Source of the DNA: Schmidtea polychroa
Taxonomy: Eukaryota
Reading direction: 5' to 3'
Assembly (NCBI GenBank): GCA_044892525.1
Contig: CM097885.1
Location: forward strand, 15,626,001-15,690,000
DNA: 64,000 bases
Position numbers and translations under genes: made by a program. The notes under the pieces were generated by a model that saw nothing but the letters and a program-made list of their open reading frames with translations, was not told the origin of the DNA and searched no databases. Below are positions 1 through 64,000 of this stretch, in pieces (positions within the stretch are counted from its first letter, which is position 1; each line of letters begins with the position of its first letter).

Positions 1-214
1 ATTATAATTTTAAAATTCAAAATTTAAGCTAGACATTTATAAGTAAACAATTTACATTAATGCATTTAGGATGAAATTAGTAGTGGTAGCACTTTAGGGG
101 GTGATAAATAAATTTTGTAAATTAATATTTTGATTCTCAAATACAAGATGAATAAATATATAGATGATCTATATTAGTGAAATTCTTAATAAGTAGATGA
201 CTCCTAGCAATACA

Positions 215-1887
215 CGAAGCAATCAAACACTTCCAACAAGGACGAAACTTTAAAATATTCACAGATCACAAACCGCTAACTAACGCAATCGAAATGAAGA
301 ATCCCTCACCAAGGCAGATTAGACAAATCAACTTCATTTTACAATTCAACTTCACAATAAACTACGTAGCGGGAAAATCAAACATGGCAGCTGTCGCTCT
401 ATCAAGAAACGAAAGTGACATAAACTCCCTGGAATTCGAAAAGATAATAGCACGACGTCTCTAACGAAAGCAACAAACGAATATTACTCCCGGAGGAATT
501 CTGCGAAAACTGTATCGAGAAGATGCACAAGATCAATCATTCAGGAAACAAAGTAACATTCGAACTAATACACAACAATTATATATGGCCTAACATGCGG
601 AAAGACGTCAAAAACTACGTCAAGAGAGTTCACAGCTGCCAGTTAAACAAAACAACAAAAAAACTCAAACCTCAAAAAGTAAACTTCCCAAGCAGCAAAG
701 TCTTCGAAACAATGCACACAGATATGGTAGGACCACTACCACCAAACGACAACTACAAATACCTGCTGACAATTATAGACAGGAAGTCCAACTGGTTCGA
801 AGTAATCTCAATAAAAGAAATCACCGCAAAAAATAAATGTGAAATGGTCGAATTAAATTGAATAGCTCGTTATGGTCAACCGTAAACAATTATAACCGAT
901 CAAGGCAGACAGTTCGAATCAGAAATGTTCAAAATACTCTGCAACAAATACAACATCAAAAGGAACCGAACAACAGCTAACAACCCACAATCAAACGGAA
1001 AAAAGAGCGGTTCCACAGACATTAAAAGAAAGCATATGAACAAAAGCCAATGATCAAAATTGGTTAAATAATCTACTAATCGGACTGAAAAATAGTCCAA
1101 ACTCAATAGATAATGAAAGTCCAGCAGTCAAGGTGTTCGGAAAAGCAACAAATTTACCATTACTCAAAAACAAAACAGCAGATAACACAGAAACAAACAA
1201 ACAAACAACTAACAATAACAAAGGAAAAACAGATAAAAAACACAAAAGGAATTTTAAAAAGGAGACCGGACTCCGAATTGGATGGGAAAACAGTACTAAC
1301 AACATATTTTTATTTCATCATAATAAAGAAACCATTCACAAAAGGTTTCGAATCTAAATACGAAGGTCCATTCAAACTCTTAGAAATTAACAAAAACATC
1401 GCTACAATAATCAAAAAAACAACAAAATGAAAATAAACATATGACGAATAAAACCCTATCCCCTGAACGAAAACCCACAAAACAATCCACCAGAAAACAA
1501 AACACAAACACAAACGAAAACACAACCAATTCATAAAAACATCACATTTAACCACAAAACCTCAATCAAACTATTTGACAAAGATACAATAATTACACCC
1601 TTATACAAAAAACGATACAGCGATTGCCTTAAATAAAACACCCACAAAAAAAGTAAAAATAACAAAACACACTCACAAACAATACTAATTGTACAGTTTT
1701 TTTTATCAATTTCGTTGTATATATAGAGTAAATTGTAAATTTTTTGTTTTATCCAGTTTATAGATACAAAGGAACAGAAACCAAATACATAAAAACATAT
1801 AATACATACTAAAAAAAGGTTATTGAATGTAATTTTTTCGTTACCTTTAATTGATTCATGTTAAGCTCCGGTTTTAAAGGGGGAAGT
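215..1887 (+). mobile_element. Degenerate Ty3/Gypsy pol fragment (RNase H end, integrase) with polypurine tract
   Basis: FTDHKPL RNase H motif; integrase H..H/CxxC-like segment, HTDMVGPLP, YLLTIIDR, TDQGRQFES and YEGPFK motifs broken by stops and frameshifts; AAAGGGGGAAG at ~1877 followed by TG. Confidence 0.85.
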
Positions 1888-2524
1888 TGTGTAATGTACA
1901 GTTATATATTTTATTTATTTTTAAACAAGGTTTTGCCACGCCTTGTTATTTTATTGAGTGTAGATCGCAATGGAAAAAGAATAAAAAATACTATATAGCG
2001 ATAATTTACTATGGTAAATACAAATATCGACAAATCCCAACGTTTCAATCAAAAAGAAATTCATTCTATAATATTTATTCTACCATCCGTTATTTCTTTC
2101 AAACGTCAAAAGAAGATGCTCGAATTAATCCAAGAAAGTAAATTCGCCGAAATTAACGAAGGATTACCATTCGTTCCCTCTCTAACGTTTTACAATTTTT
2201 ATTTAAATAAAGTTGGATTTTTAAATTGTTCATTGGTTCATAAAACTAATTTATTTTAACAAAACTTTGGTGATTTCTTTGCAATACTATCTAAATTGTT
2301 CTTCTATTCGTTTTTATTCGCTTGTTCATATAACTAATTTTATTTTAATAATACTTTTGTGATTTCGTTTTATTACTGCCTAGATTTTATTTTGTCTACT
2401 CATAGTCATAAAATCCCTACACAACACGCACCCCGATTGTCCCGCCACATTTTTAACGGTGATTCTATCGGGCTCTCCAGATTTCCTCACACATACACAC
2501 TCACTATGACGAATATAATATAGG

Positions 2525-4635
2525 TAGAGTTTCCAAAATATCCGGTTTTTTAGTATCCACGAATACCGCTTTTCATTATTCGAAAACCGCGGTTAACCGG
2601 TCGGATACGGATATTTTGGAAAAAGCTAATTTAAAAAAGAAAAGATAAAAAAAAACTCGAAAAATTGTCAATTTAAGATGAAAATTTATTCACTTTTTTT
2701 CATTTATATACAAATATTTTAGAAAAACTAAGCAATTTAGAGATTAATCAGATAAATGGGTTCAAAGTTTACCACAAAAGTGGGAGGAAACGGAGAAAGT
2801 CCTTTCGGCTTCGTTTGATGATGGCTTTATTGTTGTTAAGGCTTCAAATAATTTTTCAAGTTTTCAGGCCTTTGAACTGTTTTCTTAAATATCATAAAGT
2901 CATCGTTGATGTTTAAGTTGGATTTTTGAAAATTTCCGCAAGTAACATAATTAATTGCAGTATCAAGCTCTGCTTCCAACGAAACTGGTGCATCCGTGTT
3001 CAAATCTACATGTTTTGGTGAAGATGAAGGTGACATGATGAAGAAGATTCAAAAAGTCTAGCAAACAGATTAAATGCAAATTCCAAAACAATTTTTGATG
3101 GTTTTATAGAGTTATTGGTGAGGCATGCCAGAGTATCAATAATGGTAGAGTGTTCTCGTTCTTTCATCCGTCGTTCGATATTTAATTTTAATGTACTACA
3201 GATCACGTCATTACATTCATTCAATATGTTGTACAGAAAAGTCATCGCTCCTTTTGCTGTTAATAAATTGGCGTCTTGTCTCCCCAATGTTTCAACAGCT
3301 AATGTTAATGGTTTTATTGCATTCATTAAGCTGCACAATTTTTCGAAATCTATTCCAGATACTAGGTGAAGTGCATTTAATTCGATCAGCGTGTTTTGAA
3401 TTGGAATTTGAACTCTGAGTAGTTTTTCTAACATAGGATGAATAGAGTTCCACCTGTGTTTCAGATTTTTTTGTATGTCGACATCTTCATTATCTGCGAA
3501 TTCTTCTTCATTAACATCATCGAAAAATTCATTGTCTTGGAAGTCGTCATCATCTTCTTCTTCTATAATGTCAACATCATTTGATTCAAAAACTTTCTTT
3601 TAATAAAATGTTTCAATTACCGCCAAATGCAGCCCTTGACATAAACATAACTGTGATTCAGATGGACAATCTGAACCATACTTCACCATTACCCTGGCAC
3701 CATCATTTGTAGTACAAACAATGTCGTTTTGGAACGAAAAATTAAACAACTCTAAATGCTTGGTTACAATTTCAAACACTACAGCTGCAGTACACGAACC
3801 AGTAGCTCTCACCAAACCTAGATTGTTGCAATTTCCATTATTTCCATGTTCATTAATATTAATAATGCGACGATTTCGTGCACTTACCCACTCATCAAGG
3901 GTTATACTAAACTTACTATATCATTCTAAATTGTTGTTAATTTTTTTATTCCCTCTTTTTTTCTATTTCGAATTCAGTATCAGTTATATCCTCTGTCTAC
4001 AATAGATTGTCTGATAAACTTGAAATTTGTAATTGCACGAATTGTTATTCCGTTTTCAGCAGCTAATCTTGAAACAATCTCACTTAAACTTTGCCGTTTA
4101 ACAAAATCCATCATCGTATTTCCTTTGATTTTCTTGAAGTTTTGCTCTTGCTCACCCAAAACGGATTCATCATTATCCCGTTTACAATAGATTTGTGTAC
4201 CATTTTCAGATGGTTTAGCATACCACCCGTGTTTCCATTACTATTTGAAATAAAAACTATTTACTTTAAAAACTGAACTTTGGCAAATTTTTTATTGGTA
4301 GAAGGAATTTTTAAAAATATTCCCAAACAGGAGCTGATGGTGCCATGGGCTAAATAGTAGTACAATATAAATTTAATACAAGTTTTACGGTAAAAAATAA
4401 ATTAATCATAATTACCTGTGATTATTTTCAATTCTTTGATTTGAGAGCTTTTAACAATTTCGCAATAACTAATTATATCGATTTTTCATTCTATTTAAAA
4501 TTTTATTCTATACATAATTTAAAATAATTTTCACTATCCGGTAATCGCGAGTGTATTTGAGCGGATACCGAATACGGATTTTTGTCTGCAAATTCGCGGA
4601 TATCGGATACGGATTATCCGAACTGTCAAACTCTA
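2525..4635 (-). mobile_element. hAT DNA transposon with decayed transposase
   Basis: Termini TAGAGTTT / AAACTCTA and perfect 8-bp TSD AATATAGG (2517-2524, 4636-4643). Minus-strand fragments contain TTNDGARVM, CLCQGLHLAV and LTLAVETLGRQDANLL. Confidence 0.9.
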
Positions 4636-4643
4636 AATATAGG

Positions 4644-5600
4644 CTATATATTACACGTATAGAATACAATATCACCGAAATAACACACATAGAATATAAT
4701 ACACCGAAACCTCCAGCTATAATATAATAACTGGTATAATAATAGCTATAATAGGGATGATCATTGCCGTGGTCGTTGCCAACGGTAGACAACCCAAATC
4801 CACTAGGTATTCATCATCATCTACTTGCCTACCATGGACCATTATCAGGTATATACCTGTAGTTTTATCGGTAGCAATCACATCTCTCCTCAATATTCTG
4901 ACTTTGATATAACAGTTAAAAATCATTGTTAATGGTTCTTTTCCAACCATTCGCACGTCCAGATTAATGTTGCCTTGATTGTTAGGCTGACTTCGGATTG
5001 TTTTCCCATTTCTCCTCATCAACGCTTCGATTTGCGTCTGAAATGGGCTTGTTTCTTTTACCACTGGTAGTATAATTGGAATTATTGCTACCAACAAATC
5101 TACTGGTATTCGTAATACTAACATCCAGTCTAGTATTTCTTTTATGGTTTCTCCGTCTCATGGAGAATTTTGTAATTCTAACCCTTGTCGTTGGGATAAT
5201 TGTTGAGTTTCCTCCAATCTCTCAATTTCCATCTAAGTAATTAAGAATATACTGTCTTGATACATTACCGCCACTGGCTTCGGTGCTGTCTTTGTTGTGA
5301 GCTTCGTCACTCTACCGAGGAGTATCCCGTTCTGTAGAAGTGTTTGGTTTGCTTCTAGTTTTATTCCACATAAGTACAAGTCATATCATTGATGCTTAAT
5401 ACTTGTCAATGTCTCTGTTAATTTATCTGCTCGACATCTTGCATTTATATCGAGAATATACTCTTTATCCTGAGGGAGTTTTATATTGAGCTAAGCATCT
5501 TGGAGATCTCACTCATTCTCCATGATTTCTTCTAATATCCTTAGGATTTTATATGTGTCGTTATGATGCATTGGGTCATCTTCAATCTGCGATATCAGCT
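4644..5600 (-). mobile_element. Probable degenerate LTR-retrotransposon gag-like remnant
   Basis: Interrupted minus-strand coding-like sequence (ORF 4717-5124) continuous with LTR-like DNA across the hAT insertion. No diagnostic motif recognised. Confidence 0.3.
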
Positions 5601-5966
5601 TCACTAATGTATCAATGAAAAATATTTATTTTGATATATTTTTAATTTGTATTTGTCGTTAAAAATGTTAAAATTTTACATTTCTGTATCAAATTGTAAT
5701 TTAAATAATTTTGTAATATTTAAAATAAATAAGAAAAAAATTAGCATTAATAATATTTTGAATTGCTCTAAAAGCTAAAGAACAATATTTATAAAATGTT
5801 TGTTTCTCTACTTCAAAATACAAATTATAAATATTGAAATTGTAAACGTCAGAGGAAATAATTAATATAATAAGTATGATTATTGAAATGTTGTAAAATG
5901 TTGAAATATTTTGATAATTTTGTTAATTTTAGAGTTAATTTTATAGTTTGTTAATTTTATAGTTAA

Positions 5967-7563
5967 ATGTTGGCAAGCGTATGGGAAATGATGAAGAGGA
6001 AAGAATTTGAATTTGATAATGAAATCAGCAGTGAATTGATATGCAGAATTTGCAAATGTTTAATGATAAAAGCTTGCCATGCTCCTTGCGTTTGTGGCTT
6101 TTGTTCTGATTGCATTGAAAATTATTTGGATGGAAAAGATAAATTCTGTCCAGGAGCAGCAAAACATTGTAGAAAGAAAATGATCAATTTCAATAAAGAT
6201 GTTTCTGAAGATCATGCAGCTAATTTAAGGATTTCAGAAGTGGTAGTGAGATTCCCAATGCAAAATTGTCAATTTAAAGATGAATTAGAGGTGATGGAGA
6301 GCCACATGAGAACATGCAACAAGCAACCAATAAAATGTTTATTCAATAGAATCGGATGCGAAATGAATGAGGTGGTAAAGGATGAAATGAAAGTCCATCT
6401 CATTGAGAACACTGAAGGCCATAGCAAATTATTGATTGATCAGATCAGTAATTTGTGCAATGAGATGCAAGCAATGAGAGACGAGAATGTGACATTGTGT
6501 AATGAAATTATCAATATCAATGTAAAATTGTATTTGCAATTAATTTTATTGATATTTAGGATTGGAGGTGAAATTGTGCAATATTGAAAAGAAAGAGACT
6601 GAAAACAGAGAAGATATAGAAGAATTGAATGAGGAAATGGTGGCATTGAAGAATGAGAACCGCTCATTGAGAATGGATATGGAGACAAATATTGGATCAA
6701 TCAATCAGGTTTGATTATTGATTTGATTTGATATTGATATGTTATTGATGGAAAGCAGGTCAGACAGCAAATTGAAGTGATTGAATCAAAATGTCAGCAG
6801 CAAATTGATGAGATGAAAGAGAAATGCGAGCAGCGGCTGCAACAGGTGAATGAAAAGGTGATTTATTGATTTATTGAAATGTTTGAATTTGAGATTCAGT
6901 TGCAGCTTGAAATGGCGAAATGTGCCAATGAAATTCGGCGGAATGAAACAAAATGTCAACAGCAAATTGATGAGATGAAAGAGAAATACGAGCAGCGGTT
7001 GCAACAGGCGAATGAAAAGGTGATTTATTGATTTATTGACATATTTGAATTTGAGATTCAGTTGCAGCTTGAAATGGCGAAATGTACCTATGAAATTCGG
7101 CAGATTGAAACAAAATTAGCAAATGAAAAATATGTAAATTACGGATTTTTTGAATGGGAAATCGATAAATTTTCACAACAAAAGAGAAGTAAAAATATTT
7201 ACAACAAAAGCGTTTTTTTCGGGACTAATCGGTTACAAAATTTGCTTGTGGGTGCTGATTGATGGTAATTGGGGTATTGGGGCTGGTTTCTGTTTGGTGC
7301 GTGGGGCAAATGATGAGCAATTGGATTGGCCGTTCAATCAATCCGTGACAATCGATGTGATCGATCCAGCAAATGGCAACATTTATATGAGGAAGTCAAT
7401 GAAATATTCAGATAGCCCTCTTGATGCAGCTGGATGGAGGAAACCTTCACACGACAGAAATAATTCAATTGGTATTTATTATTATCCTGATGCCAGCTCA
7501 ATCTATAAATTAGCAGCCAAAAGTAATAAATTGCTGCTCAGGAGCAGAATTGAAAAATTATGA
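5967..7563 (+). pseudogene. TRAF-family gene copy 1 (RING, TRAF zinc fingers, coiled coil, MATH) with +1 frameshift in the MATH exon
   Basis: Exons 5967-6521, 6568-6708, 6759-6857, 6900-7019 and 7062-7563 with GT-AG introns. RING CRICKC..CGFCSDC..FCP; MATH GYKICLW and DEQLDWPF. The last exon is 502 nt (extra A near 7205-7209). Confidence 0.88.
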
Positions 7564-8769
7564 CAAATTTAAAAAAACATTTATATAAAAAATTGATTTA
7601 TTTTGGGTTTTGATTTGTTTTATTATTTGCCTTTTTATTATAGCAAATTGCCGATTGCAATATCAATAATATTGCAAAATCAAAAATATTTAATATAAAT
7701 AATTATTTTAATTAAATTAATAATTAATTTGAAATTAAATTTAAATTCACCCGATTATAAGCGCTGACAAATCGCCTCAACAAATCAAACGCTCCTATGA
7801 CGAGTGAAACCGACGAGAAAACCGCCGCTGATGTTATATGAGTTTTGGAGAAATTATTGTTGCATTGAATGGCAATAAAATGCACTTAAATGCAATACTA
7901 AAACTGTTATATCAAATTGATAAATGCCTTAACATTTCACTAGCTATTTCTGAGGCATTTAAACGGAAATCCGCAACAGCAATGCTGACAAAATGTTCGA
8001 AAATTGCTTTCACATCTGTTTGGGTAGTAATTGTATTTGTACTGAGATCCTTTTTAAGTGCTAGTGACCTGATTTAATATTAAATAATGTAACATTTCAT
8101 AAATTTATTCACTTTTTCATTCGCTAAATTTTCAAATTAAAACAAAAAAAGATTTCATGTAAATTAATATTTAAATTCACAAATTTTGATACATTTTATG
8201 AATGAATTTTACTTATTAACAAACAACGAAATTTATCTTGAAATCTTGAAAATATTTTGGAATTATTTGAAAATATTATTCACTTATTTGAAATTATTTT
8301 GGAACCTGGATTAATTAGGTACATCAGAAGTTGAAGGTTGTTAAAGTCAAACTTACAAGTTTTGGGATCAGTGGCTTAACCAATGAGGTGGGTTAAGGGG
8401 GTTAAACCTCCCATTGGTTTTTAATTGTACAAATATTTGTCGATGTCAAGTGCCTAAAAGATCATCCATCTACATAAGAAAAAAACAAGACACTTACTAT
8501 ATTTTATTGTAAATATAATACTGTGACATATGTCTGTACTTTGTAGTCTATACTCTCAGTTAAATTTTATTTTGGCTATTTTTTTCTGATGTTCAATACG
8601 TATCTCCGTACTTTATGGAGTAAGCGAATGACGTCATTATTACAGACACCCCTATCATGAAGGTCTTAGTGCCTTCGACACCCTCAAAAGTCAACGCTTG
8701 AAATGATTGACCATATTATTAATAAATATTTCTCAACTCCAATCCCCTCACATTCATAAATTCCTGGTT

Positions 8770-11700
8770 ACGTTGGAATATTAAGAGTTTTGGTTGGCAA
8801 ATAACTCAGAATTTGGCAAGTATGTTTTTTTAATGTCTTAGTAACTGATAGATTTATCATTAGCTCTTACTTAAACGCCTCAATGGATATTTTACATTTT
8901 ACCATAAATATACCCATGCCAACCACCTTATTTCGAATGTACACAGTAGTTGAAAATCATTTAGCAGGTGAGCTCAATTTAGAAAGATGGGTTACGAGTT
9001 GGGAGAACAATTTATGCTTATCCTTGCAAATGTAGGCCTTTTCCTGCCGTTGCTTACACTTTACCGTATTTCATTCGTAACTCCGCATAACTATTGATTT
9101 TACCGCTAAATGCCCATCGCAAGCGACACTGGTGTTTTAATTTAGTTGGTCACCATCAACTAAAGGTGGAACTTTCACAAAAACTGAAAAAGCACACACT
9201 TTAATGAAACAACCACAACTCCTTTGCTCTACGCATTGCAATATCAGTCTGAACCCTTTGAAGGAATTAATCTCCCTACGGAAGATGTCCGTGTCTGGTA
9301 CTCTCGATTCGAAAATATATCGTTATCACTAAGTTTAATTCTTCTTTGCTTGTTCTTTCTAGATTATCTCTTTTCGTTTCTTCGACCTACTGGCGTTTCT
9401 GTTTACTTGCAGGTCGCCTTTAAACCCTTCGGGTAATTTGATTGTCCTTGGCAAATTATTTTGGATCCATTTTTAACGGTGATTGGAAGTCGAATTTTAT
9501 GAATCAGAGTGAAGGGAAATTTGCAATAGTTGGGGAAAATCGAACATAATATTCCAAATACAAATTTATCCTGCATAGTGAAGTGAAATGAGGTATGACA
9601 TAGAATGGAACCAGATGAGTCAGTAGATAATAGGTTTCAAATAAAATCCAGTACTTCGTTATGTCGGCTAATGCAATTAATATCAGTGAAATCGTACTAA
9701 TTCCAAACGAAGATCGAATATTGCTCCTGCCGGGCTGGAAACCGAGGTAATCAAAAAACTTTTGTAAATTTAAATTTTCCATAAATTAATTAAAGATAAC
9801 CCTGTATTAACATAAATTGAGGTAATCAACCAAATGTAAGGAAAATAAAGAATAAAATAGAGGAAAAATAATAGAATAAATCAAAAATTAAAACAAGTCA
9901 CTAAAATAAAATAAATAATAAACAAGTCGCAAACAGACAAAAGTACATAACCATATCCGACAAGCAAAGAAAAAATAATTAGAAAGAATAAAAATAAATA
10001 CCAGAAAAACAAAATATTACTAAACGAATAAATTATAATCAAAAAACAAAGAATAAAATACTAAATCAGGATCCAATAAAAAGCAGGAGAAAATGTGAAA
10101 ATTAAATTATTTAATAAATTATCAAAAGAAAAAGATAAATAACCTGGAAAAAGAACTTAAAAATAAGAAAAAACACAACTTCACACAACAGCTGGATCCT
10201 GATTAGACAAAAATTACTATATAACGAAAACACTTTATTGATTCCCTCAGTTCTAACAAACTTCATACAGGAACCAATTCAGCATCACTCTCATTGATCT
10301 ATTACTTGATTCTTATATTATATCGCAGCAAATTTTCAGAATTTTTATCAATCAGACAGGAAAAGAGAAATGTAAATTTTCGTTTATTATTTATGTACAA
10401 GTAGCATTATAATTTATTTGGATAAATATTATGATAGTTTTTAAATGTCTCACTTTTATCTTCACAATACGAATTTTTATGTTGAGATCCAGCGATGACA
10501 CCGTTCTACGATTATGAGGGTTAGAATGCGAAAAGCCGAACCGGAATGACTGAGGAAAATTAAGAGCATACATTGATTCCACCAGTGAGGAGAAGAGGAG
10601 AATGCATAAGTAGGAGAGAGAAATTCGGAAGGATTATATTGAGTCACAGGATTCACGTCAAATAGAAATCAAGGACAGATAATATCGAGGCTGGTAGGAG
10701 ATTGCAGATTGCAGATCGGCAAGCTAAGGAATTACTCCACAAATGCGATGAGATAGGAATTGATTGTACGAATTACGACAACTTGGGAATGGAATCATTA
10801 GAGGAAACGGAGTATGAGATGTATGGGTAGGTTGAGTAGCAATGGTCGACAAATGAGGAATGAATTGTTATTGAGGTAGGAAGGAGTGTGAGGTATAATT
10901 TCCATTCTGAGAAGGGTGTAATCGCTGAATTCTAGAGTCGATTCGATTTATTTTAATTATTCCTGAATTTGAGAGTTGATTGAATTTATTATGATTATTC
11001 ATCTATAAAGATATAGTATGACCCGTTTCTGAGGGTCGTTTGGCAATTGCTGACACTTGTGTCGGTAGTTACCAGATGATTTTCACAGATGGCGAAAATG
11101 ACCAAATCGTGTAAATAGAGTTGATTTTTCGTTGAGTGGTAACTCTCCACGGTAGTAATGGGCTCAATTCGCGGATTCGAATAAGAATAAATACTTCTAC
11201 CTTTCAACCGGCTACTACGAAAATTAGTCCCGTAATTGAAATCACAATACCGTTATCACATTCGATTTTCTGTTATAGGCACTTATATGAACCTAACATC
11301 AGTTGAGAAAGCTTTGACATTTCCATCAGTGAATGCCACTTTTAAGCGTTTGATTTCTTTCACTTCGATAGGTCAAGTTTCTTCGACAGTCCGTTAGCAT
11401 CAACAATTGCGAGAATTTCACGGTGATAGAATAGGCATTGGAATCCTTATCTGTAGGACAACATCCGGTGTACACAACACTCCACAAAATTTCACCTTGG
11501 CAGACTTGTAGGATCTAAGTTTCTTGCTATCATAAACATTCATAAACAGGAAGTCGACAATTCGTCTCGATAAATCTGACACACATAAACAATCAAAGTG
11601 AAGTTACGAGACATGACAGACAAATAGTCGAACCCAAGAATTCCTACTGAAACGGCTGCTTTGAATTAATCATAAACCCATCAGGTTAGTTTACTTTAAT

Positions 11701-12180
11701 TGTCTAAGGCAAGGGTGGCCAACAATTGCATTACATACCCATTATTCCCCCTTAGACTACCCCTATGACAATAAGTCGATATCGACACACTCTTAAGAAA
11801 AAAATTAGATCTTTTATACAGAAAAGCTGGACACCGCTGGTTTAAGTGATTTACTACGACCGCAGTACATGTCAAGTATATAAATATAACATAAACATGC
11901 AATTTCACAAGATCGACAAATAAATTGACTAAATTAATTAAAGTAAATGCGTGAGAAAAATGTTTTTCGTTATTAAAACATATCGAGATGAGAAAGAATA
12001 GTCACAAACATCATAAAGGTGTGTCGACGTTTTATCCAAGGGAAGAAACTGCCCAAAATTTTCTTACACCGTTTTTGTTTTCGAAGTAATTAAAATTTCT
12101 GTCCACGGACCCCTTGTCCAAATTCCACCTTGGCAGACTTGTAGGACATTGTAGTCGGCTTCCCATCGTAAAATTTGGTC
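8770..12180. mobile_element. Degenerate LTR-retrotransposon debris
   Basis: Strand-skewed LTR-like tracts, a decayed zinc-knuckle-like segment on the minus strand near 9020-9065, and a repeated 21-bp motif at 11493 and 12126. Confidence 0.35.
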
Positions 12181-12294
12181 CCCAAAAGCAACTTCCGAGA
12201 TTTTTTAAATTAAATTTTAATGGATTTTTAAATTTTTTTAAAATAAATGAATTGAAATAAATTTCTTTAATTTGAATCTGTTTACTATTTCATA

Positions 12295-12323
12295 AATGGT
12301 GCAGCACCGGGTACCCCAGCTAG
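12295..12323 (+). mobile_element. Probable Helitron 3' terminus
   Basis: Short GC-rich hairpin GGTGCAGCACCGGG followed by ...CAGCTAG|T, the canonical Helitron CTAG end before T. Confidence 0.5.
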
Positions 12324-13083
12324 TAATTAATATAATATGTTTGATGGGCCTGCATTGAATGTATAAAGTTGCCAGCAATGCTTATATTTTGAACGACGAT
12401 AATTTAAACAAAAAGAAAATCCCATAAATTTAAAGATATATTTATGACATGTTAAAAGCTTTAGTTAATTTAAATATAAAATTATTTCAATCAATTGTTA
12501 CAGTCGGAATTCGGTTCAACAATATCAAAAAGAATAAAGTGCAGACGGTACAAACGCGTGTCACTATCTTATCATTTTACGCCTTTATTGACACTCCTGG
12601 CTAAGGAATTTATATTTGGGAAAAAGATGAAAGTATGAAACTATTTCTATTTTGGGACAGAATTTAGGAACCAAGTTGGTTTTAATATAATAATTATCCA
12701 GCAAAGGTGAAATAAAAGAACCTAGACAATTATAGGCAATGCGTGACGTTAAACAAACAACAAATTAAAAATATTTACCATTTCAAAGACATTGGTTATT
12801 TCGAAATACAATTCATCATTTCTACTATCCTTTTCTTCGGTAATGGAGATCTCTTCAAACTGACCATCAAGGTCCAGCAATTCCTGAGGGGGTGCAGCAT
12901 AATTCGGTACATCATCTGTCATAATAGAAAACGATTCAATTAATAAAAATATATTTACCTATTTATATAGCATAGTTGTAGTGGACTATTTCTGGCATTG
13001 TGACAAATTCAATGTTGAAATTCAATTCTTTGAGTTCCAATTTTAATAGATCCTGGGGGATAAATAAAAAAAACAAAATATCA

Positions 13084-14385
<1,302 letters not shown>

Positions 14386-14403
14386 TGGTAGCAGAGCGTG
14401 GTT
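14386..14403 (+). promoter_or_regulatory. Primer-binding site, initiator tRNA-Met type
   Basis: TGGTAGCAGAGCGTGGTT immediately follows the LTR terminal CA and resembles the complement of the 3' end of animal tRNA-iMet (…CTCTGCTACCA). Confidence 0.85.
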
Positions 14404-17400
14404 CCGGCTAGCCAGCCGGAACAAGGTAATAGATGATTATATAATGTATTTTTTGTATTTACGTGATTATTTTGTGAATTATTTTATGAATTATAATATG
14501 TGTTATATTTTTATTGTTGAAACATTTCCCCTAGGGCCTGCCCTCCCTAACCCCATTAGAGGTGGATTGGCGCGGGTATTTGTCAAAATAATAACAGGGA
14601 AGACAATTACTCTCGAAGTTGAATCTAGTGACACGATAGAAAATGTTAATGCGAAAATACAAGATAAAGAGGGTAGTCCACCTGACCAGCAACGATTAAT
14701 TTGCGCGGGAAAACCATTAGAAGATGAGCGAACATTATCTGATTATAATATTCAAAAGGAGTCTACTTTGCGTTTAGTTTTGCGATTGAGGGGTGGAATG
14801 CAAATATTCGTGAAGACACTGACAGGAAAAACAATAACTTTGGAAGTAGAATCAAGTGATACTATTGAGAATGTAAAGGCTAAAATTCAAGAAAAAGAAG
14901 GGATACCCCCAGGGCGACAAAGACTTAATTTTGCCGGGAAAGTATTAAAAGATGGCCTAACGTTGTTAGATTATAACGTTAGGAAAGAAGCCACGGTACA
15001 TCTGGTTTTGGGGCTGGCAGGGGGAAGTCCAGTATCAGATGCGGAGTTCGAGGCGGGGTACAAGAGACGAACCGGGTGGAAGATTTCGTTAGGGCGTCTA
15101 CGTAACCGGGCCTTAGGAGATGGATCGGACCCTGGGGAAGATCAAAGGAGAATAGAGGCTTACGAAGATATGTATGAGGAAGTCATAAACGAATTGGAGG
15201 ACCTGAGGAATAATGCTCGGGAGTTAGGGCGGGAGAAAGAAGAAAAGGAAATTGAGGCAGATCTGAAACGGTTAGAAGCGGATTTCAGCAGAATCGGCGA
15301 TCTGGTCCTCACGCAGAAGGAAGAGAGTTTTAGAGTAGAGTCGCGGAAGGGCACAGAAAAATCATTTAGGAGCGAAGAGCCCAATGAGAAACAGAAGTGC
15401 ATAATGGGTTTGAAACCCTTGCAGCTGCCGATCTTTAATGGAAAGGTAATAGAATATCCTGGATGGAGGGCAATTGTGAGAGCCTGCATCGAGGACACGG
15501 ATGAGCCGAGTGAAAGAAAGTACTTGTACCTGAGACAGTACTTGGAAGGGAAGCCGCTGCAATTAATTGCCTATATTGGATATGGCTCGCAGGCTTTCGA
15601 GGCGGCGATAAAATTACTTGATGAAAGGTATGGGGGACCAGAAAGATCCTATTCCATGATGCTGGATGCGGTGCAGAGGTTCTTCCCAGTGAGGCTCAAC
15701 GTCTTGGAGGACCTAGAGCGGTTTGAAGAGCTGCTAGGAAACCTCATCCTGAATTTCAAGGATCAGAAGAGGGAAGGCGAGTTAAACAACGGGATGTTGT
15801 ATCACCAACTGCTGAAGAAGCTGCCAGAGACCATGCTGATTCAGTGGTCACGCCATTGTGATTCGGGGAGAGAGGGAAATGTGCAAACGCTAGCCGAGTG
15901 GATCAAAACGGAAGCTAATAGGCATCGGCAAGCAATGAGCATTCTGTTTGGAGAAGGGCGGGCAAAAGGTAGAACTGTCGCCCCAACAACTAACTTCGGA
16001 AATGCGAATAGGGGCACGAAGTTAACGGATAGTAGGCGCAAGATAGAGGTTAGCAGTGCTCGAAAAAAGGAACCAATTTGTGTGAAATGTGGTTCAGAAC
16101 ATTATTTAAATCAATGCTCAGAGTTCCTAAAGCTGACTGTTAAGGAACGAAATGAGTTTGTGACCAAGAAGCGGCTTTGTTACAATTGTCTTACAACAGC
16201 TCACATGGTTAGAGAATGCGAAAAACCGAGCTTTTGTAAGGACAGAGATTGTACTCGAAAGCATCACAATTTGCTCCATGGCTCAGAGAACAAAGTTGAT
16301 GGAGATCAAGAGCCGAGCAATGAGAACACATCAATGATGACGGTTCAAGATACACAGAGGAAGAAGATGTATGTTCCTTTACGAACGATTACAGCAAAGT
16401 TGATTAATAAAGGAAAGGCGGTCAAGATCAACGCATTGCTAGACGACGCTAGCAATGTTAGCTATATTAGCGATTGGGCGGCGCAAGAACTGGGGTTGGG
16501 AGGACAGTGGCAAAGCACTCCAGTTGGCGTGATTGGTGGACAATCACAAATGTTGGAAACGAAGCCCGTGACGCTATTATTGGCAAGCAACAATAACAAT
16601 TTAAAGGTAAATTTGAACGTCCTGGTGGTAAAAAAGGTCACTGGAGACCTGGGAATGTGTAACTGGAGGAAGTTATCGGCGAAATGGAAGCATCTGCGAT
16701 ATATAAACTTCCCGGTTATGAATACAAGGACGCAGATTGATGTATTGATTGGTTCTGATTACCCATATCTACATCGATCTATTTGCGAAGTAACAGGAGC
16801 AAAGCATGAACCAATTGCAAGGTTGACGCCCCTCGGATGGACATGTCTTGGTAGGATTGCAAGAAATCAAGCTCCAAGATGTTCGCATTTGGCTCAGAGT
16901 TATTTTGCGGTAACGGAAATGTTAAACGACGGAGAAATGATTATTCATGATGTAGATAATTCTGAAGAAATGGATTATATTAAAGAATGGGATAAAAACG
17001 ATGAAACACATGAAAACAAAAAGGCTAGCGAAGATGGAGATAGGGAAAGCAATGAATGTGAGAATTTACAATCTAGCGATATTATAAATCAAGATGGAAT
17101 AGAGCAAAATCGAGTCAATGAGAACGAGAATAATTATTCTGAATTTGTAAAAAGTAATACTGAACTATTAGGCAAAGCTTTTGATAAAGGAGACCAAGTT
17201 ACAGCAGATGAGTTAGAAAATATTGTCAAAAGTCACAATCAAGAAGAAAATTTTGAAAGTAAATATGATGAAACTGAAGTAGATGTGTCAGACAAGAATG
17301 AAAATTATAATAGTCATGTAGGCACAGAGGTTGTCGACATTAATGTTATCGAAAGACCGAATTCTTTGGTAGAAGATAATTTTCAAAACATGGAAGACGT

Positions 17401-17888
17401 AGTTAATGTTCAAACGGATTCTGCTTCTTCAGAAAATCATTTAGAAACTGATCGAATTATGCCAGATTCTGAGAGCAATGACAGTGATCTTAGAGTCGAT
17501 ATTGGTAAAGATCATACATCCGACACAGCTAAAGATTCTGAACAAAATACATTCACTCAACCAACGTCTGCTTTAGATGATATCATTGAAGACTATTCAC
17601 CTGGTTCCCCTTTATTAAATGAGATGCAACAGGGAAAAGTGGGGACTATTGAATTGGTGAAACATGCAGGAAGGATAATGGAGATATTGCAGCGAAACAG
17701 AATGAAAAGTGGCAGGGGCTTGGTCGAGTATGGCGATGGTGGGAGGAGAATCCACCATGATGTATCCAGAAAAGTGCGTGGTGCGGTGGCCTTTACCATA
17801 GCAAGATGGGTGTGTGAGGGGTATTGGAGAGAGGCAAAAGGAAAGGTTCCCCTGAAGTAATTGGGTGGTTGATCCGCTAGAAGGGATC

Positions 17889-17902
17889 AAGGAGGGGGGA
17901 AA
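17889..17902 (+). promoter_or_regulatory. Polypurine tract
   Basis: Unbroken purine run (AAGGAG, G-run, AAA) directly before the TG of the 3' LTR. Confidence 0.85.
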
Positions 17903-18955
<1,053 letters not shown>

Positions 18956-19637
18956 TATAACAGTCTCATATTATATTTTAAACAATTTAAATATTATTTG
19001 GAATATTTTATAAGATACAATAATATGAGTTATTTCATTTTATTCATATTTGTTTGTGTGCTAAATTTCATCTTTTTACAAAAACATTTTCTCAATAATA
19101 AACTATTGTTTAGATTATATTATATGAAAGCGAAACAATTTTTTATTTCTCTTTCATCTGTAACAATAAAGTTAATTTCGACCAAATTATATTAATTATT
19201 AATTAAAATTATTTTTTTCAATTTATTTAATTTGTTCTTTCCATTTGCTATACTCATGGCCTCGATAATGTAAGTTGATGTGATAAAGCTGTATTTATCT
19301 TATTAAATTTGCATTCATTTAAACAAACTACCTGATGAGACATAAAATGGACAAAATCATTGTACTAAGTACTAGTCCAGCTTGCTGGAATGCTTTAGGC
19401 AATGCCAAAGCTCTAGAGCCAACGATGAGATTGAATACAAAGATGCATCCGGTCTGTAACAGAAAGAAAACTCTTCATAAAACCAAAAATAAATGATGCG
19501 TAACAAACCCATCTGGAATAAGTGGCTGTCGGCATTTCAATTTATTTTTATTTCGAATATTAATCTAGTCTAAAAAATAAATTTTTGTAAAGTCTTCATT
19601 AATAAAATCCTGCTGATTTATATGAACTTTCTCCGTT

Positions 19638-19878
19638 AAATTTGATGATTTAAACAAAACGGGTAATATAATGATTTAATAAAATTAATTATCTTTTAAT
19701 AAATAAAATGCAATAATTTGATTAAATAAAATTAGTTCTCTATTTCTATATATTTTCAAATTTGATGATTTAAACAAAACGGGTAATATAATGATTTAAT
19801 AAAATTAATGATCTTTTAATAAATAAAATGCAATAATTTGATTAAATAAAATTAGTTCTTTATTTCTATATATTTTCA
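19638..19878 (+). repeat. 120-bp tandem duplication (2 units)
   Basis: AAATTTGATGATTTAAACAAAACGGG... recurs at 120-bp spacing. Confidence 0.9.
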
Positions 19879-21589
19879 ATTATTTATGAAATTACATAAG
19901 TGTTAATTTATTAAATTAAATGGAAGTAAAAAATATTTTCTGTTTTAAATTAATTTTAAAATATTAAAAAAAAAGAAATCGAAAATTGTTAATCTGTTGT
20001 GGAGAAAATAAAATATTTTACGGATAAATAAAATAGAATAATTAATAAAATAAAATAAGAAAAAATAAATTCTTCATTATTTTCGATATTTTTATTTTTA
20101 CGATATATTAATTAATAATAAAAATATTTTTTTTCAGTTTATAAAAATATATTTATTTTTGTAAGAACTTTTTCCAATTTCACCACTGATTATTTTTCCG
20201 TTGATTTTATTAAAAAGAGAGCTTGAAGACTATAAATCAGTAATATATCGATGTTTTTTGATATTCTCGAATTTTCGGCACTGTCTTTTTATGAATTTCT
20301 ATATTATAGAATTAAAATCGTATTCTTTAACACATGGGAAGACAATGAACAAAAGCATAAGAAAAGTAAATTATGCAAATTAACAAAATATGCTTAGAAA
20401 TATTTTGAAAAATATACTTTATTACAGAAAATTATTTTAATATCGGAAATCAACTGAATAGGAAATATACAGGAATATTTACAGAAAAACCCTCCAAACT
20501 CTAGAAAATTCGCAAATTAAATTTCCCAACTCAAAAAATTTCCCCAAATTTTTAAAGCTCCTAAAATTAATTTTCGCAAAAAATAACGTAATTTTATATA
20601 TGGTAAAAATTAGCTTGTAAATTTTTTTTTAAAATATTACTTTATTATAGGAAAACAACCGTATAGGAAATATACAAGATTACTACAAGAAAAATTTTCC
20701 CAACTCAAATTTTATAATTTTTTTATGTAAAAATTTTTAAATATAGATTTCACCACAAAACATGTTGTGTACATTTATTAAAAAAATACAAAGAGCAAAT
20801 AATTCAACAACAATTGAATTTCAATTGGTTAATACTAGAGAATTTCAGACTATTAATTCCAGAAAATATCTGAATGTGAATTAAATAAATATTTTTTGAC
20901 TGTTCACGACAGCGTCAGACTTGCATTTTGCTGGTTTATTTTTGGGTTCAGCATTATGTTATGCAAGCTTAGGTTTCGGATTGAATTTTATTGGTTAACA
21001 AGGAAATATTATTCGACCTATCAATTTTATCGTCAATGGTAATAAATAAAAAAATTACGGCATTAATTTCTCCCAGAATGGTGTTCTTGTTCCCGTGTTG
21101 AGAAATAAAAATTGGATTAAAAAATATAATTTACAAATTCAAATAAAATCAAATCAAAATCTGTAAATTCAAAACTAACAAATACAAATATATGATAACA
21201 CAACATAAAGGAATATAAAATTTTTTCAATATTCCAGAATTTCCTAGACCAAGAGACATTTTTTGGACCAAACCTTATCAATCCGTATCAATTACAGTAA
21301 TTGAAACAAAAACTTAATAATAAATTAAAATTTTATATAAATTATACAATTTTTAATTGAATAAATTAAAAAAACAATTTAAAAATAAAAATTATGAATA
21401 AAAAATATATAAAACACATCAAATCAAAATAGCCTAAAGGTACAAAATGTTTTTATAAAAAGTTTTTAAAAATAGTTTTTATATAGTAAATGGCGCCTAT
21501 GGCAAACACCGATCTTGCGCCCCTACTTACTTTTTATTTTCTAAAAAACTAATTTAGAATTGGGTAAAAAAAGCACATAAGTTAAACCT

Positions 21590-22680
21590 ACAGTTGGGTA
21601 TTTTCCGAGAAAATCACATTCTCGAGATTCGGGATTTCCCGAAGCAAATTCTATAGAATTCTCGAGAAGTCGAGAAAATTTAAAAAACCTATAAAAAATT
21701 CTAAAATCAATGTAAAATAAAGAAATTCGAAAAAAATATGTTTTTTATTTAAGTAAGAAGTAGTAAACAATTAATTAAAGCAATTAAAGTCATAAACAAA
21801 ACAGAAGTAAAACAAAAATAGTTCAAAACATTATTAAAATAGAATAGAGTATTAAAACAAAATTAATTCAAAAATATTATTTACTAAAATAAAATTTCAG
21901 AAAACATAGACTGTCAATGGCTGCGTCTGCAATCGCGTACGCTTTTGCGAAACAAAAAAGTTGGCTTAATTGTATTAAAAGCCCAGATCAGTCTTTGAAC
22001 ATTTGTTGTTTTCTGTCCACTTTTTTCATATATATTTAGTTCCTTTTTAAATATCGGAAAAAGTTCGTTTGACGCATGTTGCGCAATGTTTTCTTTTGGT
22101 TTTGAGCATTGCTGGACATAGTTTTCAAGTTGTTTCGCCATATCTTCTTCTTCAACGCTGTTGTTCACAATCACAGCATCATCGGCAGAATCAGAAACTG
22201 CTTGCTCTTCTTGAATGCTTGTAGAAAAAAGACGAAAGAGGTACGCTTTGGCAGATAAGAAAGATCTGCTAGTTTTCTTTTTAGGCTGGATAGAAACTCG
22301 TCGCATAATTCAGTGTGCTGATTCTCCAATTTTGTGAACAATAGTTTTAGAATAAAATTCGTTGCAAGTAAGTTCACATTTTGGCGGCTGAGAGCTTCGA
22401 CAGCAACACGAATAAGTTTTAGAGCATTAATGATATTCTCACAATGCTTTTCTTCTGCTACAGTAGTTGCCATAACCGTTAAATTGAGCGTGTCGAGTTC
22501 CTTACAAACGTGCTTGCTGATGCGAATGAACCTCGTCAGCATCGATTGAAGGCTGTTCCAACGTGTCTTACAATCCAATAGCAAGATAAGCTCTTTCTGC
22601 AAAAGCTCTTTTTGCAAAGTTAAAACTCTTACTCTGACTCCAAGCGTGTCTTTGACTAACCCACATATACCACTTGACAA
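21590..22680 (-). mobile_element. hAT transposase fragment
   Basis: LLLDCKTRWNSL motif and AVEALSRQNVNLL, similar to the 2525-4635 element; CGGGA/CTCGAGA subterminal motifs near 21600-21680. Confidence 0.8.
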
Positions 22681-23261
22681 CAGGAATCTTTATTGATGAT
22701 CACAAATAATTTTCACTTTACTCTGACAATCAATTCAACACTCCGCTCAGTGACTATACAATACTTATTGAAACACTCAGTGAAGAATAACACTCGAGTA
22801 AAACACCGGATTAAAAGATCCTTAACTACTGATTGGTTTATCGCCTGGGGCTTTGAGTTGGTTGTTTTCTTTGAGATTCTTTGAATTTTTTTTATCATTA
22901 TCTTTTCTTGTTTGTTTATTTATGATTCTTTCAGTTTGTTTCACGATTTTTTCTTCTTTCTGTTTTGTTTCTTGACATTTTGATTTTTGTGTCGCTTGTT
23001 TTTCTTACCAAAATTTAACCGTTAATTTTAAGGGCTAAAGGTCAGTGTCAATGTATACCTTGATGTAAATAAATAAATATTACAATATTTGTTTACTATT
23101 ATCAAGATTTAACTACAAATGGATTAGCATGAATAATAATTTTTCAACTTCCTATAATTTCGTAAACATTATATTTATTAAAAAACTTGACCTATTGTGG
23201 ATAACTCATGGTGCATGTGATGGTGGATGTATAATAAATATTAATAATAAATATTAATGAT

Positions 23262-24133
23262 TGTTTCAGCCGATTTTGGATGATTTTTTTTGTATCGCGT
23301 CTGTGTGCGCACACAGACGCGAGTAATAGGTAATTTATATTTTATATGTTATAAGTTATGTTTCTGTAGTAATAGATTTAAATCGATCTTTAATTTGTGG
23401 AATTTGGTTTTGATGGTTTGTTAATGGAAGAGCAGGAATCGTTTGTTTGAACTGGTAAATTGTGTAGAAATTTTGGATTTTTGTTTTTTAGTTGAAACAT
23501 GGAAGAAAATGAAGGCCTGAAATGTCGTCTTCCAATGAGCAATATAGCGAAGATTATTTTCTCACCTGAAGGGAGATCATTCCAAGTCGAATATGCATTT
23601 AAGGCAATTGCATTAGATGGATTGCTTTCCGTTGGTATTCGAGGCAATAATGGTGGTGTAGTAGCTACACAAAGAAAAGTTCCAGATAAAATGATTGAGA
23701 AGAGTTCAGCTACAAGATTGTTTAATATTACTGAAAGTACTGAATGGGTTATGACTGATATGATCCCTGATTGTCGATCTCAAACATGTCGTGCACAAAT
23801 GGAAGCAGATCGATTTAAATATAAAAATGGATATGAAATGCCTTGTGACATAACATGTCGTTGTATCGCGGATATTAATCAGCTCTACACCCAATCGGCT
23901 GAGATGCGACCATTAGGTTTATCAATGATAGCATTATCTTATGATATTGAAATGGATAAACCGTTATTATTCAAAACTGACTCCAGTGGCTTTGTAACTG
24001 GACATCGAGCTGTTGCAGTTGGTGGGAAGCAATTGGAGGCTAAAAGTTATTTGGAAAAGAAACTACGTAAAAATAGAGCGTGTGAAACTATCAAATACAT
24101 AAAAATCTTTTTGACGTGTTTTAGACGAAAACA
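23262..24133 (+). mobile_element. Solo LTR (872 bp) carrying a proteasome alpha-subunit retrocopy
   Basis: TGTTTC...GAAAACA ends, 6-bp TSD AATGAT (23256-23261, 24134-24139), and the palindrome TCGCGTCTGTGTGCGCACACAGACGCGA shared with the DUSP LTRs. Confidence 0.82.
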
Positions 24134-24191
24134 AATGATAATAATAACAAATAATAATATTAATAATAATGATAATAATAACAAAAAATAA
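23499..24191 (+). CDS. PSMA6: Proteasome subunit alpha type-6-like retrocopy, truncated at both ends
   Basis: IFSPEGR.FQVEYAFKAI, TQRKVPDK, FKYKNGYEMPCD, IADINQLYTQSAEMRPLG and LEKK motifs. Intronless; no stop inside the LTR; some conserved Gly residues substituted. Confidence 0.85.
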   Translation: MEENEGLKCRLPMSNIAKIIFSPEGRSFQVEYAFKAIALDGLLSVGIRGNNGGVVATQRKVPDKMIEKSSATRLFNITESTEWVMTDMIPDCRSQTCRAQMEADRFKYKNGYEMPCDITCRCIADINQLYTQSAEMRPLGLSMIALSYDIEMDKPLLFKTDSSGFVTGHRAVAVGGKQLEAKSYLEKKLRKNRACETIKYIKIFLTCFRRKQMIIITNNNINNNDNNNKK

Positions 24192-25631
24192 ATAATAATA
24201 ATAAGAATAATAATAATAATATAAAACGAAGATTCCTTGCCAGTAGCATCGATTAAAAATAAAATAATTAATAAATAAAGTTCTAAGATTTCAGTGCAAA
24301 TTTCATATTTAATAAAAAAATAAATGAGAATTTTCGACTATGAAATAATCTTATTTAATTGATTGAAAAATAAATAATAAAATTCCACTACTGGTCAATG
24401 TAGGCAAGGTGATTGCTCGCCATATATTCTCAGGAAATGGCCATAGTTTGCCTTTTGATGGACATGAAGGACATTTTGTATCCGGCTATTGCTGGAGGTA
24501 ATATTTTATATGGATGACACGTGTCAGCTGCCTGAGAGCCACAGGAATATCCTAGAAGGCCACTATTAGCATAGAAAGGAACTTATTTACTCCTTCACTC
24601 ACCAATGAGAATGAATAATAATTTAACATTATGCCATTTTCGCATCTAATGCTTTACTGATCCATCTCAGCCATGTAGAGGCGCCATTGAAAGCTTGGTC
24701 AGACCGCGTGCCAATACTCATGCTCATTGCGGAAAATCCAGTCAAATCGCCTTCATTGCCCTCATAAACATTACACAAATGCACTCAGTCTGGGACACAT
24801 TTCTCGCTATCCGTTCTGAGTAAGCATCCGTTTGTACAGCTCCTTTCATGCATGCCATCTGATATGTCAGTGTGGGATCTTGTCTGTGTACAAGTTTCCA
24901 CACCTTTAAATTGAGGATCTAGAAAGGATAAAATCAAATTCCTAATAAGTCACGTCACAATGTATCAATGCGTTCGATGAAATAACAAAAAACAATGAAA
25001 GATGACCACGACTACTGTTGAATGACATCAGAATGGTCCTGACAATTGCTCAATGGTGTCCATTAATTGGATTAATATTAAAAAATATAAAACAAATGTT
25101 TGATTTTTTGCTGAATCTGCTGTGACCGATTTCTGTGCCATATTTATGTACATCTATCAAAACATACACTCTCCAGGACATTCACTAGCACAGTGAACTA
25201 CAATTTGATAGAATCAATTTAATTAAGTGTCAATTAGGCATTGCATTGATCACAGATTTCATAAAATTATACAAATATTCGTTACAATTTAATTTTTTAT
25301 TGTGTTAAATCTAATCCAATTTATCAATATTGCTTTGTGCATTTGATGTTTTATCATTGCAACTATGTCACAATAAAATGTTATAAAATTATAATTTAAA
25401 TAATTTTGTAATATTTAAAATAAATGAGAAAAAAATTAACATTAATAATATTTTGATTTGCGCTAAAAGTTAAAAAACAATATTTATAAAATGTTTGTTT
25501 ATCTACATCAAAATACAAATTATAAATATTGAAATTGTCAACGTCAGACGAAATAATTAATATAATAAGTATGATTTATGATTGTTGTAAAATGTTGAAA
25601 TATTTTGATAATATTGTTAATTTTAGATAAA

Positions 25632-27491
25632 ATGTTTGCAATCGTATGGGAAATGATGAAGAGGAATAAATTTGAATTTGATAATGAAATCAGCATTGAA
25701 TTGATATGCAGAATTTGCAAGTGTTTAATGATAAAAGCTTGCAATGCTCCTTGCGGTTGTCGCTTTTGTTCTGATTGCATTGAGCAATATTTGGATGGAA
25801 AAGATAAATTCTGTCCAGGAGCATCAAAACATTGTGGAAAGAAAATGATCAATTTCAAAAAAGATGTTTCTGAAGATCATGCAGCCAATTTAAGGATTTC
25901 AGAAGTGATAGTGAGATGCCCAATGCAAAATTGTCAATTCAAAGATGAATTAGAAGTGATGGAAAGCCACATGAGTACATGCACCAAGAACACTGATCAG
26001 ATCAGTAATATATGCAATGAGATGCAAGCAATGAGAGATGAGAATGTGACATTGCGTAATGAAATTATCAATATCAATGTAAAATTTTATTTGTAATTAA
26101 TTTTATTGATATTTGTGATTGTAGGTGAAACAGAGCAATATTGAAAGGAAAGAGGCGGAGAACAAAGGAGAAATAGAAGAATTGAATGAGGAAATGGTGG
26201 CATTGAAGAATGCGAACCGCTCATTGAGAATGGATATGGAGACAAATATTGGATCAATCAGTCAAGTTTGATTATTGATTTGATTTACTATTGATTTGTT
26301 ATTGACGCAAAGCAGGTCAGACAGCAAATTGAGGCGATTGAATCAAAATGTCAACAGCAAATTGATGAGATGAGAGAGAAATGCGAACAGCGGCTGCAAC
26401 AAGGGGATGAAAAGGTGATTTATTGATTTATTGAAATATTTGATTTTGAGATTCAGTTGCAGCTTGAAATGGCGAAATGCGCCAATGATATACGGCAGAA
26501 TGAATCAAAATATCAACATCAAATTGATGAGTTGAAAGAGAAATGCGAGCAACGTTTGCAACAGGTCAGACTGCAAATTGAGGCGATTGAATCGCCTCAA
26601 ATGAGAGAAATAATTCAATTGGCATTTTTAATTATTATCTTGATGCTCATGGCAGCTCAAATTCGGCAGAATGAAACAAAATGTCAACAGCAAATTGATG
26701 AGACGAAAGAGAAATACGAGCAGCAGTTGGAACAGGGGAATGAAAAGGTGATTTATTGATTTATTGAAATGTTTGAATTTGAGATTCAGTCGCAGCTTGA
26801 AATGGCGAAATATGTCAATGAAATTCGGCAGAATGAATCAAAATATCAACATCAAATTGATGAGATGAAAGAGAAATACGAGCAGCGGTTGCAACAGGGG
26901 AATGAAAAGGTGATTTATTGATTTATTGAAATGTTTGAATTTGAGATTCAGTCGCAGCTTGAAATGGCGAAAAGCGCCAATGAAATTCGGCAGATTGAAA
27001 CAAAATTAGCAAATGAAAAATATATAAATTATGGATTTTTTGAATGGCAAATCGATAAATTTTCACAAGAAAAGAGAAATGAAATTATTTACAGCGAGGC
27101 ATTTTATTCCGGGCCAATCGGTTACAAAATGTGCTTGTGGTTGGGGACTAGTGGTGATTTGTTTGGGATTTTTAATTGGGTTAATGTTGGTTTCTGTTTG
27201 ATGCGTGGGGCAAATGATGAGCAATTGGATTGGCCGTTCAATCAATCCGTGACAATCGATGTGATCGATCCAGAAAATGGCAACATTTATATGAGCAAGT
27301 TTATGAAATATTCAGATCGCCCTCTTGATGCCGGATGGAGGAAACCGTCACAAGACAGAAATGATCCAATTGGCATTTATTATGAGTATTATGATGTCAG
27401 CTCAATCTATAAATTAGCAGCCAAAAGTGATAAATTGCTGCTCAGGTGCAGAATTGAAAAATTCTTACAAATTAAAAAAACAAATCAATAA
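25632..27491 (+). CDS. TRAF-family gene copy 2 (second zinc finger deleted, extended coiled coil)
   Basis: Exons 25632-26078, 26125-26265, 26316-26414, 26457-26747, 26790-26909 and 26952-27491 are all phase 0 and open. Exon 1 has a 108-bp in-frame deletion relative to the other copies. Confidence 0.85.
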
Positions 27492-27775
27492 AAATTGATT
27501 TATTTTGGCTTTTGATTTGTTTTATTGTTTGCATTTTTTATTATATTTATTATATGAGATAATTATTGTGGTAATTATTGTCATTCTCGCCTTCCATCCG
27601 ATATCATCATCACTTGGCGGAGCGCTCACAGCAAATTGCCAATTGCAATATCAACATCAATTATATAATTAAATAAAAGCAATTTAATTAAATCAAAACA
27701 TTTAATATAAATTTGAATAATTATTATAATTAAATTAATAATTAATTTGAAAGAAATGAAATTAAAATTCACCCG

Positions 27776-27907
27776 AATATAAGCGCTGACAAATCGCCTC
27801 AACAAATCAAACGCTCCTATGACGAGTGGAACTGACGAAAAAACCGCCGCTGATGTTATATGAGTTTTGGATAAATTATTGCTGTACTGAATGGCAGTAA
27901 AATGCAC
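27776..27907 (-). pseudogene. Unidentified spliced exon remnant convergent with TRAF (also near 7750-7885 and 56950-57082)
   Basis: AG/GT-bounded open segment VHFTAIQYSNNLSKTHITSAAVFSSVPLVIGAFDLLRRFVSAYIR, repeated downstream of each TRAF copy. Product not recognised. Confidence 0.35.
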
Positions 27908-28469
27908 CTAAATGCAATACTAACACCGCGTTATATCAAATTGAATTCTTTGAATTTTACTTATTAACAAACAACGAAATTTATCTTGAAATCTTGAAAT
28001 TATAAAAAAGGGGATCATTTAGGAAATTTATAAATGAGGTTTTAAAGTGAAGTTGAGTCCAATACCTAATCTACATCAATACCTTGTGGTGATAAGTGAC
28101 GGTTATGGAGTTTAAGGCGGGGGGGGGGTTATTTATAAAATTTATAAATTATAATCTTAAATTAAACGTAAGTTGAGCATACATAATAAAGTAATTTACA
28201 TTAGCGAATTTGGTACTTGATTGATGGTCATATTACTTGAGGGGCATAAATGAAATTATAATTTTAAAATTCAAAATTTTAATTAGACATTTCTAAGAAA
28301 ACAATTTACATTAATACATTTAGGATGAGATTAGTAGCAGTGGCACTTTAAGAGGTCAAAAATAAAATTTGTAAATTAATATTTTAATTCTCAAATACAA
28401 GATGAATAAATATATAGATAATCTATATTAGGGAAATTCTTAATAAGTAGATGACTCTTAGCAATACAC

Positions 28470-29330
28470 AAAGCAATCAAACACTTCCAACATTTATTCG
28501 AAGGACGAAACTTAAAAATATTCACAGATCACAAACCGCTAACTAACGCAATCATAATAAAGAACCCCTCACCAAGTCAAATTAGACAATTCAACTTCAT
28601 TTTACAATTTAACTGCACAATAAACTACGTAGCGGGAAAATAAACATAGCAGCTGACGCTCTATCAAGAAACGAAAGTGACATAAACTCCCTGGAATTCG
28701 AAAACATAATCAAATTGGATCAAATTAAATCCAAACAAAACGAAACAATTAACAAACTTCCCACTAAACACAGTTTGAAACTACAAGAACTCAACGGAGT
28801 ATGGCACGACGTCTCCAACAAAAGCAACAAACGAATATTACTTCAGGAGGAATTCCGTGAAAACTGCATCGAAAAGATACACAAGATTAATCACTCTGGA
28901 AACAAAGTAACATTCGAACTAATAAACAACAATTATATATGGCCTAAAATGCGGAAAGACATCAAAAACTACGTCAAGAGAGTTCACAGCTGCCAGTTAA
29001 ATAAAACAACAAAAAACTCAAACCTCTAAAAGTAAACTTCCCAAGCAGCGAAGTCTTCTAAACAATACACACAGATATTGTAGGACCACTACCACCAAAA
29101 GACAACTACAAATACCTGTTGACAATTATAGACAGCAAATCCAACTGGTTCGAAGTAATCCCAATAGAAGAAATCACCGCAAAAAATATATGTGAAATGA
29201 TCGAATTAAATTGAATAGCTTGTTATGGCCAACCGAAAACATTCATAACCGATCAAGACAGACAGTTCGAATCAGAAATGTTCAAAATACTCTGCAACAA
29301 ATACAACATCAAAAAGAACCGAACAACAGC
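28470..29330 (+). mobile_element. Degenerate Gypsy RNase H-integrase fragment (paralog of 215-1887)
   Basis: AIKHFQHLFEGR, FTDHKPL, ADALSR and HTDIVGPLP motifs with stops. Confidence 0.85.
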
Positions 29331-30179
29331 TTTCTTTGCAGTATTGGGCCAGAACGACTGGAAAACCTTTAATTCCCTTGTATATCTCCTCAACTGACTT
29401 CTATATATCCAAAACTTCGTAACCTAGAATATCTTTTTTTCTAACTACAATAATAACTAAAAAAAGGAAAATTACAACACATTTATAACGAACATTCATT
29501 TAATTTTTGATGTTGCACAAGTCTAATAAGAATCCATAGAGTTACAGAATTACATCAAGTCTGAAATTTGAGTCGTCTAAATCAGCATTAAAGAAAATAT
29601 AAGGCTGCTGGGCCAGTGTGATGGTGGATTGGGTTGTACTTGTTGAAGGCATTGGAGGGATTAATTGGAGAATTAATAGCGGCTAACTCGGCTAGCCATC
29701 GGGCATTTGCCCGCTGTCGGCGCAGTCTGTGGGTCTCTGCGTATTGATTTCAATTTGCCGGAGATGGAGTCGCTATTGGTACTGGTACTACGGAAACTGG
29801 TTGGGGCGTTGGAACTTGAGTTGTTTAAACAGGTTCTACTACACCACTGCTGGGAGGTAAGTGATGACTGAAGATCACATCTAAGTTCATTAAGGCCGCT
29901 CCTTGTGTGATTCGAGCTTCCAATTATTTTGCCGTGTACATCTTGGGCAACGGCTCATGTTTTTTTCTAATTACTAACCGTTGCGCCAGACTTTCCGTTA
30001 CAATTTCCTGTCTAGTCCAGTCTAAGTGAAAGATGCGCTGATGTAATGTATGGGCCTTATCTGGTGAGAACCAAGTTGCCTCAAACTGATTTAGTCCTTT
30101 TGGTTTTCTTCTCGGTTGCTTCCTTAATTTCTGGATTTATTCTGTCAAATGTACCTCTCTGGGTGAAAGAGTTTTATTA

Positions 30180-30705
30180 GCCTAAGTTGGAAGCTTTTGC
30201 CATTTAAAGATGGGAAATTTAACTGATGAAAGTTATACGCTTCACACATTTCAAAGAGGAATTTGAAGTCATCACTCCAACCAGGGTTTTCACTCGGTGT
30301 GAGTGTCTCTTCTCTTCTATATTATCGCTCAAGAATTTCATATTCGCTGGAAACGGATTAAATAAAACTATAGTTCATATTGGGCTTGACCGAACGTGTC
30401 GGGACACAATAATCAAGCAAATGGCGAATAATCAGGTCAAGTACATGGCTTTGGCAACCGATAAACTGTGGTTTTTCTAATATTTTCCTTTCGAACTCTC
30501 TTTGAATTCGAATTACACTCCATTTGTTAACAGATGTCGTGTCACACGATCATTTGAATATTTTTCCAAGCATCAAACTTGTCTAACAAATTCGTCATTG
30601 AATCAAAAATAACGTCTGCTGAGCCACTTTGGCAAATGAGAATTCCCAGGTTCAAATAGCGATAATTTAGACCTGACGCTTTCGTTTCGTTGCTGTTGAT
30701 ATAAG
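30180..30705 (-). mobile_element. hATm-like transposase fragment
   Basis: Minus-strand translation gives LLDKFDAWKNIQMIV.DTTSVN, PQFIGCQSHVLDLIIRH and NPGWSDDFKFLFE, interrupted by stops. Family assignment is from recalled motifs. Confidence 0.6.
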
Positions 30706-32373
30706 TGTAGCCATCCAAATATTAAAATATAAAATGTTTTAATATTAGGATAGTTTGTTTAAATATTCAAACATTGTTATTAAAATATAATTTGAAATGT
30801 CAGCGTAACCATGAACGGTGCGATGGAAGCCTTCAACCAATATCATTTTTCTCAAGGAAACTCAGCTCAACAGAACAAAAATATTCAACATTTGACAGAG
30901 AGCTGCTTGCAGTTTACCTGTCCGTTAAAAATTTTAAGCACTACCTGGAATCAAACGAATTCTGTCTAAAAACTGATCATAAGCCGCTCATTCACATGAG
31001 TTCGATGAAAAACCCTTCAAATCGTCAATGGCGATGGATCAACTACATTTACCAGTTTAACTTCAACATTCATCACACAAGAGGTCAAGACAATCAAGTT
31101 GCTGACTTTCTATCGCGACAAAGGGAGACAGAACCTCAAGAAGCCATAGTTAATAATATCAAGCTAACAGAATTAATTATCCAACAAAAAGACGAATCCT
31201 TTATTAAATCACTGAAATCAACGACTTTGAAGTTACAGGAAACTGAAAATGGCGTTCTTGTTGATGTCAACAACAACATCGTCAGGATAATTCTACCCGA
31301 AGTCTTTAGACGGCTAGAATTCAACCGTCTACATAACAGGCGCCACCCTGGGGCAAATGCGACGATCAAAATGATTAAACAGAAATATGTTTGGCCAAAA
31401 ATGAGAAGTCAGATACGTAAATGGTGTAAAGAATGCGAATCATGCCAAAAGAACAAGATAAATAGACATACTAAATCAAAACTAGGACAACTACCAGACA
31501 GAGGTAAATTTAAAATAATTCATATTGACATAGTAGGTCCATTGCCCTCAGTCAACAACAAAAGGTTTCTTTTGACAATCATTGACAGATTCTCCTCATG
31601 GCCGGAAGCTTTTGCAATAAATGAAATAAACAGCTCAAGCATAGTTAATATACTCGAAAAAGAATGGATTCCTCGATATGGAGCGCCAGAAATTGTCATT
31701 ACTGACAATGGCAGACAATTTGTCTCATCAACTTTCAAGGAGCTGTGCTCAAAATATGCCATCGAACATCGACATACAACTGCATACCATCCTCAGTGTA
31801 ATGGCAAAGTCGAAAGATGGCACAGAACATTAAAAGCAGCTCTTCGAACACATTCCGACAATGCCAATAGAAGTTGGGCTAACGACATACCGGCAGTTAT
31901 GCTTGGCTTAAGAAACGTCACATCAGAAGAAACCGGTCTATCACCAATGCAAGCGGTTTTTGGAACCGATTCCAGAATGCCAGGTGACATCGTACTAAAA
32001 AAATTGAAGAAACGCAAATGCAACGAAAGGTCATACTTTCCGAAAGAATTAAAAACATGCAGTCACGTATGGATGGTCAAAGAATCAAGGTCTTCCCTTC
32101 AACCAATATATGAAGGACGCTTCAAGGTCATTAGTCGCAGTGAAGATTTCAAAACATATCAAATTGAACAAAATTCAAAGATAGTCAGAGTCTCAGTTGA
32201 CAGACTAAAAGCCGCATTTTCAAGTTAAGATACTCCATAATCTACGTTGGGGGTTTATGTAGCCATCCAAATATTAAAATATAAAATGTTTTAATATTAG
32301 GATAGTTTGTTTAAATATTCAAACATTGTTATTAAAATATAATTTGAAATGTCAGCGTGTTCTTCTCCCAACA
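30706..32373 (+). mobile_element. Internally deleted Gypsy element with very short LTRs
   Basis: Identical 101-bp repeats at 30706-30806 and 32258-32358, 3' LTR TG...CA (116 bp), PPT-like GGGGG upstream of it, and 5-bp TSD ATAAG (30701-30705, 32374-32378). Confidence 0.88.
30774..32228 (+). CDS. Gypsy pol C-terminus: partial RNase H, integrase zinc finger and DDE core
   Basis: FFSRKLS..EQKYSTFDRELLA, TDHKPL, ADFLSR, H..HPG...C..CQ, HIDIVGPLP, TDNGRQF and YHPQCNGKVER in one open frame. No native start codon. Confidence 0.9.
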   Translation: MLLKYNLKCQRNHERCDGSLQPISFFSRKLSSTEQKYSTFDRELLAVYLSVKNFKHYLESNEFCLKTDHKPLIHMSSMKNPSNRQWRWINYIYQFNFNIHHTRGQDNQVADFLSRQRETEPQEAIVNNIKLTELIIQQKDESFIKSLKSTTLKLQETENGVLVDVNNNIVRIILPEVFRRLEFNRLHNRRHPGANATIKMIKQKYVWPKMRSQIRKWCKECESCQKNKINRHTKSKLGQLPDRGKFKIIHIDIVGPLPSVNNKRFLLTIIDRFSSWPEAFAINEINSSSIVNILEKEWIPRYGAPEIVITDNGRQFVSSTFKELCSKYAIEHRHTTAYHPQCNGKVERWHRTLKAALRTHSDNANRSWANDIPAVMLGLRNVTSEETGLSPMQAVFGTDSRMPGDIVLKKLKKRKCNERSYFPKELKTCSHVWMVKESRSSLQPIYEGRFKVISRSEDFKTYQIEQNSKIVRVSVDRLKAAFSS

Positions 32374-33442
32374 ATAAGTTTAAATGAACTCCCAATTTTG
32401 GAAGTTTTTGATAAAGTAATGAGAATGGAATTGAAAGAGCGAGAAAATAAACATTATTTAAACAACATTCTATAATATAGGATTCCTATATATGACACAA
32501 TTAGCTCTTTTCAGCTGAAATCAGAACTTTATTTTTAAACGTTATTAATCAGATAAATTAAGAATTATCACATTATTGTTACTCTGTTTCCATTATAGAA
32601 TTGGAGGCATAGAATGGTAAACAACGACAATCTGGTAGGACAGTTTCTTAAATGTAACATTTAGCTTGGAAATTAGGGTTTTTAAATAGGAATATTAACT
32701 AGAAAATCTAAAAAAACACCTAGATCACACTTTGCCATATAATTTTTAGATCCTTATGAGAGCGCCACGGTTTTTCAAAATTTAATAACCCCGACAGCAA
32801 AAATGCGATTTACAAAAAAATGTTTGCTTTACAGGCAAGCATTGCTATTTTATATACGACTCTATTTAATGATGAGAGCAATTATCTCAACATATCACAA
32901 TTATAATAGCGATATAGATGTTATTAATATAATAAAGATATAAATGGCAGAGATCAATTATGATATAAATCGGAACCACAGCCACAATAGAACGACTAAA
33001 TAACACTGATCGTAATCATACAAAGATGATAGTCATGAAAGTGGGAATAATCATAATAGTACTGGTAGGTTTCAGGTAAACTATATTTTACACTCTAGTA
33101 TTGTAGTAGGAACCCAAAAAGCTTTACCATTCAACACCCGTTACGTGAAACTTTGGCAATAAACCGGATAGGAATAAGTCAGAGAATCGGTAACTCCTCC
33201 ATATTAATTATTTAATTCCTGTAAAGTACATTGATTTCATAAACATAACAGCCTGTTTCATGTAACTCGTGCGACTGTCAAGCAAACATTAATAAAATCT
33301 AAAACCAACAAAAATCAAAAAATACAGAAGAAACGTTTATTTACAAATTGTAAGCTTAAATAATCGTTTAAAATATACGCGGCATTTGTACAGATCCAAT
33401 CGCATCATCCAATAGAATTGTGTATCACCGACACAAAATGTG

Positions 33443-33478
<36 letters not shown>

Positions 33479-33993
33479 TATAGAAAGGGCAATAAAAACA
33501 GTACAAATCAAAAATATTAAAATTCTATTTAGTTCAATTAAAAATGTATATAATTATTAATAATAATGATAATATCATGGTAACCAGGGAGGAGCATAGA
33601 TACATATATATGTACACGTACCGCTGCTAGATGATGGTGTAAATATATCCCAGTGCTATAAGGCGCTGCTGTCCATACCAGTGATGGGTGATACCGATGT
33701 GTTGCTATTACCGTTGCTAATCATCATCATCATCATCATAATAATAATAATAGTTATTACAAGCACAGATCATTACAACCATATATACATATACATCACA
33801 GGCCAAATGGCTTCAATAAATCCACACAAACACATATCATATTATATTATATATTATATATCATATCATTCTCTCTGGCAGCCCCTCATCTGAATTTCGC
33901 TTCGATGACAACCATTTTCTTTTTAGATCTGGACTTACCAGATTTAGTTTTTGAATTGTTGACAGCTGGTGGTGGAGTAGTTTTTTCAATGTC

Positions 33994-34058
<65 letters not shown>

Positions 34059-35969
34059 TAAAAAAAATTAATTAATTTTATAATAAAATAATAATTAATT
34101 AAATAATAAATAAAATATAAGAAAAATAAATAATAATATTTAAAATAATAAATAGTAATAATTAATAAAATATTATTAAATAAAAATAATTATGAGCGAT
34201 TATTAATTAATGTAAAATATATTAAAAATAATTAATTAATTTTAATAAAATTATAAAAATTTAAATAATAAAATTTTAATAGTAGAGTAATAATAAAATC
34301 GAATTTTTATTATTAAAAAAAAATATTAACAAAATTTAAATAATAGAATATAATTGATATTATTCAGTCTTAATAAAAATAAATAAATAATATTTAAAAT
34401 AATATTTACAAAAAAATTAATATTAATAATTAATAAAATATAATTTAAATTTTAATTTAAAAATAATATATAAAAATAATAAAAAATTAATAATAAAATA
34501 AAAAATATTAATAAAAATACATAAAAACTAATAATATTTAAAATAATTAAAAAAAATATTAATAAAATGTGATTAAATAAAAACAATTGTTTAAGAAAAT
34601 TAAATAATAGTAAGATATTGGAATTGAAAATTTTCAGTCTTAATAATAGTAATTAATTGAAAAAAAAATATATTAAAAATAATTAATTAAAAATATTACG
34701 AACAAAAATTAAATGATAATGGAATTTTTAGTCTTAATAATAATATATTTTAATAATAATTAATTAAATAATGAAATGAATAAAGTAATAATGAAATCTA
34801 TTTTTTCCAGTCTTAATAATAATAATTAATAATAAATAAAATATAATAAAAATTAAAAATAATATATAAAAATAATCAAATAATAAAAAATATTATTAAA
34901 AAATAAATATTAACAAAAATTTAATAATTAGATGAAGTTGATAAATAAAAATACATAAAAACTAATAATATTTAAAATAATACTTACAAAAAAATTAACA
35001 AAAATAAAATAATAAAATGTCATAGAAATTAATAATTAATAAATACAAATAATAATAAAATATATGATTAAATAAAAATGATATAATAGTGAAAATCGAT
35101 AGCTAACCTGCCAAGTGTCCACTGCTTGATAGTCAGAAAGCTCCTGGCGTTTAGCGATAAATTCCAATACAAAATTGCAGGTGAACTTAGAATCGCCCAG
35201 TCACTGGATAGCCATTTCCATAACCTAGAGAAGGAAATCCAAAATCAAATCGAATCGCAACCCCTCGACACCCATTACCTCCTCATTTGGCACCTCCTTT
35301 AACAACTCGATCACAGTATTTAATTCGAACTCTTCGGAGAATTTAGCGAGCCTTTTCAAGCACCATTTAGTCAGCTGATCCACTGATCCGATTTCTTGCT
35401 TATAATTAGACGCAACTGGCGCTTGATGTTATTGTTGCTGCTGTCTATGAACCGGATTGATCGATGGCTATTTCATATTACAATTCCATTCCCCATAAAT
35501 ATATAACCATTTTACTTCGTTTATTTTGTGGTTCTGTGGTTTAGAATTGCACTCGGCCGTTACCACCGCGGCTGGCACCACCACCTTATTATGTACAGGA
35601 ACATCGCTGGGAATCATATCCCAGATCGATTTGCCAACTGGGATCTGTGCGGGTTTGGGTGTCTGCTTCAGCAATGACTCCTTGAATGACTACAAGAACA
35701 GAAATCATCATCTTCTTGTAATTTTATTCAATTCCAATTCATTACTGTCACTTTATTCGTTTCTATTTGATTAACTTTCATTGCTTTTTCTATTTCTTTA
35801 GTTTTCTTGGCTTTCAATGCTTCTTCGGCTTGGATTTCTACAAGTGATTTGGCTGCAGGAGAAACATTTTGAGACAAAGTTTGTCCTGATTTCCAAGTGG
35901 AAGGAGTTTCAGTTTTATTTTGACTGGTCTTTAAATTATTCCATTATAAAGATTTGTATTATAATTACA

Positions 35970-36660
35970 GAATAATTATTGGATTATTATTGAATTATTA
36001 TTGAATAATTATTGGATTAATGAATTATTATTGGATTAATGAATTATTATTGGATTAATGAATTATTATTGGATTAATGAATTATTATTGGATTAATGAA
36101 TTAATATATGATTAATGAATAATTATTGGATTAATGAATTATTATTGGATTATTGATTTATTATTGGATTAATGAATAATTATTGGATTAATGAATTATT
36201 ATTGGATTAATGAATAATTATTGGATTAATGAATAATTATTGGATTAATGAATTATTATTGGATTAATTAATAATTATTGGATTAATGAATAATTATTGG
36301 ATTAATGAATTATTATTGGATTAATGAATTATTATTGGATTAATGAATTATTATTGGATTAATGAATTATTATTGGATTAATGAATTATTATTGGATTAA
36401 TGAATTAATATATGATTAATGGATAATAATTGGATTAATGAATTATTATTGGATTAATGAATAATTATTGGATTAATGAATAATTATTGGATTAATGAAT
36501 TATTATTGGATTAATTAATAATTATTGGATTAATGAATAATTATTGGATTAATGAATTATTATTGGATTAATGAATAATTATTGGATTAATGAATTATTA
36601 TTGGATTAATGAATAATTATTGGAATAATGAATTATTATTGCATTAATGAATTATTTGTG
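35970..36660 (+). repeat. 19-bp minisatellite (AATTATTATTGGATTAATG)n, intronic
   Basis: Direct reading; roughly 35 units. Confidence 0.95.
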
Positions 36661-39600
36661 TTATTTTTAGATTATTTAATTATTAGTGTTATTATTGGAT
36701 TATTGAGCTATTAATGGATTAAAGTAATTACTGTATAAAAAGTGCAAATTTAAAATCAATACAGAGAGAAAAATCCTGATATTGCCCATAATTTATTGAA
36801 ACACGTGGAATTCAACATGCATTTAAATTCCCGACCAATCACATGGAATCACGCGAGAATAACAATAATTTTTGCCCAAAATTTAAATAATATGAAAAAA
36901 ATAAAATCAATTACTTCATTTGATAATTCTAATTTTTTTAAAACTTCATGTTGCTCTTTTGCTATTTTTTCTTTCAAAGTTTCTTCAGCCTGGATTTGCA
37001 GCAAAGATTTTGTTGCAATTACCGGAGGTTTAATCAAAGCTGGCATGTCATTTTTTATAGATTTTTCCTTTTCAGTAAATAACTTAATAAATATAAATTC
37101 AATTGAAATTGGTTCCTAGTTGGTAAATAACAAGATTACTGGAATTTTGTTTGATTCAGACAAATTTGTTGATTTTGATTGCTTGTTTTTTCTATTACCT
37201 ACTTCTACTATTTTCGGTTTTACTGTTCCATCAACTTTTACTTTTAACTGAGATTCCTTTAGAGTTGGTAATTGTTCTTTTATTGATTTATCGGAATCTT
37301 TCATAACAACAGAACTGTCAGACAATTTATTTTCTGTGCCCATTTGATTGGGTGATTTTTGAGCCTGAGGAGCAGCATTCCAAATTGACTTTACCTGTTC
37401 TACTTTGCAAGTTTCTTTTGGCGAAGTATTTCGTACAACCTATTGGAGAAAATGAAAATAATTGAAGAAAAACTATAACTTAATCAATATCTGCCAGTCT
37501 ATTATAATCAATATTTTACGTATTTTAACTGTTTAATCAATATTTCAATATAACGATAATGCCGAGTAATGGATAAATATTGAAACATAAATTCCAACAT
37601 AAATATCGATCTACACAATTCTAATATCAGATATTGTGCAGATCAGACTTGAATATATATATTTTGATCAGATTTGAAAGTAACTGTGATATAGGAAATA
37701 ATATAAATCTATAATTACATTGGCTAAAATTTAGTTTTGATAAATATGATAAATACTCGACAAAGATTACATTTAAATGGGATTGGTAACTGAAGTACGA
37801 GAAAGCAAATATAGAAATTTTAATTTACTGGTCATTAACACAACACCAAAAAAGATTGCCAAATTCAGATTAAAAATTATTGTGTTGAATAGCGAAAAAT
37901 AGCGATTTAATTTTGATCAATAGACGTGATGAAAATAAATGAAATGTTAAAATAAAACAAAAGACAGACTTAAGATTAAATATAATTGTAATAGCACCTG
38001 GACACGGATTTATCTTCAAAATAAAAACGACAACAAGGCAAAAAGTATTTGTTCCAAAGAGAAAATAGTATCCAATTAAAAAATTATCCTTCCAATGCCT
38101 ATTTTTGGTACAATTAATCTTTTTTGTGTTTTCAATTTCAATTATTTTAAAATTTCAATTATTTTCAATGAATTTTATTTAGCAATAAATGAAATTTTGA
38201 TCTATAATCGTAATCAAAATAAATGAAATGTTAAAAAAATAAAAACAGAAAAGGATTTTATAGATAATATCAATAAAATAATATTTTTTAAAAAATTAAA
38301 GATAAATATGATAAATTGAAAAACCATAAGAAAATAATTGAAATTGCCTCAAATTAATAAATTATCCTTCCAATGCCTATTTTTGGTACAATGAATCTTT
38401 TTTTGTATATAATAAATTATTGGGTAATTTATTAATAAAAAAATTGATTTATTTTAAATATAAATCAATTTTAATTATTTTAAAATTTCATTTATTTTCA
38501 TTACAACGTCAGATCAAAAATTATTGTTGAATAGCAATAAATGAAATTTTGATCTATAATCGTAATCAAAATAAGTGAAATGTTAAAAAAATAAAAACAG
38601 AGAAAAGGTGAACAGAGTAAAGGATTTTATGGATAATAAGAACTTTTTTTTTTCAAATTTCACCACTAATTTATTTTCCATTATATTTATAAAAAGAAGA
38701 GCTTGAAGAATATGAATCAGTAAATTTATCAAAAACATCGATATATTTTCAGGCTTTTTAATAAATATTTTATATAGGGAATGGAATAATGGGGGCATTT
38801 CAATTGTAACAATCTATATCAACACCTGGTATTCTGAGATAATCATTGATGTATATTGTTCCTCTCCTCTTACTTGATTGGTTTCAGTGATTACATAGAA
38901 GGGAATATGCATACTTTTTAGGATTTTAGTATATTTAGTTATTTCAACAATCAAAAAGTTAATTAAATTCATTTTATGATATTGTTAGAAATTGTTATAT
39001 AAGTAATAAAGTAAGGGCAAACTATGGAATATATAATATAAATCATTAATTTTATTGTGTTAGTATAATTTCTTATTGGAGTCAGTATAAAATTCCTACC
39101 GTTGGTTGAATTTCCGGCTCATTGGATTTCTTTTCTTTTTTCATTTTAATACTTTCTTCCGCCTGTATTTGGATAAATGATGTGGAAATTGCGGTTGGAG
39201 TGGTTTTCACTGGACCCCATATTGATGGTGAATCAGATTTTCGATTTTCCAATTCAATTCTTATTGGTCTAACCTGAACAAACTTAATTTCAATAATGAC
39301 TTAGAGAAAATGAATTCTGGTTTTATGTAACACCTGTGATCGATTAATTAATAGTTCTGACCCTGGAAATAATAGTCACTTTTCAATGCAATCGATGTCC
39401 TATCTGACACTTAATTTTATAAATGATTTTTATTAAATCAATCATTATAAAAAAGTTATAAGAAAAAATAATATATTGTGATCAGTTATAACTCCTCAAG
39501 CTCATTTAATAATCATTTAAAATTTAAGCAGTTACTGTCTTAAATTTTAGGTTTAAAAATGCAATTGATACAAGTAAAATTCAATTTATGCCATCAATAT

Positions 39601-39808
39601 TATCAAAATTTATGAAATTCCTACATTATCAGTTCAATAATTATTGATTTAATTGTGAAAATATTGACAAATTATTAAATTTTTAAATTCTACATGCTTT
39701 TCATATTTGAGGTTCTTCATTTCCTTCAAATGGTAAAATTTTTGCTAAAATCCTTTTTTTGATTTATTTTCTTAGTACGTAATTTTTAAATTTCTACCTC
39801 AAATACAA

Positions 39809-39846
<38 letters not shown>

Positions 39847-39948
39847 AGATTTGAGTTTCTTCATTTCCTTCTTTAAATCGATCAAATGGTAAATTGCTCA
39901 ATCTTTTTGGTAAAATCCTTTTTATTGATTTATTTTATTAATACTTAA

Positions 39949-40180
39949 CCCTTTCGCACCGACTTTCCGCTAATGACACTATGCTAAATTTATATATTGG
40001 AACTTGTTAATATTGACCTAAATATGAAATATTCTCATTTTTGTAATCGTGGCGCTTCTGAATATCCTAGAAAGTCCTGGGATAATAAGTCCCAATAGGC
40101 TTTTATGGACCATTCAAAATATCCCAGTAGGATCATGATGAAAGTTTCCGGGACGTATTGTCCCAATAGAGGCGAAAGGG
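39949..40180. mobile_element. piggyBac-type MITE
   Basis: TTAA on both sides; TIR CCCTTTCGC / GCGAAAGGG. Confidence 0.85.
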
Positions 40181-41397
40181 TTAATATTTAAATCTCAAAT
40201 TTATATATTGTTGTTATAAATCGCTTTCCGTGTTTAATAAAATGGATTAAATTGAACTGCACTAGATTATAATTCTGCACAATTGTTTCCTGTAAACTGT
40301 TATTGATTTAATTTCCATTTGAATCATTTATAAAATCAATCAATTTAGATCAAAATGTTTAATAAATTAATTTGAATGGAAAATTACAAACTGAAAAAAA
40401 ATTTTTAAATTCAAAATTTTTTAATTGATTAATAAATATTGATTCCAAGGAAAAATGTTAAAAATATTAAATTAAAAGAATATATAATAATTGGATATTG
40501 ATATTAATAGATATTAGTGGATATCAATCGATATTAATTGATATTATTGGATATTAATAGATATCAATGAATATCAATCGATATTAGTGGATATTAATTG
40601 ATATTAGGATAATAAACAATGTAATATCGAGAAATAAAAATCAAATTAAAACTAACTTTTGATATATTGTCATTTTCTTTTCCAGTTGCAGTTATCACTG
40701 AATCCCTTGGTATGATAAGTAACCTGCTGTCTGTTGGCTGTTCAGGTGGTTTTGCTTCAGGAATGGGAGTTATCTTCTTTTCCTCCTTTACAGTTCTACT
40801 GTATTAATCAATTTATATGGATTTTTACACGTTTTAGTATTAATACTTGTTTACTTAAGCTTTTGTTCTTTTGTTTTACTTTTGAATTTTGGCTTCTTTT
40901 GATGAGAACCATTTATTAGATTCATCTGTTACATTCAATATTTGTTCAATGTTAGATTCATCGATTTCCCATTTATCAACAACTGGTTCCAACTTCGGTT
41001 CCAAGACAACTGGACTCCTCAAAAAAAATAACAAGCAAAAACCATCAAATTTATACAATTAAAAATACTAAAATAGCACTAACTAACGCAGATGACAAAA
41101 GGGTTTGGGTGGGGAAAAATACTAGTTTAGCATATGGGCATGTAAGATTAAGTCAATTAAATGTTGGAGAAGATGATGAAGAATTTGATGAAGAAGATGT
41201 TGGAGAAGATGTTGGAGAAGTTGTTGGTGAAGATGATATTGATATTGATGACATTATTTTATCTGACGAAGATTGATTTTATTAAATAAAATTTTATATC
41301 TTTACTTTGTTCTTTTTATGTGTTTGGTAAATTTTTATGTTTGTTATGTGTCTAGTTATTTTTATGTGTTTAGTTAATTTTTAGGTGTTGCATAGTA

Positions 41398-41625
41398 CAC
41401 TCATACCTCGCTATACGGCTGCTCTTTATACGGCTTTTCGCTATAACGGCCTACTTTATTTACGGCACTTTTTCGATTTACGGCCTAAAATGTTTCGTTA
41501 TACGGCCAAAAATCCTATTGAATTGTATATGGAATTGTATCAAAATATTTGATTCGTTATGCGACGTTTCGCTTTGCGGCCAACTTTCCTGGAACGTATC
41601 TAGGCCGTAAAGCGAGGTATGAGTG
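41398..41625. mobile_element. Tc1/mariner-pogo type MITE
   Basis: TA on both sides; 22-bp TIR CACTCATACCTCGCT(A/T)TACGGC. Confidence 0.88.
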
Positions 41626-41638
41626 TATTTGGTTGAAA

Positions 41639-41701
<63 letters not shown>

Positions 41702-41703
<2 letters not shown>

Positions 41704-42990
41704 GTGATGTACCGGGTACCCGGAAATTACCCGGCATACCCGGCAATATTTTCAGTACCTGCAATTACCTGGATCTGGTGCTGGGTATTGGGTTTCTTAT
41801 TTGAAATTTGAAAAGAGGATAACATAATAAATGAATGAAAACAAAATACACAAGATTTATTTTAACTAGACATTTTATTAAAAAAATACAATATAAAAAA
41901 TTAAATTTAATAATTAAATCTCAATAATGGGAGATTATAATGCAGAAATAATAATTTCTCTGCGTTGCGTGGAAGAAGTTTATTTCTTCTCTCCTCGTAA
42001 ATAATACCAGCCTCGCTGAACATTCTTTCACTGGGTATGCTACTAGGAGGCGCTGATAGGTATCGTCTAGCCAATTTTGATAGTGTTGGATACATATTTG
42101 CGTTATTTGACCACCAAACCAACGGATTTTCGGTACGAGGAATGTTAGGATGTTTGAGAAAATTTAAAAGTTGAATATTATCTGTTGAACTTCCCACGGT
42201 ATAGGTTTCTTCTTCAATGGATTTATTTTCAAATAAAATTGATCTGTGCAAGCCCACACATCTCCATTTTTATCATGATTATTTTTTCCATGTTCTGCAG
42301 GTTCTCTCTGTTTATTGTCATTGTTTTAATCAATACTTATAGGAGAAACATTATTCATTTCTTCTATAATCCAATTTTTAGCAATAATTTGTGTATCGGG
42401 TTTTAAAAATTTAAGTTTGTAACTGGGATCTAATACCGTAGCTATTATATACAACTTATTCTTTTCCATATTTTCAAATCGAGCCTTTAAAGATTTTAGC
42501 ATTTCTTTTTTCATCGTTTGTGTTCTTTTATCGTGTAGTTTTTTACAGAGAAAGCGCTCTAAGGCAACTACATTTGGTATCACCAACGAAATAAGAGTTT
42601 CCTCTCAACTGGCTTCAACTGTAACGATGTAAAATTGCTCCAATAATTAATTCAAAATTTGCTGCATTCAAGTTTGATATATTGTAATCTGAGGAATATA
42701 GTGTGATGGCATCTTTTTGTTCTAAAGTCCTCTTGAATATATGATACGTCGAATTCCATCTAGTGACTACATCTTGTACTAATTTGTGTTGTGGAAGCGA
42801 ATGTTTGGTTTGTATTTCTTTCAACTTAGTACTACCTACTTGCGAGTGATTAAAATGGGTTACTATATTGCGACACTTTGCGGAAATAGATTTTTGAGAA
42901 TATATGTTATCATGAATTACCAATTGGATGCTATGAATAAAACAGGACTCATTTCTCAAATGGGCAATATTTGATCCACTGATCATAATA
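41702..42990 (-). mobile_element. hAT (ZBED-like) transposase 3' part with terminus
   Basis: CFIHSIQLVI, DVVTRWNST, ATVLDP and NPLVWW...YPTLSKLARRYLSAPPSSIPSERMFS motifs; TAGTGATG terminus abutting (ATT)n. Confidence 0.88.
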
Positions 42991-43019
42991 AGTAGGTAGA
43001 AGTGAGCCCACGATGACTT

Positions 43020-43300
43020 ATAGAAAATTTTGAGGTCAACCTAAGGACAAATTTAAGGGCAATGTCATTTTCAGGACAATTTAAGCCATTTTAAGGTCAA
43101 ATTCTGAGGTCAATGTTGATTTTAGGCTATTTTAAGGTCAACTTTTGAGGCCAAAGTCTAATTTTTTCTCAATTTAAGGTCATAGAAAATTTTAAGGTCA
43201 ACTCACCTACCTCTAACTTTAAGGTCATAGAAAATTTTAAGGTCAACCCCCTACCCTTACCACTTAATTTTAAGGTCAAATTGAGGTCAAAATTAAAAAT
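43020..43300 (+). repeat. Cluster of (A/G)AGGTCAA motifs, probable transposon subterminal region
   Basis: About ten spaced copies of AGGTCA. Confidence 0.5.
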
Positions 43301-43613
43301 TTTAAAAATTTTCTTAAGTCCATTTAACGAATTACTTTATAGAGAGTTTTCAAAGTCAAAACACGTTTTAATACTACGTTTGCAAATGTCTTTGTTGCAC
43401 ATGCATTTGCAAATGTCTTTGTTACTCATGCATTTGCATTGCAAATATCTTTGTTACTCATGCATTTGTATTGCATGTCTTTGTATTACACACCGTAAGG
43501 ATAGAAAAATATTTCTAAGCGAGATCTAAATTGACTGTGTGTAAAGGGCAATAAATAAGGGTAAAATAAAATTTTTTTAAGAAAATAAATGTAATTTTAT
43601 TTAAATTTATGAC

Positions 43614-44390
<777 letters not shown>

Positions 44391-44542
44391 AAAAATTTAT
44401 GCGTGTCTGTATATGAAAACATTGATAAGAAGCAATAAATATTATATCAAATCTCTTATGTTTTACATAGAACTATATTAACCAATCAGAATCATAACCA
44501 GTATTAGTATAAATAAAACAGAATATTTAAAATTAATGTACA

Positions 44543-45636
<1,094 letters not shown>

Positions 45637-46224
45637 TGTTGTTATTTATAAATATTATACTTTAAATATACACTCAAACTAAAATTTATTAACACATTCA
45701 CATTCATCATCTCCGCATTTCATAACATTTTCAACGATATGATCTATACAATCGTTATATACACGCGGTTCGGTATACTTAATATTTTCAGTTATATAAT
45801 CCGTAAGTTCCTCCTTAGGTTCATCAATTTCTTGTATGATTTCCTCGTCATCTTCTTGTGTGTTTTCTTCATTAATTTGTTCTGTTATTGCCTCATAAGT
45901 TTCATCAAATCTTGAATCTTCACTACCCAGTCTATATTTAATTCATTTGAAACAGATAATACATCCTCCATTTTTACACAAGATATTTCTGCTAATTTTG
46001 CCAACAAAACATTGATTAAATATTCTAAACAATAAATAATTCAATCAATAACTGACCATATTAACCTTTTTCTAACGTCATTATTAACACTTTAAAACTA
46101 TAATGTAAGTTTGTTTATCGAATGTCTTTGTTAAAGTTTGCATGTATTTTGCATTGATTTTGCAATTTCCTGGTTAAGTAAATGAAAAACAAATAGGACA
46201 AAATACATTTATTAAATACATTTA

Positions 46225-46611
46225 TTAAAAACAATAAATATAGCAAAATTTATAAAAATAGCTGTGAAAGTCTAGCAGACATAGTTTTCCAAATTGGAGA
46301 ATATTATCAATATTATCATTATTATCAACTTTATATCCCTGGATTGCTATTGTTATATACCAATTTTCGTTTTCTTTAAAGCTGATTTCATCAATGGAAT
46401 CATAAAATCTTGCATATCGGTTGTTGAACCATGCATGTTGATTACATGATAGATTCGCATCCAACCGTTTGAAAACCTCAATAGATTTAACATCTATCAT
46501 TGAAAGTGTGCCGGATAAGAATTGAAATTGAGTAGGAATTAGCTTGATCGGTGACACCAATTTCATATTGATTTCTTCTTTTAAAAAATGCATTTTGTAG
46601 TTGTGGAACAT
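46225..46611 (-). CDS. Hypothetical protein, compact virus-like gene
   Basis: 128-aa intronless ORF with ATTGG and TATAAAA upstream and AATAAA at the stop. Function not recognised. Confidence 0.4.
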   Translation of the reverse strand: MFHNYKMHFLKEEINMKLVSPIKLIPTQFQFLSGTLSMIDVKSIEVFKRLDANLSCNQHAWFNNRYARFYDSIDEISFKENENWYITIAIQGYKVDNNDNIDNILQFGKLCLLDFHSYFYKFCYIYCF

Positions 46612-46857
46612 TTGAACAGGTTGTACAAGTTCTGCAACAACAACCTTTGGTTTTTCAGTGCTTGATATTTTCTTGGTAATCGTGAATTATGATGGAATTG
46701 TAATGGTACAGGGTTTTTATACCTATGGCTATTGTTTATAAACCAATCAAATTGCAGTATGTCTTTGTTTTAATTACATTCAAAATGCATTGATGTTGCA
46801 TTGTCATATGTTATATGTGTCATATTATTATTATTGCTTTTATTACTTCCAAACTAA

Positions 46858-46962
<105 letters not shown>

Positions 46963-47075
46963 AATGATGATTGCTTGGTAGCAGCATTTATTATTTAAAA
47001 CAATAAAATGATAATTTAAGCCTTTTGCTGCAAATAATGTATTTAATGAAAGAATTTTCGACTATAAGATAGTCC

Positions 47076-47396
47076 TTGATCAGCAGACATGTTGGTGTAA
47101 CAGTTATTATCATAACACAAAATCTATTTCATCAAGGTGGTGCACATCGAACACGTAATTTAAATGTACAATATTTAGTTATTTTCAAGAATCCTAGAGA
47201 TGCAACTGTCATTGATTTTCTTGGACGACAAGCATACCTTAATAACCGTAATTTTCTTATCATTGCATTTCAAGATGCTACTAAAATACCGCATGGATAT
47301 ATATTTCTTGATTTCACACAACAATGTCCCGATGATTTACGAGTAAAAACAGATATTTTCAACCCAAAAGGTGCCATGGTTCAAAAACAAAGTTGA
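47076..47396 (+). mobile_element. Polinton/Maverick packaging ATPase (A32-like) C-terminal fragment
   Basis: SRH...VIIITQNLF..G...RT..LN.QYLVIFKNPRD and DATK.PHGYIF.D motifs. Walker A/B half is missing. Confidence 0.82.
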
Positions 47397-47539
47397 AACA
47401 TAAGTAGGAAGTTAGTAGCGTACGGCAGCAATGACCCCCCCGGTGGGGTCTGCTGCCGTAATTTTTTGCTGCAACTTTTTATTACGCAATTGCTGCAACT
47501 CACATTTTTTGCTTTCAGGGATTTTTAGTCCAATTTTTT

Positions 47540-50500
47540 TTTATTAGACTATAGTGAGGGGGTCTCGATGGTCCTGGGATTTTCAATACAAAAACTTTCT
47601 TTTCAATACAAAAATCCGATTATCACTAGAAAAGCATAGAAGTTTCAGACTATAGTGAGGGGTCTCCATGGTCCTGGGATTTTCAATACCAAAAAATTTT
47701 TCAATAGAGAAAGGCGGTCTTCAATAAAAAAGGTGGTCTTCAATAAAAAAGCATGGAATTTTCAGACTATAGTGAGGGGGTCTCGATGGTCCTGGGATTT
47801 TCAATACCAAAAAATTTTTTCAATAGAGAAAGGTGGTCTTCAATAAAAAAGCATGGTAATTTAAGGTCTCAGGATATTTTCAATACAAAAATCCGAATAT
47901 CACTAAAAAAGCATGGATTTTTCTAGTTCAATTCAGGTGGGTCTTCTTGGTCCTGAGAATTTTAATAAAAAAAGGTAGTCTACACTAAAAAACGTGGTAA
48001 ATTTTTTAAAATAAAGCCAATTATGGGTCTAAAAATTGAATTACAGTAAATTAAGGTCCAAATTTTTAAATTAAAGTAAATTATGGGCTAAGATTTTTGA
48101 ATTAAAGTAAATGATGGGTCTAATAATTGAATTAAAATAATCAATGGGTTCAACTTAGTAAATTAAGGTTCAAATTTTTAAATTAAAGTAATCAATGGTC
48201 AAAAATTTAAATTAAAGTAATAATTTTAAAATAAGTAACGTAATAAGTGAATAAATGTAAGATTTTTAAATTTATTAACAAAAAGTTGGAATAATAGTAG
48301 GTGTTTGAGAATTAAAATTTTTTAATGAAAATTTTTATGAAATAATTTTTTAAGTAATTTTTAATAGAAATTTTAATGAAATATTTTTCAATGGTAAATT
48401 TTAATGGAAATATTTATGGAATAATTTATTTAGGATAGTTTTTAATGAAAATTTTTATGAAATATTTTTCAAAGACAAATTTTAATAATAATTCAACAAC
48501 AAACCAACAACTTAGTACCAACAACCAGTAACTTACGAACATGTATTAACAACCAGCTAACAACTAGCTACCACCTACCAAGTACATACAACCAACATCA
48601 ACCAGGTACTAAGCATTATCAACCAAGTACCTACAACCATCTACCAAGTACTCACAACCAAAAACAACCAGCTAACAACTAACTACCACCTACCAAGTAC
48701 ATACAACCAACATCAACCAGGTACTAAGCATTATCAACCAACTACTAAGTACCTACAACCAACTACTAAGTACCTACAACCAACTAGCTACCACCTACCA
48801 AGTACTAACAACCGACTACAACCAGGTACTAAGCATTATTAACCAACTACTAAGTACCTACAACCAACTAGCTACCACCTACCAAGTACTAACAACCCAC
48901 AAAAACCAGCTAACAACTAACTACCACCTACCAAGTACACACAACCGAAAACAACCAGGTACTATGCATTATCAACCAAGTACCTATAACCACCTACTAA
49001 GTACTAACAACCAAAAACAATCAACCAACTAGGTACCAGATACCAAGTACTTACAGCCAGATGACCACATGAAATCATTGGTTAAATAAGTAAATTAATG
49101 TCTAATTTTAAAATTAAGTAATCAATTATCTAAATATTAAAGTCAATTTAAGATGAAAGTTTTCTGGGATTTTCAATCTTAACCCTTTCATTCGGGAATT
49201 AATTTTTCTTTTTGCGTGTGCTCTTCACAAAATCAACTGAAAAATACTGAAAATGTCACTATTTGGCGCCAAAATTATTAAAATGTACTATAACAAATTT
49301 CAATTTTCTTAAAAAGTACTTCTCACATTATATTTTCGAAAAGGTACAACAGATATTCAGCAAAAAAACTGTGTACAATATATTGTACACTCCGTATAAA
49401 AGGGTTAATTTTAGATGCAAATCTTCGTCAATTAATCAATGACCACATGAAATTATTGGTTAAATATGAAAATAAGGGTTATAATTAGTTGTTAAGTAAA
49501 TTATGGTGTAAAATTTAGTAATAAAGAATAATTAGGTACATTAAGGATAAGTAAATTAAAGTTAAAAATTTTAAATAAGTAAATTAAGAGTTTCAAAATT
49601 TTAAAATTAAGTAATGTTTTCAAAAATTAAAGTTAAATAAGTAAATTAAAGTAATAATTTTTAAATAAGTAATGTAATATGTAAATTTAACTAAGATTTT
49701 TAAATTTATTATCAAAAGATTGAATAACCACCAACTTTTTTGAGAAATGTAATTTTTAATGAAAATTTAAATGTAAAATTTTTTAAGTTAATTTTTAATG
49801 AAAATTTTTATGAAATATTTTTTTAAATTAATTTTTTTATACAACTTCTATAATAATTTTAATTACAATCAATAGAAAAACCTTTTCAAAATGTCTAAAT
49901 TTAATAAAAATGTTGATTTTCATCAAAAATAAATAATTGTCAACTCATCACCACGTGGAAATGATGATAATTTAAATTACAATGAAAGACTATAGAATTC
50001 TAATTTACAAAGCATTCTTCTTTTAAATGATAACTACTGACTTATTATTGCAAAGTAAAAATCACATTCAATAAATACTTATTGTTGATCAGTTTTATTA
50101 TATATTCTCTGAGTTTATCCGACAGGTTGTTTTGACCCTCTAAGGATATTAGTCATAAAGGTACTAGTCGTAAGGGTATTGGTAACACTCAACCACCACC
50201 TACCCATTAACTAGTTACCATGTACTAACAACTAGGTCTCAAACAACTAAATACTAAACATTTACAACCACATACTAACAACCACCATCAAAACCCATCA
50301 ACCTACAACTTGATACTTACAACCAGATACCTGCTACCAAGTACTTACAACTAGATACCAAGTACCAACAATCAACTAACCACACATAAAAATAATAGCA
50401 ATTAAATACAAAATATTCTTCATCACATACACTATCTTCTTATCAAAATCTCAAAAGTCAACCAACTACTTACAACCAACTATGTACTAACAAATTGATC
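47540..50500. repeat. Complex satellite-like region (several degenerate repeat families)
   Basis: ACTATAGTGAGGGGTCTC units at 47540-47990, AATTAAAGTAA units, and ACCAAGTAC/CAACC units at 48500-49070 and 50200-50490. Confidence 0.8.
49183..49404. mobile_element. piggyBac-type MITE
   Basis: TTAA on both sides; imperfect TIR CCCTTTCATTCGG / CCGTATAAAAGGG. Confidence 0.75.
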
Positions 50501-52374
50501 TTTAAAAGAAAATACTCATCACTTGAAAAATTGGATGAAAAATTAATTGAACTCAAGGCATCAATAACTAGCTAAAAATTGATTAAATAATTGTAAAAAT
50601 TTTAAATTTTCAAAATAAATATTATAAAAATGTAATTAATGGACAAGAAAGAATTCTAGTCATTAATCATCCAGTAAATATAAAAATATTGATCATTCAA
50701 GTTAATATGAATCAACTAAGATAATAAATTAATAAGAATTTTGAAATAAGATCTAGTAGATAATTGATTTAGATTGAATAAATTAGTTGAAATAAAATTA
50801 ATTTTAATTATTTTTTTAAAAGTAATGCATGTACTCAAATTGATTGACTGATTGCTCAATATATTCAAAAAATCATTATAAATTCATTACAATTATCAAA
50901 GTCAGCAATCTACAATAAAAATAGTTATCATTAAATTCCAAAAGAAACTAGATAACTAATGAGAACATCTAACAAACCAGTAAATTCATTTAAATGACAA
51001 CAATTGGTATATCCAAGTGAATTCTCCAATAAAATCATCTAAAAAGAATCATTTTCCCCTAAATATATCAATATTTAAAGATTGGTATTTTAATGATAAA
51101 TAATTGTTAAAGATCATATATTCACCTCAAACTAATAAGATTCCTTAAAATCCCTTAAATGACTATATTTCAACCCTTAATTCATATTATTACAAATATC
51201 ATCTAAAAAGCATCAAATTTCCTTGAAATAACTCTATCCTTAAAGATTGATATTTTAATGACAAGTACCCGTAAAAGATCATATATTTCCCTCGGACTAA
51301 TAGTGACTTTTTCCCTCTTTTGAATTGCAAATTTCATTCGTCGCTTCTTATATATTGCTGTAACCAAATTTCACTGCAATTGCATTTTGTAAGTAAATCT
51401 CTGATTTCGAGGTTAGTCTGTTCGTTAGCAATGACAGCAAGTTTCTTATTAAATGCGATCTGCGAGGAGGATGGTAAGATCATTTTGTTTATTACGGTAT
51501 AATTGGCGAAATGTTCATTGAAGAGTGGTTCATAATGAACTATGTTAAGCGCTACAAGTCTGTTTGCTTTTGTTTTATCCATACTCCTGTCACTAGAATA
51601 ATTTCATACTTGTTCATTTTTTTTAAATGACTTCGCTCTAACACAGTGACTTTTTCCCTCTTTTGAATTGCAAATTTCATTTATCGCTTCTTATATGTTG
51701 CTGTAACCAAATTTCACATAAAATATTGCATACAATACTTTCAAATAATTATGGAATGCATTTTTGTGGCTTTCAACAATTTCAAGCTGTTTCTTAATTT
51801 TATTTCGTTTTTCTGCGCCACTTTTAAATATTTTCTATGTGCTTACTATAGTAGATAGAAGTGTCACCGCTGAACCAACCCTCTGGTAAAATCTCAAGGT
51901 CGATTAAGAATTTTAGATAAGTGTATATAAAAAATGCTTAGTTTCCATGGAAATGAGCTTAAAACTCTCTAAATTAAAATATAGGTTATGCCATAATATA
52001 ACATTTTCTGTATATTATGAAACAAAGACAAACTTATATTATAGAATTAAACTCATATTCTTTAACACATGGGAAGACAATGAACAAAAGCATAAGAAAA
52101 GTAAATTATGCAAATTAACAAAATATGCTTAGAAATATTTTGAAAAATATACTTTATTACAGAAAATTATTTTAATATCGGAAAATAAATATTACAATAG
52201 TTGTTTACTATTATCAAGATTTACCTACAAATGGATTTAGCATGAATAATAATTTTTCAACTTTCTATAATTTCGTAAATATTATATTTATTAAAAAACT
52301 TGACCTATTGTGGATAACTCATGGTGCATGTGATGGTGGATGTATAAAAAATATTAATAATAAATAATAATGAT

Positions 52375-53171
52375 TGTTTCAGCCGATTTTGGATGGTTTT
52401 TTTGTATCGCGTCTGTAAGTTATGTTTCTGTAGTAATAGATTTAAATCGATCTTTAATTTGTGGAATTTGGTTTTGATGGTTTGTTAATGGAAGAGCAGG
52501 AATCGTTTGTTTGAACTGGTAAATTGTGTAGAAATTTTGGTTTTTAGTTGAAACATGGAAGAAAATGAAGGACTGAAATGTCGTATTGCAATGAGCAATA
52601 TAGCGAAGATTATTTTCTCACCTGAAGGGAGATTATTCCAAGTCGATTATGCATTTAAGGCAATTGCATTAGATGGATTGCTTTCCGTTGGTATTCGAGG
52701 ATATAATGGTGGTGTAGTAGCTACACAAAGAAAAGTTCCAGATAAAATGATTGAGAAGAGTTCAGCTACAAGATTGTTTAATATTACTGAAAGTACTGGA
52801 TGGGTTATGACTGGTATGATCCCTGATTGTCGATTTCAAGTATGTCGTGCACAATGGAAGCAGCTCGATTTAAATATAAAAATGGATATGAAATGCCTTG
52901 TGACATAATATGTCGTATCGCGGAGATTAATCAGCTCTACACCCAATCGGCTGAGATGCGACCATTAGGTTGTTCAATGATAGCATTATCTTATGATATT
53001 GAAATGGACAAACCGTTATTATTCAAAACTGATTCCAGTGGCTTTGTAGCTGGACATCGAGCTTTTGCAGTTGGAGGCTAAAAGTTATTTGGAAAAGAAA
53101 CTAAGTAAAAATAGAGCGTGTGATACTATCAAATACAGAAAGATCTTTTTGACTTGTTTTAGACGAAAACA
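52375..53171 (+). mobile_element. Second copy of the proteasome-carrying solo LTR
   Basis: Same ends and flanks as 23262-24133; TSD AATGAT / AACGAT; right arm of the palindrome deleted. Confidence 0.8.
52555..53171 (+). pseudogene. PSMA6: Frameshifted proteasome alpha-6 retrocopy
   Basis: Split over ORFs 52555-52908 and 52827-53081; 1-bp loss near 52854 and a deletion near 53072. Confidence 0.85.
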
Positions 53172-55196
53172 AACGATAATAATAACAAATAATAAATAAT
53201 GATAAATAATAATAAAAATAAGAATAATAATAATATAAAACGAAGATTCCTTGCCAGTAGCATCGATTAAAAATAAAATAATTAATAAATAAAGTTTTAG
53301 TGCAAATTACTTATTTAATAAAAACAAAAATGAGAATTTTCGACTATGAAATAATCTTATTTAATTGATTGAAAAATAAATAATAAAATTCCACGAGTGG
53401 TCAATGTAGGTAAGGTGATTGCTCGCCATATATTCTCATGAAATGACCATACTTTGCCTTTTGATGGACATGAAGGACATTTTGTATCAGACTATTGCTG
53501 GAGGTACTGTTTTATATGGATGCCACGTGGCAGCTGCCTGAGAGCCGCAGGAATATCCTAGAAGGCCACTATTAGCATAGAAAGGAACTTATTTCACTCC
53601 TCCTTCACTCACCAATGAGAATGAATAATAATCTAATGCTTTACTGATCCATCTCAGCCATGTAGAGGCGCCATTGAAAGCTTGGTCACACCGCGTGCCA
53701 ATACTCATGCTCATTGCGGAAAATCCAGTCAAATCGCCTTCATTGCCCTCATAAACATTACACAAATGCACTCAGTCTGGGACAGATTCCTCGCTATCCG
53801 TTCTGAGTAAGCTTCCGTTTTGTACAGCTCCTTTCATGCATGCCATCCGATATGTCAGTGTAGGATCTTGCCTGTGTACAAGTTTCCAAACCTTCAAATT
53901 GAGGATCTCATCATTAATTCATATTCATACACAAGGTAACACCACAGGTAATACTTAGCTAAATATTCTATGCGAATGATTCTTCCTTTCCTAATATTGA
54001 CGTTTGTAGGCTACGGAATAAGTGATATGCAATTATATTTCTGTCATTGTTGATATAATCTGTAGCCCCCATTCCCTCCATTTATCATGTCAGTTAGTGT
54101 CAAATACTTTATTCAGCAATGGCATAAAATCCTTCATTCAATAAACAAATATTGAAAACTAAATAAAACAAGCGTTTCCAAAGCATTTATCACACGGGGC
54201 ATGGATATAGATGAATGCTACTGACGCCCTGTGATCTATTCCTTCAACTTTTACACATTCGCTATTGTAGGAAAAACTCTTGATAGAGTCCCCTAATAAG
54301 TCACGTCACAATGTATCAATGAGTTCGATGACACAACAAAGAACAATGAAAGATGAACACGGTTACTGCGGAATGGCATCTGAATGGTCCTGACAATTGC
54401 TCAATGGTGTCCATTAATTGGATTAATATTAAAAAATAAAAAACAAATGTTTCATTTTTTGCTGAACCTGCTGTGACCGAATTCTGTGCCATATTTATGT
54501 ACATGCATCAAAACAAACACCCTCCAGCACATCCACAGTCGCATGCACCAGCACATGAACCAGCACATGCACCAGCACATGCACCAGCACAGTGAACTAC
54601 AATTTGATAGAATCAATTAAAATTAAGTTTCAATTAGGCATTGTATTGATCACAGATTTCATAAAATTATACAAATATTCGTTACAATTTAATTTTTTAT
54701 TGTGTTAAATCTAATCCAATTTATCAATATTGGTTTGTGCTTTTGACATTTTATCATTGCACCTATGTCACAATAAAATGTGAAAATGTCAATATGGGGC
54801 TCACAGGAACCTTGTACACATTTGAAAATGTCAGACAAATATTTGTAACCATAACGAGATCATTAGATCAATATATATGCATTTTATGAAAAATATTTAT
54901 TTTTATATTTTGATATATTTTTAATTTGTATTTAAATTTGTATTTAAAATTTTACATTTCGTTATAAAATTATAATTTAAATAATTTTGTAATATTTAAA
55001 ATAAATGAGAAAAAAATTAACATTAATAATAAGGCTAAAATACAATATTTATAAAATGTTTGTTTATCTACATCAAAATACAAATTATAAATATTGAAAT
55101 TGTCAACGTCAGCGGAAATAATTAATATAATAAGTATGATTTATGATTGTTGTGAAATAATGAAATATTTTGAAAATTTTGTTAATTTTAGATAAA

Positions 55197-56628
55197 ATGT
55201 TTGCAAGCGTATGGGAAATGATGAAGAGGAATAAATTTGAATTTGATAATGAAATCAGCAGTGAATTGATATGCAGAATTTGCAAGGTTTTAATGATAAA
55301 AGCTTGCAATGCTCCTTGCGGTTGTGGCTTTTGTTCTGATTGCATTGAACAGTATTTGGATGGAAAAGATAAATTCTGTCCAGGAGCAGGAAAACATTGT
55401 GGAAAGAAAATGATCAATTTCAAAAAAGATGTTTCTGAAGATCACGCAGCCAATTTAAGGATTTCAGAAGTGATAGTGAGATGCCCAATGCAAAATTGTC
55501 AATTCAAAGATGAATTAGAGGTGATGGAGAGCCACATGAGAACATGCAACAAGCAACCAATGAAATGTCCATTCAATAGAATCGGATGCGAAATGAATGA
55601 GGTGGTAAAGGATGAAATGAAAGTCCATCTCAATGAGAACACTGAAGGCCATAGCAAATTATTGATCGATCAGATCAGTAATCTATGCAATGAGATGCAA
55701 GCAATGAGACACGAGAATGTGACATTGCGTAATGAAATTATCAATATTAATGTAAAATTTTATTTGTAATTAATTTAATTGATATTTGTGATTGTAGGTG
55801 AAACTGGCCAATCTTGAAAGGAAAGAGGCGGAGAACAGAGGAGAAATAGAAGAATTAAATGAGGAAATGGTGGCATTGAAGAATGAGAATCGTTCATTGA
55901 GAATGGAGATGGAGACAAATATTGGATCAATCAATCAAGTTTGATTATTGATTTGATTTACTATTGATTTTGTTATTGATGCAAAGCAGGTCAGACAACA
56001 AATTGAAATGAATGAATCAAAATGTCAACAGCAAATTGATGAGATGAAAGAGAAATGCGAGCAGCGGCTGCAACAGGGGAATGAAAAGGTGATTTATTGA
56101 TTTATTGACGTGTTTGAATTTGAGATTCAGCTGCAGCTTGAAATGGCGAAATGCGCCAATGAAATTCGCCAGATTGAAACAAAATTAGCAAATGAAAAAT
56201 ATATAAATTACGGATTTTTTGAATGGCAAATCGATAAATTTTCACAACAAAAGAGAGGTGAAAATATTTACAGCGAGGCATTTTATTCCGGGCCAATCGG
56301 TTACAAAATGTGCTTGTGGGTGAGCATTTGGGGTGATTGGGTTGCGGCTGGTTTCTGTTTGATGCGTGGGGCAAATGATGAGCAATTGGATTGGCCGTTC
56401 AATCAATCCGTGACAATCGATGTGATCGATCCAGCAAATGGCAGCATTTATATGAGCAAGTCAATGAAATATTCAGATTGCCCTGGTGCAGCCGGATGGA
56501 GGAAACCGTCACAAGACAGAAATGATCCAATTGACATTTATTATGATTATCCTGATGCCATCTCAATCAATAAATTAGCAGCCAGAAGTGATAAATTGCT
56601 GCTCAGGTGCAGAATTGAAAAATTATGA
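55197..56628 (+). CDS. TRAF-family gene copy 3, apparently intact (~430 aa)
   Basis: Exons 55197-55751, 55798-55938, 55990-56088 and 56131-56628; GT-AG introns of 46, 51 and 42 nt; RING, zinc fingers, coiled coil and MATH all open. Confidence 0.92.
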
Positions 56629-57624
56629 CAAATTTAAAAAAACATTTCAATAAAGAATTTATTTTGGGTTTTGATTTGTTTTATTGTTTGCCTTTTTTTA
56701 TTATATTTTTATTATATTTATTATATGAGATTATTATTGTGGTAATTATTGTCATTCTCGCCTTCCATCCGATATCATCATCACGTGGCGGAGCGCGCAC
56801 AGCAAATGCCAATTGCAATATCAACATCAATTATATAATTAAATAAAAGCAATTTAATTAAATCAAAAACATTTAATATAAATTAATTTGAATAATTATT
56901 ATAATTAAATTAATAATTAATTTGAAAGAAATGAAATTAAAATTCACCCGAATATAAGCGCTGACAAATCGCCTCAACAAATCAAGCGCTCCTATGACGA
57001 GTGGAACTGACGAGAAAACCGCCGCTGATGTTATATGAGTTGTGGATAAATTATTGCTGTACTGAATGGCAGTAAAATGCACCTAAATGCAATACTAACA
57101 CTGCGTTATATCAAATTGATAAATGCCTTAACATTTCGCCAGCTATTTGTGAGGCATTTAAACGGAAATCCGCAACAACAATACTGATCAAATGTTCTAA
57201 ATTTGCTTTCACATCTGTTTTGATAAGTTTACCAAAATTAGAGCTGTCGATTCGATGAGGGCAATCAATGCTTTCTAAACTCTATAACATTCTGTTACGA
57301 ATTCTTTTAATAATTAAACGAATTACTTTATTTAATCTTTCATAAAATTTAGATTTACTAATAATATTATTGTTAATATAATAATAATAATAATTGCATT
57401 TGTACTGAGATCCTTTTCAAGAGCTTTTGACCTGATTTAATATTAAATAATGTAACATTTCATAAATTTATTCACTTTTTCATTCGTTAAATTTTCAAAT
57501 ACAATATTATTTAAACAAAAAAAGATTTCATGTAAATTAATATTTAAATTCACAAATTTGATAAATTTTATGAATGCATTTTACTTATTAACAAACAACG
57601 AAATTTATTTTGAAATCTTGAAAT

Positions 57625-58085
57625 TTTAGGAAATTTATAAATTAGGTTTCAAAGTGAAGTTGAGTCCAATACGTAATCTACATCAATACCTTGGGGTGAT
57701 AAGTGACGGTTATGGGGTTTAAGGGGGGTCATTTAAAAAATTTATAAATTATAATCTGAAATTAAACGTAGTTGAGCATACATAATAAAGTAATTTACAT
57801 TATTGAAGTTGGTACTTGAATGATGGTCAAATTACTTGAGGAGGTCATAAATAAATTATAATTTTAAAATTCAAAATTTAAGCTAGACATTTATAAGTAA
57901 ACAATTTACATTAATGCATTTAGGATGAAATTAGTAGTGGTAGCACTTTAGGGGGTGATAAATAAATTTTGTAAATTATAGTGTTAGAATAAAAATTTAG
58001 GTCACAAGCAACTTACATTAATACATTTTAGATGAAATTAGTAGTGGTGGCACTTTTGGGGGGTCAAAAATAAAATTTGTAAATT
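57625..58085 (+). repeat. Degenerate ~108-bp satellite (also 28020-28380 and 1-125)
   Basis: Recurring ...TTACATTA...ACTT..GGGG...AAATT units. Confidence 0.65.
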
Positions 58086-58176
58086 AATATTTTGATTCTC
58101 AAATACAAGATGAATAAATATATAGATGATCTATATTAGTGAAATTCTTAATAAGTAGATGACTCCTAGCAATACA

Positions 58177-59849
58177 CGAAGCAATCAAACACTTCCAACA
58201 AGGACGAAACTTTAAAATATTCACAGATCACAAACCGCTAACTAACGCAATCGAAATGAAGAATCCCTCACCAAGGCAGATTAGACAAATCAACTTCATT
58301 TTACAATTCAACTTCACAATAAACTACGTAGCGGGAAAATCAAACATGGCAGCTGTCGCTCTATCAAGAAACGAAAGTGACATAAACTCCCTGGAATTCG
58401 AAAAGATAATAGCACGACGTCTCTAACGAAAGCAACAAACGAATATTACTCCCGGAGGAATTCTGCGAAAACTGTATCGAGAAGATGCACAAGATCAATC
58501 ATTCAGGAAACAAAGTAACATTCGAACTAATACACAACAATTATATATGGCCTAACATGCGGAAAGACGTCAAAAACTACGTCAAGAGAGTTCACAGCTG
58601 CCAGTTAAACAAAACAACAAAAAAACTCAAACCTCAAAAAGTAAACTTCCCAAGCAGCAAAGTCTTCGAAACAATGCACACAGATATGGTAGGACCACTA
58701 CCACCAAACGACAACTACAAATACCTGCTGACAATTATAGACAGGAAGTCCAACTGGTTCGAAGTAATCTCAATAAAAGAAATCACCGCAAAAAATAAAT
58801 GTGAAATGGTCGAATTAAATTGAATAGCTCGTTATGGTCAACCGTAAACAATTATAACCGATCAAGGCAGACAGTTCGAATCAGAAATGTTCAAAATACT
58901 CTGCAACAAATACAACATCAAAAGGAACCGAACAACAGCTAACAACCCACAATCAAACGGAAAAAAGAGCGGTTCCACAGACATTAAAAGAAAGCATATG
59001 AACAAAAGCCAATGATCAAAATTGGTTAAATAATCTACTAATCGGACTGAAAAATAGTCCAAACTCAATAGATAATGAAAGTCCAGCAGTCAAGGTGTTC
59101 GGAAAAGCAACAAATTTACCATTACTCAAAAACAAAACAGCAGATAACACAGAAACAAACAAACAAACAACTAACAATAACAAAGGAAAAACAGATAAAA
59201 AACACAAAAGGAATTTTAAAAAGGAGACCGGACTCCGAATTGGATGGGAAAACAGTACTAACAACATATTTTTATTTCATCATAATAAAGAAACCATTCA
59301 CAAAAGGTTTCGAATCTAAATACGAAGGTCCATTCAAACTCTTAGAAATTAACAAAAACATCGCTACAATAATCAAAAAAACAACAAAATGAAAATAAAC
59401 ATATGACGAATAAAACCCTATCCCCTGAACGAAAACCCACAAAACAATCCACCAGAAAACAAAACACAAACACAAACGAAAACACAACCAATTCATAAAA
59501 ACATCACATTTAACCACAAAACCTCAATCAAACTATTTGACAAAGATACAATAATTACACCCTTATACAAAAAACGATACAGCGATTGCCTTAAATAAAA
59601 CACCCACAAAAAAAGTAAAAATAACAAAACACACTCACAAACAATACTAATTGTACAGTTTTTTTTATCAATTTCGTTGTATATATAGAGTAAATTGTAA
59701 ATTTTTTGTTTTATCCAGTTTATAGATACAAAGGAACAGAAACCAAATACATAAAAACATATAATACATACTAAAAAAAGGTTATTGAATGTAATTTTTT
59801 CGTTACCTTTAATTGATTCATGTTAAGCTCCGGTTTTAAAGGGGGAAGT
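58177..59849 (+). mobile_element. Degenerate Gypsy pol fragment (duplicate of 215-1887)
   Basis: Identical ORFs. Confidence 0.85.
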
Positions 59850-60486
59850 TGTGTAATGTACAGTTATATATTTTATTTATTTTTAAACAAGGTTTTGCCA
59901 CGCCTTGTTATTTTATTGAGTGTAGATCGCAATGGAAAAAGAATAAAAAATACTATATAGCGATAATTTACTATGGTAAATACAAATATCGACAAATCCC
60001 AACGTTTCAATCAAAAAGAAATTCATTCTATAATATTTATTCTACCATCCGTTATTTCTTTCAAACGTCAAAAGAAGATGCTCGAATTAATCCAAGAAAG
60101 TAAATTCGCCGAAATTAACGAAGGATTACCATTCGTTCCCTCTCTAACGTTTTACAATTTTTATTTAAATAAAGTTGGATTTTTAAATTGTTCATTGGTT
60201 CATAAAACTAATTTATTTTAACAAAACTTTGGTGATTTCTTTGCAATACTATCTAAATTGTTCTTCTATTCGTTTTTATTCGCTTGTTCATATAACTAAT
60301 TTTATTTTAATAATACTTTTGTGATTTCGTTTTATTACTGCCTAGATTTTATTTTGTCTACTCATAGTCATAAAATCCCTACACAACACGCACCCCGATT
60401 GTCCCGCCACATTTTTAACGGTGATTCTATCGGGCTCTCCAGATTTCCTCACACATACACACTCACTATGACGAATATAATATAGG

Positions 60487-62597
60487 TAGAGTTTCCAAAA
60501 TATCCGGTTTTTTAGTATCCACGAATACCGCTTTTCATTATTCGAAAACCGCGGTTAACCGGTCGGATACGGATATTTTGGAAAAAGCTAATTTAAAAAA
60601 GAAAAGATAAAAAAAAACTCGAAAAATTGTCAATTTAAGATGAAAATTTATTCACTTTTTTTCATTTATATACAAATATTTTAGAAAAACTAAGCAATTT
60701 AGAGATTAATCAGATAAATGGGTTCAAAGTTTACCACAAAAGTGGGAGGAAACGGAGAAAGTCCTTTCGGCTTCGTTTGATGATGGCTTTATTGTTGTTA
60801 AGGCTTCAAATAATTTTTCAAGTTTTCAGGCCTTTGAACTGTTTTCTTAAATATCATAAAGTCATCGTTGATGTTTAAGTTGGATTTTTGAAAATTTCCG
60901 CAAGTAACATAATTAATTGCAGTATCAAGCTCTGCTTCCAACGAAACTGGTGCATCCGTGTTCAAATCTACATGTTTTGGTGAAGATGAAGGTGACATGA
61001 TGAAGAAGATTCAAAAAGTCTAGCAAACAGATTAAATGCAAATTCCAAAACAATTTTTGATGGTTTTATAGAGTTATTGGTGAGGCATGCCAGAGTATCA
61101 ATAATGGTAGAGTGTTCTCGTTCTTTCATCCGTCGTTCGATATTTAATTTTAATGTACTACAGATCACGTCATTACATTCATTCAATATGTTGTACAGAA
61201 AAGTCATCGCTCCTTTTGCTGTTAATAAATTGGCGTCTTGTCTCCCCAATGTTTCAACAGCTAATGTTAATGGTTTTATTGCATTCATTAAGCTGCACAA
61301 TTTTTCGAAATCTATTCCAGATACTAGGTGAAGTGCATTTAATTCGATCAGCGTGTTTTGAATTGGAATTTGAACTCTGAGTAGTTTTTCTAACATAGGA
61401 TGAATAGAGTTCCACCTGTGTTTCAGATTTTTTTGTATGTCGACATCTTCATTATCTGCGAATTCTTCTTCATTAACATCATCGAAAAATTCATTGTCTT
61501 GGAAGTCGTCATCATCTTCTTCTTCTATAATGTCAACATCATTTGATTCAAAAACTTTCTTTTAATAAAATGTTTCAATTACCGCCAAATGCAGCCCTTG
61601 ACATAAACATAACTGTGATTCAGATGGACAATCTGAACCATACTTCACCATTACCCTGGCACCATCATTTGTAGTACAAACAATGTCGTTTTGGAACGAA
61701 AAATTAAACAACTCTAAATGCTTGGTTACAATTTCAAACACTACAGCTGCAGTACACGAACCAGTAGCTCTCACCAAACCTAGATTGTTGCAATTTCCAT
61801 TATTTCCATGTTCATTAATATTAATAATGCGACGATTTCGTGCACTTACCCACTCATCAAGGGTTATACTAAACTTACTATATCATTCTAAATTGTTGTT
61901 AATTTTTTTATTCCCTCTTTTTTTCTATTTCGAATTCAGTATCAGTTATATCCTCTGTCTACAATAGATTGTCTGATAAACTTGAAATTTGTAATTGCAC
62001 GAATTGTTATTCCGTTTTCAGCAGCTAATCTTGAAACAATCTCACTTAAACTTTGCCGTTTAACAAAATCCATCATCGTATTTCCTTTGATTTTCTTGAA
62101 GTTTTGCTCTTGCTCACCCAAAACGGATTCATCATTATCCCGTTTACAATAGATTTGTGTACCATTTTCAGATGGTTTAGCATACCACCCGTGTTTCCAT
62201 TACTATTTGAAATAAAAACTATTTACTTTAAAAACTGAACTTTGGCAAATTTTTTATTGGTAGAAGGAATTTTTAAAAATATTCCCAAACAGGAGCTGAT
62301 GGTGCCATGGGCTAAATAGTAGTACAATATAAATTTAATACAAGTTTTACGGTAAAAAATAAATTAATCATAATTACCTGTGATTATTTTCAATTCTTTG
62401 ATTTGAGAGCTTTTAACAATTTCGCAATAACTAATTATATCGATTTTTCATTCTATTTAAAATTTTATTCTATACATAATTTAAAATAATTTTCACTATC
62501 CGGTAATCGCGAGTGTATTTGAGCGGATACCGAATACGGATTTTTGTCTGCAAATTCGCGGATATCGGATACGGATTATCCGAACTGTCAAACTCTA
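60487..62597 (-). mobile_element. hAT transposon (duplicate of 2525-4635)
   Basis: Same TIRs and same TSD AATATAGG. Confidence 0.9.
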
Positions 62598-63928
62598 AAT
62601 ATAGGCTATATATTACACGTATAGAATACAATATCACCGAAATAACACACATAGAATATAATACACCGAAACCTCCAGCTATAATATAATAACTGGTATA
62701 ATAATAGCTATAATAGGGATGATCATTGCCGTGGTCGTTGCCAACGGTAGACAACCCAAATCCACTAGGTATTCATCATCATCTACTTGCCTACCATGGA
62801 CCATTATCAGGTATATACCTGTAGTTTTATCGGTAGCAATCACATCTCTCCTCAATATTCTGACTTTGATATAACAGTTAAAAATCATTGTTAATGGTTC
62901 TTTTCCAACCATTCGCACGTCCAGATTAATGTTGCCTTGATTGTTAGGCTGACTTCGGATTGTTTTCCCATTTCTCCTCATCAACGCTTCGATTTGCGTC
63001 TGAAATGGGCTTGTTTCTTTTACCACTGGTAGTATAATTGGAATTATTGCTACCAACAAATCTACTGGTATTCGTAATACTAACATCCAGTCTAGTATTT
63101 CTTTTATGGTTTCTCCGTCTCATGGAGAATTTTGTAATTCTAACCCTTGTCGTTGGGATAATTGTTGAGTTTCCTCCAATCTCTCAATTTCCATCTAAGT
63201 AATTAAGAATATACTGTCTTGATACATTACCGCCACTGGCTTCGGTGCTGTCTTTGTTGTGAGCTTCGTCACTCTACCGAGGAGTATCCCGTTCTGTAGA
63301 AGTGTTTGGTTTGCTTCTAGTTTTATTCCACATAAGTACAAGTCATATCATTGATGCTTAATACTTGTCAATGTCTCTGTTAATTTATCTGCTCGACATC
63401 TTGCATTTATATCGAGAATATACTCTTTATCCTGAGGGAGTTTTATATTGAGCTAAGCATCTTGGAGATCTCACTCATTCTCCATGATTTCTTCTAATAT
63501 CCTTAGGATTTTATATGTGTCGTTATGATGCATTGGGTCATCTTCAATCTGCGATATCAGCTTCACTAATGTATCAATGAAAAATATTTATTTTGATATA
63601 TTTTTAATTTGTATTTGTCGTTAAAAATGTTAAAATTTTACATTTCTGTATCAAATTGTAATTTAAATAATTTTGTAATATTTAAAATAAATAAGAAAAA
63701 AATTAGCATTAATAATATTTTGAATTGCTCTAAAAGCTAAAGAACAATATTTATAAAATGTTTGTTTCTCTACTTCAAAATACAAATTATAAATATTGAA
63801 ATTGTAAACGTCAGAGGAAATAATTAATATAATAAGTATGATTATTGAAATGTTGTAAAATGTTGAAATATTTTGATAATTTTGTTAATTTTAGAGTTAA
63901 TTTTATAGTTTGTTAATTTTATAGTTAA

Positions 63929-64000
63929 ATGTTGGCAAGCGTATGGGAAATGATGAAGAGGAAAGAATTTGAATTTGATAATGAAATCAGCAGTGAATTG
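63929..64000 (+). CDS. Start of TRAF copy 4 (duplicate of copy 1), cut by window end
   Basis: MLASVWEMMKRKEFEFDNEISSEL identical to copy 1. Confidence 0.88.
   Translation, partial: MLASVWEMMKRKEFEFDNEISSEL

Follow-up and report, generated by a model that had tools for sequence, protein, structure and literature searches.

How a spliced piece of a host proteasome gene comes to lie inside a unit with the ends of a long terminal repeat (LTR), and what that unit belongs to, are the questions raised by this locus. The window, a stretch of 64,000 nucleotides from the flatworm Schmidtea polychroa, was analysed together with related loci elsewhere in the genome; positions below are those of the window, and all oriented features given lie on its forward strand. 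The first-pass annotation had placed an intronless reading frame for the proteasome subunit PSMA6 in a TGTTTC...GAAAACA unit, and direct re-reading of the letters bears this out: TGTTTC starts at position 23262 and GAAAACA ends at 24133, giving a TG..CA unit of 872 bp (23262..24133). Its frame opens with an ATG at 23499, nucleotide 238 of the unit, and comprises 211 stop-free codons within the unit (23499..24133). The CA at 24132-24133 supplies the first two positions of a codon, and the frame remains open past the unit end. Pfam recognizes the families Proteasome (E = 1.7e-31) and Proteasome_A_N in the translation.

The start of the unit assigns it to a short-start subtype (TGTTTCAGCCGATTTTGG), a sequence with 221 genomic sites at no more than one mismatch and 0 for the control. 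Starts of the long type number 921, giving roughly 1100 LTR starts altogether. As had been reported, AATGAT flanks the unit on both sides (23256..23261 and, by direct reading, 24134..24139). The 6-bp length given for the target-site duplication did not hold, the duplication of the family being 5 bp (here ATGAT, 23257-23261 on the left); given these family-wide 5-bp duplications, the sixth matching base is probably due to chance. In a survey in which 16 dispersed PSMA6 copies were read, L018, L020, L021, L025 and L028 had 5-bp target duplications of their own and L019 had a 6-bp match, and six other copies lay inside (ATT)n, where a duplication is unreadable.

Close to the 5′ end of the unit is a perfect 28-bp palindrome (23295..23322), the two arms of which abut. 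The 16-nt arm, TCGCGTCTGTGTGCGC, occurs six times in the window, in the PSMA6 unit and in the two LTRs of a sister element with a DUSP cargo, compared with 0 occurrences in 100 shuffles. The palindrome is part of the LTR 5′ end, as opposed to an unrelated repeat scattered through the genome. Other copies have 16-nt arms separated by a 29-nt loop, and from this comparison the palindrome is read as a collapsed form of the family hairpin. RNA folding gives a z of -3.5 at the palindrome of the PSMA6 unit and of -6.7 for the two-hairpin 5′ end of the DUSP 3′ LTR. At the opposite end, a poly(A)-like signal had been annotated about 30-35 bp before the terminus of both LTRs. The DUSP LTR and sister copies have a canonical AATAAA at the matching offset; the unit itself has a degenerate, A-rich CATAAAAAT resembling such a signal (24098..24106, 28-36 nt before the LTR end), and the tail of its subfamily is without a canonical AATAAA.

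The host-derived part of the frame is a 527-nt stretch of spliced mRNA (23552..24078) covering approximately residues 13-195 of the roughly 247 of PSMA6. It is cut at both ends and, by protein alignment, is without about 50 C-terminal residues. In the host, PSMA6 (L076) is a gene with short introns on the same chromosome as the unit. When the two are aligned by blastn, 502 of 521 nt are identical, and the cargo precisely lacks introns 1 and 2, both of which interrupt the part that was captured. Identity to the host PSMA6 exons is 96.3-98.5% across 17 cargo copies. The cargo is a piece of spliced host PSMA6 mRNA and was captured recently.

An intronless gene piece between LTR-element sequences would also be expected of a chimeric PSMA6 retrocopy that arose once, with LTR fragments as flanks, and was multiplied only by the local 29/58-kb segmental array. 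Passive copying within the array does occur: seven copies of the unit at 99.9-100% identity and a set at about 93% lie on one contig at spacings of about 29 and 58 kb. A paralogous copy of the insertion lies in the adjacent 29-kb repeat unit of the window (52375..53171); it has matching flanks (AATGAT and AACGAT), its palindrome is mostly deleted and its ORF is broken. However, the PSMA6 unit also occurs elsewhere. A 26-mer from the PSMA6 core finds 360 genomic sites at up to two mismatches (control 0), and copies are spread over all four large contigs with differing target duplications. In addition, three elements (L072, L073 and L074) have paired PSMA6 LTRs around a primer-binding site (PBS), ubiquitin-Gag and a polypurine tract (PPT). 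These dispersed copies with duplications of their own, together with the LTR pairs, refute a one-off origin, to which we attach next to no probability.

The 872-bp unit is a solo LTR of a flatworm retrotransposon family. It would represent the remnant of recombination between the two LTRs of a non-autonomous Bel/Pao-type element. Full-length elements with paired PSMA6 LTRs had been anticipated by the first-pass annotation, and those found have closely matching ends: the LTRs are 99.3% identical over 854 bp in L072 and 99.0% identical over 710 bp in L074. In both of these elements the PBS follows directly on the 5′ LTR, and the interiors of the elements with paired PSMA6 LTRs are 86-89% identical to the ubiquitin-Gag of the DUSP element. 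A PSMA6-type LTR end adjoins the PBS at 10 exact sites (...GACGAAAACA-TTA-TGGTAGCAGAG), with the 3-nt spacer TTA keeping the frame. None of the ten copies that match this exact pattern has an intact PSMA6 middle, and all ten have a PSMA6 head and tail with a different middle. Only two elements, L073 and L074, were seen to have the full PSMA6 cargo beside a PBS, and both have partly decayed. At L027 a polypurine tract precedes a PSMA6 LTR; this copy had the look of a 3′ LTR belonging to a complete PSMA6 element, a reading rejected because L031 shows a deleted element beside Maverick-like genes.

The sister element, full-length and non-autonomous, occupies 13508..18782. Its 5′ LTR (13508-14385) contains the LTR ATG at 13787 and is followed by the PBS from 14386. 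The ORF (13673-17860) encodes DSPc, two ubiquitin units, a DUF1759 Gag, zinc knuckles and a weak aspartyl protease match, and is followed by a PPT (17891-17902) and by a 3′ LTR that extends from 17903 to about 18782 and runs into (ATT)n. Compared pairwise, the DUSP and PSMA6 LTRs are alike above chance in their terminal and palindrome region (0 of 500 shuffles). The TGTTTC start and the palindrome therefore stand among the features said to be shared, whereas the likeness of the leader motif GGAAG..GTTTGTTT (129 of 500 shuffles) and that of the 3′ tail (165 of 500 shuffles) are at chance level. The acidic codons after the ATG drop out as well, their positions not being homologous between the two LTRs. 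The PSMA6 and DUSP LTRs can nevertheless be linked as one family because intermediate dispersed copies share the DUSP LTR start and hairpin region: the first 23-25 nt of dispersed PSMA6 copies are exactly those of the DUSP LTR, and the hairpin region that follows matches at 76-87%.

LTRs of this family carry DUSP (DSPc), PSMA6, or a Ras fragment together with a TCP-1 chaperonin (Cpn60_TCP1/CCT) fragment. A further LTR (L057) carries a 200-aa piece that matches no known family, with 0 Pfam families and no homologue among longer proteins, and in one family member a DEAD-box fragment sits 3′ of the PBS. Mosaics also occur, such as L045, a DUSP LTR that retains a remnant of PSMA6, and the type in which a PSMA6 head and tail surround other sequence. 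The idea of one LTR family with swappable host-mRNA cargo is upheld by these cargos and mosaics. The sharply fixed slot that went with it is not, because the cargo flanks of PSMA6-type and DUSP-type LTRs, compared at entry and exit, show no significant likeness; the tail of PSMA6-L025 gives a marginal match to that of the Ras/CCT LTR (5 of 500 shuffles). On these comparisons, a single fixed slot is best regarded as an idealization.

In this family, which combines several cargo types with mosaics, the frame is continuous from the LTR into ubiquitin-Gag. The PSMA6 unit and the DUSP LTR were both found to be stop-free and to use the terminal CA as the start of a codon, as annotated, and they exit in the same phase. 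No stop precedes the LTR end in PSMA6, DUSP, Ras/CCT or unnamed-cargo LTRs. A PBS-leader probe was used to fetch 5′ LTRs, and in 30 of 30 the frame 'CA + next base' extends for 70-301 open codons back into the LTR, so exit phase is not random across cargos. The proposed reading of the cargo frame onward through the PBS into Gag likewise holds at most loci: the PBS-to-ubiquitin distance is in phase at 35 of 40 loci and out of phase at the other five, and 16 of 21 distinct lengths are in phase (binomial p = 7e-5). The in-frame open stretch 5′ of ubiquitin is typically about 310 codons, whereas the two alternative frames give 1 and 13. By a hand count among 150 scored matches of 1101 candidates, about 70 of 73 genome matches are stop-free from the PBS peptide through ubiquitin. 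None of the observations named beforehand as contrary to the annotated reading (an unrelated origin of the palindrome, a unit confined to a single site or never beside a PBS, random exit phases) appeared on testing.

A putative leader intron (AAG/GTAATA..CCCCTAG/G, about 14425-14533) was rejected because its splicing would shift the frame. In the contigs compared, no joint supports splicing of this GT..AG stretch, and the joints present there are copy length variants.

The continuity of the frame bears on where the cargo lies in the genomic RNA. With the LTR identity unchanged, the cargo could be placed in U3. Transcription would then start just before the AATAAA tail, R would be very short, and the genomic RNA would not have the LTR ORF at its 5′ end. 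The ORF would go untranslated or, in the manner of MMTV sag or HIV nef, be expressed solely from the region of the 3′ LTR. The distance of merely about 30-35 nt between AATAAA and the LTR end is compatible with a short R plus U5, and the two strong hairpins at the LTR 5′ end could be promoter-side DNA or U3 RNA elements. However, with the cargo in U3 there would be no reason for the frame that opens at the LTR ATG to remain stop-free and in phase across the PBS, over at least 16 different leader lengths, as far as ubiquitin, and the stop-free LTR ORF in every cargo type would be left unexplained. We consider it unlikely.

The account that we favour, and hold to be probable, is that the unit is a solo LTR of a non-autonomous Bel/Pao-type family in which an LTR-borne frame leads into ubiquitin-Gag and host mRNAs have been taken up repeatedly. 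The polyprotein frame would open at an ATG inside the LTR rather than after the PBS, and would cross the PBS and a short leader before reaching ubiquitin, captured as one or two units and fused to Gag. Transcription would start upstream of the LTR ATG, placing the cargo within an R region of roughly 650 nt. The stretch of LTR between the ATG and the tail that bears the poly(A) signal would repeatedly gain pieces of spliced host mRNA, likely through switching of reverse transcriptase onto co-packaged mRNAs as templates. Translation would yield a fusion of LTR ORF, ubiquitin and Gag, and because ubiquitin stands between the N-terminal extension and Gag, host deubiquitinases could remove the extension at that point. 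With the extension cut off, almost any in-frame insert would be tolerated, and a cargo would need only to stay open and in phase. Mobilisation would be in trans.

A more far-reaching proposal is that the Bel/Pao-derived LTR acts as a coding gene trap. The ORF in an R of about 650 nt would be translated as a Gag extension that is cleaved at ubiquitin, making the element a natural ubiquitin-fusion vector that samples abundant host mRNAs (PSMA6, DUSP, Ras, CCT, eIF4A-like) and gives rise to hundreds of expressed truncated copies of housekeeping genes. We put this forward tentatively, as plausible rather than probable, from features of the sequence.

The cargo could alternatively be a selected accessory gene, with truncated PSMA6, DUSP or CCT manipulating the host, for example as dominant-negative subunits. 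An intact cargo ORF in 9 of 16 dispersed PSMA6 copies, and cargo families of up to hundreds of copies, would be in keeping with such a role. So would the retention of the catalytic HCxxGxxRS loop in some DUSP copies, although this loop is deleted in L041, L051 and L055. Selection on the PSMA6 cargo was looked for via omega over the copies and none was detected: omega is about 0.8 whether it is computed on singleton changes (84 N, 30 S and 5 stops) or on shared ones (11 N, 4 S and 1 stop), and only two differences from the host are present in at least 15 of the 17 copies. Also against an accessory function are the trimming of the domains at both ends, including the loss of the PSMA6 C terminus, and the free replacement and mosaicism of the cargo. 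The captured genes, moreover, are mostly represented by abundant housekeeping mRNAs, as chance co-packaging would predict. An accessory function is thus quite improbable. Because omega is close to neutral, the PSMA6 cargo looks like a near-neutral passenger that is retained just as an open frame.

The Gag of the family points to Bel/Pao. The DUSP element ORF matches DUF1759 (PF03564) at 33.9 bits (cut-off 25.4), and L072-L074, the elements with PSMA6 LTRs, have a homologous Gag. The non-autonomous copies have just a weak, below-cut-off match to Asp_protease_2 (E = 0.004) and no Peptidase_A17, and genes for reverse transcriptase, RNase H and integrase are absent from the family copies read. Long open frames of 1900-2238 aa (the longest 2189-2238) hold a protease region that is 49% identical and a full-length Pfam Peptidase_A17 (E = 1e-44). 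These frames are about 2 and 3.5 kb 3′ of exact copies of the 28-nt PBS, a link made by coordinates alone, and one long-ORF element has short-type LTR starts 6636 bp apart. The long-ORF elements were not among the 150 scored matches (of 1101 candidates) to the stretch from PBS peptide to ubiquitin, an absence that carries no weight for or against ubiquitin in them. Bel/Pao-type long-ORF elements with the exact PBS are likely to be the helpers of the non-autonomous family.

Several known systems share parts of this arrangement. MMTV sag lies in U3 and HIV nef overlaps it, so that ORFs inside LTRs have precedent; those ORFs terminate inside the LTR, with expression from the 3′ end, whereas the frame here is stop-free and exits in the phase of Gag. 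Acute transforming retroviruses carry gag-onc fusions, and ubiquitin insertions in cytopathic pestiviruses create a cleavage site for host proteases. As in those viruses, spliced host cDNA appears to have been captured during replication by a genome that is defective and helper-dependent, and the captured polyubiquitin piece could provide a deubiquitinase cleavage site in the pestiviral manner. In contrast to gag-onc, the cargo here is without sign of selection, and it is carried by an endogenous retrotransposon of a flatworm host. The GAG ATG of Ty1 is within the 5′ LTR, and a frame that starts before the PBS and runs through it is common to Ty1 and the present family, in which a continuous open frame from the LTR ATG crosses the PBS into Gag. 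The part of the Ty1 frame within the LTR consists of a few dozen codons of Gag proper and has no host cargo, whereas here about 200 foreign codons precede the PBS and ubiquitin lies between them and Gag. The sections of PMC4974528 that deal with Ty1 place its PBS inside the GAG ORF.

In LTR-mediated retroposition, as described for Drosophila and other animals in the relevant sections of PMC5131818, the retrocopy is interior, between the LTRs, and is identified by its position between discontinuous element parts with microsimilar junctions; maize Bs1 and captures in rice and sorghum are further cases cited there and in PMC13317346. The likenesses to the present family are a piece of intronless host mRNA, cut at both ends, within LTR-element sequence, a proposed origin by template switching, and a chimera that can transpose again (PMC5131818). 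Relative to the cases in those sections, the cargo here is inside the LTR, and hence duplicated at both ends, and is in frame with the polyprotein, and one family has alternative cargos and mosaics. For BARE-2 and Veju, the corresponding passages of PMC13317346 describe the entry of foreign sequence into the LTR by aberrant template switching. There, as here, new LTR sequence founds a subfamily, but the inserts described, of transposon or unknown DNA, function as promoters or spacers and are not a host coding ORF leading into Gag. Among open-access papers and bioRxiv preprints, we found none that describes ORFs of host-mRNA origin within an LTR and in the frame of ubiquitin-Gag.

LTR retrotransposons have been known to capture genes as rare interior inserts, whereas a single family here has alternative cargos, recombinant mosaics and hundreds of young copies. 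Its cargo is inside the LTR, in the polyprotein frame and upstream of captured ubiquitin. If this frame is translated, the family would provide a new route by which a retroelement can accommodate host coding sequence and disseminate it, and a ready natural experiment on template switching in that part of the genomic RNA which is repeated. It would also be a large source of truncated housekeeping-gene copies, which annotation pipelines will mistake for paralogues or pseudogenes of PSMA6, DUSP, CCT and other genes of this genome. Were the LTR to act as a gene trap, possible side effects would be proteins with a dominant-negative action or small RNAs that target the genes of origin. With its frame of LTR, ubiquitin and Gag, the family makes testable the idea that ubiquitin may serve a retrotransposon as a self-cleaving linker.

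The 872-bp solo LTR that carries a piece of spliced host proteasome alpha (PSMA6) mRNA as cargo occupies window positions 23262-24133. By direct reading it begins TGTTTC and ends GAAAACA, and AATGAT abuts it on both sides (23256-23261 and 24134-24139). Its ORF runs for 211 codons from an ATG at 23499 without a stop within the unit, the final CA supplies codon positions 1-2, and the frame matches Pfam Proteasome (E 1.7e-31) together with the alpha-subunit N-terminal signature. The sister element in the window (13508-18782) is full-length and non-autonomous and has DUSP cargo in its LTRs. Its 5' LTR (13508-14385, ATG at 13787) has the same exit phase, the codon phase at the LTR end, as the PSMA6 unit; the 3' copy is 894 bp, with 16 bp extra. 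The PBS, from 14386, begins TGGTAGCAGAG, and the DUSP frame of 1395 codons includes the PBS, two ubiquitin units, a DUF1759 Gag, zinc knuckles and a weak aspartyl-protease match.

The first-pass annotation had reported the LTR ends, target duplication, stop-free ORF and proteasome alpha-6 identity of the PSMA6 unit, all of which were confirmed, and every feature that it listed for the unit and the DUSP LTR was found in the sequence. A 16-nt arm, TCGCGTCTGTGTGCGC, occurs at six sites in the window compared with none in 100 shuffles, namely both hairpin arms of each LTR of the DUSP element and both arms in the PSMA6 unit, where they are contiguous and form a perfect palindrome of 28 bp. In pairwise comparison, the proposed likeness between the two LTRs stood in the terminal and palindrome region (0/500 shuffles) but not in the leader motif (129/500) or the tail (165/500). 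Within the DUSP cargo, 42 nt bounded by GT and AG (13944-13985), inside the conserved phosphatase domain, are missing from one contig of sequencing run X2; alternative splicing of the host transcript, a cryptic intron or faulty assembly could account for this. Downstream of its protease remnant, the DUSP element has an acidic region (16924-17622) that aligns with a 2.2-kb contig of runs X1 and X2. The contig diverges from the element beyond both ends of the match, and the alignment itself skips 45 nt and has 12 nt inserted. The acidic region is probably a further captured host transcript in place of pol.

We located the host gene with a query of 60 residues from the C-terminus of a flatworm PSMA6, a part of the protein missing from the cargo. 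The gene lies on the same contig as the PSMA6 unit and has short introns; the cargo lacks both introns of the captured stretch, each removed precisely from GT to AG. The capture spans unit nt 291-817 (window 23552-24078, 527 nt), corresponding to about residues 13-195 of about 247. Identity to the host exons is 502/521 nt (96.4%) for the window copy and 96.3-98.5% for 16 dispersed copies, and the best database proteins for the cargo are flatworm PSMA6 at no more than 64% identity, one reason to regard the host as a flatworm. The PSMA6 cargo is spliced host mRNA, recently captured. A second PSMA6-like stretch (G000:C3:79621495-79624620) has in-frame stops, extends over the C-terminal part missing from the cargo and may represent either a pseudogene or a capture that was longer and took place earlier.

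With the host gene as reference, we compared 17 copies over 407 non-synonymous and 112 synonymous sites. Changes confined to a single copy comprised 84 non-synonymous, 30 synonymous and 5 stops, those in 2-14 copies comprised 11, 4 and 1, respectively, and only 2 changes, both non-synonymous, were present in at least 15 of the 17. Omega is about 0.8 in the single-copy and shared classes alike, with few shared changes to judge by, and gives no sign of selection on the PSMA6 piece as a protein. The cargo frame is without stops or frameshifts in 9 of 16 copies. Judged by its codons, the PSMA6 cargo looks like a passenger.

The assembly searched comprises 781 Mb, mostly in four very large contigs, and copies of the PSMA6 unit lie on all four among the 40 scored of 1980 candidates. 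The 26-nt PSMA6 core has 360 genomic sites and the 28-nt PBS 319, each with up to 2 mismatches; the long-type LTR start has 921 exact sites and the short-type start of the PSMA6 unit, TGTTTCAGCCGATTTTGG, 221 with up to 1 mismatch. The reversed-pattern control gave 0 in every case. Among 16 dispersed copies that we read (L015-L030), 13 have the start TGTTTCGACCAGTCAGAGG.. or a one-base variant, then the first hairpin and then the large hairpin; their first 23-25 nt match the DUSP LTR exactly, and over the hairpin region they share 76-87% identity with it. No TGTTTCGACCAGTCAGAGG-type start was found within the 330 nt viewed of L017, L022 and L029.

Five of these copies have independent 5-bp target duplications (L018 ATGAT, L020 CATAA, L021 ATATT, L025 CTACG and L028 CATAT), from which we take the family duplication to be 5 bp; L019 has a 6-bp match (CCCCGT) and L016 an imperfect one. 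The duplication described at the window unit is therefore present but probably only 5 bp long, its sixth base being a likely chance match. (ATT)n/(AAT)n microsatellites hold many family copies, including the DUSP element (13026-13507 and about 18790-19000) and 6 of the 16 PSMA6 LTRs (L015, L023, L026, L027, L029 and L030), where the target duplication is unreadable. The family could prefer such targets, or the microsatellites could have expanded from the ends of the LTRs. A polypurine tract lies upstream of L027, but that copy is part of a deleted element. At L031 (G000:C3:25014500-25024400), long minus-strand ORFs at about 1000-9900, beside a deleted PSMA6-LTR element, look by eye like Maverick/Polinton-type integrase, capsid, packaging ATPase and cysteine protease.

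PSMA6 LTRs adjoining a PBS and ubiquitin-Gag, as the first-pass annotation predicted, exist. The pattern of a PSMA6-type LTR end, 0-3 nt and the PBS has 10 sites, all ..GACGAAAACA-TTA-TGGTAGCAGAG, in which the 3-nt TTA spacer keeps the frame. In one element (L072), LTRs 99.3% identical over 854 bp, each with a PSMA6 fragment, enclose the PBS, two ubiquitins and Gag. In another (L074), the LTRs are 99.0% identical over 710 bp and the PSMA6 frame continues across the PBS as far as ubiquitin; PSMA6 LTRs, PBS and ubiquitin-Gag are also combined in a third element, L073.

A PBS-leader-ubiquitin probe yielded 30 loci, about 22 of them distinct insertions, the remainder including near-identical array copies; the window's DUSP element was among the 30. 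The expected common exit phase was borne out, the frame being open for 70-301 codons back into the 5' LTR at all 30. DUSP cargo occurs in several versions, of which some have lost the catalytic loop and others contain an extra insert. Another cargo fuses a Ras-family fragment (Pfam E 1.4e-7) to a TCP-1/CCT chaperonin fragment (E 1.4e-40), and the approximately 200-aa cargo of L057 has no Pfam family and no homologue that we could find. A DEAD-box (eIF4A-like) fragment lies in frame in the leader between PBS and ubiquitin at L053 (Pfam DEAD, E 2e-10) and L054, and also at L063, L065 and L068; the leader is a second place of host mRNA uptake. The inference that one LTR family repeatedly captured host mRNAs is supported.

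All 10 pattern-found PSMA6-type LTRs have the PSMA6 LTR tail and a middle that is not PSMA6, and two (L065 and L071) also keep the PSMA6 LTR head MEDNECLKCRISMSNIAK; cargo has therefore been replaced and recombined. L045 has a PSMA6 remnant within a DUSP LTR. Family LTRs range from 846 to 1074 bp. The suggested fixed slot holds in that cargo sits between a hairpin-bearing 5' end of about 130-185 bp and an AATAAA-bearing tail of about 40-60 bp, but the cargo flanks show no significant conservation between PSMA6-type and DUSP-type LTRs, so 'slot' is to be taken loosely. The LTR of L069 (G000:C2:147601238-147604265) is only 192 bp, its hairpin 5' end almost abutting a PSMA6-type tail followed by the PBS; either its cargo was deleted or it hints at the form of an LTR without cargo. 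By alignment ends, with borders uncertain by a few nt, the host-derived part is 527 nt in both window cargos (DUSP, 13799-14325; PSMA6, 23552-24078), the DUSP borders being the points at which contigs depart from the element on either side, and the PSMA6 borders the limits of the host-gene alignment. The Ras and CCT cargo is similar in total size. The equal sizes may be coincidence or an LTR length constraint.

At 35 of the 40 loci where ubiquitin was found, the PBS and the first ubiquitin core are spaced in phase. With each spacing counted once, 16 of 21 lengths keep the phase, compared with an expectation of one third (binomial p 7e-5). Upstream of ubiquitin, the in-frame open stretch is typically about 310 codons, compared with 1 and 13 in the other frames. 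A genome-wide protein search gave 73 scored matches reaching from the PBS-encoded peptide through ubiquitin, and by hand count about 70 of them contain no stop, many lying in open frames of 1000-1395 aa. The leader is AT-rich, with stops estimated from composition at about 8% of random codons, and a frame open across it is therefore the main argument for a translation start in the LTR. The ubiquitin part opens with the tail of a preceding unit, as would be expected of a polyubiquitin mRNA origin, and the last unit ends ..LAGG immediately before Gag.

We propose a transcription start downstream of the hairpins and upstream of the LTR ATG, which would place the cargo in a long R, at both RNA ends. 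The main alternative, that the cargo lies in U3, would leave the frame conservation unexplained, and we consider it improbable. With the cargo in R, its 5' copy would be translated as an extension of ubiquitin-Gag, and Gag could be released by deubiquitinases. New cargo would arise by template switching onto co-packaged abundant mRNAs during copying of the LTR-proximal part, and mosaics by switching between co-packaged elements bearing different cargo.

All copies read are non-autonomous, with ubiquitin-Gag, sometimes a protease remnant, and then other sequence. A protease-region search found relatives about 49% identical (for example, C1:172428996, C2:8516828 and C1:119785070), whose open frames reach 2189-2238 aa and include full-length Pfam Peptidase_A17 (E 1e-44); these frames follow exact 28-nt PBS copies at distances of about 2 and 3.5 kb. 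In one such element, short-type LTR starts lie 6636 bp apart, the PBS is 795 bp after the first, and the 18-nt start is one base off that of the PSMA6 unit. These PBS-sharing elements are the likely Bel/Pao helpers.

A decayed paralogue of the PSMA6 unit lies at 52375-53171 in common flanks; the insertion is therefore older than the 29-kb duplication, now within an approximately 58-kb higher-order tandem array. Identity is 99.8% between array units spaced about 58 kb (1-6038 and 58006-64000) and about 90% between sub-units spaced about 29 kb (23352-24920 and 52416-53908). The PSMA6 solo LTR is in both sub-units and the DUSP element in only one, so the latter inserted between the two duplication rounds. 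A repeat scan also found a long tandem array of 19-bp repeats at 35853-36700, with at least 37 copies about 91% alike.

Known cases for comparison include gag-onc fusions, ubiquitin insertions in pestiviruses, and sag and nef. In a full-text search of open-access papers and bioRxiv preprints, no account emerged of an LTR that holds a host mRNA ORF in phase with ubiquitin-Gag. It is established that LTR elements capture genes by template switching; in the cases of PMC5131818 the retrocopy sits in the element interior, whereas in the PSMA6 family the host mRNA ORF lies inside the LTR. Other sources describe foreign sequence entering the LTRs of BARE-2 and Veju (PMC13317346), extra ORFs gained downstream of pol (PMC5408684) and a PBS inside the GAG ORF of Ty1 (PMC4974528). 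The PSMA6 unit itself is an inert solo LTR of a gene-capturing retrotransposon family that is unusual, young and abundant.
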